Source: Candidatus Omnitrophota bacterium (GTDB lineage: Bacteria > Omnitrophota > Gorgyraeia > Zapsychrales > Fredricksoniimonadaceae). Taken from it: a DNA stretch of 64,000 nt. The notes beneath the pieces were generated by a model, which searched no databases, was not told where the DNA came from, and worked only from the letters and a program-made list of their open reading frames with translations. The stretch lies in the NCBI GenBank assembly GCA_028870995.1, contig JAGWOI010000001.1, forward strand, positions 26,273 to 90,272. The letters are read 5' to 3'. How positions within the stretch are numbered: the first letter of the stretch is position 1; every line of letters begins with the position of its first letter. Of the stretch, positions 1-64,000 are shown piece after piece. The position numbers and the translations under genes are program-made.

Positions 1-498
1 CACGGCTCCATTTATGTGGTCATGAAAACCGAAGGGGAATTCCATGACCGGGCCAGGGGCTGGGTCAAGAATTGCATCATCTTTTTTGTGATCATGTACG
101 TGATTTTGACCATGGCCACCCTTTTATATGTGCCCCACATGGTGGCCAATTTCCAGAAATATCCCGTGCTGTTCTTTATCCCGGTGGCTAATCTCCTATT
201 GATCGCCAATGTACCAAGGGAAATTTATCATAAAAGGGATTTTATGGCTTTCCTATCGTCCTGCGGGGCCATCGTTGTCCTTATGTTCCTTCTTGGTTTC
301 GGCATTTTTCCCAATCTGGTCCTTTCGAACCCGCATCCTGAATTCAGCCTGAATATCTACCAGGATTCATCCTCGCTTAAAACCCTGCAGATCATGCTGG
401 TCATCGCCCTTATAGGCATGCCGGTGGTCCTTGCTTATACGCTGAGCATCTATTGGATCTTCCGCGGCAAGGTCAAGTTGGATGATCACAGTTATTAG
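1..498 (+). CDS. cydB: Cytochrome bd ubiquinol oxidase subunit II, C-terminal fragment (5' end lies outside the window)
   Basis: The open frame runs off the window start. The protein is a polytopic membrane protein whose C-terminal block PVVLAYTLSIYWIFRGKV...HSY matches the conserved CydB tail pattern (LLYT..YW.FRGK). Confidence 0.6.
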   Translation, partial: HGSIYVVMKTEGEFHDRARGWVKNCIIFFVIMYVILTMATLLYVPHMVANFQKYPVLFFIPVANLLLIANVPREIYHKRDFMAFLSSCGAIVVLMFLLGFGIFPNLVLSNPHPEFSLNIYQDSSSLKTLQIMLVIALIGMPVVLAYTLSIYWIFRGKVKLDDHSY

Positions 499-512
499 TA
501 CAAAGAATTTTA

Positions 513-920
513 TTAGATGCTTTGCGGAGGGGCGCAGGGTTTAAGCTGCGTGTCTATCCTGCCGATGTGGTCCACCAGCCAGGTTTCCAGGAAATGGTGC
601 AGTTCGATGATGGGCTCGTCCTTGGTTTCATCACTTTTAATCTTTTCTTCCAAGGTTTTGAATTTTTGGATGAATTTTTCGTGGGCTTCCTTGTTTTTGG
701 TCGCAATAGGGCAGGCAAACCGGTGCATGCAAGTCTCCTCGTGGCCGAAATGGACCTGGATGTATTTTTTTAGGTAGATCAGGGTCTCGTCGATGATTCG
801 GGGTGAGAGGGCATTATCCTCGATGGCCTTGCCCAGTTCGTTGGTGCATTGGAAAAGGGCCTTGTGCTGCTTGTCCAATTCAGCCACACCTGTGGAGTAG
901 GATTCCTGCCAGAGGATCAT
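513..920 (-). CDS. Bacteriohemerythrin (hemerythrin HHE cation-binding domain protein)
   Basis: 135 aa. N-terminal W-x-x-S/Y-S-x-G-v-x-x-D-x-QH-k-x-L and a later HF-x-x-EE-x-x-M motif typical of bacterial hemerythrins. Convergent with cydB. Confidence 0.7.
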   Translation of the reverse strand: MILWQESYSTGVAELDKQHKALFQCTNELGKAIEDNALSPRIIDETLIYLKKYIQVHFGHEETCMHRFACPIATKNKEAHEKFIQKFKTLEEKIKSDETKDEPIIELHHFLETWLVDHIGRIDTQLKPCAPPQSI

Positions 921-1064
921 AATTCACATCATACTCCGGTTGGGGGTGGTTGAAAGCACATTTTTGTTTTTTAAGTAAATTTACGTAGGCGCTTGCGCAG
1001 TTTTAAGCATTGCGCGAGCCAAAAGATGATGTTATCATGACATTTCAAAACGGAGAGGGTTAGC

Positions 1065-1781
1065 ATGAATTTTTTAGTCCTTTCATTAGCGATACTTCTG
1101 TTGACAGGCTGCAGTGGACAACAGCAACCCCGCCACTATACGGAGGTGGTTTCCCAAACACCTCAGGCTCGGACAGTACCTGCTCCTGTTCAAAAACCGG
1201 CGGATAACCCGCATGCCGGACTTAACATGGGGGCTAATCTGACACCGGATGCCCGTGCTAATTTGCAAAAAATGATGGCCGAAGGACAGGACCCGCATTC
1301 GGGCATCGACATGTCCGCCTTTGCGGGCGGCAGCAACGGCCCGGCTGAGCCCAGCCCCTATACATGGTCTATTCCTAAGGGTTGGAAGCAGGGGCCTGCC
1401 AAAATGATGCGCCTGGCCTCATTCTATAAGGAAGGCGACCCTGATGCCGTCGACTGTTCCATTGTGGTCCTGCCCGGCACAGCAGGCGGCGAAGAAGCCA
1501 ATATCAAGCGCTGGATGGGGCAGGTTGGCATTGATCTTTCGGATGCCAATTATCAAAAACTTCTTGGCAGTGCTCAAACCATCCAAACTCAGGGGGGCTT
1601 GCAGGCCAAGGTTTATGATTTGACGGCCCTGTCCGGTGCCGCCGGCAAGTCCATGATCGCTGCGATGATCTCAACCAACGGGACCACTATTTTTGTCAAA
1701 ATGACCGGTGTCGGTCAAGCCGTCAAACAAAACCAGGCACAATTCCTTGAACTATTGAAATCTCTGGCTCCCAAAAACTAG
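1065..1781 (+). CDS. Hypothetical lipoprotein
   Basis: Signal peptide with lipobox LLLTGC (Cys at position 16). No recognisable domain. Sits immediately upstream of ccsB. Confidence 0.55.
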   Translation: MNFLVLSLAILLLTGCSGQQQPRHYTEVVSQTPQARTVPAPVQKPADNPHAGLNMGANLTPDARANLQKMMAEGQDPHSGIDMSAFAGGSNGPAEPSPYTWSIPKGWKQGPAKMMRLASFYKEGDPDAVDCSIVVLPGTAGGEEANIKRWMGQVGIDLSDANYQKLLGSAQTIQTQGGLQAKVYDLTALSGAAGKSMIAAMISTNGTTIFVKMTGVGQAVKQNQAQFLELLKSLAPKN

Positions 1782-1784
1782 ATC

Positions 1785-2885
1785 ATGTTAAAACTTCTTA
1801 GTTCAGTCCGCATCACCGTCGTTTGCCTGTTCCTGCTTTTTGTCCTTACTTTTTGGGGGACCATGGCCCAGGTGCAGCAGGGGTTGTACGCGGCCCAGGA
1901 GCGTTTTTTTGCCTCCTTTTTCTTTTTGGCCGGAGGGTGGTTTCCTTTCCCGGGCGCTCAGCTGGTGCTTTGGATTTTGTTCATCAATCTGGTGGCCGCC
2001 TTAATCACTCATTTTAAGAAACAGAGCGGCTGGGCCTCCATCGGCGGCAAAATCACCCATATTGGACTTATCCTTTATTTTGCCGCAGCCTTCTTTATTT
2101 TCCATCTTTCCAGGGAATCTTATGTGCATTTGGGAGAAGGCGACAGCACCAATGTTTCCACCTCCTATACGGAATGGGAATTAGCGTATTGGCAGGAGCA
2201 GGGCGCTTCCAGGCAGGTCACCGCACTCGACAGCAAAAATTTTAAACCAGGGGACAGGGTGGCGTTCAATAATCCTGACTTCACGCTGCGCGTGGCGCAA
2301 TATTATCCTAACTCTGATGCCTATGACAACGGCAGCAGTCCCAAACCGGCCGGTATCATCAGCCTTGATGCCATCAGCCATATCGCAGGCAAACCCATGG
2401 ATAAAGAAAGAGAAAAGAATATCGCCGGCGGTGTTTTTGATCTGAGCTTCGGCGGCAAGTCCCTCACCCTGCTGCTTTTTGGGGCCGAGACCAACCCGAC
2501 CCGGGTGGCCATCAATGGAAAAAATTATTATTTTATCCTGCGGCATAAAACATTCCCGCTGCCTTTTGCCTTGAAACTGGACCGTTTTAAAGTTGCATTT
2601 CATCCCGGGACCGATATGGCCAAAAGTTATCAAAGCTGGGTCACCATCACCACCGGCTCTCTCACCCGGCAGGTGCGTATTTATATGAACAATCCGTTGC
2701 GTTATAAAGATTACACCTTGTACCAGGCCTCCTACGATACAGATCCCCAAGGCAGGCAATATTCGACGCTGGCCGTGGTCAAAAATTCGGCCCGGCTGCT
2801 GCCGTATATCTCCTGCCTTTTGGTGTTTTTAGGCTTGGCGTTGCATTTTCTTACTCAGGCTATTATCACGAAATTAAGATTATGA
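1785..2885 (+). CDS. ccsB: Cytochrome c biogenesis protein, system II (ResB/CcsB-like)
   Basis: 366 aa. N-terminal TM helices, a periplasmic loop and a C-terminal TM helix. ITHIGLILYF-type helix as in ResB. Followed by ccsA with a 4-nt overlap. Confidence 0.65.
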   Translation: MLKLLSSVRITVVCLFLLFVLTFWGTMAQVQQGLYAAQERFFASFFFLAGGWFPFPGAQLVLWILFINLVAALITHFKKQSGWASIGGKITHIGLILYFAAAFFIFHLSRESYVHLGEGDSTNVSTSYTEWELAYWQEQGASRQVTALDSKNFKPGDRVAFNNPDFTLRVAQYYPNSDAYDNGSSPKPAGIISLDAISHIAGKPMDKEREKNIAGGVFDLSFGGKSLTLLLFGAETNPTRVAINGKNYYFILRHKTFPLPFALKLDRFKVAFHPGTDMAKSYQSWVTITTGSLTRQVRIYMNNPLRYKDYTLYQASYDTDPQGRQYSTLAVVKNSARLLPYISCLLVFLGLALHFLTQAIITKLRL

Positions 2886-4744
2886 AAACCAGATCCATTT
2901 TTTTAAGTTTAATCGTGTGCCTATGCTTGACGCCCACAGCCATGGCCCAGGAGGGCAAATTTTTAGACCATTTTAAGGGCATTCCGGTGCTGCAGGAAGG
3001 CCGCCTTAAACCCCTGGACACCTATGCGCGCAATCTGTTGATCCAGTTCTCTGGAAAGGACAGTTATGATCACGCCCCGGCAGCTGCTTGGCTCGCCAAA
3101 CTTTTGTTCACGCCGTTCCATGCCGCTGATGACAAGGTGTTCTTGATCAATAATCCCGAAATCGCAACGGCCTTGAACATCAAACCCGAAGCCGGGCGCC
3201 GTTACAGTTTCGCTGAATTAAAAGATGCCTTCCCCAAATTAGTGCAGTTAAAAGAGGAAGCCGCCAATATCGATGAACGCCAGCGCACCCTGGTGGAGAA
3301 TGAGATCATCCGGGTGGCCCAGAACGTGGAGCTTTACATTGATTTCTCCGAGGATTTCCTTTGGGCTTATCCTGACCAGGATTTTACCATCACCTCGCCT
3401 GAAATCAAAAAACAGTTGGGGCTTCCCCAGGACCAGAACCAATTCAGTTTTATTGATATGGCTTTTAATGCCGGTAAAATCAAAGATTTAATGCTGGGGC
3501 TTAAAAATAAATCTAAAGAACAGATTTTAGGGCCGCAACTTGAGTTGATGTCCGCGGTCAACAACATGGTCCATTGGACCAAGGATTATCAAAATTTGCC
3601 TTTTGAGGTGATTCCTCCGGCAGAGGGCAATGACTGGTTAAGCCCGTGGGACGCCATATCAGGTGGACTTTCCGAAGGTCAAAGGAAACTTATTGGGCTT
3701 TGGTATCAAATGGCCCAAGCCTATGCCGCAGGGAATTTCATCGATTTCGACATGGCTGCTCAATCTTATTTAGGGGCGGTGAAAGAAAATCTCAAGCCAA
3801 GACAGTTGAATATCATCCGCAAGTTTCCTCTGGAAATGACCTATGAAGCAGCCAAGCCGTTCTTGTGGGCCAGGATTTTCTATATTCTTGCTTTTATATT
3901 TTTTATCATCTCCTTTACCTCATCTAAAAAGGTCTGGTATGTTTTGGGGCTTTTATCCGTAGTGGCAGGTTTTATCCCGCATACTCTTGGGCTTGTGGCG
4001 CGGATTATCATCATGGCCAGGCCGCCGGTCACCAATCTTTATGAGACCTTTATCTTTGTCGGATTTATCAGCGTACTCCTAGGGCTTGGCATCGAGTATT
4101 TTAACCGGCGCTGGCTGGGCCTCGTTACGGCCGCCATTTGCGGCACCATCCTTTTATTCATTGCCGGGAGGTACAGTGCTGAAGGCGATACCCTCAAGAT
4201 GCTGGTGGCGGTCCTGAATTCCAATTTTTGGCTGGCGACCCATGTCACCACCATCACTATGGGTTATGGCGCCACGTGTGTGGCCGGGATATTGGGTCAC
4301 ATTTGGCTTATCCAGGCGAGCTTGGGCAAGAAGCGAGAGGTCCTGGATAATACGTATAAAACCACCTTGGGGATCATGGGGGTGGCGTTGACTCTGACAT
4401 TTTTAGGGACCAACCTGGGCGGCATCTGGGCCGACCAAAGCTGGGGCCGGTTTTGGGGCTGGGACCCCAAGGAAAATGGGGCCCTGATGATCGTGCTTTG
4501 GCTGGCGATCCTGTTCCATGCCAAGTTTGCCATGATGATCGATGATTTCGGCCTGGCCATCGGGTGTGTGATCAGCATGATGGTGGTCATGTGGGCCTGG
4601 TTCGGGGTGAATTTGCTGAGCATCGGCCTTCATTCTTATGGATTTACTTCGGGGATCGCCAATGCCCTGATCATATACGCCGCCGGAGAAATTGCGTTTA
4701 TCATCCTTACCGCTACATTAGTGATCCGCCGCAGATCTACGTAG
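2882..4744 (+). CDS. ccsA: Cytochrome c-type biogenesis protein CcsA/ResC (haem lyase, WWD domain) with a long N-terminal periplasmic extension
   Basis: 620 aa. Signal peptide, about 330 aa periplasmic region, then a polytopic domain with the tryptophan-rich WWD motif WGRFWGWDPKENGALMIVLWLAILFHAKF. Confidence 0.8.
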   Translation: MKTRSIFLSLIVCLCLTPTAMAQEGKFLDHFKGIPVLQEGRLKPLDTYARNLLIQFSGKDSYDHAPAAAWLAKLLFTPFHAADDKVFLINNPEIATALNIKPEAGRRYSFAELKDAFPKLVQLKEEAANIDERQRTLVENEIIRVAQNVELYIDFSEDFLWAYPDQDFTITSPEIKKQLGLPQDQNQFSFIDMAFNAGKIKDLMLGLKNKSKEQILGPQLELMSAVNNMVHWTKDYQNLPFEVIPPAEGNDWLSPWDAISGGLSEGQRKLIGLWYQMAQAYAAGNFIDFDMAAQSYLGAVKENLKPRQLNIIRKFPLEMTYEAAKPFLWARIFYILAFIFFIISFTSSKKVWYVLGLLSVVAGFIPHTLGLVARIIIMARPPVTNLYETFIFVGFISVLLGLGIEYFNRRWLGLVTAAICGTILLFIAGRYSAEGDTLKMLVAVLNSNFWLATHVTTITMGYGATCVAGILGHIWLIQASLGKKREVLDNTYKTTLGIMGVALTLTFLGTNLGGIWADQSWGRFWGWDPKENGALMIVLWLAILFHAKFAMMIDDFGLAIGCVISMMVVMWAWFGVNLLSIGLHSYGFTSGIANALIIYAAGEIAFIILTATLVIRRRST

Positions 4745-4788
4745 AATTTCGTATTTTTATATTTCCTTCCTTCCCCTATACTTTAGAT

Positions 4789-5577
4789 ATGATTAATCCT
4801 TTTAAATTCCTTTATGGTCCCGTGTATTCATGGAGACTGGGAAAATCGTTGGGCATCGACCCATTATCCGGTTCTGGAAAAATTTGCAATATGGATTGTG
4901 TCTATTGCCAGCTGGGGAAAACCAGCCGTTTGACGGAAACCAGGAAAGAATTCGTGCCCACGGCGGATTTGATGGAAGAAGTACGCCGGCTGCCGCTTTT
5001 TTTTGTTGATTATCTGACCTTTTCAGGCCGGGGAGAGCCGACCCTGGCCAGCAATCTGGGCGACATGATCCGCAGTATTAAGAGCTGCCGGCATGAGCAT
5101 GTGGCGGTGATCACCAATTCTTCTTTGCTGTATCAGAAGGACGTGCGGGAAGATCTCCAAAAGGCTGATTTTGTGCTGGCCAAATTGGATGGCGCCAACC
5201 AGCAAACATTTCAGGCCGTGGCCGGGACCCCTTTGGAGCTGGATAAGGTGTTGGGCGGCATTTTTGATTTCCGCCGGGGATTCAAAGGGAAATTCGCCCT
5301 GCAGATCATGCTGATCGATGATAACCTGGACAATGTCCAACAGTTAGCCGCTGTTGCCGCTGAACTTTCCTGCGATGAAGTGCAGCTTAACACCCCATTG
5401 AGGCCCTGCGCCATCCAACCCCTCGAGCGTCCGCAGATCCAAAACGCCAAGAAGTTCTTTCAGGGGCTGCCGGTGGTGACCGTGTGGGACGCCCCGCCGC
5501 AAAGCTACACGCCGTTTAACCACCAAGCCACCGTCAAGCGACACGGCAACTTTGTCAAAACTAGGTATGGTGTTTAA
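4789..5577 (+). CDS. Radical SAM domain protein of unknown specificity
   Basis: CNMDCVYCQ (CxxxCxxC) cluster motif 30 aa from the start used here. Start placed at ATG 4789 (MINPFKFLYGPV...) because the ORF-track start at 4564 overlaps the ccsA 3' end. GRGEPTL glycine-rich SAM motif present. Confidence 0.6.
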   Translation: MINPFKFLYGPVYSWRLGKSLGIDPLSGSGKICNMDCVYCQLGKTSRLTETRKEFVPTADLMEEVRRLPLFFVDYLTFSGRGEPTLASNLGDMIRSIKSCRHEHVAVITNSSLLYQKDVREDLQKADFVLAKLDGANQQTFQAVAGTPLELDKVLGGIFDFRRGFKGKFALQIMLIDDNLDNVQQLAAVAAELSCDEVQLNTPLRPCAIQPLERPQIQNAKKFFQGLPVVTVWDAPPQSYTPFNHQATVKRHGNFVKTRYGV

Positions 5578-5607
5578 AAACGCCGGTGGTATAATTGACC
5601 TTAAATT

Positions 5608-6675
5608 ATGCCGATGCCTGGTTCCTTTTTCCAACGATATGCCTTAGAGAAGACACTCAAGGAGTTGGCGGACATTAAGTTCGCCCTTGATGTGTCTTCG
5701 ATCGTGGCCATTACCGATCAAACGGGAAAGATCGTTTACGCCAACGACAAGTTCTGCGAGATTTCCAAGTACTCCCACGAAGAACTGCTCGGCCAGAATC
5801 ACCGCATCATCAATTCCGGTTATCATCCCAAGGAATTTTTCCGTGACCTGTGGCGGACCATCGCCCAAGGCAAGGTATGGACAGGTGAGATCTGCAACCG
5901 CGCCAAGGACGGATCGATTTATTGGGTGGATACCACGATTGTTCCCTTTCTAAACGATAGGGGCAAGCCGTTCCAATATGTTTCCATCCGCAACGAAATA
6001 ACCCAGCGCAAATTGATGGAAGATGAGATCAAGGCGATCCCCCAGCGCATCATCCAGGCCCAGGAGAGCGAAGCTAACCGCATCGCCAGGGACATCCACG
6101 ATGATTTGGGGCAGTCGCTGGCCACCTTAAAAATACTTATCCAATCCGCATGGATGCCGGATGTAAAGAATTTCCCTCAAGAGAAGAAAGACCATGAGAA
6201 GATCATCAACTATTTGAGCAGCATCATTGAAAAATCCCGCAACCTGGCCATGCGGTTGAGGCCTTCAACGCTCGACACCTTAGGGCTGACGACGGCCCTA
6301 AAGCTCATGTTCACCGAGATCAACCGCTCCAAGTCCTTGAAGGTAGAGTTCAGACATAATAAGATCGATCACTTGAAGTATGATTCTGAAGCCATTAATA
6401 TTTACCGTATCGTCCAGGAGGCTATGGGCAATTGTATCAAGCATGCTTCGGCCAGCCTGGTCAAGATTGATCTGCGTCTTGTCAAGGAGCGGTTAAAGAT
6501 CCGGATTACGGACAACGGCAAGGGTTTTGTCGTAACGGGAAAATCCAGCGGTTTGGGGCTGGTCACCATGAAGGAGAGGGTCATTCTTTTAGGGGGGGAC
6601 ATTAAAATCCAATCAGTGCCTAAAAAAGGCACCACTATTTCCATCAACATTCCAGTGAGGGGTAAAAAATCATGA
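5608..6675 (+). CDS. PAS-domain sensor histidine kinase, HisKA_3 (NarX/DegS) type
   Basis: N-terminal PAS fold. H-box IHDDLGQSLATLKI. C-terminal HATPase_c G-boxes (DNGKGF, GLGL). Confidence 0.8.
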   Translation: MPMPGSFFQRYALEKTLKELADIKFALDVSSIVAITDQTGKIVYANDKFCEISKYSHEELLGQNHRIINSGYHPKEFFRDLWRTIAQGKVWTGEICNRAKDGSIYWVDTTIVPFLNDRGKPFQYVSIRNEITQRKLMEDEIKAIPQRIIQAQESEANRIARDIHDDLGQSLATLKILIQSAWMPDVKNFPQEKKDHEKIINYLSSIIEKSRNLAMRLRPSTLDTLGLTTALKLMFTEINRSKSLKVEFRHNKIDHLKYDSEAINIYRIVQEAMGNCIKHASASLVKIDLRLVKERLKIRITDNGKGFVVTGKSSGLGLVTMKERVILLGGDIKIQSVPKKGTTISINIPVRGKKS

Positions 6676-7316
6676 GCGCTATCCGGGTCATATTGGCCGA
6701 TGATCATGCCATGCTGAGGTCAGGCTTAAGGGGTTTATTGGAGAAAAACCCTGATTTTAAAGTCGTCGGGGAAGCCGGCAACGGTGAGGTCCTGCTGGAC
6801 AAATTAAAAAGCACCAAGGTCGATTGCGTTGTTCTGGATCTGTCCATGCCCCTGATGGACGGTCTGGAAACCCTCAAGGAACTGCGCCAGCGCCACCCCA
6901 AGCTCAAGGTCCTGATACTGACCATGCAAAAAGATATCGACCATTTCAAGTACGCCATGGCCCACGGAGCCAACGGCTATGTCCTTAAAGACGGGGCTTT
7001 TGAACAACTGGTCATGGCCATCAAGATGGTCATGAAGGGCAAAAGTTTTGTGTCACCGGCGATTTCCGAATATATAACGGAGCAGTATGTGCGCTCCATC
7101 GAGGCGAGCGACGTTCCCTCCCTGGAAATCCTTACTAACCGCGAGAAACAGGTTCTAGCCCTTATCGTCAAGGGAGCGGCCAACAAAAACATCGCCTCTT
7201 CCTTGAAAATCAGCATCAGGACCGTCGAAACCCACCGTAGCCGCCTCATCCACAAATTGGGCATCAAGACCGCTGCCGGCCTGGTCAAATACGCCATGGC
7301 CAAGGGTCTGATTTGA
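6672..7316 (+). CDS. NarL/FixJ-family response regulator (receiver + LuxR HTH)
   Basis: RVILADDH...LDLSMP receiver motifs. C-terminal LuxR-type HTH (LTNREKQVLALIVKGAANKNIASSLKISIRTVETHR). ATGA overlap with the kinase gene. Confidence 0.85.
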   Translation: MSAIRVILADDHAMLRSGLRGLLEKNPDFKVVGEAGNGEVLLDKLKSTKVDCVVLDLSMPLMDGLETLKELRQRHPKLKVLILTMQKDIDHFKYAMAHGANGYVLKDGAFEQLVMAIKMVMKGKSFVSPAISEYITEQYVRSIEASDVPSLEILTNREKQVLALIVKGAANKNIASSLKISIRTVETHRSRLIHKLGIKTAAGLVKYAMAKGLI

Positions 7317-7436
7317 CCCCTCCGTCCTTCCTTAAGTGTTACTACGTACGGCCTTAAGTAGTTCACCCCATTCATATTTTCTCCTTTTGAGATTATCCTG
7401 TAAGTAGTTGAAGTGCCGTCTAAAAGGGTAGGATTT

Positions 7437-7814
7437 ATGACCGCTATATTGATCGTGGAAGACCATAAGGAATTCCGCGAGGCCATCAAAAAATTCATCA
7501 TCATGAAAGGCGTCAAGGCCGATATCCTGGAAGCCATGACCGCGGAGGAGGCCATGGGTATCGCCTCCTCCCATCGCCCCAAGGTCGTCATCATCGACAT
7601 CCATTTAACCAAAGGTGTCAGCGGCCTGGAGCTGGCTTCATCCATAAAGGCCAAAGACCCGTCCTGCAGCATCATCCTGTTGACCATGTATACCAACCAG
7701 GACATGAAACATCTGTGCAAGACCAAGGACGTGGAAGACTTTATCGATAAAAGCGACCTGGATGTCCGCCTGGTGCCGGCGATCAACCGTCTTTTAGCCC
7801 TGGAGAGGGCATAG
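7437..7814 (+). CDS. Stand-alone CheY-like receiver domain protein
   Basis: ILIVEDH...VVIIDIHL receiver signature with no output domain. Start taken at ATG 7437, which has an upstream AGGG. The overlapping 297-aa minus-strand ORF 6977..7870 is judged spurious. Confidence 0.65.
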   Translation: MTAILIVEDHKEFREAIKKFIIMKGVKADILEAMTAEEAMGIASSHRPKVVIIDIHLTKGVSGLELASSIKAKDPSCSIILLTMYTNQDMKHLCKTKDVEDFIDKSDLDVRLVPAINRLLALERA

Positions 7815-7829
7815 AGATTTCCCCAAAAA

Positions 7830-8837
7830 ATGAAGCTGGCAAGCTTGCATAACAAGATCCTTTTCAGCATGGTATCTTTGCTGCTGTTGCTGGGCTTTTT
7901 TATATGGCTGGTGACCCAAACTTTTTTGTTATCGCTTAAGACCAGCGTTTTCCAGTCGCTGCATTCGCTGCATTTGCTGATGCTGACGACGACCTTGGGG
8001 TTTGCCTTGCTCGGGATATTCCTGGCCTTTTACCTGTCGGGTCTCATCACCAAACCACTTTCACAGCTGGTCCAGGGGATAGAGGCGATCAAGAAGGGGG
8101 ATTTCTCAGGAAGGATCGATATCCGGACCGAAGACGAGATCGGGGTTCTGGCCGGTGCTTTCAATGAAATGAGTGACCGTTTGAACCTGCTTATCAGCGA
8201 GGTGACGGCCCTTGCCAAGTTCCGCGAGAGGGAGAAGATAGCCCTGGATTTCCATGACGGCTGCGCCCAGGACCTGGTCAGTCTTTTAAAAAGAATTGAA
8301 TTGTGTGAAAAACTGGTTGAGGCCAGATCTCCGGAGGCGCTGGTGGAATTGGGACTTTTGAGGGACTATACCAAGAATATTTTGACCTCCACCCGGAACA
8401 TGATCTGTGATTTGAAATCGAAGGAAGATTTCGAAGTGCCGTTGGTGGAGAAAATCAGCGGTTTCCTGAAGGATTATGAAAGGATCAATGGTTGTAAAGT
8501 CGCTTTCAACGCTTCGGGGCCGGTGACGGCCCTTTCATCGGACCAAAATGAACATTTATTTTATATCATCACGGAGGCCTTGAGCAATATAAGGAAACAC
8601 AGCAGGGCGCAAAAAGTGACGGTAAATATTAAATCCAGTTTGCAACACCTTGAAGTTACGGTGAAGGACAATGGCAAGGGTTTTGATGTGGCCGCAGAAA
8701 ATGCGGATGATCCCCATCGCAGGAAATTCGGCCTGATGGCGATGCGCCATAGGGCCCAGGCGATAGGCGCGCGGTTAAACATCCAGTCGACCATCGGCCG
8801 GGGAAGCGAAGTGGGCTTGGAGCTAGGAGTTAAATAA
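7830..8837 (+). CDS. Membrane sensor histidine kinase (HAMP + HisKA_3 + HATPase_c)
   Basis: Two N-terminal TM helices, a HAMP-like linker, H-box LDFHDGCAQDLVSL and the DNGKGF G-box. Confidence 0.8.
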   Translation: MKLASLHNKILFSMVSLLLLLGFFIWLVTQTFLLSLKTSVFQSLHSLHLLMLTTTLGFALLGIFLAFYLSGLITKPLSQLVQGIEAIKKGDFSGRIDIRTEDEIGVLAGAFNEMSDRLNLLISEVTALAKFREREKIALDFHDGCAQDLVSLLKRIELCEKLVEARSPEALVELGLLRDYTKNILTSTRNMICDLKSKEDFEVPLVEKISGFLKDYERINGCKVAFNASGPVTALSSDQNEHLFYIITEALSNIRKHSRAQKVTVNIKSSLQHLEVTVKDNGKGFDVAAENADDPHRRKFGLMAMRHRAQAIGARLNIQSTIGRGSEVGLELGVK

Positions 8838-9493
8838 TGTCACAAGTACGTGTCTTTTTATGCGATGACCACACCTTGTTCCGTCAAGGTGTCAAGAAGC
8901 TGCTGGATTTGGAAAAGGACATTAAGGTGGTGGGAGAAGCCGGCGATGCCTATCAAATGTTTGAGGCATTAAGGTCACTTGCCGTGGATATTGTACTTTT
9001 GGATATCAATATGCCCAAAATGGACGGGGTGAAGGCCACCTTCAGGATAAGGAAGGAACACCCGCATGTGGCGGTGGTCATTTTGACGGTCCATGAGGAT
9101 GAGCCTTATATTTTTCAGGCGATCAAGGCAGGTGCCATGGGGTATCTCCTTAAGGATGTGTCCATCAAGGAGTTGGCCGAAGCCGTGCGCAAGGTGTCTG
9201 AAGGGGAAGCCCTCCTTCAGCCGATCATTGCTTCAAAGGTTCTAAAAGAATTCGTGATGCTGGATAAAAGGAAGGCCAGGGAAGGCCAAAAGTCTGGCAG
9301 TAATTTAACGGCACGGGAAGAGGAAATCCTGAGGTTTATTGCCATGGGCGATTCAAACAAGGAGATTGCGCAAAAAATCGGGATTACCGAGAAGACCGTC
9401 AAAAACCATGTCAGCAATATCCTTACCTGTCTTCACGTGAACAACCGCACCCAGGCCGCCCTTTATGCTTTGGGTAAAACTCCGGCAACCTGA
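8837..9493 (+). CDS. NarL/FixJ-family response regulator (receiver + LuxR HTH)
   Basis: VFLCDDHTLFRQG...LLDINMP receiver. LuxR HTH LTAREEEILRFIAMGDSNKEIAQKIGITEKTVKNH. Confidence 0.85.
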   Translation: MSQVRVFLCDDHTLFRQGVKKLLDLEKDIKVVGEAGDAYQMFEALRSLAVDIVLLDINMPKMDGVKATFRIRKEHPHVAVVILTVHEDEPYIFQAIKAGAMGYLLKDVSIKELAEAVRKVSEGEALLQPIIASKVLKEFVMLDKRKAREGQKSGSNLTAREEEILRFIAMGDSNKEIAQKIGITEKTVKNHVSNILTCLHVNNRTQAALYALGKTPAT

Positions 9494-9505
9494 GCAAGCA
9501 AAAAC

Positions 9506-9525
9506 TATAGGACTAAAGTCCTATA
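9506..9525 (+). terminator. Inverted repeat tataggac-taaa-gtcctata followed by an A/T-rich tract. Possible terminator of the preceding response-regulator gene or a regulatory hairpin in the hemA leader.
   Basis: Perfect 8-bp arms seen directly in the sequence. The stem is AT-rich, so terminator function is uncertain. Confidence 0.3.
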
Positions 9526-9764
9526 AAAATATAGGTCTTTTTATTTTGAGGCTCTAGGACTTTCAGGACTTCAATTAAAAACGAATTTATAGATAATTTG
9601 TTCAACCCTTTCAGAAACATTAGATTTTAGCCGGTTTATGCGTGTTACTACGTAAACTTGGGGGGGATTCCACTCATTTGTTTCCTACTTGAGAGGACGT
9701 AGACTTAAGACGAGGTACATTTCAAGAAAAATTTTGGGGAAGGCCGATTTTAGGAAGGGACATT

Positions 9765-10811
9765 ATGAACATCCTGGCGGTTGGAATCAATCATAAGACC
9801 TCGTCTATAGATATTAGGGAAAGGTTCTTTTTACAGCCTCTTGAGCGGGAATTGCTTGTAAACGAGCTGCTAAAGGACCCGCGCATCATTGAGGCTTTTG
9901 TCCTGTCAACCTGCAACCGGACGGAAATTTATGCCAATGCGATCGAGGACCAGCCGCAGCTGCTGATGAAGGCGTTGTTTAAAATCAAGAAGGTTCCCTT
10001 AAGTGCCGATCTGGCCGGTCATTTTTATACCCTGTCATCCCGCCAGGCCATTGACCACCTGTTGCGGGTGACCACGGGGTTGGATTCTCTGGTGGTGGGT
10101 GAAAAACAGATTTTAGGCCAGGTTAAGGAGGCTTTTGAATTCTCCAGAAGCAAAGGCGCATTGAGCAAAACTTTTAATGTTCTTTCCAATCTGGTGGTGC
10201 AGACCGGCAAAAAAGCCCGACATGAGACGCAGATCGATTTTGGCGGTTCATCGGTCAGCTGGGCGTCGGTCATGATGGCGCAGGATATTCTGGGTTCATT
10301 GCAGGACAAAGCTGTCTTGATTTTGGGCTCAGGCAAAATGGGCCGCTTGGCTGTGGAGCAGCTGGCTAAAAAGGGTGTGGCCAAGATCTATATCATGAAT
10401 AGGACGATCGAAAAAGCCCAGGAATTGGCCCGCGAAAGCGGCGGGATAGCCGTGGGCATTTGGGACATCAAGGAAATCCTGCAGCAGGTCGATGCCTGCA
10501 TCTGCTCGGCCAGCTGCACGCACCATTTAATAGAGAAGGACCTGGTGGAAGCCGCCATGGCCGCCCGGCCGTCCCGTCCCTTGGTATGCATCGATATCTC
10601 CATGCCCCGCAATATTGCGCCTGAGGTGGCGGAAGTGGGGAATGTACGCCTGGCGACGGTGGATGACTTGGACAGGATCGTGGAGAGCAATATGCAAAAG
10701 CGGATGTCGGCCGTCGCCCTGGTGGAAGGTCTGATCGACCGGAAGATCGATGAATTCTACAAAACTATGGAGAAGATTACCCTAATCAAGGAGGAATTAT
10801 GGAAAGCTTAA
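9765..10811 (+). CDS. hemA: Glutamyl-tRNA reductase
   Basis: MNILAVGINHKTSSIDIRERF...STCNRTEIY, with the conserved catalytic Cys in TCNR, and an NADP-binding GSGKMG Rossmann motif. Confidence 0.9.
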   Translation: MNILAVGINHKTSSIDIRERFFLQPLERELLVNELLKDPRIIEAFVLSTCNRTEIYANAIEDQPQLLMKALFKIKKVPLSADLAGHFYTLSSRQAIDHLLRVTTGLDSLVVGEKQILGQVKEAFEFSRSKGALSKTFNVLSNLVVQTGKKARHETQIDFGGSSVSWASVMMAQDILGSLQDKAVLILGSGKMGRLAVEQLAKKGVAKIYIMNRTIEKAQELARESGGIAVGIWDIKEILQQVDACICSASCTHHLIEKDLVEAAMAARPSRPLVCIDISMPRNIAPEVAEVGNVRLATVDDLDRIVESNMQKRMSAVALVEGLIDRKIDEFYKTMEKITLIKEELWKA

Positions 10812-11077
10812 AAACACTGGTGGTCACGTTGTTCGGATTGGGCCTTGTCTTTTGGGCTGCCTCGAGCCAGGCGGATATTGCTCAGATGAAAGCCTATAAG
10901 GAAGTTTATCCCGATGCCAAGCCCAAATGCATCGATTGTCATGTGGACAAGATGCCCAAGAAGGCGGACGGGGCCCATGATCCTAATGATTACGGCAAGG
11001 CCGTCATCAAAGCGGCCGGTGCGGAAAAGCCGACAGCCGATACCTATAAAAAGGTAGGACCTATTCCTACAAAGTAA
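10799..11077 (+). CDS. Small secreted monohaem c-type cytochrome
   Basis: 92 aa with a signal peptide and a single CIDCH haem-binding motif. Overlaps the hemA stop by 13 nt. Confidence 0.65.
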   Translation: MESLKTLVVTLFGLGLVFWAASSQADIAQMKAYKEVYPDAKPKCIDCHVDKMPKKADGAHDPNDYGKAVIKAAGAEKPTADTYKKVGPIPTK

Positions 11078-11124
11078 AGAAGATTGAGTATAACACCGGG
11101 CCTAAGCCTACAGAAAGGCATTCT

Positions 11125-11892
11125 ATGATCGGACAGAAAAAGTCACTGGTTGTATTCTTGGCGGCACTTGGGTTGTTTTGGGTAACAGGACTATCTTTAT
11201 CCCAAGCGGACCAGAACAAGGTCAATGAGATGTTGTATTTAAAGAAAGCCAAGTATGTAGGTATGGACACCTGCGCAATGTGCCATGAGAAGGAGGTAAA
11301 GGAATACAAGCTCTCAACGCACGCGCGTATCCATATCAAGAACGATACCACCGGTGCCGAGGATTGCGAGGTCTGTCACGGCCCGGGCAGCGTCCATGTG
11401 GATGCTTCCGGCGGTAAAGGTAATATCATCAATCCTTCCAAGGATCCGGAAATATGTTTTAACTGCCATACAGATAAAAAGATGCAATTCCGCCTGCCTT
11501 ATCATCATCCAGTTCTGGAAGGCAAGATGAGCTGCACGGATTGCCACAATCCCCACGGGATCGATGTCCGTCCCTGGACCGCCACTTCTGAGAACGGTAT
11601 CAATGAGGTGTGTTTCAAGTGCCATACGGACAAACGCGGTCCTTATATCTGGCAGCATGATGCTTTGAAAGACGGCTGTACGTCATGCCATCAGGTGCAT
11701 GGTTCGGTTAATGACAAAATGCTGATCGCGAGAGACTATAACCTGTGTTTGCGCTGCCATGCCATGAATAATTTCCCCTATGGCCATGGCCAGAACGGCC
11801 AATACCATGATTTTGTTTATGGGACTTGCTGGAGCGCAGGATGCCATTCAGAACCTCACGGGTCTAATTTTGATCATTATTTTCGTTATTAA
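11125..11892 (+). CDS. Periplasmic multihaem c-type cytochrome with 7 CxxCH motifs plus one CX4CH
   Basis: Signal peptide. Motifs CAMCH, CEVCH, CFNCH, CTDCH, CFKCH, CTSCH, CLRCH and CWSAGCH within 255 aa. The size and haem density resemble periplasmic partners of porin-cytochrome conduits. Confidence 0.8.
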   Translation: MIGQKKSLVVFLAALGLFWVTGLSLSQADQNKVNEMLYLKKAKYVGMDTCAMCHEKEVKEYKLSTHARIHIKNDTTGAEDCEVCHGPGSVHVDASGGKGNIINPSKDPEICFNCHTDKKMQFRLPYHHPVLEGKMSCTDCHNPHGIDVRPWTATSENGINEVCFKCHTDKRGPYIWQHDALKDGCTSCHQVHGSVNDKMLIARDYNLCLRCHAMNNFPYGHGQNGQYHDFVYGTCWSAGCHSEPHGSNFDHYFRY

Positions 11893-11907
11893 CAGAGAGG
11901 ATAAAAC

Positions 11908-14070
11908 ATGAAAATTCTTCGGATTTTACTCTCAATCATGGTGGCATCGTACATGACACAAGTAGGCTATCTGGCATTGGCCCAGGATGTGGGCACTTCG
12001 CCTTTCAGCGTCACTTTCGAGCCGCTGCAGTACGCTTATGTCAAAGGCAATGTGGGAAAATTCCAGGCGCTTAATTGGATGAAGGCCGGTGAGAACCCGG
12101 GAGCCAGTGATATAAGTTTTGTTAAGCAGATCAACAAGGACATTTCCGTGGAAGCCGAGGGGAGCGTGTTTCCCAAAACCGATGACGGTACTGGACATCT
12201 GGTCCTGCAGGACGGGGATCTGGCCTTTTTGCAGGTGGATTATAAGGCCTTTAGAAAATGGTATGACGGTACAGGCGGATTTTATCCAAATAATGTCTAT
12301 ACTCTCAGCACCTATGTTGCGCCGCCGGGTGTTTCCACCTTTACAAATTATGGCACCATCACCGTAAATCAGGGCGCCCAACCTAACAGCCCTGCGCTGC
12401 AGATGGACATCAGTTATTTCAAATTGGAAGCGGGTTTAGGGCCGATCAGCGACCCTTATTTGGACATCGCCTATGAACACAATACCAAGAACGGCGATAA
12501 GTCGCTTCTGGAGTGGACTCCTGTCTATGTACCAGGTCAAACCGCATCAGGTGCCGAGAGGAAAATTGGTCCGGCATGGGGATCATTCAACGATTATGTT
12601 GATACCATCACCTTAAAGGAAAAGAAGGAGATCGCCGGTGTCACTCTCAAAGGAGAGCAAAAGGCAGAAATTGATTACAATAACGATATCAAGTACATGC
12701 AGTATCTGAATGATACCGTTTCCGGACAGCCGAATCAACTGAACACCTTTAATGAATCTCCGGATGCCAAGCTTTTCGGCGCAGGGGTCAGGGCGGAAAA
12801 ATGGATGCTTAATGACAATACCTATGCTGCGTTGGGGTATCATTACAACCATATCCATGACACCGACCTGATGCAGCAGGCTGAGTTTACCTCCACCGAT
12901 GGCGTTGTTTATACTGCCTATGCGGGCGGCACCTCGGGATGGAATTATTCGAAGGCGTCGGAAGATGACCATGTCTGGGTGGGCAACCTTAATTCCAATC
13001 TGACGAAGAATTTGTCCCTGCTTACCGATGTCAGGTATGAACATCAGGGCACGGAGGGAGATTCTACCTATTATGCGACCGGTAGTTCGGGGGTATATGA
13101 CTCCAATATGGCCAACCATGAAGATCAAACAGGGGAGCATATTGGGTTACGTTATTTTGGCATCCCGCATACCAGTCTATATATGGATGGTGAATGGCAA
13201 CAGGACAGAAACTGGGTCGATGAGTCGTATATCGCTCTTTCAGGGTCGACAAGGAATACTTTCTCCAACCTGGAGAGGCTCAATAGGACCCAGAAAGAAT
13301 CATGGACCGTGGGAGGTAGGATTTATCCCAACAGGTTCTTTATTTTTTCAACCCAGGTCAGGGCCCATAATCAATACAGCGGTTATGATACGATTTCGAA
13401 TCCTGACGCAAGCGGTGTTGTTTTAATGAGTTCCCTTAGGGAAAAAGGCGTGGATGAGACCTCCACCCTTACCTGGAAACCGTTTCGATGGATTCAAAAT
13501 TCCTTAAAATATCAGTTTTCTGATACGGTTTATAACCCCCGGTTGGATCCGTCAGCCGGCGGAAGCAGCGACCCCCTGCCTGCATCGGGAAATTACAATA
13601 TCAGTGAAAACCATATGCTGACTTCAGCATTCACGTACGATATCACCGTGCAGCCCATTGATCCTTTGCTGCTGATGTTGTCCTATTCCCACGTGGAGAA
13701 TTATGTCAGAACGATAGGCGCCGCTGACACAGGGACGATTGCGGAGGGTGGCCCTACCTATATCCCTGTTTTCAATTCAGGGGACAACAGCTGGCTTTTT
13801 TCGACCACGTATTGTCCGTCAGATAATTGGGACTGGACCAACACGGTCAGCTATACGATTTCGAATAATTACGTCGATTCCGGCGACGGCGTTCCTTATG
13901 GTTCTGATTTCAAGATGTTCAATTTTACATCGGGCCTGGAATACAAGTACCATCATTGGCTCAAGATCAGTCCCCAGTATGAATATGCCGCTTACAAGGA
14001 TAATCCTGTGGCAGGGGCAGGCAACTATTCGGCCAATATTTTTATCTTGAAGGCAGGATTTGACTGGTAA
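11908..14070 (+). CDS. Putative outer-membrane beta-barrel protein (porin-like, 720 aa), candidate conduit component
   Basis: Signal peptide. Composition rich in Y/G/N/T/S/D with alternating hydrophobic residues. C-terminal strand ends ...ILKAGFDW with a terminal aromatic residue. Sits between cytochrome genes. Confidence 0.55.
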   Translation: MKILRILLSIMVASYMTQVGYLALAQDVGTSPFSVTFEPLQYAYVKGNVGKFQALNWMKAGENPGASDISFVKQINKDISVEAEGSVFPKTDDGTGHLVLQDGDLAFLQVDYKAFRKWYDGTGGFYPNNVYTLSTYVAPPGVSTFTNYGTITVNQGAQPNSPALQMDISYFKLEAGLGPISDPYLDIAYEHNTKNGDKSLLEWTPVYVPGQTASGAERKIGPAWGSFNDYVDTITLKEKKEIAGVTLKGEQKAEIDYNNDIKYMQYLNDTVSGQPNQLNTFNESPDAKLFGAGVRAEKWMLNDNTYAALGYHYNHIHDTDLMQQAEFTSTDGVVYTAYAGGTSGWNYSKASEDDHVWVGNLNSNLTKNLSLLTDVRYEHQGTEGDSTYYATGSSGVYDSNMANHEDQTGEHIGLRYFGIPHTSLYMDGEWQQDRNWVDESYIALSGSTRNTFSNLERLNRTQKESWTVGGRIYPNRFFIFSTQVRAHNQYSGYDTISNPDASGVVLMSSLREKGVDETSTLTWKPFRWIQNSLKYQFSDTVYNPRLDPSAGGSSDPLPASGNYNISENHMLTSAFTYDITVQPIDPLLLMLSYSHVENYVRTIGAADTGTIAEGGPTYIPVFNSGDNSWLFSTTYCPSDNWDWTNTVSYTISNNYVDSGDGVPYGSDFKMFNFTSGLEYKYHHWLKISPQYEYAAYKDNPVAGAGNYSANIFILKAGFDW

Positions 14071-14082
14071 AGGTTATGAACA

Positions 14083-15582
14083 ATGAGCTCAAAACCAGCC
14101 AAACAACGGTTCGACGACAGTTTTTATAACAACATCACCTATATCGGTGTAGTCTTATCGTTGTTTGTGCTGGTTTGCGAGCTCTTTTTGTTCGCCATTG
14201 ATTTTGCCTCTCCGCGGCCCAGCGTTTATCTGGGGCTGATCACGTATTGTTTTCTGCCGCCGCTTTTGATCCTCGGGCTTATCTTAATCCCGACAGGCGC
14301 CCTTCTTAAGCGAAAACACATTCTTCATTCAGGAAAACCGCGGCCGATCCTGATTGATCTTTCCCTGGCGACCCATCAAAATGCCGTGGTGATTTTCATG
14401 ATCGGCACGGTGCTGCTCTTGGTCATGACTGCCATCGGTTCCTACAAGGCTTTCAATTACACGGAATCGACCGGGTTTTGCGGGTTGACCTGCCATCAGA
14501 TCATGAAACCCGAATATACGACACATAGCCATTCCCCCCATGAGCGGGTCAGGTGTGTTGAGTGCCATGTCGGATCAGGAGCGGATTGGTACCTGCGTTA
14601 TAAGATGGCCGGGACCAAGATGGTGGTCAAAACTTTCGACGGCAGGTATCATCGTCCCACCCCGGCGCCTCTCCAGAACCTGCGTCCGGCCAAGGAGATC
14701 TGTGAACAGTGTCATTGGCCGGGTAAATTGTTCAGCGCGGTATTGCTCAATAAGGTTTATTATGCCGATGATCCGACCCAGACCCCGCCATGGAAGATCA
14801 ACCTGCTGATGCGTGTCGGTGCCGGCAAGGTCGGTGGTGCGGGGGTTCACGCCCACATGTATTTTAGCAATGAGATTTTTTACGTGGCTGATGATGCTAA
14901 GCGGCAGAATATCACCTGGGTCAAGACGATCGACAAGGCTGGCAAGGTTACCATCTACACGACCAAGGATTCACCTTATAAAAAAGTCAACCCGCCACAG
15001 GACAAGGTCCGCCGGATGGATTGCATTGACTGCCATAACCGCGCCACGCACCGTTTCGAGGCGCCGGATGTACTCATGAACCGCGCCTTGGCCCAAGGCG
15101 CTATCAGCTCTTCCATTCCCATGATCAAGTCCGAAGGCGTTGAAGTACTGGGCAAGACCTATAGCTCCACTGCCGCCGCGGAAAAACAGATCCGCGAGGG
15201 CTTGATGGATTATTACAGTAAGAAGCAGCCTGGCTATTTCGCCGGCCACCAGGCCGCTGTCGAGAATGCCATTGCCGAGATCATCCGTTTGTACCGCAAG
15301 AATTTCTTTCCGGAAATGAAATCCCGCTGGGACGCCTATCCGGACAACATCGGGCACATGATTTCGTTGGGCTGTTTCCGGTGCCATGACAATGAGCACA
15401 AGTCCGCGGGCGGCCGGGTGATTTCTCGGAAATGCACCCTTTGCCATGTCATCGTGGAACAGGGCAGCGGCACCTCGACCGAGAAGAATCTGGAGGGGCT
15501 GGAATTTAAGCATCCTTTCAACGATCCCGGTGATGACTCATGGAAGACGGCCAATTGCTCAGACTGCCATACCGGAAGTTAG
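14083..15582 (+). CDS. Membrane-anchored heptahaem c-type cytochrome (NapC/NirT-related, ImcH-like architecture)
   Basis: Three N-terminal hydrophobic helices, then CGLTCH (CX3CH), CVECH, CEQCH, CIDCH, CFRCH, CTLCH and CSDCH. Confidence 0.7.
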   Translation: MSSKPAKQRFDDSFYNNITYIGVVLSLFVLVCELFLFAIDFASPRPSVYLGLITYCFLPPLLILGLILIPTGALLKRKHILHSGKPRPILIDLSLATHQNAVVIFMIGTVLLLVMTAIGSYKAFNYTESTGFCGLTCHQIMKPEYTTHSHSPHERVRCVECHVGSGADWYLRYKMAGTKMVVKTFDGRYHRPTPAPLQNLRPAKEICEQCHWPGKLFSAVLLNKVYYADDPTQTPPWKINLLMRVGAGKVGGAGVHAHMYFSNEIFYVADDAKRQNITWVKTIDKAGKVTIYTTKDSPYKKVNPPQDKVRRMDCIDCHNRATHRFEAPDVLMNRALAQGAISSSIPMIKSEGVEVLGKTYSSTAAAEKQIREGLMDYYSKKQPGYFAGHQAAVENAIAEIIRLYRKNFFPEMKSRWDAYPDNIGHMISLGCFRCHDNEHKSAGGRVISRKCTLCHVIVEQGSGTSTEKNLEGLEFKHPFNDPGDDSWKTANCSDCHTGS

Positions 15583-17177
15583 GTCCGGGGGCCTTTTTTT
15601 TATTGTTCCTGACGGCCTTCCCGGCACTGGCCCAGCAGCCGTCCACGGGATCCGTTAAGTTTACCAATCAGGACTGCCTGAGCTGTCATGCCGACGGAGC
15701 CCCCATCGTTGACCAGAAAATTTTTGGCCATTCCGTCCACGGGAAGCTTAATTGCACGGATTGCCACCGTAGCATCACCGACCTTCCACATGCGGAAAAA
15801 CTCCCGAAGGTCGATTGTGCGGTTTGCCATAAGAAGGAGGCCGTGCTTTGGCAGCACAGCGGCCATGCCCAGGCCCTTGGCAACGGTGCCCTGAAAGCTC
15901 CTTCTTGTGAATTTTGTCACGGGACGCATGGTATCACGAAGGCAACTGACAGGCAGTCCCGGTTGTATTGGGCTAATATCCCAGCCATTTGCGGCCAATG
16001 CCACTTCCAAGAGTATAAGGAATACCGTCGAGGTATTCATGGACAGGCCCTGGCCTCCGGCAGCAGGGATGCTCCCGTGTGCACCGATTGCCATGGGGAG
16101 CACGATATCGCTGCTGTTAAGGGAGGAGCTTCCTGGGTTTCCGCGGCCCGTATTCCTCAAACCTGCGGGCAATGCCACTCGGCGGAACGTATCAACAGCA
16201 AGTACAATCTGGCCTCGAACGTTTTAGGAAGCTACATGCAAAGCTATCATGGTCTTGCCATGCAGCAGGGGACCATGACCGCTGCCAACTGCGCTTCCTG
16301 CCATGGGGCGCATGAGATCCTTCCTTCGTCGGACCCGCGCTCCACCATCAATCCCAAGAATTTGGAAAAAACCTGCGGCCGGTGCCATCCCGGCATTGGC
16401 GCCCGGGTGGCCAGCGCCAAAATTCATGAAAGTTTTCAGCCGGGCAATAACCCCCTTAACGATTGGGTAAGCCGTTTTTATATCTTCTTTATCATTTTTG
16501 TCTCAGGTATCCTTTTGCTGCACAATGTCCTGGATTTCTCCAAAAAAGCCCGGGCCCATTACCGGAATTCCATGGGAAAAGGAGCCGAGTATATGGGTTT
16601 TAACGAGCGCTGCCAGCATTTTATCCTGGCCATGACCTTTATCCTTCTGGCGTACACTGGATTTTCCATCAAATTTCCCCAAACTTGGTGGTCATTCATG
16701 TTTTTTGGACACACCGATTGGCTGCGTTGGGGGCACCGCAGTGTTGCCGTCGTCTTTTGCTTGCTGGGCGCCTACCATTTTACCTATTTGTTTTTTACCC
16801 CCAAGGGCCGGTGGCAACTCAAGGCGTTGAGCGTCAGGAAGACGGACTTTGTCCAGTTTTGGCAGAGCTTTCAATATTATTTTGGCCGGCGGGAAGATAA
16901 GCCGCGCAGCAGCGGCATTTACAGTTATGTGCAAAAGCTGGAGTATTGGGCCCTGTTGTGGGGAGGCATGGTGATGGTGCTGACCGGTGCGCTCATGTTC
17001 AACGAAGTCTGGTTTTTCAGCTTATTTCCCAAATGGCTGTATGACGTGGTTAGGACGGTTCACCTGTACGAGGCCATCCTGGCCTGCGTGACCATTGTCA
17101 TCTGGCACGGTTATTTTGTTATTTTCGATCCTGAGATTTACCCCGGCAAAGGGTCATGGCTTCATGGACGGGAGTAG
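15540..17177 (+). CDS. Nonahaem c-type cytochrome fused to a dihaem b-type cytochrome membrane domain (CbcL-like quinol oxidoreductase)
   Basis: Signal peptide. Nine CxxCH motifs (CLSCH, CTDCH, CAVCH, CEFCH, CGQCH, CTDCH, CGQCH, CASCH, CGRCH). A C-terminal domain of about 240 aa with five TM helices carrying conserved His residues, of the HydC/FdnI (Ni/Fe-hydrogenase b-type cytochrome) type. Confidence 0.75.
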   Translation: MEDGQLLRLPYRKLGPGAFFLLFLTAFPALAQQPSTGSVKFTNQDCLSCHADGAPIVDQKIFGHSVHGKLNCTDCHRSITDLPHAEKLPKVDCAVCHKKEAVLWQHSGHAQALGNGALKAPSCEFCHGTHGITKATDRQSRLYWANIPAICGQCHFQEYKEYRRGIHGQALASGSRDAPVCTDCHGEHDIAAVKGGASWVSAARIPQTCGQCHSAERINSKYNLASNVLGSYMQSYHGLAMQQGTMTAANCASCHGAHEILPSSDPRSTINPKNLEKTCGRCHPGIGARVASAKIHESFQPGNNPLNDWVSRFYIFFIIFVSGILLLHNVLDFSKKARAHYRNSMGKGAEYMGFNERCQHFILAMTFILLAYTGFSIKFPQTWWSFMFFGHTDWLRWGHRSVAVVFCLLGAYHFTYLFFTPKGRWQLKALSVRKTDFVQFWQSFQYYFGRREDKPRSSGIYSYVQKLEYWALLWGGMVMVLTGALMFNEVWFFSLFPKWLYDVVRTVHLYEAILACVTIVIWHGYFVIFDPEIYPGKGSWLHGRE

Positions 17178-17179
17178 GT

Positions 17180-19957
17180 ATGCTGGCCGCAATTTTGAAT
17201 ATTATTGTTCTTTTATTTCTGTCAGGAATGCCGGTCTGTGCCCAGACAGCGGGCTCTAACCCGGCCGCCCCCGCCAAGGCCGCGACCGGCAATGATGATT
17301 GCCTGGCCTGCCACGCCGATGCCAGTCAGGCGCCGTTTGTTGATCAGGATAAATTTAAGGCTTCGGTGCATGGCAGGCAGTTGTGCACGGATTGCCACAT
17401 CGATTTAATCGGGAGTGATTTTCCCCATAAAACACCTTTGCCGGTCGATTGCGGCCGCTGCCATGCCGGACAAAAGGCTTTGTTTGCCGCCAGTATCCAC
17501 GGCCAGGCCCTGGCCCATGGGGACAAACTGGCGCCACGGTGCGTTAACTGCCATGGAAATCATTATATCCTTCCGGTTAAGAGCAGAAATTCTCAGGTAG
17601 CGCCGCTGAACATTCCTTTTGTCTGCGGTTCCTGCCATAGCGAGGGCAAGCCGGTTTCAGAGCAGCGGCAGATCCCCGAACATCATATCCTGGAAAATTA
17701 TTCCGAGAGCATGCACGGTGAAGCCCTTCTTAAAAAGGGTTTGAGCGTCACCGCCACCTGCGCCTCCTGCCACCGGGCCCACGAGATCCTGCCTCCCGCG
17801 GACCCGCGTTCTTCCATCGCCCGCGGCAATATCGTCAAGACCTGCTTGCAATGCCACAGCCAGATCGAGAAGGTGCACCGTAAGATCATCAAAGGCGAGT
17901 TGTGGGAAAAAAGCCCGCAGAGCATTCCGGTCTGTGTGGACTGCCATCAGCCTCATAAGATACGCAAGGTTTATTATGCAGCCGGGGAGGCCGACAAGGA
18001 TTGTTTGACCTGTCACGGCAAGAAGGATATTGTTTCTTCCAAGGATCACCGTTCGCTTTATGTCGATGAGAACCAGCTCAGTAATTCCATCCATGCCAAG
18101 GTGGCCTGCGCCCAGTGCCATGCCCAGGTTTCAGTTTCTCATGCAAGGCCTTGCGAAACCATCACCAAAAAAGTGGATTGCTCGATCTGCCATAGCCAGC
18201 AGGTCGAACTTTACCAGCAGGGGATCCATGGCAAATTGTTCAATGCCGGCAATCCCAATGCGCCTTCGTGTGCGGAGTGTCACGGCACCCACGGCATCCT
18301 GTCGCATAAAAATATTAATGCGCCCACCTATCCGACCCATATTCCCGGTCTTTGCGGCCGCTGCCACCGCGAGGGCAAGCAGGCCGCCGTGCTCTACAAA
18401 GGGACCGAACATAATATTCCTAAAAATTATGTGGAAAGCATTCATGGCAAGGGCCTGCTGCAAAGCGGGCTGGTGGTGACCGCGACCTGCGTCAGCTGCC
18501 ATACGGCCCACAAGCAGCTTCCTGCCTCTGATCCCGGCTCCACGGTGAACCGCAACAATATCGCATTGACTTGTTCAGCCTGCCACCAGGGCGTCTATGA
18601 GCAATACGTCAAGAGCGTGCATGCCGTGGACGGCGGCAAGAATTCCGGCAAGCTGCCCGTGTGTAATGACTGTCACACGGCACATACCATCAAAAGGACG
18701 GACCAGAACGCCTTTAAATTCGGGATCATGAACACCTGCGGTAAGTGCCATCGGGCCATTGCCGAGACGTACTTCCAGACGGTGCATGGGAAAATTTCCA
18801 AGTTGGGCTACACGAAGGCCGCCAAATGCCAGGATTGTCACGGTTCCCACCAGATTTACCGGGTGACCGATCCGCGCTCAACGTTGAGCCGTCAGAACAT
18901 CGTGCATACCTGCCGGCAATGCCATCAAGGCGCCACCCGACGTTTTGCCGGTTACCTGACCCATGCCACCCACCATGACCCCAAGAAATACCCTTGGATA
19001 TTCTGGACCTTCTGGTGCATGACCGCCTTGCTGGTGGGCACTTTCAGTGTCAGCCTGTTGCACACCTTGTTGTGGCTGCCCAAATCTCTGGAAATGCGAA
19101 GGCTTTATCCGCAAAAGCACATTGTTTCCAAGGAAAAGCAGTATGTGCGTTTCCCGGTGTTCTACCGCATCCTGCACATCATCATGATCATCAGTTTTAT
19201 GACGCTGACCACCACCGGCATGACACTGAAATTTTCTTATGCACATTGGGCGCAGTTTGTTTCAAGGGTCCTGGGCGGTTTCGCGGTCACCGGTTTTCTG
19301 CACCGCTGCGCGGCGGTGGCGTTGTTGGGCATTTTTGCGGCCCATATCTGGCAGGTGTTCAATCAAAAACGTACCGAAAACAAGAGCCTGAAGCAAATTC
19401 TTTTCGGTCCTGACAGCATTCTCTTTGCCAGGAAGGATTGGCGTGAATTTTTGGCCACCGTAAAGTGGTATGCCGGCAAAGGTCCGTACCCGCAATACGG
19501 CAAGTGGACCTACTGGGAAAAATTTGATTATTTTGCCGTTCTGTGGGGGATCATGGTCATAGGCACCTCGGGGCTGATGCTGTGGTTTCCCGAGGGCTTC
19601 ACCCATTTCCTGCCGGGATGGGTCATCAATGTCGCCACCATCATTCATAGCGACGAAGCCTTGCTGGCCGCGGGTTTTATTTTTACCGTGCATTTCTTCA
19701 ACACCCATTTCAGGCCGGAGAAATTCCCCATGGACACGGTGATCTTCACCGGGCGTATGTCCGTCGAGGACCTGAAGCGCGAGCGGCCCAAGGAATACGA
19801 GGCCCTGATGGCCAACGGAGAGCTTGAAAAGAACCTGGCCGAGCCGCTGTCACCGGCAAGGATCCTGGCCATCCGCATCTTCGGCTGGACCGCGCTTTCC
19901 ATCGGATTGGTGCTGGTTATGTGCATCATCTACACCATGATCTTCGGTTACAGGTAA
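17180..19957 (+). CDS. 19-haem c-type cytochrome fused to a dihaem b-type cytochrome membrane domain (extended CbcL-like protein)
   Basis: Start placed at ATG 17180, which follows a GGGAG motif. The ORF-track start at 17156 overlaps the upstream stop. 19 CxxCH motifs counted from CLACH to CRQCH. C-terminal 5-TM His-containing b-type domain from about 18983. Confidence 0.75.
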   Translation: MLAAILNIIVLLFLSGMPVCAQTAGSNPAAPAKAATGNDDCLACHADASQAPFVDQDKFKASVHGRQLCTDCHIDLIGSDFPHKTPLPVDCGRCHAGQKALFAASIHGQALAHGDKLAPRCVNCHGNHYILPVKSRNSQVAPLNIPFVCGSCHSEGKPVSEQRQIPEHHILENYSESMHGEALLKKGLSVTATCASCHRAHEILPPADPRSSIARGNIVKTCLQCHSQIEKVHRKIIKGELWEKSPQSIPVCVDCHQPHKIRKVYYAAGEADKDCLTCHGKKDIVSSKDHRSLYVDENQLSNSIHAKVACAQCHAQVSVSHARPCETITKKVDCSICHSQQVELYQQGIHGKLFNAGNPNAPSCAECHGTHGILSHKNINAPTYPTHIPGLCGRCHREGKQAAVLYKGTEHNIPKNYVESIHGKGLLQSGLVVTATCVSCHTAHKQLPASDPGSTVNRNNIALTCSACHQGVYEQYVKSVHAVDGGKNSGKLPVCNDCHTAHTIKRTDQNAFKFGIMNTCGKCHRAIAETYFQTVHGKISKLGYTKAAKCQDCHGSHQIYRVTDPRSTLSRQNIVHTCRQCHQGATRRFAGYLTHATHHDPKKYPWIFWTFWCMTALLVGTFSVSLLHTLLWLPKSLEMRRLYPQKHIVSKEKQYVRFPVFYRILHIIMIISFMTLTTTGMTLKFSYAHWAQFVSRVLGGFAVTGFLHRCAAVALLGIFAAHIWQVFNQKRTENKSLKQILFGPDSILFARKDWREFLATVKWYAGKGPYPQYGKWTYWEKFDYFAVLWGIMVIGTSGLMLWFPEGFTHFLPGWVINVATIIHSDEALLAAGFIFTVHFFNTHFRPEKFPMDTVIFTGRMSVEDLKRERPKEYEALMANGELEKNLAEPLSPARILAIRIFGWTALSIGLVLVMCIIYTMIFGYR

Positions 19958-20095
19958 GCCCCTACGTAGTTTTGTACGTAGTAGTACTGATTTACCAGGG
20001 CAGGGAGAGGGATTAAGATTAACCACAATATGTAGTGGTAGTTCCTTCTCCTGTTATCAACAGGTAGTGTTTTAAAAACGAAAGGAGAAAGGGTC

Positions 20096-20329
20096 ATGAA
20101 GGTCATTGACAAGCGGGTCAAAAAAATCATCGAAGCCCCCAAGCAAAAACGCCTCTCCGGGCATTCCATCCCTAATTTTGAGAACTACATCAAAAGGATC
20201 GAGAAGAAAGCCTATGAGCTTTATGAGAAGCGCGGGTGTTGCCATGGACATGACCAGGAAGACTGGCTGGAGGCCAAAAGACTCGTTGAAGATGAATTGT
20301 GTAAGGGAACAGCGGTTTTTGATATATAA
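20096..20329 (+). CDS. DUF2934-family small protein
   Basis: 77 aa. C-terminal A-Y-E-L-Y-E-K-R-G...DW-L-E-A-K motif characteristic of DUF2934. Confidence 0.5.
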   Translation: MKVIDKRVKKIIEAPKQKRLSGHSIPNFENYIKRIEKKAYELYEKRGCCHGHDQEDWLEAKRLVEDELCKGTAVFDI

Positions 20330-20366
20330 ACAAGGGTGAACCCCAAATCCTTAAGGAGGGCACGGC

Positions 20367-22469
20367 ATGGCTGTCAGCTTATTCACTACCATCGTCAAGC
20401 GTAATGGAAAGAAAGAGGACTTTAATCCCCAGAAGATCGTCGGGGCCATTGCTAAAGCCGGCCAGGCCACGGGTGAATTCAATGAGGAAGTCGCCCGAAA
20501 ATTGGCGGTTCGGGTGGTCAATATCGCCCAGCAGATGTTTCCCAATGAACCGACGGTGGAAGGTATCCAGGATATTGTGGAAGATGTCCTTATTTCTTCG
20601 CCCTACCGCAAGACGACCAAGGCCTATATCCTTTACCGCCAGCAGCATGCCGAGATGCGCTCCATTGCCTCCAAGTTCAATACGGACCTGGTGGACCAAT
20701 ACTTGGGACAAAATGACTGGCGCGTCAATGAGAACAGCAACATGGCCTATTCCCTCCAGGGCTTAAACCACTATATATCGTCGGAAGTCAGCAAAATTTA
20801 TTGGCTGAACAAAATTTATCCCGTTTCCATCAAAGAAGCGCACCAGAACGGTGATTTTCACGTCCATGACCTGGGGCTTTTGAGCGTGTATTGTGTGGGT
20901 TGGGATTTGCAAGACCTGTTGGCTCAAGGATTCAAGGGTGTTTCCGGAAAAATGGAAAGCCGTCCGGCCAAGCACCTGCGCACCGCGCTCGGGCAGATCA
21001 TCAATTTCTTTTACACCCTGCAAGGGGAGGCGGCCGGTGCCCAGGCCTTTTCGAATTTCGATACCCTGCTGGCGCCCTTTATCCGCTACGACGGGCTGAC
21101 CTATGAGGCTGTCAAGCAGGTGCTGCAGGAGTTTGTTTTTAACATCAACGTGCCCACGCGTGTCGGGTTTCAAACACCCTTTACCAATATCACCATGGAC
21201 TTGACTGTACCCAGTTATTTCGCCAATCAGGGGGTCATTATCGGCGGGGAAGTCCAAAAGGAGACCTATGGAGAGTTCCAGAAGGAACTCGACATGTTCA
21301 ACAAGGCCTTCCTTGAAGTCATGCTGGCCGGCGACGCTAAAGGCCGGGTGTTCACCTTCCCGATACCGACCTACAATATGACCAAGGATTTTGATTGGGA
21401 TAATCCGAACCTGACCCTGCTTTGGGAAATGACCGCCAAGTACGGCATTCCTTATTTCTCCAATTTCATCAATTCGGACATGAATCCCGAGGATGCGCGC
21501 AGCATGTGCTGCCGCCTGCGCCTGGACAACCGTGAACTGCGCAGCCGCGGCGGCGGGCTGTTCGGCGCCTCTCCATTGACGGGTTCCATCGGGGTCGTGA
21601 CCATCAACCTGCCCCGCATCGGTTATGTGGCTAGGGACGAAGCTGAGTTCTTCGCCATCCTCGAGGACAAAATGAAACTGGCCAAGGAAAGCCTGGAGAT
21701 CAAGCGCAAGGTGCTTGAGCAGTTTACCGAGGGGAACCTGTACCCGTATATCAAGTTTTACCTGCGCAATATCAAAAAACGTTTCAATCAATACTGGAAA
21801 AACCACTTCTCCACCATCGGCCTGTTGGGCATGAACGAAGCCTGCTTGAATTTGCTGGGCCAGCCCATCGCCAGCCCCCAGGGGAAGGACTTTGCCGTGC
21901 GGGTGCTGAGCTTCATGAGGGACAAGTTAATGGACTTCCAGCAGGAGACCGGAAATATTTACAATCTGGAGGCCACTCCGGCCGAGGGCACCTCCTACAG
22001 CCTGGCCAGGATGGACAAGACCATGTATCCCGACATCATCTGTGCCAATGAAGAGCGCTATGCAAAGGGTTTCGAGCCTTTTTATTCCAATTCCAGCCAT
22101 CTGCCCGTGCAGCATACGGAAGATATTTTTGAGGCCCTCGACCATCAGGACGATCTGCAGACGCTTTATACAGGCGGGACGGTCCTGCACGGTTTCGTGG
22201 GCGAGCGCATCGGCGATCCGACGGCCTTAAAGAGCCTGGTGCGCTGCATTTGCTATAAATACCGCCTGCCGTACTTTACCATCACCCCAACTTTCAGCGT
22301 TTGCCCCAGCTGCGGGTATCTGGCGGGTGAACACCAGGTGTGCGATTCATGCGGTAATGAATGCGAAGTTTATTCACGGGTGGTCGGCTACTTAAGACCC
22401 GTCAAACAATGGAACAAGGGTAAGAAGGAGGAGTTCAAGAAACGCCGAACCTATCATGTATGCGCATAG
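20367..22469 (+). CDS. nrdD: Anaerobic ribonucleoside-triphosphate reductase (class III RNR)
   Basis: N-terminal ATP-cone (VKRNGKKEDFNPQKIVGAI). C-terminal CPSCG...CDSCG zinc ribbon. Glycyl-radical region RVVGYLRPV near the C-terminus. Confidence 0.9.
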   Translation: MAVSLFTTIVKRNGKKEDFNPQKIVGAIAKAGQATGEFNEEVARKLAVRVVNIAQQMFPNEPTVEGIQDIVEDVLISSPYRKTTKAYILYRQQHAEMRSIASKFNTDLVDQYLGQNDWRVNENSNMAYSLQGLNHYISSEVSKIYWLNKIYPVSIKEAHQNGDFHVHDLGLLSVYCVGWDLQDLLAQGFKGVSGKMESRPAKHLRTALGQIINFFYTLQGEAAGAQAFSNFDTLLAPFIRYDGLTYEAVKQVLQEFVFNINVPTRVGFQTPFTNITMDLTVPSYFANQGVIIGGEVQKETYGEFQKELDMFNKAFLEVMLAGDAKGRVFTFPIPTYNMTKDFDWDNPNLTLLWEMTAKYGIPYFSNFINSDMNPEDARSMCCRLRLDNRELRSRGGGLFGASPLTGSIGVVTINLPRIGYVARDEAEFFAILEDKMKLAKESLEIKRKVLEQFTEGNLYPYIKFYLRNIKKRFNQYWKNHFSTIGLLGMNEACLNLLGQPIASPQGKDFAVRVLSFMRDKLMDFQQETGNIYNLEATPAEGTSYSLARMDKTMYPDIICANEERYAKGFEPFYSNSSHLPVQHTEDIFEALDHQDDLQTLYTGGTVLHGFVGERIGDPTALKSLVRCICYKYRLPYFTITPTFSVCPSCGYLAGEHQVCDSCGNECEVYSRVVGYLRPVKQWNKGKKEEFKKRRTYHVCA

Positions 22470-23134
22470 GCGGGTTCCAGCAGTTTTCTCTGATCGATTA
22501 TCCGGGGAAGATGGCCGCCATTGTGTTTACTCAAGGGTGTAATTTCCGCTGCGGCTACTGCTATAACCCGCGGCTGGTCTGTCCCAAGCAGTTCGAAGCG
22601 CCCCTGGATGAGGCGGCCATCTTCGAGTTTTTGGAAATGCGCCGGGGAAAGCTGGAAGGGGTGGTGGTCACCGGCGGGGAGCCCACCATCCAATCAGGAT
22701 TGGTGGATTTTTTAGGCAAATTAAAAGCCATGAACTACGCCGTGAAGCTGGACACCAACGGCAGCAACCCGGACGTCCTGGCGGGTGTTATCGATTTGAA
22801 GCTGGTGGATTTTATCGCCATGGACATCAAGACGTCCATGGCCAAGTATGAAAAGGTCATCGGTGTCAAACCCGACCTTGAACGCATCAAACAAAGCATC
22901 AACCTGATCCTTAACAGCGGGGTGCGCTGCCAGTTCAGGACGACCTTGCTTAAACCCCACTGCACCGAAGAAGATTTAAAGGAAATCCAGAAGATGATCG
23001 GTGATTCGAGGCAATACGTGCTTCAGTTATTTATGCCTTCCTCTAGTATTATCGACAAAAGCCTCTTAGAGCAGGAACACTATACCCGCAATGAAGTGCA
23101 GCGTTTAAGGCTGTTGTTTCAAAGAGGTTTTTAA
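22460..23134 (+). CDS. nrdG: Anaerobic ribonucleotide reductase activating protein (radical SAM)
   Basis: CNFRCGYC cluster motif near the N-terminus. Immediately downstream of nrdD, overlapping it by 10 nt. Confidence 0.85.
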   Translation: MRIGGFQQFSLIDYPGKMAAIVFTQGCNFRCGYCYNPRLVCPKQFEAPLDEAAIFEFLEMRRGKLEGVVVTGGEPTIQSGLVDFLGKLKAMNYAVKLDTNGSNPDVLAGVIDLKLVDFIAMDIKTSMAKYEKVIGVKPDLERIKQSINLILNSGVRCQFRTTLLKPHCTEEDLKEIQKMIGDSRQYVLQLFMPSSSIIDKSLLEQEHYTRNEVQRLRLLFQRGF

Positions 23135-23171
23135 GTCCTGCCGCACGCTCGGTCCGGTTCTAAAAGAAAAC

Positions 23172-23199
23172 TTGAGTATATTGATAAATATATTATAAT
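23172..23199 (+). promoter_or_regulatory. Sigma70-type promoter (TTGAGT, 16-nt spacer, TATAAT) upstream of tRNA-Val
   Basis: Near-consensus -35/-10 hexamers with 16-nt spacing about 25 nt upstream of the tRNA 5' end. Confidence 0.5.
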
Positions 23200-23224
23200 G
23201 GACAGCTTAGCCTGAGAAAATTTA

Positions 23225-23302
23225 AGGACTCATGGCTCAGCTGGTTAGAGCGTCGCCCTCACATGGCGAAGGTCGAAGGTTCGAGTCCTTCTGAGTCCAC
23301 CA
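23225..23302 (+). tRNA. tRNA-Val (anticodon CAC) with encoded CCA end
   Basis: Cloverleaf structure. 7-bp acceptor stem ggactca/tgagtcc. D-loop AGCTGGTTAGAGC. Anticodon loop cTCACAt. T-arm GGTTCGAGTCC. 3' ACCA. Confidence 0.85.
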
Positions 23303-23320
23303 TCTATTATTGAGGTAACT

Positions 23321-24052
23321 ATGGCGGTGGCCGGCCAAAATCTGAAAGACCAATTAAAAAAACTGGTTGAATTGCAGGTCATAGACGAAGAGATTTTTCG
23401 TTATAAGCGCGAATTGCGCGAGAAGCCGGCCGAAGTCGAGACGCTTAAGGCCCAATTTGAAGCCAAGAAAGCAAGGCTAAAGCAGCTGGAAGAGAAGCTG
23501 AAGGTCATTCAAGTGTCGCAAAAGGAGATGGAATTGGATCTCAAGGCCAAGGAAGAAGGGATCGCCAAGGCCGATGGTTCCCTGAGCCTTTTGAAGACCA
23601 ATAAGGAATACCAGGCCCGGCTGCTTGAAATTGAAAACCAGAAGGCCGATAAATCACAGGTCGAGGAAAAGATCCTGTTGGGCTATGATGAGTTGGAGGC
23701 GGCCCGCAAGGCCCTGGAGGCTGAAAAGGCGGTGGTAGCCCAATACGAAAAAGATTTCAATGCCGCCAAGAAAAAACTAGACGATGAAGTGGCGGTGATC
23801 AACGACCAGCTGAAGGTCAAGGAATCGCAGCGCATCCGCGTCGCCCCCGAGGTCAGGCCTGATTTTTTAAGCCGTTATGAGCGCATTTTGAACAATAAGG
23901 ACGGCTTGGGGATCGTCAAGATCGTTGACCATACCTGCGGCGGCTGTTTCATGCATGTGACCGAGCAGGTCATCAATGAACTTAAGAAATACGAGGAGCT
24001 GGTGAGCTGCGACCAGTGCGCCAGGATCCTGTACCTGGCCGACGAGCTATGA
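23321..24052 (+). CDS. Coiled-coil zinc-ribbon domain protein (COG1579 family)
   Basis: About 200 aa of heptad-rich coiled coil, then CGGCFMHV...CDQCARIL C-terminal zinc ribbon. This family commonly lies upstream of rnhA and rnpB. Confidence 0.65.
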   Translation: MAVAGQNLKDQLKKLVELQVIDEEIFRYKRELREKPAEVETLKAQFEAKKARLKQLEEKLKVIQVSQKEMELDLKAKEEGIAKADGSLSLLKTNKEYQARLLEIENQKADKSQVEEKILLGYDELEAARKALEAEKAVVAQYEKDFNAAKKKLDDEVAVINDQLKVKESQRIRVAPEVRPDFLSRYERILNNKDGLGIVKIVDHTCGGCFMHVTEQVINELKKYEELVSCDQCARILYLADEL

Positions 24053-24504
24053 GGCTGGAGATCTTCACCGACGGAGGTTCTTCGGGAAATCCCGGACCGT
24101 CGGCCGTTGGGGTGGTCATTAAAGAAGGCCCCGACACCATAAAAACCTTGTCCCGTTTCATCGGCCAAGGCACCAACAATATCGCTGAATACACGGCACT
24201 GATTTACGGGCTGCAGGAAGCCCTGATCTTAAAAGCGGACGAGGTCAGCGTCAAAACCGACAGCGAACTGATGTATAAGCAGCTGCGCGGCCTCTATGCG
24301 GTTAAGCATGCGCATATCAAACCGCTTTTTGACCAGGTCCAGCGTTTAATCGCGGGGTTTAAGTTGTTTCAGATCGCGCATGTGCCCCGCGAACAGAATA
24401 AAGAGGCGGACGCGCTGGTCCGTCAGGCCTTGAAAAAAGCACGTCAGGATGGCCGCTGCGATGCCAACGGCGTTGCAGAGGAAAGTCCGAGCTCCAAAGG
24501 ATGA
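24049..24504 (+). CDS. rnhA: Ribonuclease H I
   Basis: MRLEIFTDGGSSGNPGP...TNNIAEYTALIYGL RNase H fold with DEDD residues. Start at ATG 24049 (ATGA overlap with the upstream gene) rather than the ORF-track 24016. Confidence 0.8.
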   Translation: MRLEIFTDGGSSGNPGPSAVGVVIKEGPDTIKTLSRFIGQGTNNIAEYTALIYGLQEALILKADEVSVKTDSELMYKQLRGLYAVKHAHIKPLFDQVQRLIAGFKLFQIAHVPREQNKEADALVRQALKKARQDGRCDANGVAEESPSSKG

Positions 24505-24778
24505 TGCATCCCGGTAATGCGGGACCGTTCGCCGCAAGGCGGATGAGGATCAGAGCTACAGTGACGATGCCCCCGCCACGAAGTATGGCGGGGGAGTGAA
24601 ACGAGCAATCTCTGCATGGAGCAATGCCAAATAGGAGGGGAAACCGCAAGGTACGGGGCGATCCGTCCCGTCATAACCCTCGGGTAGGCTGCCAGATATC
24701 CGCCAGAGGCGGATGTTAGTCAAATGGCCATCGCCCCTGCAAAGGGGTTACAGAACTCGGCTTATTGAGGTGCTTTTT
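24434..24778 (+). ncRNA. rnpB: RNase P RNA (bacterial type A)
   Basis: Conserved GAGGAAAGUCCGAGCUCC (P4 5' strand) at about 24479 and ACAGAACUCGGCUUA (P4 3' strand) at about 24749. The P1 helix pairs aaaagcac (24436-24443) with gugcuuuu (24769-24776). Total length about 345 nt. Confidence 0.75.
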
Positions 24779-24825
24779 AGTTTAATAATAAACGTACGAC
24801 AAGCAAGAAATAGGGGGTATTTGTA

Positions 24826-25584
24826 ATGTCAGGTCATTCAAAATGGGCAAAGATCAAACATAAAAAAGGCGCGGAAGACGCCAAGCGCGGTGCATTGTTC
24901 ACCAAGCTCAGCAAGGAAATTACAGCTGCGGCCAAGGAAAAGGGCGGCAATATGGACACCAATTTCCGCCTGCGCGCGGCGGTGGCCCGTGCCCGTGAAT
25001 ATAACATGCCCCAAAACAACGTTGAGAACGCCATCAAGAAGGGAACCGGCGAAATCCCGGGTATTGTTTTTGAAAACGTGGCTTTCGACGTCCGCATGGG
25101 CATCGTGGCCATTCTCATTGACGGCCTGACCGACAATAAAAACCGCACCACGGCGGAAATCCGCAATCTTTTAAATAAAAAGGGCGCCTCCCTGGCTGCG
25201 GTCGGTTCTTCAGCACGCTTGTTCAGCAAAAAGGGCTATCTGGCGGTCGACAAGTCCAAGATCGGCGAAGATGCTCTTATTGAAGCCGCCCTTGATGCCG
25301 GTGCCGAGGATGTCAAGACCGAAGGCGAAGCCTACGAGATTTATTGCGACCCAACCCAGCTGGAAGCGGTCAAGAATGCGCTGACAGCCAAGAATATCGA
25401 GACCACTTCCGCCGAAGTGACCATGGTGCCTGATCCCAATATGGTCGTCAAGGTTGAAGGCAATGACGCCAAAAGCGTCCTGGGCCTGATTGAGGCGCTG
25501 GAAGAGCACGAAGATATCCAGAACGTGTACGCTAATTTTGATATTTCTGACGAGGAAATGGCCAAGATTTCTGCTGAAGAATAA
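24826..25584 (+). CDS. yebC: YebC/PmpR-family transcriptional regulator
   Basis: MSGHSKWAKIKHKKGAEDAKRG N-terminus diagnostic of the YebC family. Confidence 0.9.
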   Translation: MSGHSKWAKIKHKKGAEDAKRGALFTKLSKEITAAAKEKGGNMDTNFRLRAAVARAREYNMPQNNVENAIKKGTGEIPGIVFENVAFDVRMGIVAILIDGLTDNKNRTTAEIRNLLNKKGASLAAVGSSARLFSKKGYLAVDKSKIGEDALIEAALDAGAEDVKTEGEAYEIYCDPTQLEAVKNALTAKNIETTSAEVTMVPDPNMVVKVEGNDAKSVLGLIEALEEHEDIQNVYANFDISDEEMAKISAEE

Positions 25585-25587
25585 TCT

Positions 25588-26073
25588 ATGCGCATTTTAG
25601 GCATTGATCCCGGCCTTGTCACCACGGGCTACGGCGTCGTCGCCCTTGAAGGCGGCGGCGTCAAGATCCTGGAGGCCGGCACCATCGAGCCTGATCCCAA
25701 GGAACTTCTTGAAAACAGGCTCTTGAGGCTGCATGGCCACATCACGACCGTCCTTAAAGACTATCAGCCGGATGTGGTGGTTCTCGAAAAACTGTATGCT
25801 CATTACAAACACCCCGCCACGGCGCCGGTTTTAGGCCACGTGCGCGGGGTGATTTGTTTAAGCGTCGCCCAGCAGAAGATCAAGCTGGTTGAGCAAAGCC
25901 CGAAACGCATCCGCAAGGCGCTCATGGGCAACGGCAACGCCACCAAGGTGCAGGTCCAGGAATTTGTCAAAAGGGTGTTGAATATCAAATCCCCGGCGTT
26001 TAAATTAGATGCGAGCGATGCCTTAGGCCTTGCCCTGGGGCAGGCGCACATGATGCGGTATAAATTGATATGA
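25588..26073 (+). CDS. ruvC: Holliday junction resolvase RuvC
   Basis: MRILGIDPGLVTTGYGV start and correct length. Followed by ruvA. Confidence 0.9.
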   Translation: MRILGIDPGLVTTGYGVVALEGGGVKILEAGTIEPDPKELLENRLLRLHGHITTVLKDYQPDVVVLEKLYAHYKHPATAPVLGHVRGVICLSVAQQKIKLVEQSPKRIRKALMGNGNATKVQVQEFVKRVLNIKSPAFKLDASDALGLALGQAHMMRYKLI

Positions 26074-26699
26074 TCATAGCGATTACGGGCAGGATCACGC
26101 GTCAAGGGACAACCTCCATCACCATCGAAACCAATGGCCTGGGCTACGAGGTGCTTACCCCCATTTCCGTGCTGCAGCGGGTCAAAGAAAATCAAGATAG
26201 CGATGGCAATGTTCATTTAATCACGTATCATTATTATCAGATGACCCCTTCCACCGGCGTGCCCGTACTGGTGGGGTTTTTAAACGAAATCGAACGGGAT
26301 TTTTTCCTGGAATTCATCAAGGTCTCCGGTGTGGGCCCGAAGGCCGCGGTCAAGGCCTTAAACCGCGCCATCGGTGAGATCGCCCAGGCCATGGACCGCG
26401 GCGATACCAAATATCTGAAGACCCTGCCCGGCATCGGTGAGCAGAAGGCGCGCGAAATCGTGGCCAAGCTGCAGGGTAAGATGGGCAAGTTCACCCTGAT
26501 GCAGGACCGGGTCGTTACCGAAGCGCCGAAGGCCGGTTTGCGTGATATCGAGGAAGAAGCCCTGCATATTTTATTGCAGCTTCAATACAAGAGAGCGGAG
26601 GCGCAGGAAATGATCAAAAAGGCCCTGGAGCGTTGTCCGCAACTGGCAAGCTCCGAGGATCTTTTGAGCGAAATTTATAAGCAAAGGAAGACCGTCTAA
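26070..26699 (+). CDS. ruvA: Holliday junction branch migration protein RuvA
   Basis: MIIAITGRI...LGYEV N-terminal OB domain. HhH motifs GVGPKAA and LPGIGEQKA. Confidence 0.9.
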   Translation: MIIAITGRITRQGTTSITIETNGLGYEVLTPISVLQRVKENQDSDGNVHLITYHYYQMTPSTGVPVLVGFLNEIERDFFLEFIKVSGVGPKAAVKALNRAIGEIAQAMDRGDTKYLKTLPGIGEQKAREIVAKLQGKMGKFTLMQDRVVTEAPKAGLRDIEEEALHILLQLQYKRAEAQEMIKKALERCPQLASSEDLLSEIYKQRKTV

Positions 26700-27385
26700 T
26701 GGAAGAGCACAAAAATTATAAAACGGCTGTTGAAGCGCTGCTGTTTGTCAGTGAAAAGCCGGTCCTGCTGGATCAGCTCAAAGAGGTGTTCCCCGAGTTG
26801 AAAGGCCCGCAGATCCAGGAGTTGATCAAACAGCTCCAGGAAGAATATGTCAACCGCGAGGCCGGCATGGTGATCGTCGAGATCGCCGGCGGCTATCAAA
26901 TGCTGTCCAACAGCCATGCGGCATCCTGTATCCGCGAATTTTATAAAACCAAGACCAAGGAAAAACTTTCCAAGCCGGCGCTTGAAAGCCTGGCCATCAT
27001 TGCCTATAAGCAGCCCGTGGGCCGTGCCGAAGTGGAGATCATCCGCGGCGTCAATTCCGACGGCACCATTGCCCATTTGCTCAATAAGGGGCTGATTAAG
27101 ATCGTGGGCCGCAAGGAAGTGCCCGGGCGCCCGTTTTTGTTCGGTACGACCAAGGAATTCCTGGAATATTTCGGTTTGAAATCCCTGGAAGACCTGCCTA
27201 AGATCGAGGAGTTCACCCAGTTGGGGATCGACGCACCGAAGGCGGAGAATGCTGTGGTCGAACCTGAACCGGCTGTCGAGCAGCCTATATCGGCTGAAGA
27301 AGAGACCGTTGCGCAAGAGGGCAGCGGCCAATCACGGGTGGCGGCAGAGATTTCCATCCAATCCGCCGAAGAACAGGCTTCTTAA
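26699..27385 (+). CDS. scpB: Segregation and condensation protein B
   Basis: AVEALLFVSEKPV...IAYKQPVGRAEVEIIRGV winged-helix repeats typical of ScpB. Acidic C-terminal tail. Confidence 0.8.
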   Translation: MEEHKNYKTAVEALLFVSEKPVLLDQLKEVFPELKGPQIQELIKQLQEEYVNREAGMVIVEIAGGYQMLSNSHAASCIREFYKTKTKEKLSKPALESLAIIAYKQPVGRAEVEIIRGVNSDGTIAHLLNKGLIKIVGRKEVPGRPFLFGTTKEFLEYFGLKSLEDLPKIEEFTQLGIDAPKAENAVVEPEPAVEQPISAEEETVAQEGSGQSRVAAEISIQSAEEQAS

Positions 27386-27387
27386 CT

Positions 27388-28446
27388 ATGGACTTAAGTC
27401 ACCTGCGCAAAAAAATAGACGCCTTGGACACGAAGATCATTACGCTTCTCAATGACCGTGCGGCCATCACGCTGTCCATCGGCGAAGAAAAGATCAAGAA
27501 CGGCAAGCATATTTATGCGCCGGACCGCGAGCAGGACGTACTTAAGCGCTTAAAGGCTTTGAACAGGGGGCCCATTAAAAATGAGGCGGTGGAGGCCATC
27601 TACCGCGAGATCATGTCCGCGGCCCTGGACCTGGAAAAGCCTTTGCGCATCGCCTACATGGGGCCGGAGGCCACTTTCTCTCATTTGGCTTCTTTAAAGA
27701 AATTCGGCTCTTCCGTCGAGCATGTGGCCTGTACCAATGTGGCCGAGGTCTTCGGCAAGGTCGAAAGCAACGACTGCGATTATGGGGTCGTGCCCATCGA
27801 GAACTCCATCGAAGGGGTGGTCACCCATACCATGGATTTGCTGGCGGATTCAGACCTTAAAATCTGCTCGCAGGTTTTGCTGGATGTGACGCATCACTTA
27901 ATGTCTAAAGGCAGCCTTGCCCAGATCAAGGAGATTTATTCCCACCCGCAGGTTCTGGGCCAATGCCGGCAGTGGCTGATGCAGAACATGCCCAAGGCGC
28001 AGCTTATTCCGGTGGTGTCAACCACCAGGGCGGCCCAGATGGTGGCCAAAAAGAAGAACGCCGCCTGCATTGCCTCCCAGGTGGCGGCGTCACTGTACGG
28101 CTTGACCATCTTGAAGAAAAATATCCAGGACAGTACGCATAACATCACCCGCTTTCTTGTTATTTCCACCATGGATGTGCCGCCGACAGGCAAGGACCGC
28201 ACTTCCCTGGTTTTTTCCATCAAGGACAGGGTGGGGGCTTTGCATGCCATGCTCACCCCTTTCATGAAGCACAAGATCAATCTCACCAAGATCGAGTCCC
28301 GGCCTTCCAAGAGAAAAGCCTGGGATTACTATTTCTTCGTTGACTGCGAAGGCCACCAGCAGGAACCCCGCGTGGCCCGGGCGCTCGCCCAGCTTGAGGG
28401 GATGTGCAAGTTCCTTAAGATACTGGGTTCCTATCCTGACGCGTAA
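27388..28446 (+). CDS. pheA: Bifunctional chorismate mutase / prephenate dehydratase (P-protein)
   Basis: N-terminal chorismate mutase helix (LRKKIDALDTKIITLLNDRA). PDT domain and C-terminal ACT domain (ESRPS). Confidence 0.85.
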   Translation: MDLSHLRKKIDALDTKIITLLNDRAAITLSIGEEKIKNGKHIYAPDREQDVLKRLKALNRGPIKNEAVEAIYREIMSAALDLEKPLRIAYMGPEATFSHLASLKKFGSSVEHVACTNVAEVFGKVESNDCDYGVVPIENSIEGVVTHTMDLLADSDLKICSQVLLDVTHHLMSKGSLAQIKEIYSHPQVLGQCRQWLMQNMPKAQLIPVVSTTRAAQMVAKKKNAACIASQVAASLYGLTILKKNIQDSTHNITRFLVISTMDVPPTGKDRTSLVFSIKDRVGALHAMLTPFMKHKINLTKIESRPSKRKAWDYYFFVDCEGHQQEPRVARALAQLEGMCKFLKILGSYPDA

Positions 28447-28501
28447 TTAAAATACGGATTTTTTATTGACAAAAAGGGGTTTTTCATTAAAAATACTAAA
28501 A

Positions 28502-28516
28502 ATACTAGAATAGTAT
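28502..28516 (+). promoter_or_regulatory. Inverted repeat atacta-gaa-tagtat, candidate TetR operator
   Basis: 6-bp arms with a 3-bp spacer. Lies 12 nt upstream of the TetR-family gene start and just downstream of a TTGACA hexamer at 28466. Confidence 0.35.
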
Positions 28517-28527
28517 CATATGAATAT

Positions 28528-29121
28528 ATGCAGATACATGATTCATTAAGAGAAAAAATCCTCAACATTGCGGAAAAACGAATGATTAAGTTTGGATTCC
28601 GTAAGGTAACAATGGATGAGATTGCTGCAGACTTGCATATGAGCAAGAATACCATTTATAAAATCTTTACCGGCAAGGATGAAATTGCCTCAGCTTTGGT
28701 CAAGCGCCTTGAGGATCAATTAGATTCAGGACTGGCTAATATAGAGAAGGCCCATGAATCCCCTTTGAAGGTATTTTCAGAAAGTATTCTGTTGCTGCGC
28801 AATCGTTTGGGCCCGTGGTTTGGGCATTTTTTCAGAGAGACCCCTACCGAATTGCCGGGCTTGTGGGAAGAGTTTCTTCACTTTAGGAATGAGAAAATTT
28901 TAAAGATACGGCTGTTGGTGGAGCAAGGGAGCTGCAGCGGCGTTTTCCGCCGTGTTCATCCTGCCATCGCCACCGAGGCCTACCTTGGGGCGGTCAAGGC
29001 AGTCACGAACCCCAGGTTTTTGGAGCAGGAGAACCTGACCTTTGAGCAGGCTCTTGATACGGTCCTGGACATATGGTCCAATGGGCTGGTGGATATAAGC
29101 GACAGCCATGTTGCCATCTAA
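28528..29121 (+). CDS. TetR/AcrR-family transcriptional regulator
   Basis: N-terminal HTH RKVTMDEIAADLHMSKNTIYKIF. Confidence 0.85.
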   Translation: MQIHDSLREKILNIAEKRMIKFGFRKVTMDEIAADLHMSKNTIYKIFTGKDEIASALVKRLEDQLDSGLANIEKAHESPLKVFSESILLLRNRLGPWFGHFFRETPTELPGLWEEFLHFRNEKILKIRLLVEQGSCSGVFRRVHPAIATEAYLGAVKAVTNPRFLEQENLTFEQALDTVLDIWSNGLVDISDSHVAI

Positions 29122-29284
29122 TATCAAACGCATTAAAGAGATTTTGAAGGATCTCAAGAAAATTAAATACGGTTCCATTGAGATCCTTGTGCATGACGGG
29201 GCCATTGTTCAGATAGAGAAAAAGGAAAAAATCCGTCTTGATAAACAAAGCAGATAAACTGCATGACATGATACCTATCAGCTA
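29108..29284 (+). CDS. YezD/DUF2292-like small protein (58 aa), overlapping the TetR gene stop in another frame
   Basis: Core YGSIEILVHDGAIVQIEK resembles the DUF2292 signature. Below the 60-aa cutoff of the ORF track. The C-terminal reading depends on a run of A residues and should be re-checked. Confidence 0.4.
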
Positions 29285-29353
29285 AATCCCTCCGGACAGA
29301 CCGGAAGTTCACGCTAGAAGACCCACGCTTCAAGAGGAAAAAAGGAGTAAAGC

Positions 29354-30670
29354 ATGAGGATTTTTTATCAAATCCTGGCTGCATTGCTGGCTGTGGGCCC
29401 GTTGTCGGTGCCCGCCTTGGCGTTGGCGAATAACAGCAGCGGCCAATACCTGCACTGGGATTACAAGATCGGCGGTGAAGAGAGGCTACGTTACGAGTAC
29501 AGGGACAATTTTGATTTCAATGAGAGTAAAAAGGACAACGCAACTCATTTTCTGAACCGTCTTAAGATCAATGCGGCGGCCGATCTGGAAGATGAATATT
29601 TAAAGAAAGTCGCCGAGGTTTTCGTGGAGGGGCTGGATGCCAGGGATTGGCCTTACTTGACCAAGGCCACTGCCGGCCAGACCGATAGCATGGATCTGCA
29701 TCAGGCGTTTGTGGGCCTCTACAATGTCGGCGGATCCGGCATTGACGTCAAATTAGGGCGACAAGAAATGAATTATGGCGCCAAGCGTTTGATCGCTTCT
29801 CCAACCTGGTTGAATGCGGTGCGCTCCTGGGATGGTGCGGTGGTGCACTATCACAAGAATGGATTGTATTCGGATCTTATTTATGGCCAGAACGTCCAAT
29901 ATCAGGATAAGGAATTCAATGTTTCCGATGGCCATGAGATCCTCTCCGGAATCTACAGTGGATGGCAGAAAAATCATGTTTCTCCGTTGGTCGAATGGTA
30001 TTTTCTTAACCAGGATGATACCAGGGGCATTAATGATATCCACCGTGATACAGCCGGGGCGCGAGTCAAGTTGAAAATAGCGTCCGGCACCGTCCTTGAT
30101 GTGGAGGCGCCTTACCAATGGGGCCGGACAGGGACCACCACTGCGGGCACCAAACCCATCAGGGCCTATGCCTTCCACGCCAATGTTGAGAAATATCTTA
30201 ATGACTGGACTTGGCGGCCAAGAATCAATCTCTCCTACGATGAGGCTTCCGGGAATAAAAATCCTAACGGTAATGTTAACAATACCTTTGTGCCCCTTTA
30301 CCAGACCGTGCACGCACCTTATGGGGAAATGGATTTTTTTCGCTGGGAGAACATGCGTAACCCGGAATTAAATGTCCAATTTTCTCCCATTAAAAAGTTT
30401 CGTTTTACTCCCCAAGTTGATTTTTTCTGGCTGCAAAGCAAGAATGATTCCTGGTATAATTCCTCCGGCACGGCCGTAAGGACAAAAACCAGCGGGAAGC
30501 GCAGTTACTATGTGGGATCAGAGGCGTCATTGAGGTTTTACTATGACTTTACCAAAAATCTGAAATTTGAGACCGGTTATGCGCATTTCTTTTGCGGCGG
30601 ATTTGTCAGGGATACCGGACCCAACGACGATGCCGACTGGATTTACTCTCAAATGGTGTTCAAATTTTAA
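29354..30670 (+). CDS. Outer-membrane porin-like beta-barrel protein (alginate-export/OprO-like class), gene leads the mod operon
   Basis: Signal peptide ending ALALAN. C-terminal strand ...YSQMVFKF with a terminal Phe. Abundant Y/G/N/D alternation. Confidence 0.6.
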   Translation: MRIFYQILAALLAVGPLSVPALALANNSSGQYLHWDYKIGGEERLRYEYRDNFDFNESKKDNATHFLNRLKINAAADLEDEYLKKVAEVFVEGLDARDWPYLTKATAGQTDSMDLHQAFVGLYNVGGSGIDVKLGRQEMNYGAKRLIASPTWLNAVRSWDGAVVHYHKNGLYSDLIYGQNVQYQDKEFNVSDGHEILSGIYSGWQKNHVSPLVEWYFLNQDDTRGINDIHRDTAGARVKLKIASGTVLDVEAPYQWGRTGTTTAGTKPIRAYAFHANVEKYLNDWTWRPRINLSYDEASGNKNPNGNVNNTFVPLYQTVHAPYGEMDFFRWENMRNPELNVQFSPIKKFRFTPQVDFFWLQSKNDSWYNSSGTAVRTKTSGKRSYYVGSEASLRFYYDFTKNLKFETGYAHFFCGGFVRDTGPNDDADWIYSQMVFKF

Positions 30671-30703
30671 TGGGAAGGCCGCTTTTCTAATTAAGGAAGG
30701 GAA

Positions 30704-31474
30704 TTGACTATGAAGAAAATGAGACAAATCCTGTTGATTTTGGTATGCTTATGCCTTCTGGCGCTATCGGCCAAGGCGGCAGAAATCACCGTGGCTGCTG
30801 CCGCCAACCTGCAATTTCCCCTGAAGGAATTGCAGGCCGAGTTTACCAGGGAAACCGGGACCTCTGTCAAGATTGCCATCGGCTCCTCCGGGAGCTTGAC
30901 GACGCAGATCGAAAACGGTGCCCCATTCGATGTTTTTCTGTCGGCAGACATGAAGTACCCTGAAGCGATTTATAAGGAAGGACTTTCTTCCCGGCCGCCG
31001 CAGGTGTATGCCTATGGTGTCCTTGTTCTTTGGACGATGGAGGATTTGGATATGTCCAAAGGCCTGGGGCTGCTGGCGGACAAGGAAGTAAAAAAAATCG
31101 CCTTGGCTGATCCGCTGCTGGCGCCATACGGCCGCCAAGCCGTGAACGCCATGAAGTTTGCCCGTCTTTATCCGGGCATCTCGCCTAAATTGATTTATGG
31201 GGAAAGCATAGCCCAGACAAATGTCTTTATTACAACTGGGGCGGCCGATGTCGGTTTTACCGCTGAATCGGTAGTTTTAGCGCCCAATATGAAAAAGAAG
31301 GGGAAATGGACCAAGGTGGACCCGCAAAGCTACAAACCTATCGCCCAGGGCATGGTTGTGTTAAAATATGGTGAAAAAGTACATCCACGCCAGGCACAGG
31401 CATTCTATAATTTCCTGCTTTCGGACCCGGCACGTAAAATACTTAGGAAATACGGTTACTGCTTGACCCCATGA
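30704..31474 (+). CDS. modA: Molybdate ABC transporter substrate-binding protein
   Basis: Signal peptide, then ITVAAAANL...SVKIAIGSSGSL...APFDVFLSAD ModA motifs. Confidence 0.85.
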   Translation: MTMKKMRQILLILVCLCLLALSAKAAEITVAAAANLQFPLKELQAEFTRETGTSVKIAIGSSGSLTTQIENGAPFDVFLSADMKYPEAIYKEGLSSRPPQVYAYGVLVLWTMEDLDMSKGLGLLADKEVKKIALADPLLAPYGRQAVNAMKFARLYPGISPKLIYGESIAQTNVFITTGAADVGFTAESVVLAPNMKKKGKWTKVDPQSYKPIAQGMVVLKYGEKVHPRQAQAFYNFLLSDPARKILRKYGYCLTP

Positions 31475-31875
31475 ATAAATTGACCGGCAAGATCGTTGCC
31501 CTTGAAACATCCCCGCACATGTCGATGGTGGACGTCGATGTCGACGGGGATGTTTTTTGTTCCATTGTCCTGGAGACACCTGCCAGCGCAGCTTACCTTA
31601 AACAAGGCCAGCCGGTTACCTTGCTGTTTAAGGAGGCCGAGGTCTCCATTGGCAAGAATCTCTCGGGTCTTATCAGTTTGCGCAACAGGTTCAAAGGCAC
31701 GGTCAAGCAGCTGGAAAAATCGCCGATCCTGACCAAGGTGTTCCTGGAGTATAAAAAAGGCCAAGTGGTTTCCATTATTTCCACCCGTTCCGCCCAGAAA
31801 CTGGCCCTGGCTCCCGGCGATGAAGTGGAGTGGCTGGTCAAGACCAACGAAGTTTCGCTGCTTAACGAGGTTTAA
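31471..31875 (+). CDS. Molybdenum-pterin-binding (Mop) protein with tandem TOBE domains
   Basis: Two repeats of the NKLTGKI/NRFKGTV...SIGKN TOBE pattern in 134 aa. Confidence 0.7.
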   Translation: MNKLTGKIVALETSPHMSMVDVDVDGDVFCSIVLETPASAAYLKQGQPVTLLFKEAEVSIGKNLSGLISLRNRFKGTVKQLEKSPILTKVFLEYKKGQVVSIISTRSAQKLALAPGDEVEWLVKTNEVSLLNEV

Positions 31876-31876
31876 A

Positions 31877-32548
31877 ATGAATTACGATTGGCAGCCCCTA
31901 TTATTGACCTTCCAACTGGCCTTGATTGTCACCCTTATTCTTTTGGTCATCGGCATTCCCATCGCCTATTGGATCGCTTTCTCAAACAACCGGTTTAAAT
32001 ATGTTTTCGAAACCCTGGTCAGCATGCCGCTGGTCCTGCCGCCGACGGTGATAGGGTTTTACCTGTTGATCGCCTTCAGCCCGCAGTATGCCATGGGGCA
32101 TTTCTTGGAGTCGGCCCTGGGGCTTAAGGTTGTTTTTACATTTACAGGCCTGGTCATCGCTTCCGTTCTCTTCAGCCTTCCGTTTATGGTGAATCCCATC
32201 AAGGCCGGTTTTCAGAATTTCCCCACGGCGCTCATTGAGGCGTCCTATTGCCTGGGCAAAGGCTCCTGGGAGACTTTGTGGCGGGTGATCCTGCCTAATA
32301 TCAAACCGGCCTTGTTGACAGGCGTCGTCATGGCTTTTGCCCACACCATCGGCGAATTTGGGGTGGTCTTGATGATCGGCGGCAACATTCCCGGCCGGAC
32401 TCAGCTTGCCTCCATTGCCATTTACAATGAAGTGGAAGCTTTGAATTATCAGACCGCGGGCGTGTATGCGCTGGTCTTGGTCGTCGTTTCTTTTATCGTT
32501 TTGTTTTTGTTTTATTATTTAAACCGTCGGGTTTTAAGAATTTTTTAG
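31877..32548 (+). CDS. modB: Molybdate ABC transporter permease
   Basis: Start at ATG 31877 (MNYDWQPLLLT...). The ORF-track start at 31820 overlaps mop. EAS...G ABC permease signature (IEASYCLGKG). Confidence 0.8.
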   Translation: MNYDWQPLLLTFQLALIVTLILLVIGIPIAYWIAFSNNRFKYVFETLVSMPLVLPPTVIGFYLLIAFSPQYAMGHFLESALGLKVVFTFTGLVIASVLFSLPFMVNPIKAGFQNFPTALIEASYCLGKGSWETLWRVILPNIKPALLTGVVMAFAHTIGEFGVVLMIGGNIPGRTQLASIAIYNEVEALNYQTAGVYALVLVVVSFIVLFLFYYLNRRVLRIF

Positions 32549-32550
32549 GT

Positions 32551-33420
32551 ATGATCAACCTGCGTTTAAAAAGACAGATGCAGACCTCCAGAGGCCCGGA
32601 ATGGATCGACCTGGATCTTTCCATGGCGAGCGGGGGATTCGTGTCGCTTTTTGGAAAATCAGGGGCCGGCAAAACCACGGTATTGCGGATGCTGGCAGGG
32701 CTCATCCCGCCCCAGGAAGGGCGTATCGAGGTCGATGGAGATGTGTGGTTCGACAGCGGGCGGAAAATCAATAAGCCCATCCAGCAAAGAAAGGTGGGAT
32801 TTGTTTTTCAGGATAATTGCCTTTTCCCCCATATGACGGTCCGTGAAAATTTGGCGTACGCCTGTCTTCCCGGCCATCACGACGGCATCCAAGAATGGAT
32901 TGGCCTCATGGGCTTAAGCGGCCTGGAAGGCCGCAAGCCCCATCAACTTTCCGGAGGGCAAAAACAGCGGGCGGCTCTGGCGAGGGCTTTGGTGGGCCGG
33001 CCCCGGATGCTGTTGTTGGACGAACCTTTTTCCAACCTTGACCGGCAGGCCCGACTGGAACTGCAGGACGAGATCATGCGCGTCTATCGCAAAACAAGGA
33101 TCACGATGGTTTTGGTCAGTCATGATCTCTGGGAAACGTTCCGGATGTCAGAGATGATTTTTGTCATTGACCGGGGCAGGATCACCAAAAACGGCAGCCC
33201 CGATGAGGTGTTTGTCAATAACGACCTTAGCGGGAAATTTCAGTTTACAGGGGAGGTTCTCGATATCTGCAAGGAAGGCGTTGTTAATATCCTGACCCTT
33301 GGCATCGGCCATCAGATAACAAAGGTGGTGGCTGGTGATGAAGAGATTTCGGATTTAAAGGTGGGCAGCATGGTCATCGTGGCTGCCAAGGCCTTTAATC
33401 CGCTTCTTTTTAAGATCTGA
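32551..33420 (+). CDS. modC: Molybdate ABC transporter ATP-binding protein with C-terminal TOBE domain
   Basis: Walker A GKSGAGKTT. LSGGQKQR signature. Walker B LLLDEPFS. C-terminal TOBE-like region. Confidence 0.85.
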   Translation: MINLRLKRQMQTSRGPEWIDLDLSMASGGFVSLFGKSGAGKTTVLRMLAGLIPPQEGRIEVDGDVWFDSGRKINKPIQQRKVGFVFQDNCLFPHMTVRENLAYACLPGHHDGIQEWIGLMGLSGLEGRKPHQLSGGQKQRAALARALVGRPRMLLLDEPFSNLDRQARLELQDEIMRVYRKTRITMVLVSHDLWETFRMSEMIFVIDRGRITKNGSPDEVFVNNDLSGKFQFTGEVLDICKEGVVNILTLGIGHQITKVVAGDEEISDLKVGSMVIVAAKAFNPLLFKI

Positions 33421-33426
33421 TCGCCT

Positions 33427-35043
33427 ATGAAAAAAAACACCGGCAAGATCGTGCTTTGGACTGCGGGAGGGATTCTTCTGTCCGGCTTGCTTCTAGCCGC
33501 GGGCCTCTTTTGGGCAATGAAGATGGGGCATCATGATGATTTTGACAGCCCTTATATTTTATTGAAAGGCTATGACCAGGGCACAACTCTTGTTTCAAAG
33601 GCTGCCTTCACTGAAAAGTTTGCCAATGGCCAGGAAATCTTTGACTGGCTGCAGCGCAATGATTTCTTCGAGGAGAAGGAAGGGGAGGCAGGTCATCCGC
33701 GCTTCATCTCGTCCGATGCTAAAACCAGTTTAACGGCGAGGTATCCTCATGAGGCGGGAAGAATTTTAGATATTCTGCAACAGGCACAGTCTTCGAGGCA
33801 TGCATTTCTCATCAAAAGTGCGCAGATTTCATCCGAGCTTGCTCAGCGTGCCGTTGAGGACCTCAAGCGCAAAGATTTTAAGAAGGCCATTGATGACTGC
33901 AGGCTTTCGATCGATGTTTTTCCTCTTGATGCCAAACCATACATCCTTTTGACCAAGCTTTACCTGATGACCGGCCAGGAACTGAAGATGTACCAGACCC
34001 TGACACTGGCCGGACGGTCCTACCCGAACTTTAATAACATTGTCGCTGTGATCGATGACCAGGACCTGGATAATATTCCCCTGGATGAACCCGCGGCCAA
34101 CATTTACCTGGCCAATTTTCCGGAAAACAAGAAGGCCGCCATCTCTTTTTTGTTCGATGACGGGGAAAAGAACGTGTATGTCAGCGGCCTGCCCCTATTT
34201 GAAAAATATGGCTTCAAGGCCACTATTCCCGTGATCGCCGGGTTCGTTCCCGAGAAAAGGAACGACCTTTTTTGGGGCAGCTGGCAAGAGTGGCGGGATG
34301 CGGCCGATCACGGTTTTGAAATTGCCAACCACTCCATGTATCACCGCGATTCCCAGACACTGCATGGCAGGGATTTTGATATAGCCATAGATCAGGCCAA
34401 GGATGTGATTGAACAGCATACCGGCCGCAAGGTCACATCCTTTGTTTTTCCCTATGACAGTTATAATGACGAAGCCATGGCCAGGGCCTTAAGAAGGCAT
34501 GAAGTCATTCGCAGTTGGGAATTTTTGCAGTCTTTCTACCCCAAGACGGTGGGCATTACTTACGGCGGTCCTAATTTTTCCGTTGAAACGGCCAACCGCC
34601 TGGTGGATATCAGCATTAAACGCGGGCTATGGCTTATGGCCAATTGTCATGGGGTGACAACCAAGTACGGCCTTTTGTCCTTTAAATCCATAACTCCTTC
34701 TTTTTTGGAAAAACACCTTGCTTACATTCATTCCAAATCAGACGACGTTTGGGTGGACACCTTTTCCCATGTTTTTGAATATATGGCCGCCCGGGCCCAC
34801 ACGACCATCGAAGTCAAAAATTTTGATGTCAACACCATTGATCTTATCCTTCATAGCAATCGTCTACGGGCTTCCTTGCCCTTGCCATTGACCGTCATTG
34901 TCAAAACCAAGGATACGACCGGTGTTAAATCCGTGATCCAGAACGGGCAGGCGCTTAAATCTTGGGCTTGTGCTGCTGACAGGCTGTGTTTTGATGCCGC
35001 GGCCTATGACAGCGATATCCGCGTAACTTGGGGCCAGCCATAG
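33427..35043 (+). CDS. Membrane-anchored polysaccharide deacetylase family protein (NodB domain)
   Basis: N-terminal TM helix. C-terminal NodB-like region (FLFDDGEKNVYVSGLPLFEKYGFKATIPV...ANHSMYH). Confidence 0.65.
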   Translation: MKKNTGKIVLWTAGGILLSGLLLAAGLFWAMKMGHHDDFDSPYILLKGYDQGTTLVSKAAFTEKFANGQEIFDWLQRNDFFEEKEGEAGHPRFISSDAKTSLTARYPHEAGRILDILQQAQSSRHAFLIKSAQISSELAQRAVEDLKRKDFKKAIDDCRLSIDVFPLDAKPYILLTKLYLMTGQELKMYQTLTLAGRSYPNFNNIVAVIDDQDLDNIPLDEPAANIYLANFPENKKAAISFLFDDGEKNVYVSGLPLFEKYGFKATIPVIAGFVPEKRNDLFWGSWQEWRDAADHGFEIANHSMYHRDSQTLHGRDFDIAIDQAKDVIEQHTGRKVTSFVFPYDSYNDEAMARALRRHEVIRSWEFLQSFYPKTVGITYGGPNFSVETANRLVDISIKRGLWLMANCHGVTTKYGLLSFKSITPSFLEKHLAYIHSKSDDVWVDTFSHVFEYMAARAHTTIEVKNFDVNTIDLILHSNRLRASLPLPLTVIVKTKDTTGVKSVIQNGQALKSWACAADRLCFDAAAYDSDIRVTWGQP

Positions 35044-35059
35044 AAACATTTTCTATGGC
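35037..35059. terminator. Bidirectional terminator hairpin gccatagaa-acatt-ttctatggc between two convergent genes
   Basis: Perfect 9-bp stem located in the 18-nt gap between the deacetylase stop (35043, +) and the pilT stop (35062, -). Confidence 0.45.
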
Positions 35060-35061
35060 CG

Positions 35062-36114
35062 CTACGACAGATAACTGGGGAATTTGGTGAATTCCCTGGC
35101 GTATTCCTTGGTGATGATGCCGTTTTTGATTAACCCGGAGAGGCATTGTTCAAAAGTGTACATGCCCTCATCACCGGCGGTCATTTGCCCCCGGAGCTCA
35201 AGAAAAGCCCCCCGGCGGATGATATTGCGCACCGACAGGGTGGGGATTAGGACTTCCGTGGCCAAAACCCTGGCTTCTTTGCCAGGCAAGGGGATCAAGA
35301 TTTGGCCGACAACAGCGATGAGATTTTCCGCCATCTGGACACGGATCTGGTCCTGCTTGCCCGGCGGATAAACGTCCAGGATGCGGTTGAGGGATTCCAC
35401 GGCGTCCGGCGCGTGCAGGGTGGTCAATACCAGATGGCCGGTCTCAGCGGTCGTCAGGGCCATGGAAATGGATTCCGCATCACGGATCTCACCGACGACC
35501 ACCACATCGGGGTCCTGGCGCAGGGCCGACTTCAAGGCGCTGGCAAAGGAACTTGTATTGGTGCCCACCTCGCGTTGGATGATCAGGCTCTTGTGAGAAT
35601 CGTGCACGTATTCTATGGGGTCTTCGATCATGACGATTTTAAACGGCCTGGCCCGGTTGATCCAGTCCACCATGAAATTCAATGTGGTGGTTTTTCCGCT
35701 GCCGGCGGAGCCGCAAATAATGATAAACCCTTTGCGCCGGTGCGCCAGTTTTTCGATGACCGGCGGCAGGCCCAGTTGCCTGGCCGTGGGGATAACGGTG
35801 GGAAGGATACGGATATTGGCCGCGGGCCGCCCCTTTTCAAAATGGGCGTTAACGCGGAAATTAAAATCTTTGACGCCGATATAAGAAAGGTCCATGTCCT
35901 GGACCTCCATAAACATCTTGCGCTGGCTGTCGGTCATCATATCGAACAGGAGGTTCATGATATCTTCAGATTTTAACGGCGGCAGTTCGGAGGGGCGCAA
36001 TTCGCCGTGAATCCGGAATACGGGGCAACGGCCGGCCACCAGGTGGATATCGGACGCCTGGCGTTCAATGGCTTTTTGCAGCAGGGGTACAATCTTGGTG
36101 TAATCCATAGCCAT
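35062..36114 (-). CDS. pilT: Type IV pilus retraction ATPase PilT
   Basis: Walker A GSAGSGKTTTLN. PilT/PilU family length and Asp/His boxes. Confidence 0.85.
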   Translation of the reverse strand: MAMDYTKIVPLLQKAIERQASDIHLVAGRCPVFRIHGELRPSELPPLKSEDIMNLLFDMMTDSQRKMFMEVQDMDLSYIGVKDFNFRVNAHFEKGRPAANIRILPTVIPTARQLGLPPVIEKLAHRRKGFIIICGSAGSGKTTTLNFMVDWINRARPFKIVMIEDPIEYVHDSHKSLIIQREVGTNTSSFASALKSALRQDPDVVVVGEIRDAESISMALTTAETGHLVLTTLHAPDAVESLNRILDVYPPGKQDQIRVQMAENLIAVVGQILIPLPGKEARVLATEVLIPTLSVRNIIRRGAFLELRGQMTAGDEGMYTFEQCLSGLIKNGIITKEYAREFTKFPSYLS

Positions 36115-36186
36115 AAGTTTACCATATAAATAAGGTTAAATACCATAAAGACGGGGTTAAGAGATGGTTAAGGCTAAAGCCTCTGG

Positions 36187-36215
36187 TTGACATTCCACAA
36201 AGCTGCCTTTATAAT
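36187..36215 (+). promoter_or_regulatory. Consensus sigma70 promoter (TTGACA, 17-nt spacer, TATAAT) upstream of hisC
   Basis: Exact consensus hexamers with 17-nt spacing about 38 nt upstream of the hisC ATG. Confidence 0.55.
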
Positions 36216-36252
36216 GCTCTGTCTTATTTTAATCTAGAATAAAGGTAGCGTC

Positions 36253-37335
36253 ATGCAGGTAGTTCATCCATATATTTTTAAGACCAAACCGTATGTGCCG
36301 GGCAAACCCATTGATGAAGTCAAGCGGGAGCTTGGCCTTAAAAACGTTATTAAGCTGGCCTCCAACGAGAATCCCTATCCGCCGTCCCCTAAGGTTTTGG
36401 CAGCATTAAATCAGGCGGCCCGGGAAGTCAACCGTTATCCGGACGGAGGCTGTTTTAATTTGCGCCGCAGCCTGGCCAAGAAACTTAAGGTGGATGAGGA
36501 TCAGTTGATCTTTGGCAACGGCTCGGATGAAATCATTTGCCTGGCTGTTAAAGCCTTTGCTGCCAAAGGTTATGATATTATCATCGCCAGGCCCTCGTTC
36601 TTGGTTTATGAAATCGCCTCGACCCTGGCAGGGGCGCGGGTGCACCAGGTTCCCCTTAAAGGTTTCCGGTATGACTTGGAAGCTATGAGGGCCAAGGTCA
36701 ATGGCCGCACCAAAATCATCTTTATCGGCAATCCGGATAACCCGGCCGGGACTTACATTAACCAGACCCAGGCCGAAGCATTCATGCGGTCGGTGCCTAA
36801 GGATGTACTGGTTTTCTTTGATGAGGCTTATTTTGAATACGTCCAGGCCAGGGATTATCCTGATACCTTGAGTTTGATGAATAAGCATTCCAATCTGATG
36901 GTGTCCAGGACCTTTTCCAAAATGTATGGATTGGCCGGATTGCGTATCGGTTATGGGATCGCCCATCCGGAGATCATTGATATTTTAAACCGCCTGCGCG
37001 AACCATTTAACGTCAACAGCCTGGCCCAGGCCGCGGCGACGGCGGTATTGGCCGACGGCACCTATTACCGTAACATCGCCAGGGAAATCAGCAGTCAGCG
37101 TGCCTTTCTTTACCGCAGCCTTGACCGTTTGAATATCCCTTATGAACAAAGTTTTACCAATTTTATTCTGGTGAATGTAGGAGCAGACAGCAGTCATGTG
37201 GCCGGCGCTCTTCTTAAGAAGGGCATTATCGTCCGTGACATGGCGGTGTGGGGGCTCCAAGGCTACATTCGGGTTTCGATCGGAAGCCCTGCAGAAAATA
37301 AACGTTTTATTAAAACCTTAGGAGAAATCGTATGA
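36253..37335 (+). CDS. hisC: Histidinol-phosphate aminotransferase
   Basis: Class II aminotransferase. PLP lysine region [16 protein letters not shown]-terminal ...[10 protein letters not shown]. Confidence 0.85.
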
Positions 37336-38348
37336 TCGTGATTTTACGCTCGGACGCCACTGAGGAGAACGTCCAGCATATCGTTGAGCGCGCCGGCAAG
37401 CTGGGATTGAAGGCGAATATTTCGCGGGGCGTGGAGCGCACCGTGATCGGTTTTATCGGGCCTGAAGATGCCTTACGGGTCATTCCCTTGGAAGTTTTTC
37501 CGGGAGTTGAGCAGGTCATGCAGGTGCTGGCCCCTTACAAACTGGTCTCCCGGGAGTTCAAGAAAGAAAATACGGTCATCAAACTTCCCTATAATATTTC
37601 CGTCGGGGACAAAAAGATCGCGGTGATGGCCGGGCCTTGCTCCATCGAAGGTTATGAAGGCCTGTTGTCCATTGCCAAGCTGGTCAAAGTCCTGGGGGCT
37701 AATATCCTGCGCGGAGGTGCCTTTAAACCGCGGACGTCGCCCTACGATTTCCAGGGCCTGGGTGAAGAGGGCCTGAAAATACTTCAGGCGGTGGGCAAGG
37801 AGGTTGGTATCTGCACGATTTCGGAGGTGATGGATACCCGCCAGGTGGATTTGGTTGCCAAATACGTCGATGTGCTGCAGATCGGCGCCCGCAATATGCA
37901 GAACTTTTCGTTATTGAAAGAAGTCGGATTGACCAAGAAGCCGGTGATGCTCAAGCGCGGAATGAGCGGCACCATCAAAGAGTGGCTGATGTCCGCCGAA
38001 TACCTGCTGGCCAACGGCAATTTTGATGTCATGCTTTGCGAGCGCGGCATCCGCACCTTTGAGACCGCCACCCGCAACACCCTCGACATCAATGCCGTGC
38101 CCGTGGCCAAGCGCCTGACGCATTTGCCCGTGGTGGTTGATCCCAGCCACGGCACCGGATCGTGGGAATATGTGGCCGCGGGAGCCCGTGCCGGTATTGC
38201 TGCCGGCTGCGACGCCTTGATGGTGGAGGTGCATGATAATCCCGAAGAAGCCCTGTCCGACGGAGCGCAATCGCTGATGCCGGATAAGTTTTCGGAGTTG
38301 ATGGAAGGATGCAAGCGGGTAGCCAAGGCCGTGGACAGAGACCTTTAA
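37332..38348 (+). CDS. aroF: 3-deoxy-7-phosphoheptulonate (DAHP) synthase, type I-beta with N-terminal regulatory domain
   Basis: Core [12 protein letters not shown]...[11 protein letters not shown]...[10 protein letters not shown] of the DAHPS/KDO8PS family. About 70-aa N-terminal ferredoxin-like extension. Confidence 0.75.
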
Positions 38349-38358
38349 GGATAATCTT

Positions 38359-39213
38359 ATGTTTAATCGCAAAGAGCTTTTTAGAAGGGTTGCCATTGTA
38401 GGGGTGGGTTTCATGGGAGCTTCCTTGGGGCTGGCCGTTAAAAAGAAAGGCCTGGCCCGGGAAGTGATCGGCGTCGGCCGCCACGAGGCGGCGCTCAAAC
38501 AGGCCAAGGATCTGGGCGCCATCGACGAGTGGACCCTGGATTTTACCAAGGGGATCATCGGTGCCGATCTGATCATCCTGGCCACGCCGGTCAATACCAT
38601 CCTGGATTTCATCGAAATATTAGGCAAGCAGCACCGGCGAAACTGCATTATCACGGATTTGGGCTCGACCAAAAGCACCATCGTCGAGCGGGCTGAGAAG
38701 GTGCTGCATCACTCGGTGTTGTTTGTGGGTTCGCACCCGCTGGTCGGTTCGGAGAAAAAAGGGCCTGCCCATGCCAATGCCCAGCTTTATGAGGGCGGCG
38801 TGTGCGTAATGACACCAACGGACAAGACCAACCGCCTGGCCCGTGAAAAGATCAGGCAATTTTGGGTGCAATTGGGTTCGAACGTCAAATTGATGAAGCC
38901 CCAGGAGCATGATGAGGTCCTGGCCTACATCAGCCACCTGCCCCATTTGCTGGCCTTTGCCCTGATGAAGGCCATGCCGGACAATTTTTTGGAGTATGCC
39001 CCCCAGGGGCTTAAGGACACCACCCGGGTCGCGGCCTCGGACCCGGACATGTGGCGGGATATCGCCCTGACCAATCACAAGCCTATCCTCAAGGCCCTTG
39101 ATGATACCGTTAAGATATTGGCAGCGATGCGCAAAGCCATCGTGGGCCGCGACGCGGAGGTTTTGACGGACATTCTTAAAACAGCAAAGGACAAACGCAG
39201 ACGTTTGGATTAA
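38359..39213 (+). CDS. tyrA: Prephenate dehydrogenase
   Basis: N-terminal Rossmann VAIVGVGFMGASLG. TyrA family length. Confidence 0.8.
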   Translation: MFNRKELFRRVAIVGVGFMGASLGLAVKKKGLAREVIGVGRHEAALKQAKDLGAIDEWTLDFTKGIIGADLIILATPVNTILDFIEILGKQHRRNCIITDLGSTKSTIVERAEKVLHHSVLFVGSHPLVGSEKKGPAHANAQLYEGGVCVMTPTDKTNRLAREKIRQFWVQLGSNVKLMKPQEHDEVLAYISHLPHLLAFALMKAMPDNFLEYAPQGLKDTTRVAASDPDMWRDIALTNHKPILKALDDTVKILAAMRKAIVGRDAEVLTDILKTAKDKRRRLD

Positions 39214-39216
39214 ATT

Positions 39217-39888
39217 ATGCCCGTTAAACATTTGGTGATCACTTTAGACGGACCTGCCGGCGCAGGGAAAAGCACGGTGGCCAAGGCCCTGGCCAAGCGT
39301 TTGGGGATTTCTTACTTGGACACCGGCGCCATGTACCGCGCCCTGACCCTCAAGGCCCTGCGGCTGAACATGGACCTTTCCGACGAAGAGGCCCTGACGG
39401 AACTTGCCCGCCGGACAAGGATCGATTTTAAGGAAATGCCCGACGGTTCTTTGAATGTCACCCTGGACGGCGAGGACGTCTCCATGGAAATCCGCACGAT
39501 CGAGGTGACCAACAACACGCACTATGCCGCCAAAACTCCGGGAGTCAGAAGCCTGATGGTGGCCTGGCAGAGGGCCATAGGTCTGGCCCGTTCGGTGGTG
39601 ACCGACGGCCGCGACCAGGGCACGGTGGTCTTTACCGACGCCAGGTATAAGTTTTATGTCGACGCCGATGTTGAGGAGCGCGTTGGGCGCCGCTACCGGG
39701 AATTGATTGCCGCCGGCAAGCAGGTTGATCTGGAACAATTACGGGCCGACATGAAGGACCGTGACCAGAAGGATTTTAACCGCGCCGTAGGCCCTTTAAA
39801 AAAAGCCCCTGATGCCGTCACTGTTGACTCCACCGGTTTGACAGTCGAGGGCACGGTTGACAAGATCATGCGGTTGATTCAGCTTTGA
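39217..39888 (+). CDS. cmk: Cytidylate kinase
   Basis: ITLDGPAGAGKSTVAKALAKRLGISYLDTGAMYRA. Confidence 0.9.
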   Translation: MPVKHLVITLDGPAGAGKSTVAKALAKRLGISYLDTGAMYRALTLKALRLNMDLSDEEALTELARRTRIDFKEMPDGSLNVTLDGEDVSMEIRTIEVTNNTHYAAKTPGVRSLMVAWQRAIGLARSVVTDGRDQGTVVFTDARYKFYVDADVEERVGRRYRELIAAGKQVDLEQLRADMKDRDQKDFNRAVGPLKKAPDAVTVDSTGLTVEGTVDKIMRLIQL

Positions 39889-40004
39889 GCCGTGAGCGGT
39901 TTTTGGAAACAAAATTTCCCTGTCATTCATGAAGAACATCCATAATTTTTCCATCAATATTCCCTATTTCTTGCTTGTCGAAAGGGTGCTTTAAAGCGAA
40001 CGGT

Positions 40005-41789
40005 ATGAAAAATATCAGGAATTTCTCCATAATAGCACATATTGATCATGGCAAGTCCACCCTAGCGGACAGGTTTCTGCTCTTTGCCGGCGCCATCGAC
40101 GAGCGTAAGTTCCACAACCAGATGCTGGACGATATGGACCTTGAACGTGAGCGCGGGATCACCATTAAAGCCTCGGCGGTGCGTCTGAATTATAAGGCCA
40201 AGGACGGGCAGGACTACATTTTTAACCTCATCGACACGCCGGGGCATGTGGATTTTTCCTATGAAGTGGAAAAGTCCCTGCGCGCCTGTGAAGGCGCGCT
40301 GCTTTTGATCGACGTCACCCAGGGGGTCGAGTCGCAGACCATTGCCAATTACTACCTGGCCATCGACAATAACCTGGAAATCCTCCCGGTCATCAACAAG
40401 ATCGACATCGCCAATGCCGACATTGACGAAGCCAGGCGGCAGTTTGTCGAGATCCTGAAGTTCAAAGCCGACGACATCCAGATGGTTTCGGCCAAGGAAG
40501 GCATCAATATCGACGGGCTTTTTGAGAAGATCGTGAAATTCATCCCGGCTCCGGAAGGCGATCCCAAGGCGCCCTTGAAGGCCCTGATCTTCGACATGAA
40601 ATATGACATTTACAAGGGCATCATCATCTATATCCGCGTTCTTGACGGTACCATTTCCCCCGGCGTGCGCATCCGTTTCATGAACGTGGCCAAAGAGTTC
40701 GATGTGCAGGAGACGGGCATTTTTGCCCCAGCGATCCAGCCGGGCAAGGGGCTCTCTGCCGGTGAAGTCGGGTATATCACCTGCAACCTGCATGACCCCA
40801 AGGAAGTGCGCGTCGGCGACACCATCACCGAGGTGGCCAGGCCGACGGCCCACCCGCTGGAAGGTTACCGCCAGTTAAAGCCTTTGGTTTTTTGCGGCGT
40901 CTATCCGGTCAACGCGTCGGATTACGCGGGGCTGCGCGAAGCCATCGATAAATTACGTCTTTCCGATCCCAGCTTTGTTTATGAACATGAAAATTCTCAG
41001 TCTTTTGGCTATGGATTCCGCTGCGGTTTCTTGGGGCTTTTGCACATGGAGATCGTCCAGGAGCGTCTGGAACGCGAATACGATTTGAATCTGATCCTCA
41101 CCACCCCCAATGTCGGCTATAAGGTGGTCAAGCGCGACGGCTCGGTCATGGAACTGGAGAACCCTTCAGACCTGCCCAACGGTTCCGAAATTTCCCGTAT
41201 GGAAGAACCAGTCCTGGCCGTTTCCATCTTTACGCCTGTCACCACCATGGATGCCGTTATGGAACTGGCCAAACGCAAACGGGGGGTCTTCCAAAAAAGT
41301 GAATTTGTCGGCGACCGCATGAAGATCATTTTTGATATCCCGCTCTCCGAGGTTATTGTGGATTTCAATGACATGATCAAATCCGCCACCCGCGGGTACG
41401 GTTCCATTGATTATGAATTCAAGGAGTATGTGCAGGCCTCCATCACCCGCCTGGACATCCTGATCAACGACGAGGCCTGCGACGCATTTTCCTGTATGGT
41501 GCACAAGGAACGTGCCTATGAAAAGGGACTGGCCCTGGTTACCAAGCTTAAAGAGCTTATCCCCCAGCAGCTCTTCGAGGTGCGCATCCAGGCCCAGGCT
41601 GACGGCAGGATCATTTCATCGGCCCGCGTCAAGCCGGCCGGCAAGAATGTCACCGCCAAATGTTACGGCGGCGACATCACCCGTAAACGCAAATTATGGG
41701 AAAAACAGAAGGAAGGTAAGAAAAAACTCAAGCAAATCGGCAGGGTGGAAGTGCCTCAGGAGGCCTTCTTAGCCGCGCTGAAAATCTAA
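40005..41789 (+). CDS. lepA: Elongation factor 4 (LepA)
   Basis: IRNFSIIAHIDHGKSTLADR G1 motif, DTPGHVDF G3 and NKIDI G4. The internal Met at 40005 is preferred over the ORF-track start. Confidence 0.9.
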   Translation: MKNIRNFSIIAHIDHGKSTLADRFLLFAGAIDERKFHNQMLDDMDLERERGITIKASAVRLNYKAKDGQDYIFNLIDTPGHVDFSYEVEKSLRACEGALLLIDVTQGVESQTIANYYLAIDNNLEILPVINKIDIANADIDEARRQFVEILKFKADDIQMVSAKEGINIDGLFEKIVKFIPAPEGDPKAPLKALIFDMKYDIYKGIIIYIRVLDGTISPGVRIRFMNVAKEFDVQETGIFAPAIQPGKGLSAGEVGYITCNLHDPKEVRVGDTITEVARPTAHPLEGYRQLKPLVFCGVYPVNASDYAGLREAIDKLRLSDPSFVYEHENSQSFGYGFRCGFLGLLHMEIVQERLEREYDLNLILTTPNVGYKVVKRDGSVMELENPSDLPNGSEISRMEEPVLAVSIFTPVTTMDAVMELAKRKRGVFQKSEFVGDRMKIIFDIPLSEVIVDFNDMIKSATRGYGSIDYEFKEYVQASITRLDILINDEACDAFSCMVHKERAYEKGLALVTKLKELIPQQLFEVRIQAQADGRIISSARVKPAGKNVTAKCYGGDITRKRKLWEKQKEGKKKLKQIGRVEVPQEAFLAALKI

Positions 41790-41804
41790 GGACAGAAAAG
41801 ATCT

Positions 41805-42467
41805 ATGCCTAAAAACAAAAAGCCGAAATCAGCCGTACGCGAGTGGGTGGAATCCATCCTTATTGCTTTTGTATTGGCCGTGTTCATCCGCAGCTACTTT
41901 CTTCAACCCTTTAAAATCCCCAGCGGTTCCATGATCCCCACCCTTATTGTGGGGGACCATCTATTTGTGGACAAATGGACCTATGGGCCGCAGATCCTGC
42001 CGCCCATGTATTGGGACATCGGCGGACAGAACGGCCAGCCGCCGCTGTTGTCCATCCGCTGGCCCCAGAAACTGTTATCCTTGACCAAGCAGCGCCTGCC
42101 CGGCTTCAGGAAACCGCAGACGGGGGACATCATCGTTTTTGTTTATCCCCTTGATCCCACCAAGGACTTTATCAAGCGATTGATCGCGGTAGGCGGTGAG
42201 ACCGTTGAAATCAGGGACGGAAGTGTCTATATCAACGGCAAGAAGGTAACGGACCCGAGGATCACCAAGACCCATTATTTGAACCGGGGCGATTACGGAG
42301 CCGAAGGGGAAGTGGTGCGCGTGCCTCCCGGATATGTGTTCGTGATGGGGGACAATACCGCCTCCAGCTATGACAGCCGTTATTGGGGTTTTGTCCCCGA
42401 GGCCAATATTATCGGCAAGGCGGACGTTCTTTTCTGGCCCCTGAACCGCATCGGGATATTACGATGA
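41805..42467 (+). CDS. lepB: Signal peptidase I
   Basis: SGSMIPTL catalytic Ser box, K-box and GDNTASSYDSRYWG box E. Confidence 0.85.
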   Translation: MPKNKKPKSAVREWVESILIAFVLAVFIRSYFLQPFKIPSGSMIPTLIVGDHLFVDKWTYGPQILPPMYWDIGGQNGQPPLLSIRWPQKLLSLTKQRLPGFRKPQTGDIIVFVYPLDPTKDFIKRLIAVGGETVEIRDGSVYINGKKVTDPRITKTHYLNRGDYGAEGEVVRVPPGYVFVMGDNTASSYDSRYWGFVPEANIIGKADVLFWPLNRIGILR

Positions 42468-42811
42468 GAAAGAAGTATTTATTGGCGCCGGGTCTTGTTG
42501 TCCTGGCCGCCGCTCTGGCCGGCTGCCAGACAGCGCCGCGTAAGGCCGCGGCAGCGCCCCGTGAGGAGACCGTATCGGCCTTGACCACCGTGACTGAGGG
42601 GTTGACCAATCAGCCCGTGACCCAGGCGCAGTTTAAAAATCTGGCCCGACAGGTGGCCAAGGATCCCCAGGCGCGGTCGGCCTTGCGTTCCATCAATTCA
42701 GCTCTGGCTCCCGAGCACACCGTCAAGTATTGCCCGGAAGATGGGAAACGTTTCAGCCCGGACATGATCTGGTGCCCGGACCATAAAGTCAAACTCGAAT
42801 GGGTGGAGTAG
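42464..42811 (+). CDS. Small lipoprotein of unknown function
   Basis: Start at ATG 42464 (ATGA overlap with lepB). Lipobox LAGC. No known domain. Confidence 0.5.
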   Translation: MRKKYLLAPGLVVLAAALAGCQTAPRKAAAAPREETVSALTTVTEGLTNQPVTQAQFKNLARQVAKDPQARSALRSINSALAPEHTVKYCPEDGKRFSPDMIWCPDHKVKLEWVE

Positions 42812-42824
42812 GTGTTCTGGTAAA

Positions 42825-43394
42825 ATGGCCCTGACCTTTGCCAACAAAGTTACCGTAGGCCGGATCCTGATCGTCCCGTTTTTCATCGCCACGGTCATGT
42901 ACATTTCTCCCCGGCACGCATCGTTGCGCTGGTTGGCCCTGGGGCTGTTTCTGGTGGCCGTCATTTCCGATATCATCGACGGCTATATCGCCCGGACCCA
43001 CGGGCAGAAAACCCGTGCCGGCGCCATCCTCGATCCTTTGGCGGACAAGATGCTGCTGATCAGCGCTTTCATCTGCCTGTATATCAGGAGGGGGTATTTT
43101 ACCGATATCCATTTTCCTTTATGGTTTGTGGTGGGCATTATCAGCCGCGATGTGATACTATTGCTTGGCTCCATGATCATTCAGCTTGTCACCGGTAAAT
43201 TGGAGATCGAGGCCAATCAGGCCGGCAAGTTTACGGCGTTTTTGCAGATCGTCTGCATCCTTGGCGTCCTGCTGCAATTGAAATTCACCTTTGTATTCTG
43301 GTACGTGGCCCTGGTGGCCACCGTTGTTTCCGGCGTTATCTATATTAAGGAAGGGATCAAAGCCATCAATGAATCCGCTGTTTCTGGTCATTAG
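42825..43394 (+). CDS. pgsA: CDP-diacylglycerol--glycerol-3-phosphate 3-phosphatidyltransferase
   Basis: CDP-alcohol phosphatidyltransferase motif DIIDGYIARTHGQKTRAGAILDPLADK. Confidence 0.8.
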   Translation: MALTFANKVTVGRILIVPFFIATVMYISPRHASLRWLALGLFLVAVISDIIDGYIARTHGQKTRAGAILDPLADKMLLISAFICLYIRRGYFTDIHFPLWFVVGIISRDVILLLGSMIIQLVTGKLEIEANQAGKFTAFLQIVCILGVLLQLKFTFVFWYVALVATVVSGVIYIKEGIKAINESAVSGH

Positions 43395-44004
43395 TGCCGT
43401 ACTTGCCTATTGTATAGGCTCAATTCCGGTGGCCTACATTTTCGGCCGCCTGCTCAAGAATATCGACATCCGCGAGCACGGTTCCGGGAATATGGGGGCC
43501 ACCAATGCCTTCCGGGTTTTAGGCAAAGGTCCGGGAACGGCCGTCCTGGTGCTTGATATCATCAAAGGCATTGTCCCGGTAACTGTTTTGGCCAGCGCCT
43601 TTGGTTTAAGCGACCCTTTATCACTGGTTATTATTGCCGTGGCCGCGGTGGCCGGGCATAACTGGACCATGTTCCTGGGATTTAAGGGCGGCAAGGGCAT
43701 GGCCACAAGCCTGGGAGTTTTGATCGGTCTGGCCGTTCAATTGCCCGGCCTCAGGATCATTTTGGGAGCAGCCACCCTGGTGTGGCTGGTGTTGTTCCTG
43801 GCCACCGGTTTTGTCTCCCTGGCTTCGATCGCTGCGGCTGTTTCCTTACCTATTCTTATGGTGGTTTATGAAGCGCCCTTTGCCATGAAGGTCATGGCCA
43901 TCGTCTTGTGTATTGTCATCGTTTTCCGCCACCGCCCCAACATCAAGAGACTCGCCAAAGGCCAGGAAAACCGTGTCCAGATTTTCCGCAAACGCTCTTT
44001 CTAG
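43369..44004 (+). CDS. plsY: Glycerol-3-phosphate acyltransferase PlsY
   Basis: MNPLFLVISAVLAYCIGSIP...HGSGNMGATN...GGKG PlsY motifs. Internal Met start overlapping the pgsA 3' end. Confidence 0.8.
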   Translation: MNPLFLVISAVLAYCIGSIPVAYIFGRLLKNIDIREHGSGNMGATNAFRVLGKGPGTAVLVLDIIKGIVPVTVLASAFGLSDPLSLVIIAVAAVAGHNWTMFLGFKGGKGMATSLGVLIGLAVQLPGLRIILGAATLVWLVLFLATGFVSLASIAAAVSLPILMVVYEAPFAMKVMAIVLCIVIVFRHRPNIKRLAKGQENRVQIFRKRSF

Positions 44005-44195
44005 CATCCTTTCTGTTATTCCATTTTCTTAAAAATCTCACAGACCAGCAAACACCCCTCGTTACCTCCCGACGGGAACACCTTCAGAAAGCGCTTTCTC
44101 AAAAGCCTTCCGGTGACCTTGTTTTCATAAGGGTGCGTGGTACACTTCAATTAAGAGGCCATAGCAGGTTGGAAACAGGAGAGGGAGAATTTCAA

Positions 44196-44588
44196 ATGGA
44201 TTTTGACGATATGATGTTAACAGGCAAGGAATCGCCTATGCGCGACATTACCCATAAACAGACCGCAATCTTGGATGGCCGGGGCAAGGTGATCACCTTG
44301 CGCGAACATACCGATGAAAAAGAGTGCGTCACGGACGTGCGTAAGAATTTCATTTATGTGGCTGCTGAAGTGCCTATGGAAGAAAGGCCGGCGGCGCCGA
44401 AGGTGTATATCAAGAAATCTTTCGACAGTGTCACCCGCGATGAGAAGTTTTTCTTCCGGGTCAAAGGCATCCTGTATGTCAATCATTGCCGGCGCGTCAT
44501 GCAGGTGGCGTATTGTCATACGCTCAGGATCAATTTGCACTGGAAAGTCAAGACATCGACTCCCAAGAAGACCGTGACTATGGCCTAG
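44196..44588 (+). CDS. Hypothetical protein (130 aa)
   Basis: Strong RBS GGAGAGGGAG 8 nt upstream of ATG 44196. No recognised domain. Convergent with the GT2 gene. Confidence 0.45.
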   Translation: MDFDDMMLTGKESPMRDITHKQTAILDGRGKVITLREHTDEKECVTDVRKNFIYVAAEVPMEERPAAPKVYIKKSFDSVTRDEKFFFRVKGILYVNHCRRVMQVAYCHTLRINLHWKVKTSTPKKTVTMA

Positions 44589-46270
44589 GAACCTTCGCGA
44601 TCTTCCTTCCGAAAGACCCTGCTATCTTTAGGCGGGGTTCTTTTTTTGTCCGTCACCCAGAATTCCAGGTATTGGCCCAGCATCAGGCGTGTTTGGGCGT
44701 GCAGGGCCGGCATGGCGCTGAAAAAGACCAGGATGAAAGGCACGGTCAGCCATTCAAAGGCATGGCCTATCTTGACCAGCCATCTGTAACGGATTTTTGT
44801 TTTCGGCAACAGGGACAGGGAAAGGATGATGCTTACGCAAACGGCCAGAAAGGCCAGGGAGAAAATGGTATTGGCGATATCGGGCACATTGTAATAGGCC
44901 ACCGACGAGGCGAACTCCTGGCGCGCGGATATGAGCGGCATCCAGCCGATGATCGAAAGGATGAAGCCGGAGGTGGACCAGGACCAATGACCCTCAAAGA
45001 GTTTGAAGCCGAGCCGCAGTTTGTCGTACAAGGGTATTCTTTTGGACCTTAAGAAGGCTCTCATCACGATGGGGAAATTTTCGACGCCCCATGCCCAGCG
45101 CTGTTTTTGTTTATAAACGCTTTGAAAGGTTTTCCACCAATTGTCCGAGGAGGCCACATCCATGGACAAGGTCACGTACATGGGGATGACCCGGTATTGA
45201 CCGTTGTAGTGGATATAGGCTTTCCAGAAAATGGCCGAATCGTCGGAGATCATGTCCACCGGCCAATAATCTACGTCCACAAGGGCCATAAAGCTCATGC
45301 TGTGCGAGGAGAAGGTGACCAGCTTTTCGGGATTGGTGCACTCGATGAGTTGATAAAAGGAGGAGCCTGTCTCCACCACGCGCGCAAAGCCGGGCACGTT
45401 CCATATATTGTTATGGTAAACCGGGATGGGCTGGAAACTGGCCTGCAGGCGTTGGGGGCAAACCATATAGTGATAGGTCAGGCAGAGAAAATAATTGGGG
45501 CTTACCACGGTGTCGGCATCGAAACAGGAGACGATCACCGCCTCGAAGGGGATGTGGTGCTCCTGGAAAAGTCTGGCCGCGTATTTGGCGGCATGAGTGA
45601 TATTGGCCCCCTTGACCCTGGCCTCGCCGGGCACAGCCGCCGGATGCAGGACGGTCACGCATTCCATAAAAACATTTTTGTATTTCTTTTCCAAGGCATA
45701 AACAGCATCCTGGATGGCAGGCTGCGCGCGTTCTTCCAGTGCAAAGACAACCACCAGTTGTTTAAGAGGGAAACGCTGGCGGCTGATGGCGTCAATGGCC
45801 GGTTCCAGGATATCGAGGCCTTCTTTTATGACGGGGAAGATGACCAGATGGTAGATGTCCTTGGACTTCGGCGGCAGGTTGCGGCTGGCCAGTAAATCAT
45901 CTAAATGGCGCAGGTGGATTTGATGAGAAAGGCGCTGGCGCCAGTGGCGGCCGAATTTTTTCATGGCGATGTCCCTTAAATAATGGGGAAGGTCATCAAT
46001 GCCGCGGATGCGCCGCATCCAGTCGGTGTTTTTTTCGATATTAAGCAGGGTGTAGGAAATGATCAGGAAAATGGTGGAATAGAGGATCCGCATGATCCAG
46101 GACAGGTAAAACGCGACTATCAGCACGGCGGCGATAAAGGGATAGAAAATGGACAAAAAGACCAGCCCCAGCAGGGTCATCCAGCTGACGGCCCCGGGCA
46201 GAATCTCCAGGAACCGCTGCAGCCTGGCCTGGCGGGGTTTCAGATTTTCCTTGGAATAGTGGAATTTCAT
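44585..46270 (-). CDS. Processive family-2 glycosyltransferase (cellulose-synthase-like exopolysaccharide synthase)
   Basis: Multi-TM protein with CFDADT (DxD), TED-like region and QKQRW (QxxRW) motifs characteristic of processive GT2 synthases. Confidence 0.75.
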   Translation of the reverse strand: MKFHYSKENLKPRQARLQRFLEILPGAVSWMTLLGLVFLSIFYPFIAAVLIVAFYLSWIMRILYSTIFLIISYTLLNIEKNTDWMRRIRGIDDLPHYLRDIAMKKFGRHWRQRLSHQIHLRHLDDLLASRNLPPKSKDIYHLVIFPVIKEGLDILEPAIDAISRQRFPLKQLVVVFALEERAQPAIQDAVYALEKKYKNVFMECVTVLHPAAVPGEARVKGANITHAAKYAARLFQEHHIPFEAVIVSCFDADTVVSPNYFLCLTYHYMVCPQRLQASFQPIPVYHNNIWNVPGFARVVETGSSFYQLIECTNPEKLVTFSSHSMSFMALVDVDYWPVDMISDDSAIFWKAYIHYNGQYRVIPMYVTLSMDVASSDNWWKTFQSVYKQKQRWAWGVENFPIVMRAFLRSKRIPLYDKLRLGFKLFEGHWSWSTSGFILSIIGWMPLISARQEFASSVAYYNVPDIANTIFSLAFLAVCVSIILSLSLLPKTKIRYRWLVKIGHAFEWLTVPFILVFFSAMPALHAQTRLMLGQYLEFWVTDKKRTPPKDSRVFRKEDREGS

Positions 46271-47349
46271 GGGTTTGTCCGTATGTCCGCCTTTAAAGCG
46301 TCAGGCACCGGGATGTTCAATAGGGGATGATAGGCCAAAAGCTGAACGGCGCACAGCCTCCCGTCATTATTCAAATAAAAAAGTTCTCCTGTTTTGGGGG
46401 AAAAATACATATTTGCCGATGGGTCGGATTGGGCTATATCGTACATCCGCGGTCCGCCGAAATTCTCCCGGGGATAAAGACGGATACGTCCCTCCTGACG
46501 GATGATCCAGTCATGGCCGTCGTTGATAAGGAATTTGTCGGGGTTATTTTTAACCCGTGTCCTGATGGTCCCGGGCAGGACTTCCCCCGGATAAATCGCT
46601 TTGTCATGGATATTGATGCGGTAAATGCGGGTCGGATAAATCGCGAAGATGTTGTTGTCTGTGTTGTCCCACTCAACCGAGGACGGAACCTCAGGGAAAA
46701 GGTCGCTGATATCTTCGATGACAGGAGGTTTTCCGTTCAGGTTGACCCATAGGAATTTTGTTTTATCTTTAAGCGCCGCCTGCAGCAAGATAAAGGGGCT
46801 GGACGGTTCGTAATACAGGTGTGTCAGCCGCCCCTGGGCGTAAATGGAATTGGCCACCAACAGCGGCGCTGGTCCGGTCTCCTGGCCCATGGAAATAACG
46901 TCTGTATCCGCAAGCAGGGGATTGGCGGCGATCAGGGTGTCCTGACCGGCCCGGAAGATGTTGGCATAGGTTTTGACGGCAATGACCTTTATGGGCCATT
47001 CCTGAGGTATCAGCAGGGCGTTGGCCACCGTGGCTTTATTGGCTTCAACCGGAATGTAGCGTTCCCAGTCCGTATAGCCGTTGAGCTCAATGCGGATGAA
47101 ATGGCTGCCGGGTGTCAGGTCCCTCAACACTGCCGGTGTTTTGGAACGGCTCAAACGGCCGTCGACATAGACTGCCGCGTCCGGCGGGTTGGTGGCGATG
47201 AAGATCAGCCCTGTCCTCACCAGACGCTGGGTCAGCGGATTGACGGCAAACCCCAGCATGTGCGCCACGATCAAGGGGCATAGAATAAGGTAGATAAGGG
47301 CAAAGAGATAAAAGACAAGCTTTCTAAGCCGGGGCATGAACCAAATCAT
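46267..47349 (-). CDS. Membrane-anchored PEGA domain protein, co-transcribed partner of the GT2 synthase
   Basis: N-terminal TM helix, PEGA-like segment (ATNPPDAAVYVDGRLSRSKTPAVLRDLTPGSHFIRIELNGY), then an uncharacterised domain of about 230 aa. ATGA overlap with the GT2 gene. Confidence 0.6.
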   Translation of the reverse strand: MIWFMPRLRKLVFYLFALIYLILCPLIVAHMLGFAVNPLTQRLVRTGLIFIATNPPDAAVYVDGRLSRSKTPAVLRDLTPGSHFIRIELNGYTDWERYIPVEANKATVANALLIPQEWPIKVIAVKTYANIFRAGQDTLIAANPLLADTDVISMGQETGPAPLLVANSIYAQGRLTHLYYEPSSPFILLQAALKDKTKFLWVNLNGKPPVIEDISDLFPEVPSSVEWDNTDNNIFAIYPTRIYRINIHDKAIYPGEVLPGTIRTRVKNNPDKFLINDGHDWIIRQEGRIRLYPRENFGGPRMYDIAQSDPSANMYFSPKTGELFYLNNDGRLCAVQLLAYHPLLNIPVPDALKADIRTNP

Positions 47350-47476
47350 AGCTCAGCTTTGCCCTTCAGGCAACGGATAAATTATAACGCGCTGGACAAT
47401 TAGCGACGAAAAGGTTATACTCTACTGATTCCCAAATAAGAGATATTTAATAGTACTGAAGCGGCGCTTTCCCTCT

Positions 47477-50272
47477 ATGTTTAAGACAGAAGATGCCCAA
47501 GCCGGTTCGAGACTTGTTCCCATCAAAATCATCTTCCCTTATGCGGTCTTATCACTAATATGGATCTATCTCTCCGATGAAATTACCGCCCTCCTTTTCA
47601 GGCACGCCCAGGACCTGAAATATGCCATCGATCTGAAGGCCACTTTTTATGTCTCGGTGACCTCCATTATCCTGTATGCCTTGTTTCGTGGCGCGACGTA
47701 CCGGCTCAGGGACAGCGAACGCAAATACCGCTATCTTTTCGAGAATTCCGCCATTTCTATTTTGGAAGAGGATTTTTCAGAGATCAGGAAATTCATCGAC
47801 CGGCAGCGGGCCCTGGGGATCCGGGATTGGCGGGAGTACTTTCAGAACAATCCCCAAACGGTACGAGAATGTGCCTCGTGGGTGAGGATCATGGATTCGA
47901 ACCAGGAAGGTTTGCGGCTGGCGGGCGTTGCCGAATCCAAAGATATGGTGGGCAAGACCCTCGATTATTATTTTACCGAGGATTCCTACGCGGACTTTAA
48001 AGAGCAGCTTATTGCCTTGGCCGAAGGCGCCACTCAATGGAATGGTGAGCGGTCCGCCCGCGCCAGCGAAGGCGGGACCAAGGCGTACATCTACCGGATG
48101 TCGGTGATGCCGGGGCATGAAAAAGACCTTTCCCGGGTTTTGGTCTCCCTGGTGGATGTCACGGCCAACAAGAGTAATGTCAAAACCATTGAACTTAAAG
48201 AACAGCGGCTAAGGCAGATCATCGATCTTGTCCCGCATTTCATTTTTGCCAAGGACATCGAAGGACGTTTTGTTCTGGTCAATAAAGCCATCGCGAACGC
48301 CTATGGGACGACGGTTGAGAACCTTACCGGGAAAAAAGACGAAGACTTCATCAAATCACGCGCCCAGGTCAGGCATTTTCTTAAGGATGATCTGGAGGTG
48401 ATGCAGTCGGGTAAATCCAAATTCATCCCGCTGGAGCCCATCACCAATGCCCAGGGCCAGACCAGGTTTTTGGCAACGACCAAAATACCCTTTACAGCTT
48501 CAGGCATCGATTCGCCCTGTGTCCTGGGCGTTGCCATCGACATTACCGAATACAAGCAGGCGGAAGAGGCCTTGGCCCAAGGCCAGCATTTTATCGAGAG
48601 CGTGTTGAACGCCACCCCCAATCTGATTTATGTTTACGATTTGATCTCCAAGAGTAACGTTTACTTCAACCGCGGCCTGCACGACCTGTTGGGTTACACC
48701 GAGCAGCAGATAGAAGCCATGGGGGGAGAGCTTTTTAACATGATCCTGCATCCCGACGATCATGCCTCCGTCAGGGAACACCATCAGATGCTAATACAGG
48801 ACGGCAAGGTGAGGGAAATCGAGTGCCGCATGAAGGATGCGGGAGGCCAATGGCGCTGGATGAGAAGCCGGGATGTGGTTTTCGCGCGTACGCCCCAGGG
48901 GGAAGCCTGGCAGATCTTAGGCTCGGCTGAGGATGTTACCGAGCATAAATTGCTTGAAAATAAATATTGGACACTTTCCTATTATGATGCGGTGACCACC
49001 TTCCCCAACCGCACCTTGTTTTACGAACGGGCCAACCTGGGGCTCTCCCACGCCAAGCGCAGCAACATCGCCTGCGCCGTCCTGTTCATTGACCTGGACC
49101 ACTTTAAAAACGTCAACGACACCCTGGGCCATACGCTGGGCGATGAGCTGCTTAAGGACACGGCGGTCAAACTTTCCGAATGTGTCCGTGAAATAGACAC
49201 CATTGCCCGCCTGGGGTCGGATAAATTCATTGTTTTTTTAAACGGCCTTGAAGACGCTCAGAGCGCCCAGCACATCGCCGAGCGTATCCGCGAGAAGTTG
49301 AATACCACCCGCACCATCTGCAGCCAGGAGCTTTTTGTCACCGCCACCATCGGGATCGCCACCTTTCCCAATGACGGCAGCACCCTGGAGGAGCTTCTGA
49401 AGAACGCGGACACAGCCATGAATGCGGCCAAGGACGCGGGCCGCAATGCCTTTTGTTTTTTTAACGGCACCATGAACGAGAAGGCCGTCACCCGCATGCA
49501 GATTGAAAAGGGTTTAAGGGGGGCGCTGGCCAAAAACGAGTTCAAGCTATATTACCAGCCGATCATCGGCGTGGCGGACGGAGGCGTGCGGGGCTTTGAA
49601 GTCCTGCTGCGCTGGTTTAAGGCCGACGGTACGCTGGTTTATCCTAATGATTTCATCGGAATCGCGGAAGAAACCGGGCTCATCATCGGTATCGGCGAAT
49701 GGGTGTTGAAAGAGGCATGCCGCATGGGGAAGAAATGGCATGACATGGGGTTTGATGAGCTGGTCATGTCCGTCAATATTTCCGTCGTTCAGTTGAGGAC
49801 CCCGGCCATCATGGGAGCCATTAAAAAAGCCTTGGAAGAGACCGGGTTTCCGGCCCATTTCCTTGAAATTGAGGTCACGGAAAGCATTTTTATCAGCGCC
49901 TTCGACGCTTCCATCGGGGTGCTCCAAAAAATCCGCGATATGGGGGTACGGGTGGCGCTGGATGATTTCGGGACGGGCTATTCCTCGTTAAGCCATTTGC
50001 AGCGCCTGCCGATCACCACCCTGAAGATCGACCGGTTTTTCATCAAGGAGCTGATGAACGAAGGCATCGAAATGGCCATGACCGCCACCATCATCGAACT
50101 GGCCCACAACCTCAATCTCGGCGTTGTTGCCGAGGGCGTCGAGCACCAACAGCAGCTCAAGAGCCTGGCCAAGGAGAATTGCGATTATTTCCAAGGCTTT
50201 CTTTTCGGCAAACCCATGCCCGAGGACCAGGCCATGGCCTTCCTTAAGGATAACAGCAGCCCTTCCGTTTAA
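47477..50272 (+). CDS. Membrane PAS/PAC sensor with degenerate GGDEF (GSDKF) and EAL domains, probable c-di-GMP phosphodiesterase
   Basis: N-terminal TM segments and several PAS folds. GGDEF-domain motif RLGSDKF (non-canonical). EAL-domain motifs EVLLRW, DDFGTGYSSL, KIDRFF, EGVE and QGFLFGKP. Confidence 0.8.
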   Translation: MFKTEDAQAGSRLVPIKIIFPYAVLSLIWIYLSDEITALLFRHAQDLKYAIDLKATFYVSVTSIILYALFRGATYRLRDSERKYRYLFENSAISILEEDFSEIRKFIDRQRALGIRDWREYFQNNPQTVRECASWVRIMDSNQEGLRLAGVAESKDMVGKTLDYYFTEDSYADFKEQLIALAEGATQWNGERSARASEGGTKAYIYRMSVMPGHEKDLSRVLVSLVDVTANKSNVKTIELKEQRLRQIIDLVPHFIFAKDIEGRFVLVNKAIANAYGTTVENLTGKKDEDFIKSRAQVRHFLKDDLEVMQSGKSKFIPLEPITNAQGQTRFLATTKIPFTASGIDSPCVLGVAIDITEYKQAEEALAQGQHFIESVLNATPNLIYVYDLISKSNVYFNRGLHDLLGYTEQQIEAMGGELFNMILHPDDHASVREHHQMLIQDGKVREIECRMKDAGGQWRWMRSRDVVFARTPQGEAWQILGSAEDVTEHKLLENKYWTLSYYDAVTTFPNRTLFYERANLGLSHAKRSNIACAVLFIDLDHFKNVNDTLGHTLGDELLKDTAVKLSECVREIDTIARLGSDKFIVFLNGLEDAQSAQHIAERIREKLNTTRTICSQELFVTATIGIATFPNDGSTLEELLKNADTAMNAAKDAGRNAFCFFNGTMNEKAVTRMQIEKGLRGALAKNEFKLYYQPIIGVADGGVRGFEVLLRWFKADGTLVYPNDFIGIAEETGLIIGIGEWVLKEACRMGKKWHDMGFDELVMSVNISVVQLRTPAIMGAIKKALEETGFPAHFLEIEVTESIFISAFDASIGVLQKIRDMGVRVALDDFGTGYSSLSHLQRLPITTLKIDRFFIKELMNEGIEMAMTATIIELAHNLNLGVVAEGVEHQQQLKSLAKENCDYFQGFLFGKPMPEDQAMAFLKDNSSPSV

Positions 50273-50349
50273 CTCCAGCGCCTTACCGGTATCCGGGAAA
50301 AAGACGCGAGCCAATTGAATTATAAGCTGTGAAGTATTAGAATAAAAAA

Positions 50350-51675
50350 ATGAGTAAAGGGCGTATTTTAATTGGGGTTATTTTATTCGGGTGTTTTACC
50401 GGCCGGGCCATGGCGCAGGGGAATGATTTGACTCCGGTACGCCTGACGCTTAAAGAGGCCTTACACAGTGTCAGCACGGAGAACCTGCAAGTGCTGATGG
50501 CCAATGCCCGCCTGCAGCAAGCCATTGCCCGTATAGGCCAGGCACAGTCCAGTTTATTGCCTCATTTGGAGGGTGAAGTCAGCGGCGGCCGCCAGACCGT
50601 TGACCTGCGCTCTGAAGGCTTAACGCTGCCCGGCATCAGTCCGCATGAGGGTCCCTTTAATAATTTTGATGCCAGGCCGCGGGTGACCATGGCGATCTTT
50701 GACCTGTCTTCTTTGGCCAGATTTCAGGCTGCCCAAAAAGGCGAGAAACTTTCCGAAGCTCAGTTGCAGAAGACCCGGGAAGATGTGCTGGCCCTGGTGG
50801 CGGACCTCTTCGTTGATGCCCAGCGCAAGCAGCAGACGGTCAAGCTGCTACACACCCTGTTGGAAAAGGACCGGATGGCCTATCAGTTAAGCCGTGACAA
50901 TCTTAATCAGGGTACCGGCACGCTGTTGGATTCGAGCAAATACAAATCCGATTTGGACCAGACGCGGTATTTACTGGCCCAGGCCGAACTTCAGGCTGAG
51001 TCTGCCGATATGGACCTGGAGGCGGCGCTGCAATTGCCTTTGGGCAAACCCTTGGCCCTTGTCGATGACGATGGTTTTCTGCACATTTTGGAAAAAAGCG
51101 CCGAGGGTCATTTTAAAGGCGGGTCCAATGCCGACGTGGACATGGCTTCCTCGCAATTGGAGGCCAGCAAGGCCGACCAAAAAAGCGCCATGGCGGATTT
51201 CCTGCCGAGAATATCAGGCAGCGCGGATTACGGGCGTTCCGGCGCCTCTCCCCAGCACGGCAGCAATACGTATTTCGTCGGCGTGAAGGCGACGGTCCCC
51301 ATTTGGGAAGGCGGGGCGAACCAGGCCCAGTTGAAGGAAGCCAAGGGCCGGGTGTCGGAGGCCAGGGAAAATCTCCGGGATTCCCTCCAGCAGCAGGAAG
51401 TCAATGTCAGGAAGGCCCGGCTCGAAATTAAAGAAGCGGACAATTTAAGACGGGCCAAACGTCAGCAGCGCCGGACCGCCCAGCGCGGCCTTTTGGTGGC
51501 GCTTCATGCCCAGCAGGTGGGCAGCGGCACGGTTTTAGCCGTGATGGAGGCCAAGGCTCAGTTGGCCCTGGCGGAAGATGGGTACAACGAGGCCCAGGCC
51601 ACCTGGGTCATGGCGCATATCGGCCTTCTTCATGCCCAAGGCCGGCTGAGGGATTTAATCAGACAGGAAAAATAA
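50350..51675 (+). CDS. TolC-like outer membrane efflux protein
   Basis: Signal peptide. Two repeats of coiled-coil-rich OEP pattern. Length 441 aa. Confidence 0.7.
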   Translation: MSKGRILIGVILFGCFTGRAMAQGNDLTPVRLTLKEALHSVSTENLQVLMANARLQQAIARIGQAQSSLLPHLEGEVSGGRQTVDLRSEGLTLPGISPHEGPFNNFDARPRVTMAIFDLSSLARFQAAQKGEKLSEAQLQKTREDVLALVADLFVDAQRKQQTVKLLHTLLEKDRMAYQLSRDNLNQGTGTLLDSSKYKSDLDQTRYLLAQAELQAESADMDLEAALQLPLGKPLALVDDDGFLHILEKSAEGHFKGGSNADVDMASSQLEASKADQKSAMADFLPRISGSADYGRSGASPQHGSNTYFVGVKATVPIWEGGANQAQLKEAKGRVSEARENLRDSLQQQEVNVRKARLEIKEADNLRRAKRQQRRTAQRGLLVALHAQQVGSGTVLAVMEAKAQLALAEDGYNEAQATWVMAHIGLLHAQGRLRDLIRQEK

Positions 51676-52346
51676 TGCGACTTTTGATCGGCATATTCGC
51701 CGCCTTGTTGATCGCAGGCTGCTCCCAACCAAAAGGTATTACGGAGATGACGTTCTCGGGCACCATGGAGCTGACCGAGCACGTCCTGGGTGCCAAGGTG
51801 GCGGGACGCCTTACGACCCTGAGCGTTGATGAAGGAGACCATGTCAGCAAGGGGCAGCTTTTGGCGACGCTGGACCGTTTTGAGCAGGATAAAAAGGATT
51901 ACGAACGCCTCCGGGTCCTTTATCAAAGCGGAGGCGCTGACCAGCAATCCCTGGAACATGCCCGCCTGAAGATGGAGGACCAGGAGATCGTCTCGCCCTT
52001 GGACGGGGTGGTGCTGGTCAAGGATGTTGAGACAGGCGAAACCCTTCCTGAAGGCGGGGGGGTGGTTGTCATCGGCGATATCAAGGACCAATGGATCAAG
52101 GTCTACGTGTCCGAAAATCTCGTCCATCAGTTGACTCTCGGGCAGCCGGCGGACATCAAGGTGGACGGCGCCTTGAAGCCTTACAGGGGCCGCATCACCT
52201 TTATCGCCGCCAAAGCCGAATTCACCCCGCGCAACGTGCAGACACCTGAGGAACGCGCCACCCAAACCATCGCCGTCAAGATTACGGTCGATCATCCCGA
52301 TGAAAATCTTCATGCCGGTGTTTCGGCTGACGTGAAATTCTTATGA
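51675..52346 (+). CDS. Short HlyD-family membrane-fusion lipoprotein
   Basis: Lipobox LIAGC. Biotin-lipoyl-like and beta-barrel segments typical of periplasmic adaptor subunits, but only 223 aa with no long coiled-coil hairpin. Confidence 0.6.
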   Translation: MRLLIGIFAALLIAGCSQPKGITEMTFSGTMELTEHVLGAKVAGRLTTLSVDEGDHVSKGQLLATLDRFEQDKKDYERLRVLYQSGGADQQSLEHARLKMEDQEIVSPLDGVVLVKDVETGETLPEGGGVVVIGDIKDQWIKVYVSENLVHQLTLGQPADIKVDGALKPYRGRITFIAAKAEFTPRNVQTPEERATQTIAVKITVDHPDENLHAGVSADVKFL

Positions 52347-52359
52347 TGAGGTAGGCGCC

Positions 52360-53301
52360 ATGCCGGACATCGCCATCAGCACAGATCATCTGACCAGGAG
52401 ATTCGGAAAGTTCACGGCGGTTGACGGCATTTCTTTCGAAATCCCCTACGGTTCCATTTTCGGGTTTTTAGGAGCCAACGGCGCCGGTAAGAGCACCACC
52501 ATCCGCATGCTGTGCGGTATCCTGGCGCCTACCAGCGGCGAGGGAAAGGTGGGCGGCTTTGACGTGCAAACACAGCCGGAACAGATCAAGACCGTGATCG
52601 GTTACGTGTCGCAGCGTTTCAGCCTTTACGCGGATTTAAATGTCGCCGAGAACCTTAACTTTTACGGCCGCATCTACGGACTTGAAGGCAGCGCCCTGGC
52701 CGGCCGCATTAAAGAAGTTTTGACCCTCACGGGCTTGGCCCCATTCCAAAGACGCCTGGCCGGCGATCTTTCCGGCGGCATGAAGCAAAAACTGGCGGTG
52801 GCCAACGCCATCCTGCATAAGCCCAAGATTATTTTCCTTGATGAACCGACCGCCGGGCTCGATCCCTTGTCCCGCCGGGGAATATGGGAGCTGTTGTACC
52901 AGTTGGCGGAATCCGGAACGTCCTTATTCGTGACCACCCATTATATGGAAGAGGCGGAACGCTGCAACACCATTGCCTTTATCAGCCAAGGGAGAATTTT
53001 GAAGATCGGCCGTCCAGCCGAGCTGAAGGAGGAACTTAAGGGGCAGATCCTGGAGGTGGCGGCCCGGCCTTTGATGAAGGCGTCCCATGTTTTTTCAGAG
53101 GTGGAGGGGGTGCATGGTGTCACCGTCTACGGTACCACGTTGAATTTAAACGCGGCGGATCCCAAGGCCGTCGAGGAACGCGTCAGGCAGGCCGCGGCCA
53201 GGGAAGGCATTCAAGTGGCTTCCATTAAACCCATCGCGGCCTCGCTGGAAGATGTGTTTTCCGATCTGGATCTAAAGAAGGTCAAGAATGCGCAACATTA
53301 A
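52360..53301 (+). CDS. ABC transporter ATP-binding protein (ABC-2 type)
   Basis: Walker A GANGAGKST. Signature LSGGMKQK. Walker B IIFLDEPT. Confidence 0.85.
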   Translation: MPDIAISTDHLTRRFGKFTAVDGISFEIPYGSIFGFLGANGAGKSTTIRMLCGILAPTSGEGKVGGFDVQTQPEQIKTVIGYVSQRFSLYADLNVAENLNFYGRIYGLEGSALAGRIKEVLTLTGLAPFQRRLAGDLSGGMKQKLAVANAILHKPKIIFLDEPTAGLDPLSRRGIWELLYQLAESGTSLFVTTHYMEEAERCNTIAFISQGRILKIGRPAELKEELKGQILEVAARPLMKASHVFSEVEGVHGVTVYGTTLNLNAADPKAVEERVRQAAAREGIQVASIKPIAASLEDVFSDLDLKKVKNAQH

Positions 53302-54391
53302 GGCCATTGCTTTTAAAGAATTCATCCATATCCTGCGCGACCGCCGGACCCTGATGCTCATCATCCTTATGCCCATGATGCAGCTGATGATCTACGGTTA
53401 CGGCATCAATACCGATGTCAAACACTTGTCCACCTATGTCTATGATCAGGACCGCACCTATTTAAGCCGCCGCCTGGTGGACGCCTTCACTCAAAGCCAG
53501 TATTTTAACGTCACTTTTCATGCCGATTCCCTTCAGGAAACCTACAAGGCCCTGGACAAAGGGCTGGCCAAGGCCGTACTGGTCATCCCGCCAAACTTCA
53601 CCGGCGACCTGTTGAAGAAAAAGGGTGCGCAATTGCAGATGATCATCGACGGCACGGACTCCACCCCGGCCACCGTGGCGCTTAATTCCAGCCAGGCCAT
53701 CGTCAATGCCTTTATGCAAAACGAGCATCTGATCCCTGTGGCGGTGCTGCCCATCGATTTCCGGCCCAGGCTCTGGTACAACCCTGATCTTAAAAGCACC
53801 TACTTCATGCTTCCGGGGCTGGTGGGATTGGTGCTGCAGTTTTTAGTGCCCATGATCACGGCCTCGGCCATCGTGCGCGAGAAGGAAAGGGGCAATATTG
53901 AGCAATTATTGGTCACCCCTATCAAACCCTATGAATTGATCCTGGGGAAAATCCTTCCCTACATCGCCATTGGCGTTATCATCGCCGCCAGCATCATCAC
54001 GGTCATGCATCTGTTGTTCGTCGTACCCATTCACGGCAGTGTGGTGACCTTGTTTTTGATGACCTTGATCTTCCTGACGGTGTGTTTGGGGATAGGATTG
54101 TGGGCCTCAACGGTGGCGGAAAACCAGCAGCAGGCGGCCCAGATCGTCATGTTCTTTGCCATGCCTTCGATCCTGCTGTCGGGTTTCATCTTTCCCAGGG
54201 AAGCGATGCCCTTATGGGTGCACCATATCGGTTATTTTATCCCCATGACCTATTTTTTGATCATCGTGCGGGGCATCATCCTAAAAGGCCTGGGGTTTGT
54301 CGATTTGATCGGCCAGGTCTGGCCGATGCTGCTGATGGCCGTTCTGGTCCTCGTATTCAGCATCAAGCGGTTTGCCAAGAGAATGACCTAA
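53288..54391 (+). CDS. ABC-2 family transporter permease
   Basis: N-terminal TM helix, large periplasmic loop and a C-terminal 5-TM bundle, the usual ABC-2 topology. Overlaps the ATPase gene by 14 nt. Confidence 0.75.
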   Translation: MRNIKAIAFKEFIHILRDRRTLMLIILMPMMQLMIYGYGINTDVKHLSTYVYDQDRTYLSRRLVDAFTQSQYFNVTFHADSLQETYKALDKGLAKAVLVIPPNFTGDLLKKKGAQLQMIIDGTDSTPATVALNSSQAIVNAFMQNEHLIPVAVLPIDFRPRLWYNPDLKSTYFMLPGLVGLVLQFLVPMITASAIVREKERGNIEQLLVTPIKPYELILGKILPYIAIGVIIAASIITVMHLLFVVPIHGSVVTLFLMTLIFLTVCLGIGLWASTVAENQQQAAQIVMFFAMPSILLSGFIFPREAMPLWVHHIGYFIPMTYFLIIVRGIILKGLGFVDLIGQVWPMLLMAVLVLVFSIKRFAKRMT

Positions 54392-54404
54392 TCAAGGGGG
54401 GGCT

Positions 54405-54596
54405 ATGCCTGAAGACAAGAAAGACGAGAGTTGTTCGACGAAAAAAGGCTGCGGCTGCTGCGGCGGTGCCAAATTGCTGGCTGCACTGATCGTGGGGGCC
54501 TTTATTTTTGCCGCCGGCATGTGGTTCGCCAGGGCCCATTGCCAGGGCTTGGGCTATCATGCTTTTTGCCCTCTTAGCGCCCCTGCGGCGAAGTAG
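54405..54596 (+). CDS. Small Cys-rich membrane protein (63 aa), possible metal-binding peptide
   Basis: Strong RBS AAGGGGGGG 6 nt upstream. N-terminal CSTKKGCGCCGG cluster, then one TM helix and HCQG...FC. 3' end overlaps the convergent CDF gene by 23 nt. Confidence 0.45.
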   Translation: MPEDKKDESCSTKKGCGCCGGAKLLAALIVGAFIFAAGMWFARAHCQGLGYHAFCPLSAPAAK

Positions 54597-55491
54597 TTTT
54601 GGCGGCGGGTTCGATATGGACCAGCACATCGGCGATCCCCAGCGGTGACGCGATGAGCGCATCCTTGACATCGTGGCTGATGGCATGGGCGCGGTGCACC
54701 GGCATACTGCCGTCGACCTCCACGTGAATGTCGACGAATAATTCAATGCCGCTTTTGCGAACCTTGCATTTTTCGATGGCCACCACACCCGCCACCTTGC
54801 CGGCTAGCCCACGGATGGCTTCTTCGGTTTGAGGCGCCGGCGCGTGGTCCATGATTTCCTTCACCGCGCTTCTTAACATGTGAATGCCGTTAAACATGAT
54901 GATGCCGCTGGCCGCCAGGGCGGCCCAGGCGTCCGCGCTTTGGTATTTGGGGCCGCCTATGATGGCGATGGAAATGCCGGTAAAGGCAGCCAGGGAAGTC
55001 ATGGCATCGGAACGGTGGTGAAAGGCGTCCGCTTTAACGGAAAGGCTGTTGACGGATTCCCCGACGGCAAAGACAAATCTGAACAGCGTTTCCTTGACAA
55101 GGATGGCGATCACCAGGACAACAAGGGTAAAGGCTGCCGGCGTGTGATGGGGCTGCATGATATCAAGGACGCTTTTGACCGCGATGCTCAAACCCACCAG
55201 GACAAGGATGAGCGACACAGTCATGGCGGCCAGGGATTCGGCCCGGCCATGGCCGTAAGGATGGTCCTCATCCGCAGGGATCTCGGAGATCTTGATGCCG
55301 CCCAAAACCACCATGGATGAAAATATGTCCAGGGTGGACTCGATGCCGTCGGCAACAAGGGCATAGGAACTGCCCACGAGACCGGCGATGATTTTAACGG
55401 CCGCAAGGAATACATTGAAGGAAAGTCCGATTAAAACCGTGCTTAAGCTGCGGTCAAAACGGCTTGGGACTTTGGGGCTTTGAAAAACCAT
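54574..55491 (-). CDS. Cation diffusion facilitator family metal efflux transporter
   Basis: Six-TM CDF core with conserved Asp/His pairs in TM2 and TM5 (ALVADGIES...HHRSDA). C-terminal cytoplasmic domain. Confidence 0.8.
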   Translation of the reverse strand: MVFQSPKVPSRFDRSLSTVLIGLSFNVFLAAVKIIAGLVGSSYALVADGIESTLDIFSSMVVLGGIKISEIPADEDHPYGHGRAESLAAMTVSLILVLVGLSIAVKSVLDIMQPHHTPAAFTLVVLVIAILVKETLFRFVFAVGESVNSLSVKADAFHHRSDAMTSLAAFTGISIAIIGGPKYQSADAWAALAASGIIMFNGIHMLRSAVKEIMDHAPAPQTEEAIRGLAGKVAGVVAIEKCKVRKSGIELFVDIHVEVDGSMPVHRAHAISHDVKDALIASPLGIADVLVHIEPAAKTTSPQGR

Positions 55492-55548
55492 TGCCTCATC
55501 TTAAAACATCGCTTGCCATCATGCAAGAGAAGGTTATAATGGTTCACA

Positions 55549-56019
55549 ATGCAAAACGAAGTGATCTCTTTTGACTATGTATTGACAGCTAAATCGGGCC
55601 AGGTGATCGATGCCTCAGCCAAGGGCAGGCCTTTGATTTTTATTTCAGGCCTTGGGCAGATCATTCCAGGCCTGGAATTGATTTTGCAGCAAATGCAACC
55701 CAGTGAAAAGAAGACGGTGACCATTGCCGCCAAGGAGGCCTACGGTCTTCGCGATGAAAGCCTCGTGCATAAGGTCGACCGTTCCCGCCTGCCGAACCAG
55801 GAGATCAAGGTCGGCGACATGTTTGAAGTTGGGCAGGGCCAGGATTTCACTCCCGTTACCATTACCGCCATCAACGGCGATGAGATCACCCTGGACGGCA
55901 ATCATCCATTGGCCGGGGAGGACCTCACCTTTGCCGTGGAAGTCGTCAGCAAGCGGCTTGCCACCCCCGAGGAATTGGCTCACGGCCATGTGCATGGGGC
56001 CGGCGGCTGCCATCATTAA
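55549..56019 (+). CDS. slyD: FKBP-type peptidyl-prolyl isomerase SlyD-like with His/Cys-rich metal-binding tail
   Basis: FKBP fold with an inserted IF-like flap. C-terminal HGHVHGAGGCHH. Confidence 0.7.
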   Translation: MQNEVISFDYVLTAKSGQVIDASAKGRPLIFISGLGQIIPGLELILQQMQPSEKKTVTIAAKEAYGLRDESLVHKVDRSRLPNQEIKVGDMFEVGQGQDFTPVTITAINGDEITLDGNHPLAGEDLTFAVEVVSKRLATPEELAHGHVHGAGGCHH

Positions 56020-56125
56020 AAATATCCTAAAGTCTTGCAGCACGAAAGCTTTTGACCCTCATTCCAGCCCGGCTATTTAAAATCCATTGTAATATCAGCA
56101 GGATTTGTTATAATCAATCTTCCTT

Positions 56126-56146
56126 ATGTTACCCTTTGCGTAACAT
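56126..56146 (+). promoter_or_regulatory. Inverted repeat atgttac-N7-gtaacat just downstream of a TATAAT box (56109..56114), candidate operator of the alpha-glucan cluster
   Basis: Perfect 7-bp arms seen in the sequence, 27 nt upstream of the GT4 gene start. Confidence 0.35.
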
Positions 56147-56172
56147 AGGGTTAGATATGAGAAAGGCTCTAT

Positions 56173-57330
56173 ATGAGGGTTGCGCTTTTTTCCTGGGAGG
56201 CCGTTCATTCGGTGTTTGTCGGTGGCATTGGTTTGCATGTCACCGAACTGGCCTGCGCCCTGGAACGCAAAGGGCATGAAGTCCATGTCTTCACCCGCAT
56301 GGCACGGCCCGATCATCCTCATTACGAATGCATCCACGGCGTTCATTATCACCGCTGCCCCTTTGCTCCCCATCCTGATTTCATTGAAGAAGTAACTAAT
56401 ATGTGCCGTTCCTTCGTGGACAGTTTTCTGGCCACTGAAAACCATATCGGCCATTTCGATGTGATCCACGGGCATGACTGGCTCACCGCCCAGGCCCTGG
56501 AATGGATCAATAAGGCCAGACGCCATAAAACTATTTATACCATCCACTCGACCGAATACGGGCGGTGCGGCAATAATTTTTTTGAAGGCAACTCCAAGCG
56601 CGTCCGGCATTTGGAGTGGCTGGGCTCCTATTGCGCGGACAGGGTCATCACCGTTTCCAATGCCCTGAAGAATGAGGTCAAGTGGATCTACAATATCCCG
56701 GAAGATAAGACGGACGTGGTTTATAACGGTATCCGCTGTTCTGATTTCGACAGCTGGGTCGATCCGGGGGATGTCCGGCGCCGCTACGGCATCGGTCCCA
56801 TGGATCCCATGGTGCTGATCGTGGGACGCATGGTTTATCAGAAGGGGCCGGACCTGTTGGTTGCCGCCATTCCGTATGTATTGCAGTACTATCCGCATGC
56901 CAAATTTGTCTTTGCCGGTGACGGCGAAATGCGGGGCGAGATCGAGGGGCTTGCCGGCAGGTTGCATGTATCTCATGCCACCCGCTTCCTGGGCAAGCAG
57001 GGCGGTTTGGCGCTGAGGGACCTTTTTAAATCCACGGATTGCGTCTGCGTGCCCAGCCGCAACGAGCCTTTCGGCATCGTGATCCTTGAGGCCTGGAGCG
57101 CCGGCAAACCCGTGGTGGCCACTGTCAACGGCGGCCCTAATGAAATCATCTGGCATGATGTCAACGGCCTTAAAATCCGGGATAATCCGGAATCCATTGC
57201 TTGGGGTATCGGCACCCTTTTCCATGATTTTGACCATGCCAGGTGGATGGGGAATAACGGCCGCATGACCGTCGAGACTGCTTTCTCCTGGGATGTCATC
57301 GCCGATGAGACCTTGCAGGTATATTATTAA
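56173..57330 (+). CDS. GT-B (GT4-like, group 1) glycosyltransferase, probable alpha-glucan/glycogen synthase by context
   Basis: N-terminal MRVALFSWEAVHSVFVGGIGLHVTELA typical of GT4/GT5 glucosyltransferases. C-terminal E-x7-E-like region (EPFGIVILEA). Confidence 0.65.
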   Translation: MRVALFSWEAVHSVFVGGIGLHVTELACALERKGHEVHVFTRMARPDHPHYECIHGVHYHRCPFAPHPDFIEEVTNMCRSFVDSFLATENHIGHFDVIHGHDWLTAQALEWINKARRHKTIYTIHSTEYGRCGNNFFEGNSKRVRHLEWLGSYCADRVITVSNALKNEVKWIYNIPEDKTDVVYNGIRCSDFDSWVDPGDVRRRYGIGPMDPMVLIVGRMVYQKGPDLLVAAIPYVLQYYPHAKFVFAGDGEMRGEIEGLAGRLHVSHATRFLGKQGGLALRDLFKSTDCVCVPSRNEPFGIVILEAWSAGKPVVATVNGGPNEIIWHDVNGLKIRDNPESIAWGIGTLFHDFDHARWMGNNGRMTVETAFSWDVIADETLQVYY

Positions 57331-57364
57331 CCCGAAATGGAATGCGGAGGCTTAGAACGCCTTT

Positions 57365-58495
57365 ATGTCACCTGTCATTGACTCAACCGAGCTTCCGGCC
57401 TTAAGACGCCGCACCCGTTGCATCCTTGTCTCAAGGGACCCTAATACCCTTTGGGCTTATTGGGACCATACCCCGTCAGATAGGCAACAACGGACGTCGC
57501 GCCTCCAATCCCAATCGAAAAATATACGGTTTCTCCTGCGTGTTTATGATGTGACCCAGGTGAAATTCAACGGGGCCAACGCCAACCATGTTTGGGACAT
57601 GGAGGTGGGGCCTGGTGCAAAAAGCGCCTATATCAATGTATGGCAGGACAACGCGGATTATTGCGTGGAATACGGCCTGACCACCGGTAAAAAACATTTT
57701 ATGGCCCTGGCCCGTTCCAATATCGTGCGCGCACCGTCCAGGACCCCTTCGAAGAGGGATGACTTGATATGGCAGGACATCAAATTCCCCAAAAAATCGC
57801 CGGCCTACATTCAGGAAGATTTAAAGAAAGATATTAAGAGCCATTATCATGGCCTGATACAGCAGCAAAGTAAAGGAAGCTTCACTTCCGAAGGCCAGGC
57901 GCACGTTGAACGGCTAATAAAAGAGAAATATTCCCCCCAAGGCGAAGGGTTGCAAGCCAAATCAGGCCGGCGGCCCAGGGTTTATCATTTAACCGCCCAG
58001 GACATCCGGACTTATTATTTGAGATTTTTTCACCGCAAATCACGGCATCCCCGCGGCCTAAGGAGCCTTGTGGCAGGAATTCCCATTGGCATTTCCTGGC
58101 AAAAGGTCAGGCCGTTGATCAGTACTGTTGAATTGATAAAACACCTTCATCCGGCGGGCGCCTCCGAAAAACAAGCGCCGGGGGCCAGTGAAAACTTCGG
58201 AGGTGTCCAAGGCAGCGAAGGCCGTTTGAAGCAAAGAAAGTTTTTCTTTGAGATCTGGACCGAACTGATCGTCCATGGCCGCACCGAACCTGATGCCGCC
58301 GTGTGGCTGAACCAGAAAGGGGTTAAATTGAATCCCGATGGGACCTTCACGCTGCACTATGCCTTGCCTGACGGAGAGATTCCTTTGAAATTCGTTGCCC
58401 AATCAGCCGATGGGGTGGAGCAGCGTCATATCTATACGCGGGTAGAAAGGGAAAACACGGTTTATTTCCCCAAGATATTGAAAGCCTATGAATAA
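57365..58495 (+). CDS. DUF4912-like protein
   Basis: N-terminal CILVSRDPNTLWAYWD resembles the DUF4912 signature. This family often accompanies GH57 genes. Confidence 0.45.
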   Translation: MSPVIDSTELPALRRRTRCILVSRDPNTLWAYWDHTPSDRQQRTSRLQSQSKNIRFLLRVYDVTQVKFNGANANHVWDMEVGPGAKSAYINVWQDNADYCVEYGLTTGKKHFMALARSNIVRAPSRTPSKRDDLIWQDIKFPKKSPAYIQEDLKKDIKSHYHGLIQQQSKGSFTSEGQAHVERLIKEKYSPQGEGLQAKSGRRPRVYHLTAQDIRTYYLRFFHRKSRHPRGLRSLVAGIPIGISWQKVRPLISTVELIKHLHPAGASEKQAPGASENFGGVQGSEGRLKQRKFFFEIWTELIVHGRTEPDAAVWLNQKGVKLNPDGTFTLHYALPDGEIPLKFVAQSADGVEQRHIYTRVERENTVYFPKILKAYE

Positions 58496-60248
58496 AAATC
58501 CGAAAGGCTATTTGAGCCTTGTCCTTCACGCGCACCTGCCGTTTGTCCGGCATCCCGAGGAGAATTATTTCCTCGAGGAAAACTGGCTGTTCGAGGCCAT
58601 CACCGAGACCTATATTCCTTTGTTAAGGGTCTTCGAGGGGCTGGTGCGCGACGGGGTGGACTTCAACATCACCATGTCCGTGAGCCCGACGCTGGCGGCC
58701 ATGTTTACGGACCGCCTGCTGCAGGACCGTTATGTGCGCCATATCAATAAGCTCATTGAGCTGGCTGAAAAGGAACTCGACCGCACCGCCTATGATCCGC
58801 AGTTCCACGGGCTGGCGCTTATGTATTATCACCGTTTTCTCGATGCCCGCGATATCTTCGTCAACCAATACCAGAAGAACCTTATTAATGCATTCAAGAA
58901 ATTCCAGGAAGCTGGGTGTCTGGAGATCATTACCTGTTGCGCCACCCATGGCTTTTTGCCCAATTTGAATATAAGCGAATCCGCGGTTCGGTCCCAGATC
59001 GACATCGGGGTGGACCAGTACCGCCATCATTTCGGGGTGGATCCCAAGGGGATATGGCTTCCCGAGTGCGGCTTTTATCCGGGGCTGGACCGCTGGCTCA
59101 AGAAAGCAGGGATCAGCTATTTCTTTTGCGATTCACACGGGATCATGAATGCCGATCCGCAGCCGCAATACGGTGTCATGGCCCCGGTATATTGCCCCAG
59201 CGGGGTGGCGGCTTTTGGCCGTGATTGGGAAAGCTCCAAGCAGGTTTGGAGTTCCAAGGAGGGCTATCCCGGCGATCCTGATTACCGGGAATATTACCGC
59301 GATATCGGCTTTACGCTGGATTTTGAATACATTAAGCCTTATATCCATCCCATGGGGATCCGTCATAATACCGGGTTCAAATATTGGCGCATCACCGGCG
59401 ACACTGAGGCCAAGGCGCCGTATCAGCCGGATTGGGCTAGGAACAAGGCGGCTGTCCATGCCGGGAACTTCATGTTCAACCGCCAGAAACAGATCGAACA
59501 CCATTTTTTTCAAATGGACCGCAAGCCCATTGTCGTGGCCCCGTATGATGCCGAATTGTTCGGCCATTGGTGGTTTGAGGGCCCGCAATGGATCGATTTT
59601 TTATGCCGTAAGATCTTTTATGACCAGGACACCATCCAGATGACAACACCCTCCCAATATTTAAGGGAGTACACCACCAACCAGGTGGCCATGCCCAGCC
59701 AGTCGAGCTGGGGGTATAAAGGTTTTGGCGAATTCTGGCTTGAAGGCTGCAATGATTGGATCTATCCTTATCTTCATGAGGCCGCGGAGTTGATGGAAGA
59801 ACTGGCCAGGGAGAATGCGTCCTTGATCCAGGGAAACTTCGGCCGGAACCCCTTGAAGGCGGCCTTGCGCTACCGCGCCCTTAACCAGGCCGCGCGCGAG
59901 CTGCTGCTGGCCCAAGCCAGCGACTGGCCCTTTATCATGAAGGCCGGGACGATGGTGGCTTACGCCGAGAAAAGGGTCAAAACGCATATCAACCGTTTCT
60001 GGCGCCTGTACAACAGTTTGAAAGAGGATGCCATCGATGAGCCCTGGCTTAAGGAAATCGAATCCAGGGACAATATTTTTGGGGACACGAATTGCGTCCA
60101 GTATTATTTGGAAACGCGCAAAGCGGCGCGCAAGCCTGTGAAAACGTCCCAACCCCGAAAGCTCTTGAAGCAGGCCGCTCATTTGAAAAATGAGGTAGCG
60201 GCACGAAAGGAGGTCAATCATGAACGACATCATCGACAATTTGCCTAA
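58488..60248 (+). CDS. GH57-family 1,4-alpha-glucan branching enzyme / AmyC-like
   Basis: LSLVLHAHLPFVRHPEENYFLEENWLFEAITETYIPLL matches the N-terminus of GH57 branching enzymes. About 586 aa. Confidence 0.8.
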   Translation: MNKNPKGYLSLVLHAHLPFVRHPEENYFLEENWLFEAITETYIPLLRVFEGLVRDGVDFNITMSVSPTLAAMFTDRLLQDRYVRHINKLIELAEKELDRTAYDPQFHGLALMYYHRFLDARDIFVNQYQKNLINAFKKFQEAGCLEIITCCATHGFLPNLNISESAVRSQIDIGVDQYRHHFGVDPKGIWLPECGFYPGLDRWLKKAGISYFFCDSHGIMNADPQPQYGVMAPVYCPSGVAAFGRDWESSKQVWSSKEGYPGDPDYREYYRDIGFTLDFEYIKPYIHPMGIRHNTGFKYWRITGDTEAKAPYQPDWARNKAAVHAGNFMFNRQKQIEHHFFQMDRKPIVVAPYDAELFGHWWFEGPQWIDFLCRKIFYDQDTIQMTTPSQYLREYTTNQVAMPSQSSWGYKGFGEFWLEGCNDWIYPYLHEAAELMEELARENASLIQGNFGRNPLKAALRYRALNQAARELLLAQASDWPFIMKAGTMVAYAEKRVKTHINRFWRLYNSLKEDAIDEPWLKEIESRDNIFGDTNCVQYYLETRKAARKPVKTSQPRKLLKQAAHLKNEVAARKEVNHERHHRQFA

Positions 60249-61872
60249 CATTTTTTTCCAAACCAACGGGTTTGCGGCCCCTAAAAAAAGGAAGCTGTAC
60301 AGCCCGTGTTCCAATATCGACTTTAAAAAAGTAAGGTCTTCTTTTGGTATCGCCCTTCACATGCATCAGCCCACGATACCGGCCGGCGGCCAGGACCTGC
60401 ATACCGCGGCCCTTATTTCCAATCTTCAGCATATGTTCGACAACCCCGGTATCGGGGACAATCACAACGCCTCCGTGTTTTTCTGGTGTTATCAGCGCAT
60501 GGCGGAGTTCGTCCCTAAACTCGTCAGCGAGGGCAAAAGTCCCCGGATCATGCTGGATTATTCCGGGAACCTGCTGTGGGGATTAGGGCAAATGAACAAC
60601 GGGGTGGCGCTGGACAATTTGAAGAAGATCACCTGCGACAAGTCATATTATCCTTATGTGGAGTGGCTGGGCACCATGTGGTCGCATTCGGTGGTGACAT
60701 CCACACCCATCCCTGATATCAAACTGCACCTGATGGCCTTCCGCCATCATTTTGCCTCCATTTTCGGCAAGGAAGCGGAAGAGCGCATCAAGGGATTCTC
60801 CGCGCCGGAGATGCATCTGCCCATTCACCCGGATGTCTGCTATGAGTATGTCAAAGCGCTTAAAGAGTGCGGCTACGAGTGGCTGATGGTGCAGGAACAT
60901 ACCATTGAGAATTTCAACGGCCGCGGCATCAGTGATCCGTATGTCCCGCACAAGCTGGTGGCCAAGAATTCCTTGGGGCAGATCCAGGAAATCACTGTAC
61001 TCGTCAAGACCCAGGGTTCGGACACCAAATTGGTGGCCCAGATGCAGCCCTTGTTCGAGGCACGCGGGCTGTCCCGGCAGGAATACGCTGGACAAATGAT
61101 CCCGCCTTTTGTATGCCAGATCGGTGACGGCGAAAACGGCGGAGTGATGATGAATGAATTTCCGCCCATGTATAACCAGTGCATCCAGGGCCTTTCCACG
61201 GAAGGGACCGTGGCGCTCAACGGTTCGGAATACCTGGAGTTTTTGGAGGGTATGGGTGTCGATCCCAAGGATTTTACGGCTGTCCAGCCCATTGCCCAGC
61301 ACCGCATTTGGGAGAAGGTCAAAAAATTCGAGCCGCAGGCCGCCAACAAGGCCATCGAGGAGCTGCAGCGCCAGGACAAATCCTTCAACCTTGACCGCGG
61401 CTCATGGACCAGCGACCGGGACTGGGTCAAGGGGTATGAACAGGTGCTTGATCCCATCAATGCCTTGAGTGTGGCCTTCCATAATAAATTCGACGGCAAG
61501 AACATCGACAGGAATTCCAAGTCCTACAAGGAAGCGCTACTGTACCTGTTGCTGTCACAGACCAGCTGTTTCCGTTATTGGGGACAGGGCATTTGGACGG
61601 ATTACGCCAAGGAACTTTGCCGGCGGGGGATGGAGATCATCAATAAAGGAAAGACCTTCGCCATGGCCCAGACCTCCGCTTCCAAGAACATTGCCAGGTC
61701 CCAGGCGGTCAGCGCCTTAAACCAGGACATATTCAACAACCCCGATGTGGCTAAGGAAATCGAAAAGCACAAATGGTGTGAAAGCGAAAAAGCCGGCCGT
61801 GATGTAGGTTATGAATGGGCCAAGGAGGACTGGCTTAAACGATACGGAGAACTATGGGTACAGACTCATTGA
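60220..61872 (+). CDS. GH57-like glycoside hydrolase family protein (second copy, divergent)
   Basis: FGIALHMHQPTIP (HxHQP) motif typical of GH57 amylases/glucanotransferases. Otherwise divergent. Confidence 0.5.
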   Translation: MNDIIDNLPNIFFQTNGFAAPKKRKLYSPCSNIDFKKVRSSFGIALHMHQPTIPAGGQDLHTAALISNLQHMFDNPGIGDNHNASVFFWCYQRMAEFVPKLVSEGKSPRIMLDYSGNLLWGLGQMNNGVALDNLKKITCDKSYYPYVEWLGTMWSHSVVTSTPIPDIKLHLMAFRHHFASIFGKEAEERIKGFSAPEMHLPIHPDVCYEYVKALKECGYEWLMVQEHTIENFNGRGISDPYVPHKLVAKNSLGQIQEITVLVKTQGSDTKLVAQMQPLFEARGLSRQEYAGQMIPPFVCQIGDGENGGVMMNEFPPMYNQCIQGLSTEGTVALNGSEYLEFLEGMGVDPKDFTAVQPIAQHRIWEKVKKFEPQAANKAIEELQRQDKSFNLDRGSWTSDRDWVKGYEQVLDPINALSVAFHNKFDGKNIDRNSKSYKEALLYLLLSQTSCFRYWGQGIWTDYAKELCRRGMEIINKGKTFAMAQTSASKNIARSQAVSALNQDIFNNPDVAKEIEKHKWCESEKAGRDVGYEWAKEDWLKRYGELWVQTH

Positions 61873-63782
61873 TGCAGCCTTTTATCACGGATCACGACAT
61901 TTATCTTTTTAAAGAGGGCAACCACTTTAAGCTTTATGAAAAACTGGGCGCCCATCCCATGGTCATGGACGGGCAGCCGGGCGTGTATTTTGCCGTCTGG
62001 GCTCCCAATGCCAAGAGCGTTTCGGTCATCGGTAATTTCAACCAATGGCAGCGCGACAGCCATCCTTTAAAATCACGCTGGGACTCTTCCGGCATATGGG
62101 AAGTTTTTATCCCAGGCCTGGCCAAGGGGGAATTGTATAAGTATTTTATTACCTCCCGGGACGGCTACCAGGTGGAAAAATCCGATCCCTTTGCCTTTTA
62201 TAACGAGGTGGCGCCGAATTTCGGTTCCATTGTCTGGGACCATGAGTACCAATGGCAGGACAGCCAATGGATGAAGGAGCGCTACCGCCACAACAGCCTG
62301 GAGGCGCCGATTTCCATTTACGAGCTGCACATCGGCTCCTGGAAGAGGGTGGTGGAAGAGGAGCACAGGCCCTTGACCTACAGGGAATTGGCCTTGCAGC
62401 TGCCCGATTATTTGGAATACATGGGTTATACCCATGTCGAGTTTCTGCCGGTCATGGAATATCCGTTCTACGGTTCCTGGGGGTATCAGACCCTGGGCTA
62501 TTTTTCGCCCACCAGCCGTTTCGGCACGCCGCAGGATTTCATGTATTTGGTGGATTGCCTGCACCAGCGGGGGATCGGTGTCATCTTAGACTGGGTGCCG
62601 TCGCATTTCCCCACTGACGAGCACGGGCTGGTCTACTTTGACGGCACACACCTTTTTGAACACGCAGACACCAGGAGAGGCTACCATCCGGACTGGAAGA
62701 GCGCCATTTTCAATTACGGCCGTAACGAGATCAGGGAATTTTTGATCTCCTCGGCCATGTTCTGGATGGAAAAATTCCACGCGGACGGCCTGCGGGTGGA
62801 TGCGGTTGCTTCCATGCTTTATCTGGATTATTCCAGGGGCGATGCCTGGATCCCCAACGAACATGGCGGCCGGGAAAACCTTGAGGCCATTTATTTCCTG
62901 CGCCGGCTCAATGAGGTGATCTACGGCAATTTTCCTGATGTCCAGATGATCGCCGAGGAATCCACCGCCTGGAGCGGGGTATCCCGTCCCACCTTTGTGG
63001 GCGGCCTGGGTTTCGGCATGAAATGGAACATGGGCTGGATGCATGACACCCTGGTGTATATCACCAAGGACCCCATTTACCGTAAATATCACCACAATGA
63101 CCTGACCTTCTCGTTCTTGTACGCCTTTTCCGAGAATTTCATGCTGTCGCTTTCCCACGATGAGGTCACCCATGGCAAAGGGGCTTTGGCCGGCAAGATG
63201 CCGGGGGATCACTGGCAGCAGATGGCTAATTTACGTTTATTGCTGGGGTATATGTTTGCCCATCCAGGTAAAAAACTGCATTTTATGGGTGCCGAGTTCG
63301 CCCAGTGGGCAGAATGGAACCACGAGCATAGTATTGAGTGGCATTTGTTGCAGCATGAACCGCACAAAGGTGTCCAGCAATGGGTGCGGGACCTGAACCA
63401 TTTTTACCGCAGTGAGCCGGCTTTGTATGAAAAGGATTTTACGCCGGAAGGCTTTGAGTTCATCGATTTCAGCGATTATCAAAACAGCATCATCAGTTTC
63501 ATCCGCAAATCCGCCGACGGGAAATCCCAGGTGCTGGCGGTATGCAATTTTACGCCGCAGACCTGGAAGAATTACCGCGTGGGCGTGTCGCAGGGCGGGT
63601 TCTGGAAGGAAGCGCTCAACTCCGATGCCAAGATCTATTGGGGCAGCAATCAGGGCAATTCCGGCGGCCTGCAGGCCGAGGCTTGCCCCACGCACGGCAA
63701 ACCGTTCTCGCTGGATTTGACCATACCGCCTTTAGGGATTTTATTCATGAAGCATTTGGCCGATGAGGGGAATAAATCCTGA
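61854..63782 (+). CDS. glgB: 1,4-alpha-glucan branching enzyme GlgB (GH13)
   Basis: ITDHDIYLFKEGNHFKLYEKLGAHP N-terminus. GH13 regions GVILDWVPSHF, GLRVDAV and EESTAW. Confidence 0.9.
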   Translation: MGTDSLMQPFITDHDIYLFKEGNHFKLYEKLGAHPMVMDGQPGVYFAVWAPNAKSVSVIGNFNQWQRDSHPLKSRWDSSGIWEVFIPGLAKGELYKYFITSRDGYQVEKSDPFAFYNEVAPNFGSIVWDHEYQWQDSQWMKERYRHNSLEAPISIYELHIGSWKRVVEEEHRPLTYRELALQLPDYLEYMGYTHVEFLPVMEYPFYGSWGYQTLGYFSPTSRFGTPQDFMYLVDCLHQRGIGVILDWVPSHFPTDEHGLVYFDGTHLFEHADTRRGYHPDWKSAIFNYGRNEIREFLISSAMFWMEKFHADGLRVDAVASMLYLDYSRGDAWIPNEHGGRENLEAIYFLRRLNEVIYGNFPDVQMIAEESTAWSGVSRPTFVGGLGFGMKWNMGWMHDTLVYITKDPIYRKYHHNDLTFSFLYAFSENFMLSLSHDEVTHGKGALAGKMPGDHWQQMANLRLLLGYMFAHPGKKLHFMGAEFAQWAEWNHEHSIEWHLLQHEPHKGVQQWVRDLNHFYRSEPALYEKDFTPEGFEFIDFSDYQNSIISFIRKSADGKSQVLAVCNFTPQTWKNYRVGVSQGGFWKEALNSDAKIYWGSNQGNSGGLQAEACPTHGKPFSLDLTIPPLGILFMKHLADEGNKS

Positions 63783-63794
63783 TGCAGGAGGATA

Positions 63795-64000
63795 TGGTGT
63801 ACAAAGTCAAGGCGGATTTTTTAAGGTGTTTAGGTCATCCGGTCCGCCTGAAACTCATCGAAGAGCTCAAGACCGGCGAGAAAAGCGTCGGCTATTTGGT
63901 CGATAAATTCAAGATCGGCCAATCCAGCATTTCCCGCCATCTTTTGGCCCTGCGTAATGCCGGGATCCTTTCGTCCCGGCAGCAAAGGACCACGGTATAC
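63795..64000 (+). CDS. ArsR/SmtB-family transcriptional regulator (3' end lies outside the window)
   Basis: LGHPVRLKLIEELKTGEKSVGYLVDKFKIGQSSISRHL winged-helix motif. Runs off the end of the window. Confidence 0.7.

Follow-up and report, generated by a model that had tools for sequence, protein, structure and literature searches.

The last gene of a cytochrome cluster in the 64,000-nucleotide stretch of Candidatus Omnitrophota DNA that we analysed (hereafter, the window) is, as judged from its sequence, a real gene encoding a putatively quinone-binding dihaem cytochrome b joined to 19 c-type haems. We consider that its product (hereafter, the long protein) is probably a CbcL-family inner-membrane quinol:cytochrome c oxidoreductase that carries a long periplasmic haem wire and takes part in extracellular electron transfer. 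The features of the gene, its product and its neighbors are listed in Table 1.

Table 1. Features of the 19-haem gene and of the cluster that it closes; residue numbers refer to the 933-aa form
Feature	Positions	Strand	Evidence or remarks
hemA (glutamyl-tRNA reductase)	9765..10811	+	Head of the cluster
Small secreted monohaem cytochrome c	10799..11077	+	CIDCH; 92 aa
8-haem periplasmic cytochrome	11125..11892	+	7 CxxCH + CWSAGCH; directly upstream of the porin
MtrB-like outer-membrane beta-barrel	11908..14070	+	6r2q_B, E = 2.7e-10, TM-score 0.57/0.62
ImcH-like cytochrome	14083..15582	+	Three N-terminal membrane helices, one CX3CH, six CxxCH
Short paralogue, 9 c haems and five-helix PF01292 b domain	15540..17177	+	NCBI MDE2221483.1, called from 15555
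19-haem bc-cytochrome CDS	17180..19957	+	925 aa counted from 17180
Putative signal peptide, MLAAILNIIVLLFLSGMPVCA, cleavage before QT	17180..17242	+	Hydropathy and sequence; cleavage site predicted
8-haem module 1 (haems 1-8, residues 42-272)	17279..17971	+	Similarity to module 2, motif spacing
8-haem module 2 (haems 9-16, residues 276-515)	17981..18700	+	Similarity to module 1, motif spacing
3-haem tail (haems 17-19), adjoining the membrane	18701..18973	+	Similarity to parts of the modules
Six-helix membrane domain (residues 607-933)	18974..19954	+	AlphaFold2 model, 40-homologue alignment, fold match
FdnI-like four-helix core (approximately residues 665-852)	19148..19711	+	Fold match, ligand alignment

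Reading frame and integrity of the gene

In the ORF listing, an uninterrupted frame runs on the forward strand from an in-frame ATG at 17156 to position 19957 (933 aa), and residues of the long protein are numbered from this ATG. The start at 17180 is nevertheless likelier on sequence grounds than that at 17156, because it is preceded by a Shine-Dalgarno sequence (GGGAG) and because the NCBI entries MDE2027365.1 and MDE2221484.1 correspond to the 925-aa form. A promoter scan yielded 12 promoter-like sites, compared with 11.5 expected. Terminator-like hairpins were observed 3΄ of the gene, at positions 20022-20064.

An earlier note on this DNA had raised the concern that a frameshift or an assembly mis-join of two genes might underlie the unusual length. 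As far as sequence comparison allows, this was ruled out, given that the identical protein is present in NCBI from two contigs, that 120 near-full-length homologues share 56-81% identity with it, that the junction between its two haem modules is conserved in an alignment of 40 homologues, and that DNA repeats within the gene are only 62-74% identical, near-identical repeats being absent. Full-length relatives, which the note had suggested searching for, were found in no fewer than 80 species genomes spread over many bacterial phyla; exactly 19 motifs were present in 66 of 80 species loci. In two genomes (L010 and L011), the c part and the b part lie in separate ORFs, which shows that the gene can be split or frameshifted; we found no support beyond this for the view that an assembly or annotation artefact fused two genes, and its probability is negligible. 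The long form occurs widely among uncultured Omnitrophota, Acidobacteriota, Gemmatimonadota, Ignavibacteria, Zixibacteria and other groups.

Composition of the haem domain

Exactly 19 CxxCH motifs, as the earlier note had counted, span residues 49-586 of the long protein, whereas shuffling its residues 5000 times gave a mean of 0.12 motifs and a maximum of 3. All 19 motifs were invariant among the 40 aligned homologues, as were 19 further periplasmic histidines; no periplasmic methionine was invariant, although 92.5% of the 40 homologues retain M525. These observations fit the CbcL haems measured as bis-His (PMC9129911), and the c haems of the long protein are likewise predicted to be bis-His ligated.

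The similarity of its parts shows that the haem domain arose by internal duplication of a module with 8 haems and 243 residues, supplemented by a 3-haem tail. The two modules are 38% identical (E = 7e-57) and offset by 243 residues (729 nt), and the tail is related to haem triplets within modules 1 and 2 (E = 4e-16 and 1e-15, respectively). The duplication proposed in the earlier note therefore stands, but the repeated unit contains 8 haems instead of 9 to 10.

Segments of the haem domain also resemble MtrA/DmsE cytochromes (TIGR03508, E = 7e-22; 6r2q chain A, E = 2e-6), and this likeness, which suggests a linear haem wire, is confined to the haem modules and falls short of the TIGR03508 cut-off (78.1 versus 192.2 bits). 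The phmmer search of the whole protein against the PDB that gave the 6r2q match returned weak matches to the haem modules only. The long protein differs from the MtrA/DmsE decahaem cytochromes in that it is membrane-anchored and presumably not inserted in a porin.

Membrane domain and b-haem ligands

The AlphaFold2 model of the long protein, which is of moderate confidence (pLDDT 73.6), contains six membrane helices (residues 613-650, 668-692, 709-741, 786-810, 821-851 and 900-931). A hydropathy scan picks up five of these, and the five helices described previously must be corrected to six. The only significant fold match in the PDB, as determined using Foldseek, was FdnI, the gamma subunit of E. 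coli formate dehydrogenase-N (1KQF chain C, 1kqf_C; E = 8.9e-5; TM-score 0.74 on the target), which has a similar four-helix core. The long protein differs from FdnI in having two extra helices and in its partner, which is a fused c-haem chain and not an FeS subunit.

When a profile of the b domain was run against PDB sequences, no matches were returned. For PF01292, the profile proposed as a check in the earlier note, the match proved real but weak: the long protein scored 23.1 bits over the whole sequence and 25.7 bits for the domain, below the gathering cut-off of 30.1, while 12 of 12 b domains of the family were matched (best E = 8e-11). The TIGR01583 score of the long protein was also below the curated cut-off. 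Taken with the 1kqf_C fold match, the PF01292 matches to the relatives speak against a C-terminal part unlike b-type cytochromes; together with the invariant histidines of the membrane domain (636, 674, 716, 730, 831, 846 and 851 in the 40 homologues), the fold match supports the HydC/FdnI-type dihaem b domain with conserved histidines that had been recognized before.

An hhalign comparison with an FdnI sequence, at a probability of only 48%, tentatively placed H674, H716 and H831 on the ligands H18, H57 and H155; H846 aligned with H164, and the fourth ligand, H169, aligned with H851. We nevertheless take H846 rather than H851 as the probable fourth b-haem ligand, because its 15-residue spacing to H831 is also kept in ORF C. 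The four-helix bundle thus contains four histidine positions for two b haems, as in FdnI and HydC. In the same alignment, WTYWEK (residues 784-789), in a cytoplasmic-side loop, corresponds to the FdnI loop YNAGQK, which we take to be the quinone-site loop. The distribution of H636, H674, H716, H831 and H846, in which helices 1-3 contribute one histidine each and helix 5 contributes two, is the pattern described for CbcL (10.1101/2021.04.15.440034).

Relationship to the CbcL/MtrH/MtoC family

The features that define the CbcL/MtrH/MtoC family (Zacharoff 2016; Zhong & Shi 2018), namely periplasmic CxxCH motifs, six helices, a PF01292-type fold, the histidines and homology, are all present in the long protein. 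This agrees with its earlier description as a long CbcL-type protein in which a multihaem c domain is joined to a HydC/FdnI-type b domain. However, it is not a CbcL in the strict, Geobacter sense, which has nine c haems. Both the long protein and CbcL of Geobacter sulfurreducens (GSU0274) have an N-terminal periplasmic multihaem c domain joined to a HydC/FdnI-type dihaem b domain that comprises six helices and approximately 330 aa, and their membrane layout was the same on comparison with Table S2 of Zhong & Shi 2018; the number of residues per haem is also similar (approximately 30 versus 28 in CbcL). The difference lies in size, with 9 c haems in 619 aa for GSU0274 and 19 in 925 aa for the long protein. 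MtoC and MtrH of Fe(II)-oxidizing and Fe(III)-reducing Betaproteobacteria, which belong to the same family and share the six-helix b domain, are encoded beside MtrAB/MtoAB-type porin-cytochrome genes and have 9 haems in approximately 655-675 aa.

The earlier note implied that the 19-haem architecture was new, but this is contradicted by Zhong & Shi 2018 (PMC6295460), who described a family with 3-23 motifs and 416-1034 aa and whose Table S2 contains many homologues with 19 to 20 motifs, among them OGW82754.1, Caldithrix abyssi Cabys_319 (WP_006928296.1) and BAX79136.1 from Marinifilaceae SPP2. The first of these (our hit P0026) is 67% identical to the long protein. The 19- to 20-motif homologues are like the long protein in length (906-952 aa), motif spacing and their six membrane helices; they are its orthologues and show no architectural difference. 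In the literature searched, which included papers on Caldithrix, Desulfuromonadia and bioanodes, we found no functional study of the 19- to 20-motif members, and no named 19-haem bc-cytochrome beyond the table of Zhong & Shi. For the window alone, the long protein is an expected, uncharacterized member of a catalogued family.

Long and short types of bc-cytochrome

The gene immediately upstream encodes a short paralogue in which 9 CxxCH motifs are combined with an unambiguous PF01292 domain (52.9 bits). The earlier note called it the canonical 9-haem form, which is correct for the haem number but not for the membrane part: the six-helix domain of Geobacter CbcL is matched by the long protein, while the short paralogue has five helices. 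According to the note, the two genes arose here by tandem duplication and the longer one then expanded internally. In a tree of b domains, however, long and short types formed two reciprocally monophyletic groups, the median identity being 59% among long-type members and 30% when long-type members were compared with short-type ones, and a recent tandem copy of the upstream gene was ruled out. Since the two types also co-occur across many phyla, their split is ancient, and the 19-haem state had been fixed by the time the family spread.

Such co-occurrence might mean that long (19-haem) and short (9-17-haem) bc-cytochromes form one obligate complex, in which the long protein never works alone. 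The short paralogue was present in 33 of 80 long-type loci, adjacent in 25 of them, and in 22 of the 44 loci with >5 kb on both flanks, across many phyla. In addition, one protein (P0020) is a natural single-ORF fusion of a short type followed by a long type with consistent membrane topology; its 1566-aa sequence was found in three sources on different contigs, all from one lineage. However, approximately half of the well-flanked loci have no nearby short paralogue, and the order and orientation of the two genes vary between loci, some pairs being divergent. Moreover, alternative oxidases of Geobacter act independently at different potentials (10.1101/2022.08.31.506072; 10.1101/2021.04.15.440034), so that co-location could reflect co-regulation alone. 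We therefore regard the obligate complex as doubtful.

Gene context and proposed function

ResB/CcsA maturation genes lie upstream, and the synteny of the cluster is conserved in two other Omnitrophota MAGs. The gene at its head, hemA, also adjoins a cluster in Elusimicrobia (L006), and a gene of similar size holds the place of the small monohaem cytochrome at two other loci (L001 and L002). The 8-haem periplasmic cytochrome is presumed to be an analogue of MtrA/PioA, and the adjacent MtrB-like barrel gave no match in a Pfam search. The layout of the ImcH-like cytochrome matches that of Geobacter ImcH (GSU3259). The genome context is anaerobic (nrdDG).

In the proposed mechanism, two b haems would be held in the FdnI-like four-helix core, with a quinone site on its cytoplasmic side, and would carry electrons across the membrane. 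The electrons would then pass to 19 bis-His c haems (8 + 8 + 3) in a periplasmic chain covalently joined to the membrane domain; this chain would be a membrane-anchored wire that may reach toward the outer-membrane conduit. The cluster would in this way couple the menaquinone pool to acceptors or donors outside the cell. In Geobacter, genetics has shown a potential-dependent role for CbcL, which is required for acceptors below about -0.1 V. Among long-type loci with enough flanking sequence, ImcH or the porin was rarer than the short paralogue, which occurs in approximately half; therefore, the proposed link to extracellular transfer is drawn from this cluster and those closely related to it. 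The lack of an extracellular cytochrome gene in the cluster also weighs against this reading.

The electrons might also run in the opposite direction, as in MtoC, from the porin-cytochrome module through the 19 haems and the b haems to a quinone reduced at the cytoplasmic face. The MtoAB/PioAB arrangement found in Fe(II) oxidizers consists of a porin with a periplasmic cytochrome alone, and the outer-membrane module here is of this composition, as it includes no MtrC-like surface cytochrome. The FdnI fold natively reduces quinone (10.1101/2022.08.31.506072), and Zhong & Shi (PMC6295460) observed no sequence features that separate quinol-oxidizing from quinone-reducing members. However, the cluster includes an ImcH homologue, and in their survey such homologues occurred only in Fe(III) reducers; furthermore, no terminal oxidase or other electron sink was seen in the window, and the nrdDG context also argues against electron uptake, which we judge to be unlikely.

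A bolder form of the preferred quinol-oxidizing reading is that the 19-haem chain is long enough, at approximately 15-19 nm, to span most of the periplasm and docks directly on the MtrAB-like module, possibly as a heteromer with the short paralogue, forming a continuous, shuttle-free wire from quinone to cell surface. The length is estimated by analogy with MtrA, whose 10 haems extend over approximately 8 nm. This bolder reading is distinctly improbable in our estimate; if it were true, the width of the periplasm would dictate the length of the chain and so explain why the number of 19 haems is strictly conserved across many phyla.

Both the energy yield of extracellular respiration and its redox window are determined by inner-membrane quinol oxidases, of which only the versions from Geobacter and Shewanella have been studied. 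The long form could mark electron exchange with minerals in the phyla that carry it, and it would be a good target for asking whether a wire anchored in the membrane can take the place of soluble periplasmic shuttles.

A conserved chain of 19 predicted c haems

The CxxCH motifs of the long protein (residues numbered here from 17156) extend from residue 49 to residue 586 and number exactly 19, as the earlier note had counted, compared with a mean of 0.12 and never more than 3 in 5000 residue shuffles. Across 40 aligned full-length homologues, the motifs (19/19) and 19 further periplasmic His residues were invariant, and no periplasmic Met was. This pattern fits bis-His ligation of every c haem, which measurements have shown for all nine in CbcL (PMC9129911).

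The motif spacing has a period of 243 residues. Module 1 (residues 42–272, haems 1–8) and module 2 (residues 276–515, haems 9–16) are 38% identical (E 7e-57), and the tail (516–606), with the last three haems, is similar to haem triplets within the modules. The suspected internal duplication was thus found, but its unit is 8 haems rather than 9 to 10. DNA remnants of the repeat, 729 nt apart, are 62–74% identical; judged from this divergence, the duplication is real but old, and no repeat is left that could mislead an assembler.

The haem domain also resembles MtrA/DmsE modules (TIGR03508, E 7e-22), which makes a linear haem wire plausible. It matched chain A of the Mtr complex 6r2q (E 2e-6), which fits the published assignment of chain A to MtrA. 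The structure-sequence table labels 6r2q_A 'Cystathionine beta-synthase', apparently a labelling slip.

A six-helix membrane domain of the CbcL type

We computed an AlphaFold2 model of the long protein (input alignment of 40 sequences, mean pLDDT 73.6), which displayed six long helices (613–650, 668–692, 709–741, 786–810, 821–851 and 900–931) instead of the five counted in the earlier note. These positions agree with the tabulated helices of Geobacter CbcL, GSU0274, which run from 285 to 611 in a protein of 619 aa. As anticipated from the sequence, the domain is of the HydC/FdnI type: Foldseek gave a single significant PDB match for the model, chain 1kqf_C (E 8.9e-5, TM-score 0.74 on the target), which is FdnI, the subunit of formate dehydrogenase-N from E. 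coli that carries cytochrome b.

The proposed check against PF01292 gave a divided answer, since the long protein alone scored 23.1–25.7 bits, under the cut-off of 30.1, but 12/12 family b domains matched (best E 8e-11). Against TIGR01583 it scored 31 bits (cut-off 116), and the b-domain profile had no match among PDB sequences. The sequence link to FdnI/PF01292 is weak for the single protein and consistent family-wide.

We further aligned the b-domain profile with an FdnI sequence whose numbering reproduces the published ligands (E 1.8e-4, probability 48%). In this alignment, H674, H716 and H831 aligned with the haem ligands H18, H57 and H155, H846 with H164, and H851 with the fourth ligand, H169. 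We take H846 as the fourth b-haem ligand because its 15-residue spacing to H831 is also present in the upstream paralogue. In the same alignment, the invariant WTYWEK loop (784–789) faces the FdnI loop YNAGQK, presumably part of the FdnI quinone site. Including H636 in helix 1, the conserved His residues number one each in helices 1–3 and two in helix 5, which is exactly the pattern given for CbcL by Joshi et al. (10.1101/2021.04.15.440034).

Searched alone, the six-helix domain matched 374 of 1.84 billion cluster representatives (E ≤ 1e-30). Among the 150 of these that were listed, host proteins ranged from about 170 to 1126 aa, so one membrane module carries haem chains of many lengths.

Distribution and previous record of the long type

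The long type has been catalogued before. In 2018, Zhong & Shi surveyed CbcL/MtrH/MtoC homologues across 15 phyla, with 3–23 motifs, 416–1034 aa and mostly six membrane helices, and their Table S2 includes many proteins of 906–952 aa with 19–20 motifs and a spacing equal to that of the long protein, for example, Caldithrix abyssi Cabys_319 (WP_006928296.1), Marinifilaceae SPP2 BAX79136.1, Solibacteraceae SbA3 and Ignavibacteria GWF2_33_9 (PMC6295460). Another entry, Omnitrophica A3C47_05160 (OGW82754.1), is our homologue P0026, 67% identical to the long protein. A literature search turned up no paper in which the long 19–20-motif clade is set apart or put to a test. The long protein adds a new member to this clade, which is known from catalogues and not from functional work.

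Homologues of the same length, which the earlier note had suggested seeking, were abundant. A word-index search gave 120 among the matches listed (about 880–990 aa, 56–81% identity), from Omnitrophica, Elusimicrobia, Acidobacteria, Latescibacteria and Bacteroidota. Scanning a single genome for each species yielded at least 586 stretches encoding relatives. The best 80 of these were near-full-length (49–65% identity) and came from Omnitrophota, Bacteroidota/Ignavibacteria, Acidobacteriota, Gemmatimonadota, Eisenbacteria, Zixibacteria, Planctomycetota, Myxococcota, Woeseiaceae, Krumholzibacteria, Calditrichota, KSB1 and others. Exactly 19 motifs were present in 66 of the 80, and two more had 19 in a split gene; six had 21, two had 20 and three had 18. 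An assembly artefact or frameshift joining two genes was rejected on the basis of these full-length homologues across phyla, their strict motif number and the divergence of the DNA repeat.

The 21-motif variants (loci L038, L040, L043, L057, L059 and L064) belong to Thermoanaerobaculia, Acidobacteriota and Zixibacteria, and those with 18 or 20 motifs occur elsewhere. The c-haem and b parts are separate adjacent ORFs, as in CbcA/CbcB, in two long-type loci (L010, L011) and five short-type loci (L044, L063, L074, L076, L084); either the genes are genuinely split or a frameshift divides them.

The ATG at 17180 is the likelier start of the gene; a GGGAG Shine-Dalgarno sequence precedes it, and the 925-aa product equals the NCBI protein MDE2027365.1 / MDE2221484.1, found on two contigs and titled 'hypothetical protein KGK03_00240 [Candidatus Omnitrophica bacterium]'. 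This protein belongs to a 90%-identity cluster represented by a 46-aa fragment, which is why the homologue search lacked a 100% match.

Relationship to the upstream paralogue

The upstream gene had been described as a canonical 9-haem version. Its motifs and PF01292 domain bear this out, but its membrane helices number only five, and it stops directly after the FdnI-like core. The two b domains of the window are 27% identical. In a midpoint-rooted NJ tree of b domains taken from the fetched loci (81 of the long type, 36 of the short), the two types were reciprocally monophyletic, with median identities of 59% within the long type and 30% between types. The two genes are thus old paralogues, and the local tandem duplication previously suggested is rejected.

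The short type (9–17 haems, mode 11) was present at 33/80 species loci among the best 80 of at least 586, adjacent in 25, and at 22/44 of those loci that had over 5 kb of sequence to either side. In one lineage, the homologue P0020 is a single 1566-aa ORF in which an 11-haem, five-helix short type precedes a 19-haem, six-helix long type, and the linking membrane helix is the long type's signal peptide. This fusion was found on different contigs of 7, 15 and 63 kb from three sources (Logan, ENA and NCBI). The pairing and this Rosetta-stone fusion hint at a joint function.

The cytochrome cluster

Within the 64-kb window, c-type cytochrome genes are confined to 10.7 to 20 kb, with the maturation genes, regulator pairs and hemA completing a 'cytochrome island'.

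Features of the cytochrome island
Feature	Position	Strand	Remarks
System II cytochrome c maturation (ResB-like, CcsA-like); two PAS histidine kinase/LuxR response regulator pairs	1785-4744 and 5608-9493		upstream of cluster
hemA	9765..10811	+	head of cluster
Monohaem cytochrome c	10799..11077	+	secreted, 92 aa, CIDCH; overlaps hemA end by 13 nt
8-haem cytochrome	11125..11892	+
MtrB-like barrel protein	11908..14070	+	720 aa; model all-beta barrel
ImcH-like cytochrome	14083..15582	+	three N-terminal helices, then CX3CH and six CxxCH
Short bc-cytochrome	15540..17177	+	9 motifs, clear PF01292 domain
ORF of long protein	17156..19957	+	uninterrupted, 933 aa

A gene of 89–92 aa is called at the monohaem position in L001/L002. 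The barrel protein had no Pfam or NCBIfam match, and its model best matched the Mtr-complex chain 6r2q_B, MtrB (E 2.7e-10, TM-score 0.57/0.62), with TonB-dependent receptors well behind at about 0.36. Its word-index homologues number only 39, and all with a source name are from Omnitrophica. The ImcH-like cytochrome shares the motif and helix layout of Geobacter GSU3259; together with the short and long bc-cytochromes, it brings the putative quinol oxidases of this one cluster to three. Of the species loci, 20/80 (best 80 of at least 586) have an ImcH-like gene close to that of the long protein.

Downstream of the cluster, nrdD and nrdG mark the host as an anaerobe. Two related Omnitrophota MAGs have an identical gene order, with an 11-haem short paralogue. 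The downstream partner set differs in L004 (Bacteroidota, 14434–17397), where Rieske and cytochrome b genes and several further multihaem cytochromes come after the long/short/ImcH trio.

Proposed function

The best-supported reading is that the long protein is a CbcL-type quinol:cytochrome oxidoreductase; overall, the observation in the earlier note was confirmed and its interpretation partly supported. Quinol would be oxidized at a cytoplasmic-side site of the FdnI-like core, two b haems would pass electrons across the membrane, and electrons would then travel along 19 bis-His c haems to periplasmic or outer-membrane partners. Electron uptake, which would run the other way as suggested for MtoC, is a less likely alternative; the outer-membrane module of the cluster has no surface cytochrome, as is also the case for MtoAB/PioAB. 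Under quinol oxidation, the path would be low-yield if protons are released on the cytoplasmic side, as argued for CbcL (10.1101/2022.08.31.506072). The points of note are the strict conservation of 19 haems, the pairing and fusion with the short paralogue, and the occurrence of a complete electron-conduit cluster in Omnitrophota.

Follow-up and report, generated by a model that had tools for sequence, protein, structure and literature searches.

A PEGA-propeller protein and a divergent GT2 glycosyltransferase as a conserved gene pair and putative glycan synthase of Candidatus Omnitrophota

A synthase combined with a non-homologous partner and a glucanase is a recurring design, represented by BcsA-B-Z, CslA-GlxA-CslZ and CcsA-B-Z, as set out in PMC11022532, which also covers the role of the FxVTxK motif in cellulose synthases; c-di-GMP control is established for many synthase-dependent exopolysaccharide (EPS) systems (PMC11022532). 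In Streptomyces, the synthase-like GT2 CslA is translationally coupled to the extracytoplasmic partner GlxA, a radical copper oxidase of 645 aa with an N-terminal transmembrane (TM) anchor and a central beta-propeller, while a glucanase gene lies nearby; CslA is reported to have PilZ-like elements, and no PEGA domain is reported there for GlxA (PMC11022532). [quoted passage not shown] PgaC is a compact GT2 synthase of 441 aa which, like IcaA, needs a small membrane partner, and in the Pga system deacetylation and outer-membrane export are provided by PgaA and PgaB. Both PgaD and IcaD are small proteins made up of TM segments only, and PgaCD binds c-di-GMP at the subunit interface. Class I hyaluronan synthases (HAS), such as Xenopus HAS1 and Chlorella virus HAS, need no partner subunit. 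The archaeal GT2 mannosyltransferase PcManGT (Pyrobaculum calidifontis, 346 aa, PDB 6yv7) is a minimal synthase-like membrane GT2 which is described as an N-glycan pathway enzyme (PDB title) and not as a polymer exporter.

The DNA analysed here, hereafter referred to as the window, is a stretch of 64 kb from a Candidatus Omnitrophota genome, for which an earlier note had described four open reading frames (ORFs) as a c-di-GMP-linked exopolysaccharide module. All four ORFs are present where that note had placed them, and ORF coordinates, domain searches and motif positions show its genes and motifs to be real. The features are as follows.

44196..44588, forward strand: conserved gene for a 130-aa protein, downstream of plsY, its 3' end overlapping the GT2 stop by 4 nt
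44585..46270, reverse strand: divergent membrane-integrated GT2 of 561 aa, with two N-terminal TM helices, a cytosolic GT-A domain, an interface helix with QKQRW, and C-terminal TM/interface helices
44645..44662, reverse strand: FWVTDK, an FxVTxK-like motif (residues 537-542) in a basic C-terminal tail; compare FNVTAK of E. coli BcsA (residue 617)
45095..45109, reverse strand: QKQRW, the QxxRW acceptor-binding motif (residues 388-392), aligned to QRIRW of BcsA and QRLRW of PgaC
45233..45250, reverse strand: ISDDSA, equivalent of the TED catalytic-base motif (residues 341-346), aligned to VTEDAH of BcsA and ITEDID of PgaC
45509..45523, reverse strand: FDADT, the DxD metal/nucleotide-sugar motif (residues 250-254), aligned to FDCDH of E. 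coli BcsA
46267..46270, reverse strand: 4-nt overlap of PEGA stop and GT2 start (ORF coordinates); most related loci likewise have the two genes overlapping or abutting
46267..47337, reverse strand: partner gene encoding an N-terminal membrane anchor, a PEGA domain and a propeller; the longest ORF extends to 47349, with 47337 as the probable start
47477..50272, forward strand: membrane-anchored protein of 931 aa with three PAS folds, GGDEF and EAL (Pfam, NCBIfam and MorA alignment)
50350..54391, forward strand: efflux operon encoding OEP (TolC-like), HlyD-like, ABC ATPase and ABC-2 permease components (ORFs; Pfam labels on identical or related loci)

In 81 of 83 related loci, which with few exceptions come from Omnitrophota, the GT2 gene is directly preceded by the PEGA gene in the same orientation; the two loci that lack an adjacent PEGA gene are contigs ending within 460 nt. 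The proposal that the two genes constitute a functional pair is upheld. Given the 4 nt shared by the PEGA stop and the GT2 start, co-transcription and translational coupling of both genes are plausible. The GT2 is 63-83% identical to its relatives (76-83% to those closest to the window locus), similar to the values for PlsY, PgsA and LepB in the same genomes, and judged by sequence identity it is conserved about as well as PlsY and PgsA, i.e., at housekeeping level, whereas the PEGA partner is only 30-59% identical to its relatives. The 130-aa gene, reported earlier as convergent to the GT2 gene and preceded by a strong ribosome binding site, was recovered together with an RBS-like GGAGAGGGAG run shortly upstream of its ATG. 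Its product has no match in Pfam, NCBIfam or PDB; seven of the related loci contain a homologue (E 1e-35 to 1e-66), in each case towards plsY, and the gene is therefore a real one. Insertions in two loci (L009 and L083) separate it from the GT2 gene with the plsY link kept, and it probably travels with plsY and is not part of the PEGA-GT2 module.

The GT2 returned a single, weak Pfam match (Glyco_trans_2_3; 32.4 bits versus a cut-off of 27), and an HMM of its family found no match among PDB sequences. Profile-profile comparison (hhalign), by which alone the similarity to BcsA is detectable, aligned the family motif for motif with BcsA (96.5% probability) and PgaC (96.6%) and places it in the membrane-integrated, synthase-like branch of GT2. 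Based on profile and fold comparison, the protein is a very divergent membrane glycosyltransferase that groups with cellulose, hyaluronan, PNAG and chitin synthases, with very low similarity to the characterized members. It carries equivalents of the KAGN, DxD, FFCGS, TED and QxxRW motifs, of which DxD and QxxRW had been recognized beforehand, in addition to a C-terminal FxVTxK-like motif. FDADT also aligns with IDGDA of PgaC, the catalytic-base motif follows it by approximately 90 residues, and QKQRW resides on an interface helix (residues 378-408) after the GT-A domain; D251, D344, Q388 and W392 are nearly invariant in a 51-sequence family alignment. FWVTDK may function as a gating loop: the pattern [FYW]xV[TS]x[KR] is kept in 29 of the 51 family members, with close variants in most others, although it is positioned at the extreme C-terminus and not between IF3 and TM7, is left unaligned by hhalign and has a pLDDT below 50 in the model. 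The AF2 model of the GT2 is of moderate confidence (pLDDT 75.6; poor at residues 286-343, in the active site) and suggests approximately four to five TM helices, fewer than in channel-forming synthases.

PgaC aligns with the family almost end to end, including the C-terminal TM region. The HAS enzymes share the two N-terminal TM helices, the GT-A domain, the interface helices and the C-terminal TM helices, although their identity to the GT2 is only 9-12%. The HAS gating-loop motif differs from the FxVTxK-like motif of the GT2. PcManGT, in contrast, is without the two N-terminal TM helices and is not known to have a partner, yet this membrane mannosyltransferase, whose fold is a minimal version of the cellulose-synthase type, obtains the same score as hyaluronan synthase; the question raised earlier, i.e., whether a non-processive enzyme would be the best match, thus ends in a tie. 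Two other assignments find no support. The GT2 does not show the traits of the polyprenyl-phosphate sugar synthases of the DPMS/GtrB/ArnC type, which are characterized by a short PF00535 domain, a C-terminal TM hairpin and the lack of QxxRW; nor does it fit BcsA proper, as no C-terminal PilZ domain was detected and its upstream partner is not BcsB.

The partner comprises 356-360 aa, i.e., 360 aa in the ORF versus 356 aa in the database entry; homologues and this entry point to the second Met, and suggest 47337 as the true start. In the numbering of the 360-aa ORF, the anchor covers residues ~4-31, the PEGA beta-sandwich ~34-112 and the propeller-like domain ~120-336, the Pfam match to PEGA (PF08308; E 5.9e-13; 49 bits versus a cut-off of 20.8) being at residues 47-111. 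The C-terminal ~230 residues, previously noted as unassigned, indeed have no sequence match in Pfam, NCBIfam or PDB, and the confident AF2 model (pLDDT 86) predicts a TM helix, a PEGA sandwich and a beta-propeller-like domain of roughly five blades. Basic residues precede the TM helix, implying that the protein faces the periplasm. Searches of Pfam and NCBIfam returned no match to BcsB, and the composition of PEGA plus propeller agrees with the earlier statement that this is not a BcsB, PgaB or PelD partner.

A signal-peptide-bearing clan GH-A TIM-barrel gene is present in 19 loci, in 18 of which it immediately follows the GT2 gene, the two frequently overlapping by 4 nt; it is missing from approximately 75% of the loci and from the window. 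The resulting PEGA-GT2-hydrolase set matches the pattern of a synthase, a non-homologous partner and a glycanase as seen in BcsABZ and CslA-GlxA-CslZ. It resembles the Bcs system in its aligned GT2 motifs, its putatively co-transcribed, membrane-anchored periplasmic partner and, in part of the family, its periplasmic glycanase, yet the order is partner then synthase, the partner is N-terminally anchored, the GT2 is devoid of PilZ, no BcsC-like porin is found and the glycanase belongs to the TIM barrels of clan GH-A and not to GH8. With the Streptomyces system it shares the coupled, N-terminally anchored propeller partner, whereas the gene order is reversed (cslA then glxA), and the PilZ-like elements reported for CslA (PMC11022532) are lacking.

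On balance, we favour the view that the PEGA protein and the GT2 represent a two-subunit inner-membrane glycan synthase, which would be a conserved, near-housekeeping feature of Omnitrophota. The GT2, whose processivity and sugar identity we infer, would most likely polymerise a beta-linked glycan from a nucleotide sugar and move it across the inner membrane, as do BcsA, hyaluronan synthase, PgaC and chitin synthase. The partner, presumably produced from the same transcript via translational coupling, would contact the synthase, its single TM helix and PEGA domain probably packing against the GT2, while its propeller may take or guide the polymer in the periplasm, a role that is fulfilled elsewhere by BcsB, GlxA and CcsB. 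In about a quarter of the loci, the secreted hydrolase would trim or release the polymer, similar to BcsZ and CslZ. Several aspects argue against such a synthase: the very low sequence similarity to characterized enzymes and a Pfam score barely above the cut-off; a model of moderate confidence with a poor active-site region and few predicted TM helices (~4-5); the equal scores of HAS and PcManGT, the latter not polymer-secreting; the lack of an outer-membrane export component in the conserved module, with a hydrolase that is missing from ~75% of the loci; and the genomic context of the GT2 in Patescibacteria, which also fits lipid-linked sugar chemistry.

With regard to the final place of the polymer, a variant of the synthase reading, which we regard as possible though doubtful, holds that the glycan stays in the periplasm or envelope, much like osmoregulated periplasmic glucans, and is not secreted as an exopolysaccharide. 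This would be consistent with the conserved module across 84 loci, in which no outer-membrane porin or TPR gene was found, with the predicted periplasmic location of both partner and hydrolase, and with a housekeeping-level conservation that fits an envelope component better than a facultative biofilm matrix. OpgG-OpgH, where a gene for a periplasmic protein is followed by a Glyco_trans_2_3 GT2 gene, offers a precedent, but no homology to OpgG/OpgH was detected (no NCBIfam or Pfam MdoG match), and an unlinked exporter is possible, an AlgE-like porin gene being located 14 kb away within the window.

Somewhat less probable still is a GT2 that transfers a single sugar, or a small number of them, onto a lipid acceptor (e.g., polyprenyl phosphate, a lipid-linked oligosaccharide, diacylglycerol or a carotenoid), with the PEGA-propeller protein as a periplasmic acceptor, chaperone or transferase partner. 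The low TM-helix count and the module's lack of an outer-membrane exporter would suit such an enzyme. In a Patescibacteria sister branch, the GT2 is accompanied by a small 3-TM protein, which resembles the small partners of PgaC and IcaA and is unlike the PEGA-propeller partner, and by genes for a divergent GT-C (PMT_2) and Glycos_transf_4, a context that is reminiscent of three-component lipid-linked glycosylation systems. The window GT2 furthermore adjoins the lipid-synthesis genes plsY and pgsA, while some loci lie beside carotenoid genes; each of these neighbourhoods is, however, confined to single clades, and a separate GT2 belongs to the carotenoid cluster. Processive synthases typically carry motifs such as the QxxRW, TED-like, FFCGS-like and FxVTxK-like ones seen here, DPMS, GtrB and ArnC align over the GT-A domain only, and the translationally coupled, secreted glycoside hydrolase of 19 loci implies a periplasmic glycan polymer as substrate.

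The 931-aa gene and the PEGA gene are divergent, with an intergenic region of 139 nt (127 nt from the longest PEGA ORF) that contains a promoter-like site. Pfam identifies PAS folds, a GGDEF domain (E 3.9e-45) and an EAL domain (E 3.3e-66) in its product, the tandem of which aligns with MorA over 420 residues (E 4e-108), whereas the sensor part, composed of two TM helices and three PAS folds, differs from that of MorA. Cyclase activity is unlikely, since the protein reads GSDKF (residues 580-584) where MorA has GGDEF; the RxxD I-site is intact (REID, 571-574), five residues upstream. The EAL motif (EVLLR, 708-712) as well as SVNIS, EIEVTES, DDFGTG, LKIDR, AEGVE and FQGF all align with MorA (PDB 4rnh), so that every metal and catalytic position is kept and the earlier description of an intact EAL and a degenerate GGDEF domain stands. 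The protein is probably an active, signal-gated c-di-GMP phosphodiesterase.

The further claim of a c-di-GMP-linked, phosphodiesterase-controlled synthase could not be sustained. Neither a PilZ nor a GGDEF or MshEN domain was detected in the GT2 (Pfam and NCBIfam; no PilZ match at E <= 0.1), and the suggested PilZ or I-site receptor was not found in its C-terminus, which ends approximately 35 residues past the last hydrophobic helix; the same searches revealed no PilZ, MshEN or GGDEF receptor domain in the partner, and Rfam no riboswitch in positions 43500-51000. No EAL gene occurs near the pair in the other 83 loci, the closest relatives included. In the latter, ~100-200 nt separate the PEGA gene from the efflux OEP gene, and the slot of the 931-aa gene is empty or holds MarR or a 231-aa membrane protein, the occupant always being oriented like the OEP-HlyD-ABC operon. 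This operon, on the same strand as the 931-aa gene and only 77 nt downstream, adjoins PEGA-GT2 only in the window's own clade. The 931-aa gene appears to be a species-specific, independent occupant of a variable slot and not a dedicated synthase regulator. Local control of the synthase by this protein through degradation of c-di-GMP would accord with the shared intergenic region, the intact EAL and I-site, the recurrence of the arrangement in a second assembly, the GGDEF-only, unrelated genes within 8 kb in two of 84 loci and the c-di-GMP control of many EPS systems, but is highly improbable in view of the missing receptor domains (a non-canonical site being possible) and riboswitch, the other 83 loci, the orientation with the efflux operon, and a phylum-wide, housekeeping-level pair that is unlikely to depend on the regulator of one species.

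For annotation, it follows that an adjoining GGDEF-EAL gene is insufficient to call a synthase c-di-GMP regulated. Synthase-dependent glycan systems have a common GT2 core for which unrelated partners (BcsB, GlxA, CcsB and PgaD) were recruited repeatedly, and a PEGA plus beta-propeller partner with a very divergent GT2 would extend this list of solutions. More tentatively, the pair may be a core Omnitrophota envelope system that makes a novel beta-glycan, which would serve these ultra-small, often host-dependent bacteria as a regular structural or physiological component of their envelope, with a Patescibacteria sister branch employing a different small membrane partner, and with the PEGA-propeller protein defining a class of co-synthase subunit of its own. 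Across an uncultivated phylum, the GT2 is conserved to a degree typical of housekeeping genes, and no experimentally characterized homologue of it is detectable by sequence; in Omnitrophota, whose cell biology and host attachment have hardly been explored, this points to an undescribed envelope or surface polymer.

The four open reading frames described in the earlier note were all found to be present in the window, at the following positions:

44196-44588, plus strand, 130-aa open reading frame (ORF)
44585-46270, minus strand, GT2 glycosyltransferase gene (561 aa)
46267-47349, minus strand, gene for the PEGA protein (PEGA domain at residues 47-111, E 5.9e-13)
47477-50272, plus strand, PAS-GGDEF-EAL gene (931 aa)

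The stop of the PEGA gene and the start of the GT2 gene share 4 nt, and the true start of the PEGA protein is probably the second Met, at 47337, as judged from its homologues and a 356-aa database entry. The top database matches of both proteins are 100% identical and derive from Candidatus Omnitrophica MAGs; furthermore, a second, independent assembly (GCA_028865175.1, 8.6 kb) exhibits an identical gene arrangement, which is therefore not an assembly artefact. The GT2 and the PEGA protein most likely act together as a glycan synthase in the inner membrane.

A scan of species-representative genomes, using a close 14-sequence alignment as the query profile, returned at least 586 GT2 relatives. 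Of the best 80, almost all belong to Omnitrophota, with the complete Candidatus Velamenicoccus archaeovorus LiM genome among them. The wider family is represented by 3199 word-index matches and, in an exhaustive 50%-identity library, by 1571 clusters at E <= 1e-3 (308 at E <= 1e-30), which align over their full length with identities down to ~27%. Among the 84 related loci that were compared, 83 have a detectable GT2, and 81 of these carry the PEGA gene directly upstream of the GT2 gene in the same orientation, while in the two exceptions the contig ends within 460 nt. The GT2 is 63-83% identical to relatives sharing the synteny of the window, about equal to PlsY, PgsA and LepB, whereas the partner is only 30-59% identical to the same relatives.

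No other neighbour of the pair is conserved phylum-wide among the 84 loci, with the exception of a hydrolase-like protein of ~350-390 aa, the gene for which is present in 19 loci and located directly downstream of the GT2 gene in 18 of these, often with a 4-nt overlap. This protein, encoded for example at L003:4787-5899, possesses a signal peptide; its Pfam matches are GH42, GH10 and GH5, and the PDB sequences that match it are those of clan GH-A enzymes, PslG being one of them. It retains an ENEP motif together with a second invariant Glu; the 64-kb window itself contains no homologue. In several Omnitrophota loci, the pair adjoins very large ORFs on the same strand (~1,900 to at least 4,000 aa, truncated at the locus ends), which may correspond to the 'giant genes' that have been discussed in Velamenicoccia, an adjacency that is not phylum-wide:

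L002/L004, 1-6411
L036, 9796-17635
L046, 9879-16692
L048, 9971-17638
L070, 9135-14774

The 130-aa ORF, for which a ribosome binding site had been proposed, is a real gene, since a GGAGAGGGAG run lies shortly 5' of its ATG and homologues occur in seven related loci. It is convergent with the GT2 gene (4-nt overlap), is conserved in the clade of the window only, always on the plsY side, and is parted from the GT2 gene by insertions in L009 and L083. Pfam and NCBIfam yielded no family for its product and the PDB only insignificant actin matches (E ~0.2), and it is probably not related to the module. A terminator-like hairpin with a T-run (window 44615-44639, plus strand) is located directly past the stop of this ORF, within the part of the opposite-strand GT2 coding sequence that specifies an extended, non-conserved C-terminal tail.

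Homology of the GT2 to known synthases is visible only by hhalign and fold comparison. Its sole Pfam match, Glyco_trans_2_3, is weak (32.4 bits versus a cut-off of 27), no NCBIfam model matched the GT2, the PEGA protein or the 130-aa protein, and PDB sequence searches gave no match for the GT2, the PEGA protein or a 51-sequence HMM of the GT2 family. By hhalign, the GT2 family aligns with E. coli BcsA at 96.5% and with PgaC at 96.6% probability, with the following motif equivalence:

Motifs of the GT2 and their equivalents in BcsA and PgaC
VKGAN; BcsA HAKAGN; PgaC not noted
FDADT; BcsA FDCDH; PgaC IDGDA
SFQPIP; BcsA QTPHHF; PgaC not noted
TFSSHS; BcsA FFCGSC; PgaC not noted
ISDDSA; BcsA VTEDAH; PgaC ITEDID
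QKQRW; BcsA QRIRW; PgaC QRLRW

In addition, the basic C-terminal tail of the GT2 contains FWVTDK (FNVTAK, residue 617, in E. coli BcsA), which resembles FxVTxK, the motif of the gating loop in cellulose synthases (PMC11022532). The strict pattern is kept in 29 of the 51 family members, with near variants in most others.

In an AF2 model of the GT2 (pLDDT 75.6, pTM 0.80), two long TM helices at the N-terminus lead via a cytosolic helical linker into a GT-A domain, after which come an interface helix bearing QKQRW and several C-terminal TM or interface helices; as nothing is found beyond the latter, the protein is without a PilZ domain. Foldseek searches of the PDB matched the model to PcManGT, hyaluronan synthases, BcsA and Chs1 at E ~1e-8, with low TM-scores of 0.3-0.4.

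Fold comparison of the GT2 with known structures (two unlabelled values for each)
Xenopus HAS1: 19.1; 356
PcManGT: 19.0; 308
BcsA: 16.8-17.1; 323-352
CvHAS: 16.7; 355
CesA: 15.1; 367
Chitin synthase: 14.4; 337
DPMS: 14.8; 213
ArnC: 14.2; 219
GtrB: 13.6; 203

Since DPMS, ArnC and GtrB superpose on the GT2 across the GT-A domain only, this comparison places the GT2 in the membrane-integrated, synthase-like branch of GT2 enzymes. The earlier note had named a best match to a non-processive family as grounds for refutation, and on this point the outcome is divided, in that PcManGT, which is non-secreting and adopts a 'minimal cellulose-synthase-like fold', ties with hyaluronan synthase. This tie, together with the low TM-helix count, is consistent with the main rival explanation, i.e., that the GT2 is a lipid-directed, non-polymerising glycosyltransferase, as is the gene context in Patescibacteria (e.g., Doudnabacteria). 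There, a sister GT2 branch (~35% identical) is preceded by a gene for a 3-TM protein of 105-119 aa that is unrelated to PEGA; its candidacy as a reduced PEGA protein was rejected on an hhalign probability of 0.2%. In L087-L091 (genes at ~2000-8900), the 3-TM gene is followed by the GT2 gene and a Glycos_transf_4 gene, and diverges from a gene for an unknown protein of 540-590 aa and a PMT_2 gene, the latter encoding a divergent GT-C enzyme. This local context, conserved in Doudnabacteria-like genomes, may represent a distinct envelope glycosylation system. The lipid-directed explanation is opposed, however, by the synthase motif set and by the coupled secreted hydrolase.

The partner carries basic residues ahead of its TM helix, and by the positive-inside rule its bulk should thus be periplasmic. 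Partners across the phylum are usually 470-490 aa in length and that of V. archaeovorus, with 494 aa, has two or three extra propeller blades, so that the propeller in the clade of the window is a shortened form, although some relatives possess an even shorter one. Invariant positions are concentrated in the TM-proximal and PEGA part, which suggests that this part constitutes a conserved contact surface. Two remote TM-PEGA-propeller homologues, P0202 and P0205, were rejected as GT2-paired, their neighbour being an S41 protease gene.

GT2 enzymes are inverting, and in the glycan synthase proposed here the GT2 would processively polymerise a beta-linked glycan and move it across the membrane. 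The TM helix and PEGA domain of the partner would bind the synthase, the propeller would handle the emerging chain in the periplasm and, where present, the clan GH-A enzyme would trim or free it. The analysis demonstrates the pairing of the genes, their conservation, the fold class and the equivalence of the motifs; processivity, substrate, subunit contact and polymer fate are what we infer. Such a pair with its hydrolase parallels BcsA-BcsB-BcsZ and especially CslA-GlxA-CslZ of Streptomyces, in which GlxA, anchored at its N-terminus and built around a propeller core, is extracytoplasmic and translationally coupled to the synthase (PMC11022532). The conserved module of the 84 loci includes no outer-membrane exporter, and a periplasmic or envelope-resident glycan is therefore a serious possibility for the product. 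The OEP-HlyD-ABC operon, considered as the missing exporter on the model of the tripartite exporter of cyanobacterial cellulose systems, was rejected as a conserved part of the module, since its adjacency is confined to the clade of the window and since, in relatives, it forms a complete efflux system equipped with regulators of its own.

Two further genes lie 9-15 kb from the pair, with ABC transporter genes between them:

29354-30670, plus strand, AlgE-like outer-membrane porin (Pfam Alginate_exp, E 6e-64)
33427-35043, plus strand, 538-aa CE4 polysaccharide deacetylase (Polysacc_deac_1)

In principle, their products could act on a glycan exported by the pair; no such linkage was seen in the other loci.

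The 931-aa protein comprises two N-terminal hydrophobic helices, three PAS folds, a GGDEF and an EAL domain. As had been proposed, its GGDEF domain is degenerate, with GSDKF as signature and RxxD (REID) intact five residues upstream, and its EAL domain is intact: alignment to MorA (PDB 4rnh, E 4e-108) shows conservation at all of the catalytic and metal-binding positions (EVLLR, SVNIS, EIEVTES, DDFGTG, LKIDR, AEGVE and FQGF). The notion of a c-di-GMP-linked module was, by contrast, not borne out. Pfam, NCBIfam and the GT2 model revealed no PilZ, GGDEF or MshEN domain in the GT2 or its partner, an Rfam search of 43500-51000 returned no family and hence no c-di-GMP riboswitch, and EAL genes are absent from the 8-kb surroundings of the pair in all 83 other loci, where unrelated GGDEF-only genes occur in two and a PAS protein in one. 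In the closest relatives (L006, L007 and L014, GT2 76-83% identical), the OEP gene lies ~100-200 nt from the PEGA gene, while in others the corresponding slot, flanked by the PEGA gene and the efflux operon, is occupied by genes oriented like that operon:

L001, 6240-6680, MarR gene
L083, 6358-6795, MarR gene
L009, 6202-6897, gene for a 231-aa multi-TM membrane protein

The slot appears to be a small hotspot in which regulators turn over. The PAS-GGDEF-EAL gene of the window is on the strand of the efflux operon, 77 nt upstream of it. Given this orientation, the variable slot and the lack of a receptor domain, a riboswitch or an EAL gene in the other loci, the protein is best read, on sequence grounds, as a sensor phosphodiesterase independent of the pair, the gene for which came to occupy the slot in the window species. 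The synthase may have a non-canonical c-di-GMP site.

Elsewhere in the window, the following were observed:

15540-17177, plus strand, multihaem c-type cytochrome (545 aa) with fused cytochrome b561-like membrane and MtrC/MtrF-like domains
17156-19957, plus strand, second large multihaem c-type cytochrome (933 aa)
35062-36114, minus strand, PilT/T2SSE-type secretion ATPase (350 aa), isolated amid biosynthetic genes
56173-63782, plus strand, glycogen-type alpha-glucan cluster: GT4/GT5 glycogen-synthase-like, DUF4912, GH57 branching-enzyme-like and GH13 GlgB-like (with CBM48) genes, and a 550-aa gene with no Pfam match

The two large cytochrome genes suggest that this Omnitrophota genome encodes electron transfer of an extracellular or periplasmic kind.

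The literature searched, including two Omnitrophota genome papers, yielded no description of a PEGA and synthase pairing, and that on glycosyltransferases or exopolysaccharides of Omnitrophota no account of the module; as far as these tools show, no member of the GT2-partner family has been characterised. While the general design of a synthase with a partner is already familiar, the pair would represent a synthase-dependent glycan system in which the partner is of a new class and the synthase belongs to a very divergent clade. The phylum-wide conservation and the new partner make it worth testing for specialists in polysaccharide secretion or Omnitrophota.

Follow-up and report, generated by a model that had tools for sequence, protein, structure and literature searches.

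The locus described here is an operon predicted to build and remodel a glycogen-like store in an uncultured Omnitrophota bacterium. Its four-gene core encodes a GT4 glycosyltransferase, a DUF4912 protein, an AmyC-type GH57 enzyme and a divergent GH57-like protein (GH57L), and probably serves cytoplasmic alpha-glucan (glycogen-type) synthesis and remodeling alongside the classical GlgC, GlgA and GlgP rather than replacing them. All parts of the operon already carry generic annotation in public records, and the pathway is not new in kind. The locus and its relatives are a concrete conserved genetic unit linking a GT4 enzyme, an AmyC-type GH57 enzyme, an uncharacterized GH57 subfamily and DUF4912.

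Organization of the operon

In the window, the 64-kb stretch of DNA that was analyzed, a tightly packed plus-strand operon occupies positions 56173-63782 and runs on into an ArsR-type gene at 63782. It encodes the four core proteins and a GH13 GlgB and, with the ArsR-type gene, comprises six genes.

56173-57330, plus strand: GT4 retaining glycosyltransferase, 385 aa, a putative alpha-1,4-glucan synthase
57365-58495, plus strand: DUF4912 protein, 376 aa (PF16258, E 9e-29)
58488-60248, plus strand: AmyC-type GH57 glucan branching/transglycosylating enzyme, 586 aa (PF03065, 128 bits; PF09210 (BE_C), 117 bits)
60220-61872, plus strand: GH57L, 550 aa (GH57 motifs, invariant Glu/Asp pair, AlphaFold model)
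61854-63782, plus strand: classical GH13 1,4-alpha-glucan branching enzyme GlgB, 642 aa (NF003811, TIGR01515)
63782-64000, plus strand: ArsR/SmtB-family HTH regulator gene (HTH_5, PF01022, E 3.5e-11 on a 73-aa fragment)

Neighboring genes overlap (spacing of -1 to -29 nt) apart from a single gap of 34 nt, and translational coupling is seen within the operon. The ATG of the ArsR gene overlaps the glgB stop codon (TGATG), and the gene is cut by the end of the window; a full-length 108-aa orthologue occupies the same position in two related loci (L082 and L083). GlgB scores 965 bits to NF003811 (cutoff 741) and 905 bits to TIGR01515 (cutoff 464) and has the CBM48, alpha-amylase and Alpha-amylase_C architecture. 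Its gene is attached to the cassette solely in the nearest clade (L001-L004, L082 and L083).

The earlier note had named the five genes from GT4 to glgB, within 56109-63782, and had called them an alpha-glucan cluster; all five are confirmed, on the plus strand, and the description is supported. Its statement that the cluster lacks glgC and a GT5-type glgA holds within the 64-kb window: none of glgC, GT5 glgA, glgP, glgE, treS and malQ was found in the 53 ORFs scanned of the 58 called elsewhere in it, the other five being smaller, and glgX was likewise not found within 64 kb. The note had also taken two distinct branching enzymes plus an extra GH57 as a sign of a non-classical pathway. This is unsupported; the combination of GH13 and GH57 branching enzymes in one genome is already documented in Petrotoga and Mycobacterium tuberculosis (PMC10708623).

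Conservation and gene neighborhoods

The GT4-DUF4912-GH57-GH57L order is the same in ~20 Omnitrophota loci, with GH57L identities of 58-81%, and in 10 loci a small CBM48/AMPK-type glycogen-binding protein is encoded upstream of GT4. In L025 the cassette is immediately followed by genes for a GT5 GlgA (TIGR02095, 560 bits; cutoff 328), GlgC (NF002772, 569 bits; cutoff 537) and a glycogen phosphorylase (TIGR02093, 1193 bits; cutoff 553). GlgA also comes after GH57L in L007 and L010, the latter having GlgC as well, and the 485-aa genes that follow GH57L in these three loci score 542-560 bits to TIGR02095. In other phyla GH57L adjoins GlgX (Gemmataceae, L033), a DUF3417-type alpha-glucan phosphorylase (L023, L026 and L028) or, in the cyanobacterium L079, glgA with glgC nearby. 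Genes for GlgE, TreS and maltokinase were not conspicuous either in the window or in the recurrent neighborhood of the related loci, which are partly annotated. For this reason, and because the cassette adjoins glgA, glgC and glgP in other Omnitrophota and the GH57L gene adjoins glgX, glgA or phosphorylase genes in other phyla, we read the cassette as an add-on to ADP-glucose glycogen metabolism. The suggestion in the earlier note of a non-classical or GlgE-like route in place of glgC and glgA is at odds with these same neighborhoods.

In Omnitrophota and Planctomycetota the inheritance of GH57L is tightly tied to that of GT4, and many cyanobacteria have GH57L without GT4. Planctomycetota clusters carry two extra glycosyltransferases, so the product there may not be plain glucan. 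The cassettes of L001 and L004 have genes for a polyphosphate kinase and a ROK kinase at their flanks, as would suit a role in storage.

The GT4 glycosyltransferase

The GT4 protein matches the Pfam families Glycos_transf_1, Glyco_transf_4 and Glyco_transf_5 and has both halves of a GT-B enzyme, PF13439 at the N terminus (105 bits) and PF00534 at the C terminus (122 bits), each above cutoff. The EX7E motif is present in the translation as NEPFGIVILE. Identity across Omnitrophota is 67-89%, and public records name the protein 'GT4 family protein' or 'glycogen synthase'. Among its 44 NCBIfam matches, TIGR02149 ('glgA_Coryne'/GlgM) is the best and aligns over the full length with 149 bits, half of its cutoff of 302; the score for the GT5 GlgA model TIGR02095 is 84 bits against a cutoff of 328, and with none of the curated GT4 or GT5 glucan-synthase models does the protein reach the cutoff. 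The sucrose-phosphate synthase model gives 47 bits as compared with 149 for GlgM, and the possibility raised in the earlier note of a sucrose- or trehalose-related enzyme can be set aside. The role of GT4 'glycogen synthases', like that of poorly branching GH57 'branching enzymes', is still an open question (PMC11046441, PMC10346327), and if a GlgA exists elsewhere in the genome, this second synthase is left without explanation.

One alternative takes the GT4 enzyme as a GlgM-type maltose-1-phosphate synthase and a GH57 protein, for which GH57L is the most likely candidate, as a non-GH13 maltosyltransferase that would polymerize maltose-1-phosphate to a product branched by GlgB. The end-to-end alignment with TIGR02149, the family of the actinobacterial GT4 'GlgA' now called GlgM, the 76-bit match to solved GlgM (6tvp) and the co-inheritance of GT4 with GH57L speak for it, and a review holds that Gram-positive GT4 'GlgA' coexisting with GlgE is better regarded as GlgM (PMC11046441). 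Nevertheless, the TIGR02149 score is far under its cutoff, in the PDB the protein matches sucrose-phosphate synthase, MshA and archaeal GlgA equally well or better, GlgE (GH13_3), TreS and maltokinase did not stand out in the window or among recurrent neighbors, and GH57L is found in many cyanobacteria that lack the GT4, as well as next to GlgA, GlgC, GlgP or GlgX. Nor is any GH57 enzyme known to act with a sugar-phosphate donor, which counts further against this alternative, and we regard it as very improbable.

The DUF4912 protein and the AmyC-type GH57 enzyme

The DUF4912 protein begins with an FN3/Ig-like beta-sandwich and ends with a beta domain, the two being joined by a disordered linker in which GASE motifs recur; the family has essentially no literature. 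In two Planctomycetota loci (L039 and L050) DUF4912 is fused to GT4, and in Bryobacterales L051 it lies directly upstream of a GH57-GT5 starch-synthase fusion. Because of these arrangements, we propose that DUF4912 is a non-catalytic partner of a glucan synthase or branching enzyme. Both the DUF4912-GT4 and the GH57-GT5 fusions point directly, and in a way that can be tested, to proteins that are physical partners.

The product of the gene at 58488-60248 has the features of a GH57 branching enzyme, namely the catalytic domain, BE_C, the nucleophile Glu and the proton-donor Asp. It aligns over its full length with Thermotoga maritima AmyC (2b5d; 511 bits), and the catalytic residues Glu193 (WLPEC) and Asp354 (PYDAELFGHWW) align with those of AmyC and are invariant in eight orthologues. 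'True' high-activity GH57 branching enzymes of Thermococcus, Pyrococcus and Thermus have a 17-20-residue loop with a conserved Tyr and two adjacent beta-strands (Xiang et al.; PMC10346327). In the window enzyme the flexible Tyr loop is missing, with gaps opposite both segments in the alignments with 5wu7 and 3n8t, and the enzyme aligns without gaps to the loop-less AmyC. Of the GH57 'branching enzymes', 92% branch poorly (PMC11046441, PMC10346327). PMC6616209, PMC10346327 and PMC10708623 describe AmyC-type enzymes as weak in branching and strong in hydrolysis or transglycosylation, acting in synergy with a GH13 branching enzyme.

AmyC was originally reported as an intracellular alpha-amylase, and its hydrolytic activity is high (PMC6616209). 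This, with the phosphorylases and GlgX that adjoin GH57L in several phyla, would be in keeping with a mainly catabolic cassette in which both GH57 proteins degrade stored or imported alpha-glucan and GT4 and DUF4912 are incidental neighbors. The order of the four core genes is, however, fixed over wide divergence, the genes in the window are translationally coupled, DUF4912 is fused to GT4 and adjoins the GH57-GT5 synthase fusion, and a biosynthetic GlgB is appended in this clade, so that we think a catabolic role quite improbable.

The product of the cassette might also be not bulk glycogen but something specialized, either a small, branched alpha-glucan or a metabolite carrying glucose, on the model of mycobacterial Rv3032/Rv3031. 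Rv3032 is a GT4 alpha-1,4-glucosyltransferase adjacent to Rv3031, and the pair builds the glucan backbone of methylglucose lipopolysaccharide. The role of Rv3031 (GH57) is cited in PMC10708623, which also reports low-molecular-weight products for AmyC-type enzymes. The same GT4 and GH57-branching-enzyme pairing occurs here, the separate GlgA and GlgC genes adjoining the L025 cassette suggest a non-redundant product, and the extra glycosyltransferases in Planctomycetota clusters point the same way. Against this, the cassette and its surroundings contain no genes for methyltransferases, acyltransferases or glucosylglycerate, and the recurrent neighbors are CBM48 glycogen-binding proteins, GlgB, GlgP and GlgX. 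A specialized product is accordingly judged improbable.

The divergent GH57-like protein

GH57L has the motifs HMHQP, EWxGTxWSH, PEM (Glu197), DGENGG (Asp303) and SQxSxxRYWG. His47, His49, Gln50, Pro51, Glu148, Glu197, Asp303, Glu305 and the Arg452-Tyr453-Trp454 block are invariant in 22 sequences, and the second GH57-like protein described in the earlier note thereby keeps its catalytic pair, Glu197 and Asp303. The Asp of CSR-5 is replaced by Cys in most members of the family. The window protein has no Pfam match of its own (none to PF03065 at E < 0.1); PF03065 is matched by 7 of the 22 homologues (best E 8.7e-9). One of the 22 members has an alpha-glucan water dikinase Ig-like N-terminal domain (PF23166), and a weak CBM_21 starch-binding match is seen in one of the 22. 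The window protein ends in a clade-specific C-terminal tail that weakly resembles DUF4032. An identical protein is named 'glycosyl hydrolase family 57' by NCBI, and the subfamily has >8000 database members, many cyanobacteria among them.

No sequence-level match of GH57L to any solved GH57 was found, and an hhalign comparison with the cassette's own GH57 enzyme was insignificant. The AlphaFold model, however, gives a Foldseek probability of 1.00 to seven solved GH57 structures, with an E value of 1.8e-9 for the Thermococcus litoralis 4-alpha-glucanotransferase and values between 1e-8 and 4e-7 for GH57 branching enzymes. In the model Glu197 follows a strand at 192-194 and Asp303 follows a strand at 297-303, and the predicted structure agrees with the GH57 fold, a (beta/alpha)7-barrel in which the nucleophile Glu comes after beta-4 and the proton-donor Asp after beta-7. 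By its fold and intact dyad GH57L represents a GH57 subfamily, whose specificity could be any within alpha-glucan chemistry.

Promoter and leader

Three features upstream of the GT4 gene were located.

56087-56114, plus strand: sigma-70-type promoter, TTGTAA (56087-56092), 16-nt spacer and TG-extended TATAAT (56109-56114)
56126-56146, plus strand: leader palindrome, perfect, ATGTTAC-N7-GTAACAT, at ~+5 to +25 relative to the probable start of transcription
56157-56172, plus strand: 16-nt insertion, from the alignment with relatives

The promoter scores 10 of 12 against the consensus, with TG preceding the -10 box, and the block is nearly invariant in four relatives (L001, L002, L004 and L082); the TATAAT box pointed out in the earlier note is thus part of an extended -10 promoter. 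The insertion creates an out-of-frame upstream ATG, giving a 40-codon uORF that overlaps the GT4 start, and also supplies a new AAAGG Shine-Dalgarno sequence.

The palindrome had been put forward as an operator, and it could serve the operon's own ArsR-family repressor in autoregulation. It is a perfect 7-N7-7 repeat directly downstream of the -10 box, occurs only once in the window (matched in 0 of 100 shuffles), and the ArsR gene is translationally coupled to glgB. It extends into an 11-bp RNA stem (hairpin, -16.1 kcal/mol; z, -5.3). Neither the palindrome nor the hairpin is kept in L001, L002, L004 or L082, although the promoter is kept there. L082 and L083 share the promoter and a closely similar ArsR in the same position, yet the left half-site is degenerate there (TGAACTC in place of ATGTTAC). 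Since the palindrome is not kept even in relatives that keep both promoter and ArsR gene, the operator role is unsupported, and autoregulation through this site is doubtful.

Model for the function of the operon

In the add-on reading that we favor, the single extended -10 promoter would drive the operon, and the GH13 glgB and ArsR-type genes would have been added to the core in this clade. The GT4 enzyme would transfer glucose from NDP-glucose, probably ADP-glucose, making or priming alpha-1,4 chains. DUF4912, which has two beta-sandwich modules and a disordered linker and no catalytic features, may tether the synthase or branching enzyme to the glucan, or target it there, as the chains grow; its fusions and fold suggest this. 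By homology to characterized AmyC, the AmyC-type enzyme would introduce some alpha-1,6 branches and act mainly in chain trimming and disproportionation. GH57L may add one more hydrolytic or transfer reaction on alpha-glucan, and that it resembles a 4-alpha-glucanotransferase or an amylase in activity is a guess; GlgB, from its family membership, would be responsible for bulk branching.

Bacterial glycogen synthesis is usually described in terms of GlgC-GlgA-GlgB or of GlgE. Confirmation of the model given here would provide a function for two orphan families, GH57L and DUF4912, and a reason why many bacteria have both GH13 and GH57 branching-type enzymes. A more far-reaching reading, which we consider possible but unlikely, is that GT4, DUF4912, the AmyC-type enzyme and GH57L, often with the small CBM48 protein, are an unrecognized module for glycogen-particle initiation or organization across several phyla, with DUF4912 serving the synthase as its own scaffold or targeting partner, comparable to glycogenin or plant PTST, and with a GH57L specificity new to GH57. 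In its extreme version, GH57L would be a non-GH13 transferase substituting for GlgE or MalQ.

Comparison with known systems

The classical glgBXCAP operon, with GT5 GlgA and GlgC, shares with the window operon its probable end product and GlgB, and the cassettes of L025, L007 and L010 are contiguous with genes from among glgA, glgC and glgP. It differs in that GT4 is the only synthase candidate in the window, where glgC, glgA, glgP and glgX were not found among the ORFs scanned in the 64 kb. The GlgE pathway (GlgM/TreS-Pep2, GlgE, GlgB) also has a GlgM-related GT4 and a GH13 GlgB, but GlgE, TreS and maltokinase were not detected among the 53 window ORFs scanned or the recurrent neighbors, and the window GT4 is under the GlgM cutoff. 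M. tuberculosis has the GT4 and GH57 pairing of Rv3032/Rv3031 and a GH13 GlgB in the same genome (PMC10708623 for Rv3031 and GlgB), a likeness at the level of families; the window cassette is without methyltransferase and acyltransferase genes and includes DUF4912 and GH57L, neither of which the M. tuberculosis locus is known to have.

The structure that the GH57L model matches best, the T. litoralis 4-alpha-glucanotransferase (1k1w), has the HQP motif, the nucleophile Glu after beta-4 and the Asp after beta-7 in equivalent order. Identity is only ~17%, however, the TM-score is ~0.43, and the lengths and C-terminal domains differ; for these reasons, together with the lack of a sequence match and the Cys in CSR-5, a shared specificity is unproven.

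The closest known counterparts of the window GH57 enzyme are T. maritima AmyC (TM1438) and other loop-less GH57 'glycogen branching enzymes', with which it shares the catalytic Glu/Asp, the four-helix BE_C domain and the lack of the Tyr loop and beta-strands. No description of AmyC in a GT4/DUF4912/second-GH57 neighborhood was found in the literature. The window enzyme differs from T. maritima AmyC in coming from a mesophilic-type candidate phylum and in that its gene is fixed in one operon with those for GT4, DUF4912 and a further GH57 protein.

Organization of the gene cluster

The earlier note described a cluster of five alpha-glucan genes with a promoter and a palindrome. All of these elements are present, as established from the ORF listing of the window and from Pfam and NCBIfam searches:

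56087–56114, promoter: TTGTAA, 16-nt spacer, TG-extended TATAAT
56126–56146, palindrome of 7-N7-7 form (ATGTTAC-N7-GTAACAT), unique in the window
56173–57330, plus strand, GT4 glycosyltransferase (Pfam and NCBIfam)
57365–58495, plus strand, DUF4912 protein (Pfam model covers residues 16–132 only)
58488–60248, plus strand, GH57 plus BE_C protein (Pfam and NCBIfam)
60220–61872, plus strand, ORF of the divergent GH57-like protein (GH57L), without a family match in Pfam or NCBIfam
61854–63782, plus strand, GlgB (NF003811, 965 bits against a cutoff of 741)
63782–64000, cut by the window end, ArsR/SmtB-family regulator gene (HTH_5, E 3.5e-11)

The gene identities, the promoter, and the palindrome were all verified, and the observation is therefore confirmed; the span reported for it starts at the −10 box and ends with the glgB stop codon. 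The five plus-strand genes lie in succession, with a 34-nt gap at the first junction and overlaps of 8, 29, and 19 nt at the following three. The ATG of the ArsR gene overlaps the glgB stop codon (TGATG), so that this is the sixth gene of the run. No signal peptide was apparent in the five N termini, as judged by reading the sequences. The cluster lacks glgC and a GT5-type glgA, as had been claimed, and no glgC, glgA, glgP, glgX, malQ, glgE, or treS was found among the 53 of the 58 other window ORFs that were scanned; these include genes for respiratory cytochromes, for signalling proteins and transporters, and for the synthesis of aromatic amino acids.

Genes for multihaem c-type cytochromes, including a 933-residue protein and a cytochrome-b fusion, follow one another at 11125–19957; a 720-residue ORF among them (11908–14070) has no Pfam match. 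At 44585–50272, the gene of a 931-residue PAS-GGDEF-EAL protein has minus-strand genes for a PEGA-domain protein and a GT2-family glycosyltransferase next to it; the group could represent an exopolysaccharide unit linked to c-di-GMP. Just upstream of the operon (54574–56019), a minus-strand cation-diffusion-facilitator transporter gene is divergent from that of a SlyD-like FKBP isomerase whose tail is rich in His and Cys. Locus L082, from the window's nearest clade, is syntenic with this pair at 1368–3932 and has an additional 380-residue polytopic membrane protein, with no Pfam match, encoded between the FKBP gene and the GT4 gene.

The GT4 and AmyC-type GH57 proteins

The GT4 protein has both GT-B halves and the EX7E motif. 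Its top curated match, the actinobacterial GT4 "GlgA" (GlgM) model, covers the full length with 149 bits, far short of the 302 required; the GT5 GlgA model gives 84 bits and that of sucrose-phosphate synthase 47 bits. Among solved structures, cyanobacterial sucrose-phosphate synthase, MshA, archaeal GlgA, and GlgM are about equally distant (76–88 bits). Since the domains and motif are present and the curated cutoffs are missed, the protein is assigned by sequence to GT4, yet outside every characterised glucan-synthase family at curated thresholds. Public names for it are "GT4 family protein" or "glycogen synthase". With 67–89% identity across Omnitrophota, it is the most conserved member of the cassette, as we term the first four genes. 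For Methanoculleus, PMC11046441 points to a GT4 gene that lies between glgB and a GH57 gene as possibly encoding an uncharacterised glycogen synthase.

The first GH57 protein matches AmyC of T. maritima (2b5d) over its full length at 511 bits and the branching enzymes of Pyrococcus and Thermococcus at about 290 bits, and is an AmyC-type enzyme by sequence. Its catalytic Glu (WLPEC, E193) and Asp (PYDAELFGHWW, D354) are kept and are invariant in eight orthologues. The loop-less group, to which this protein belongs, accounts for ∼92% of annotated GH57 branching enzymes; its members show low branching and comparatively high hydrolysis and alpha-1,4-transglycosylation (PMC10346327); the product of AmyC has 8.5% branches (PMC6616209).

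GH57L

GH57L, of 550 residues, is 100% identical to an NCBI protein that carries the name "glycosyl hydrolase family 57". The family is very large, with >8000 database clusters, the best 120 being all at least 63% identical. Five motifs are invariant in 22 aligned members: H47-x-H49-Q50-P51, E148-W-x-G-T-x-W-S-H, P196-E197-M198, D303-G-E-N-G-G, and S446-Q-x-S-x-x-R-Y-W-G. A PF03065 match occurs in 7 of 22 relatives (best E 8.7e-9) and not in the window protein. The AlphaFold2 model (pLDDT 78) gives a Foldseek probability of 1.00 to GH57 structures, the top match being T. litoralis 4-alpha-glucanotransferase (E 1.8e-9), with the four GH57 branching-enzyme structures next. In this model, E197 and D303 lie just past predicted strands 192–194 and 297–303, the sites expected for the β-4 nucleophile and the β-7 proton donor. 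Loss of the Glu/Asp pair, which the earlier note had named as a refuting finding, is thus not seen, E197 and D303 being invariant in the 22 members.

Sequence and profile searches against PDB chains gave no relevant match, the only hits being chance ones between the C-terminal tail and MHC chains, and hhalign of the GH57L family with the AmyC-type family of the cassette gave a probability of 2%. Because these sequence-level comparisons are negative, the GH57 assignment rests on the fold, the motifs, and the partial Pfam matches, which identify GH57L as a putative separate GH57 subfamily. The N terminus of one family member is an alpha-glucan water dikinase Ig-like domain (PF23166), and a weak CBM_21 starch-binding match occurs in one member; both point to alpha-glucan as the probable substrate.

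In the window's clade, GH57L has an extra 70-residue tail with weak resemblance to the C-terminal end of DUF4032. The tail (61650–61869, residues about 478–550; EIEKHKWxESEKAGxDVGxEWAxEDW) is found only in copies that are followed by glgB. L025 also encodes, ∼2 kb upstream of its cassette (663–1967), a shorter second paralogue of 434 residues with no NCBIfam match.

The DUF4912 protein

The DUF4912 protein comprises a confidently modelled N-terminal FN3/Ig-like β-sandwich, a linker of low model confidence with repeated G-A-S-E motifs, and a second conserved β domain at the C terminus (RKFFFEIW...DGTF...). The fold search gave generic FN3/Ig-like matches only, with no functional lead; nothing suggests catalysis, and the mentions of DUF4912 found in the literature searched are incidental. 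Six-frame HMM searches and Pfam were used to place DUF4912 in high-GC loci of Planctomycetota and Acidobacteriota. Both Planctomycetota loci (L039, 2633–4405; L050, 2994–4790) encode the N-domain as a fusion with a second GT4, and in a Bryobacterales locus (L051, 9640–13546) a stand-alone DUF4912 gene directly precedes that of a 1063-residue fusion of a GH57 branching enzyme and a GT5 starch synthase. As predicted associations, these fusions tie DUF4912 to a glucan synthase and branching step, and they support alpha-1,4-glucan as the likely product of the associated glycosyltransferase.

The cassette in related genomes

Searching GTDB representative genomes with a GH57L profile yielded 80 loci. 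The order GT4-DUF4912-GH57-GH57L is kept in ∼20 Omnitrophota loci, as determined by tblastn and ORF clustering, with lowest identities of 58% for GH57L and 27% for DUF4912. GlgB is appended only in the nearest relatives (L001–L004, L082, and L083); in L013 it is upstream of the cassette. In ten Omnitrophota loci (L007, 320–682, and nine others) the cassette is led, immediately upstream of GT4, by a protein of ∼120 residues that consists of a basic N terminus and a single CBM48/AMPK-type glycogen-binding module and is missing from the window's clade.

The earlier note had derived a non-classical, GlgE-like route from the missing glgC and glgA. That proposal had a 64-kb window as its basis, and it is contradicted by relatives in which the cassette is joined to GlgA, GlgC, and GlgP. 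The gene order in L025 is CBM48-GT4-DUF4912-GH57-GH57L-GlgA(GT5)-GlgC-GlgP-PEPCK; in L007 and L010 GH57L is followed by GlgA, with GlgC next in L010, and the glg genes joined to the cassette in these three loci all score above curated NCBIfam cutoffs. Outside Omnitrophota, GH57L again has neighbours from glycogen metabolism: GlgX comes next in Gemmataceae locus L033, and in L023, L026, and L028 the following gene encodes an alpha-glucan phosphorylase of the DUF3417 type. In most cyanobacteria GH57L is solitary; in one (L079) it adjoins glgA, with glgC near. Neither the window nor the set of recurrent neighbours in the partly annotated related loci gave an evident gene for GlgE, TreS, or maltokinase.

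In L001 (11833–16570) and L004 (152–3213) the cassette has genes for polyphosphate kinase PPK1 and a ROK-family sugar kinase at its flanks, and the L001 flank also holds a Ppx/GppA phosphatase. This arrangement fits a storage-polymer neighbourhood and suggests co-location of polyphosphate and glucan storage genes in these two loci.

Promoter, palindrome, and ArsR gene

The promoter block is near-invariant in L001, L002, L004, and L082. The palindrome, which had been proposed as an operator, was not found in the leaders of 18 related loci, and its symmetry is not conserved in relatives with the same promoter, including L082 and L083, which have an ArsR gene. In both, a closely similar ArsR gene also overlaps the end of glgB (in L082, 11628–11954, a full-length 108-residue orthologue at the same position), and the left half-site is degenerate; a conserved operator of the ArsR regulator is therefore unlikely. 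The regulator is without an ELCVCDL-type cysteine motif. Co-occurrence of palindrome and ArsR gene was likewise rejected, L082 having the gene and no palindrome.

The palindrome may instead serve window-specific regulation or mRNA stability. Perfect symmetry and a strong hairpin (z −5.3) are found in the window only, z being −0.6 to −1.2 in L001, L002, and L004 (single-sequence folds of four leaders); RNAalifold of five leaders (window, L001, L002, L004, and L082) gave a weak consensus of −3.4 kcal/mol with no covariation. Relative to four relatives, the window has a 16-nt insertion (56157–56172) that introduces an upstream ATG in another frame; the 40-codon uORF that begins there overlaps the start of GT4. 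The insertion also gives GT4 a new AAAGG ribosome-binding site.

Interpretation and comparison with known systems

The interpretation offered in the earlier note is supported in part. The locus belongs to glycogen-type alpha-glucan metabolism and represents no new pathway. In the best-supported reading of the sequence data, the operon would serve intracellular alpha-glucan synthesis and remodelling as a supplement to classical ADP-glucose glycogen metabolism. The presence of two mechanistically distinct branching enzymes, to which the earlier note drew attention, is already documented for Petrotogaceae and M. tuberculosis (PMC10708623). Synergy of GH13 and GH57 enzymes gives denser, shorter branches (PMC10708623).

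Literature searches on DUF4912, on Rv3032/Rv3031/GH57, and on the genes that surround those of AmyC and GH57 branching enzymes turned up no earlier account of the cassette, and the fixed four-gene arrangement with DUF4912 and GH57L, together with the DUF4912 fusions, appears to be undescribed so far. The value of the locus is that its conserved cassette puts DUF4912 and the GH57L subfamily, both orphan families, in a clear and testable functional context. The nearest conceptual precedent for a GT4 enzyme paired with a GH57 enzyme is Rv3032/Rv3031 of M. tuberculosis, with Rv3032 as the GT4 partner. The role of Rv3031 is cited in PMC10708623.
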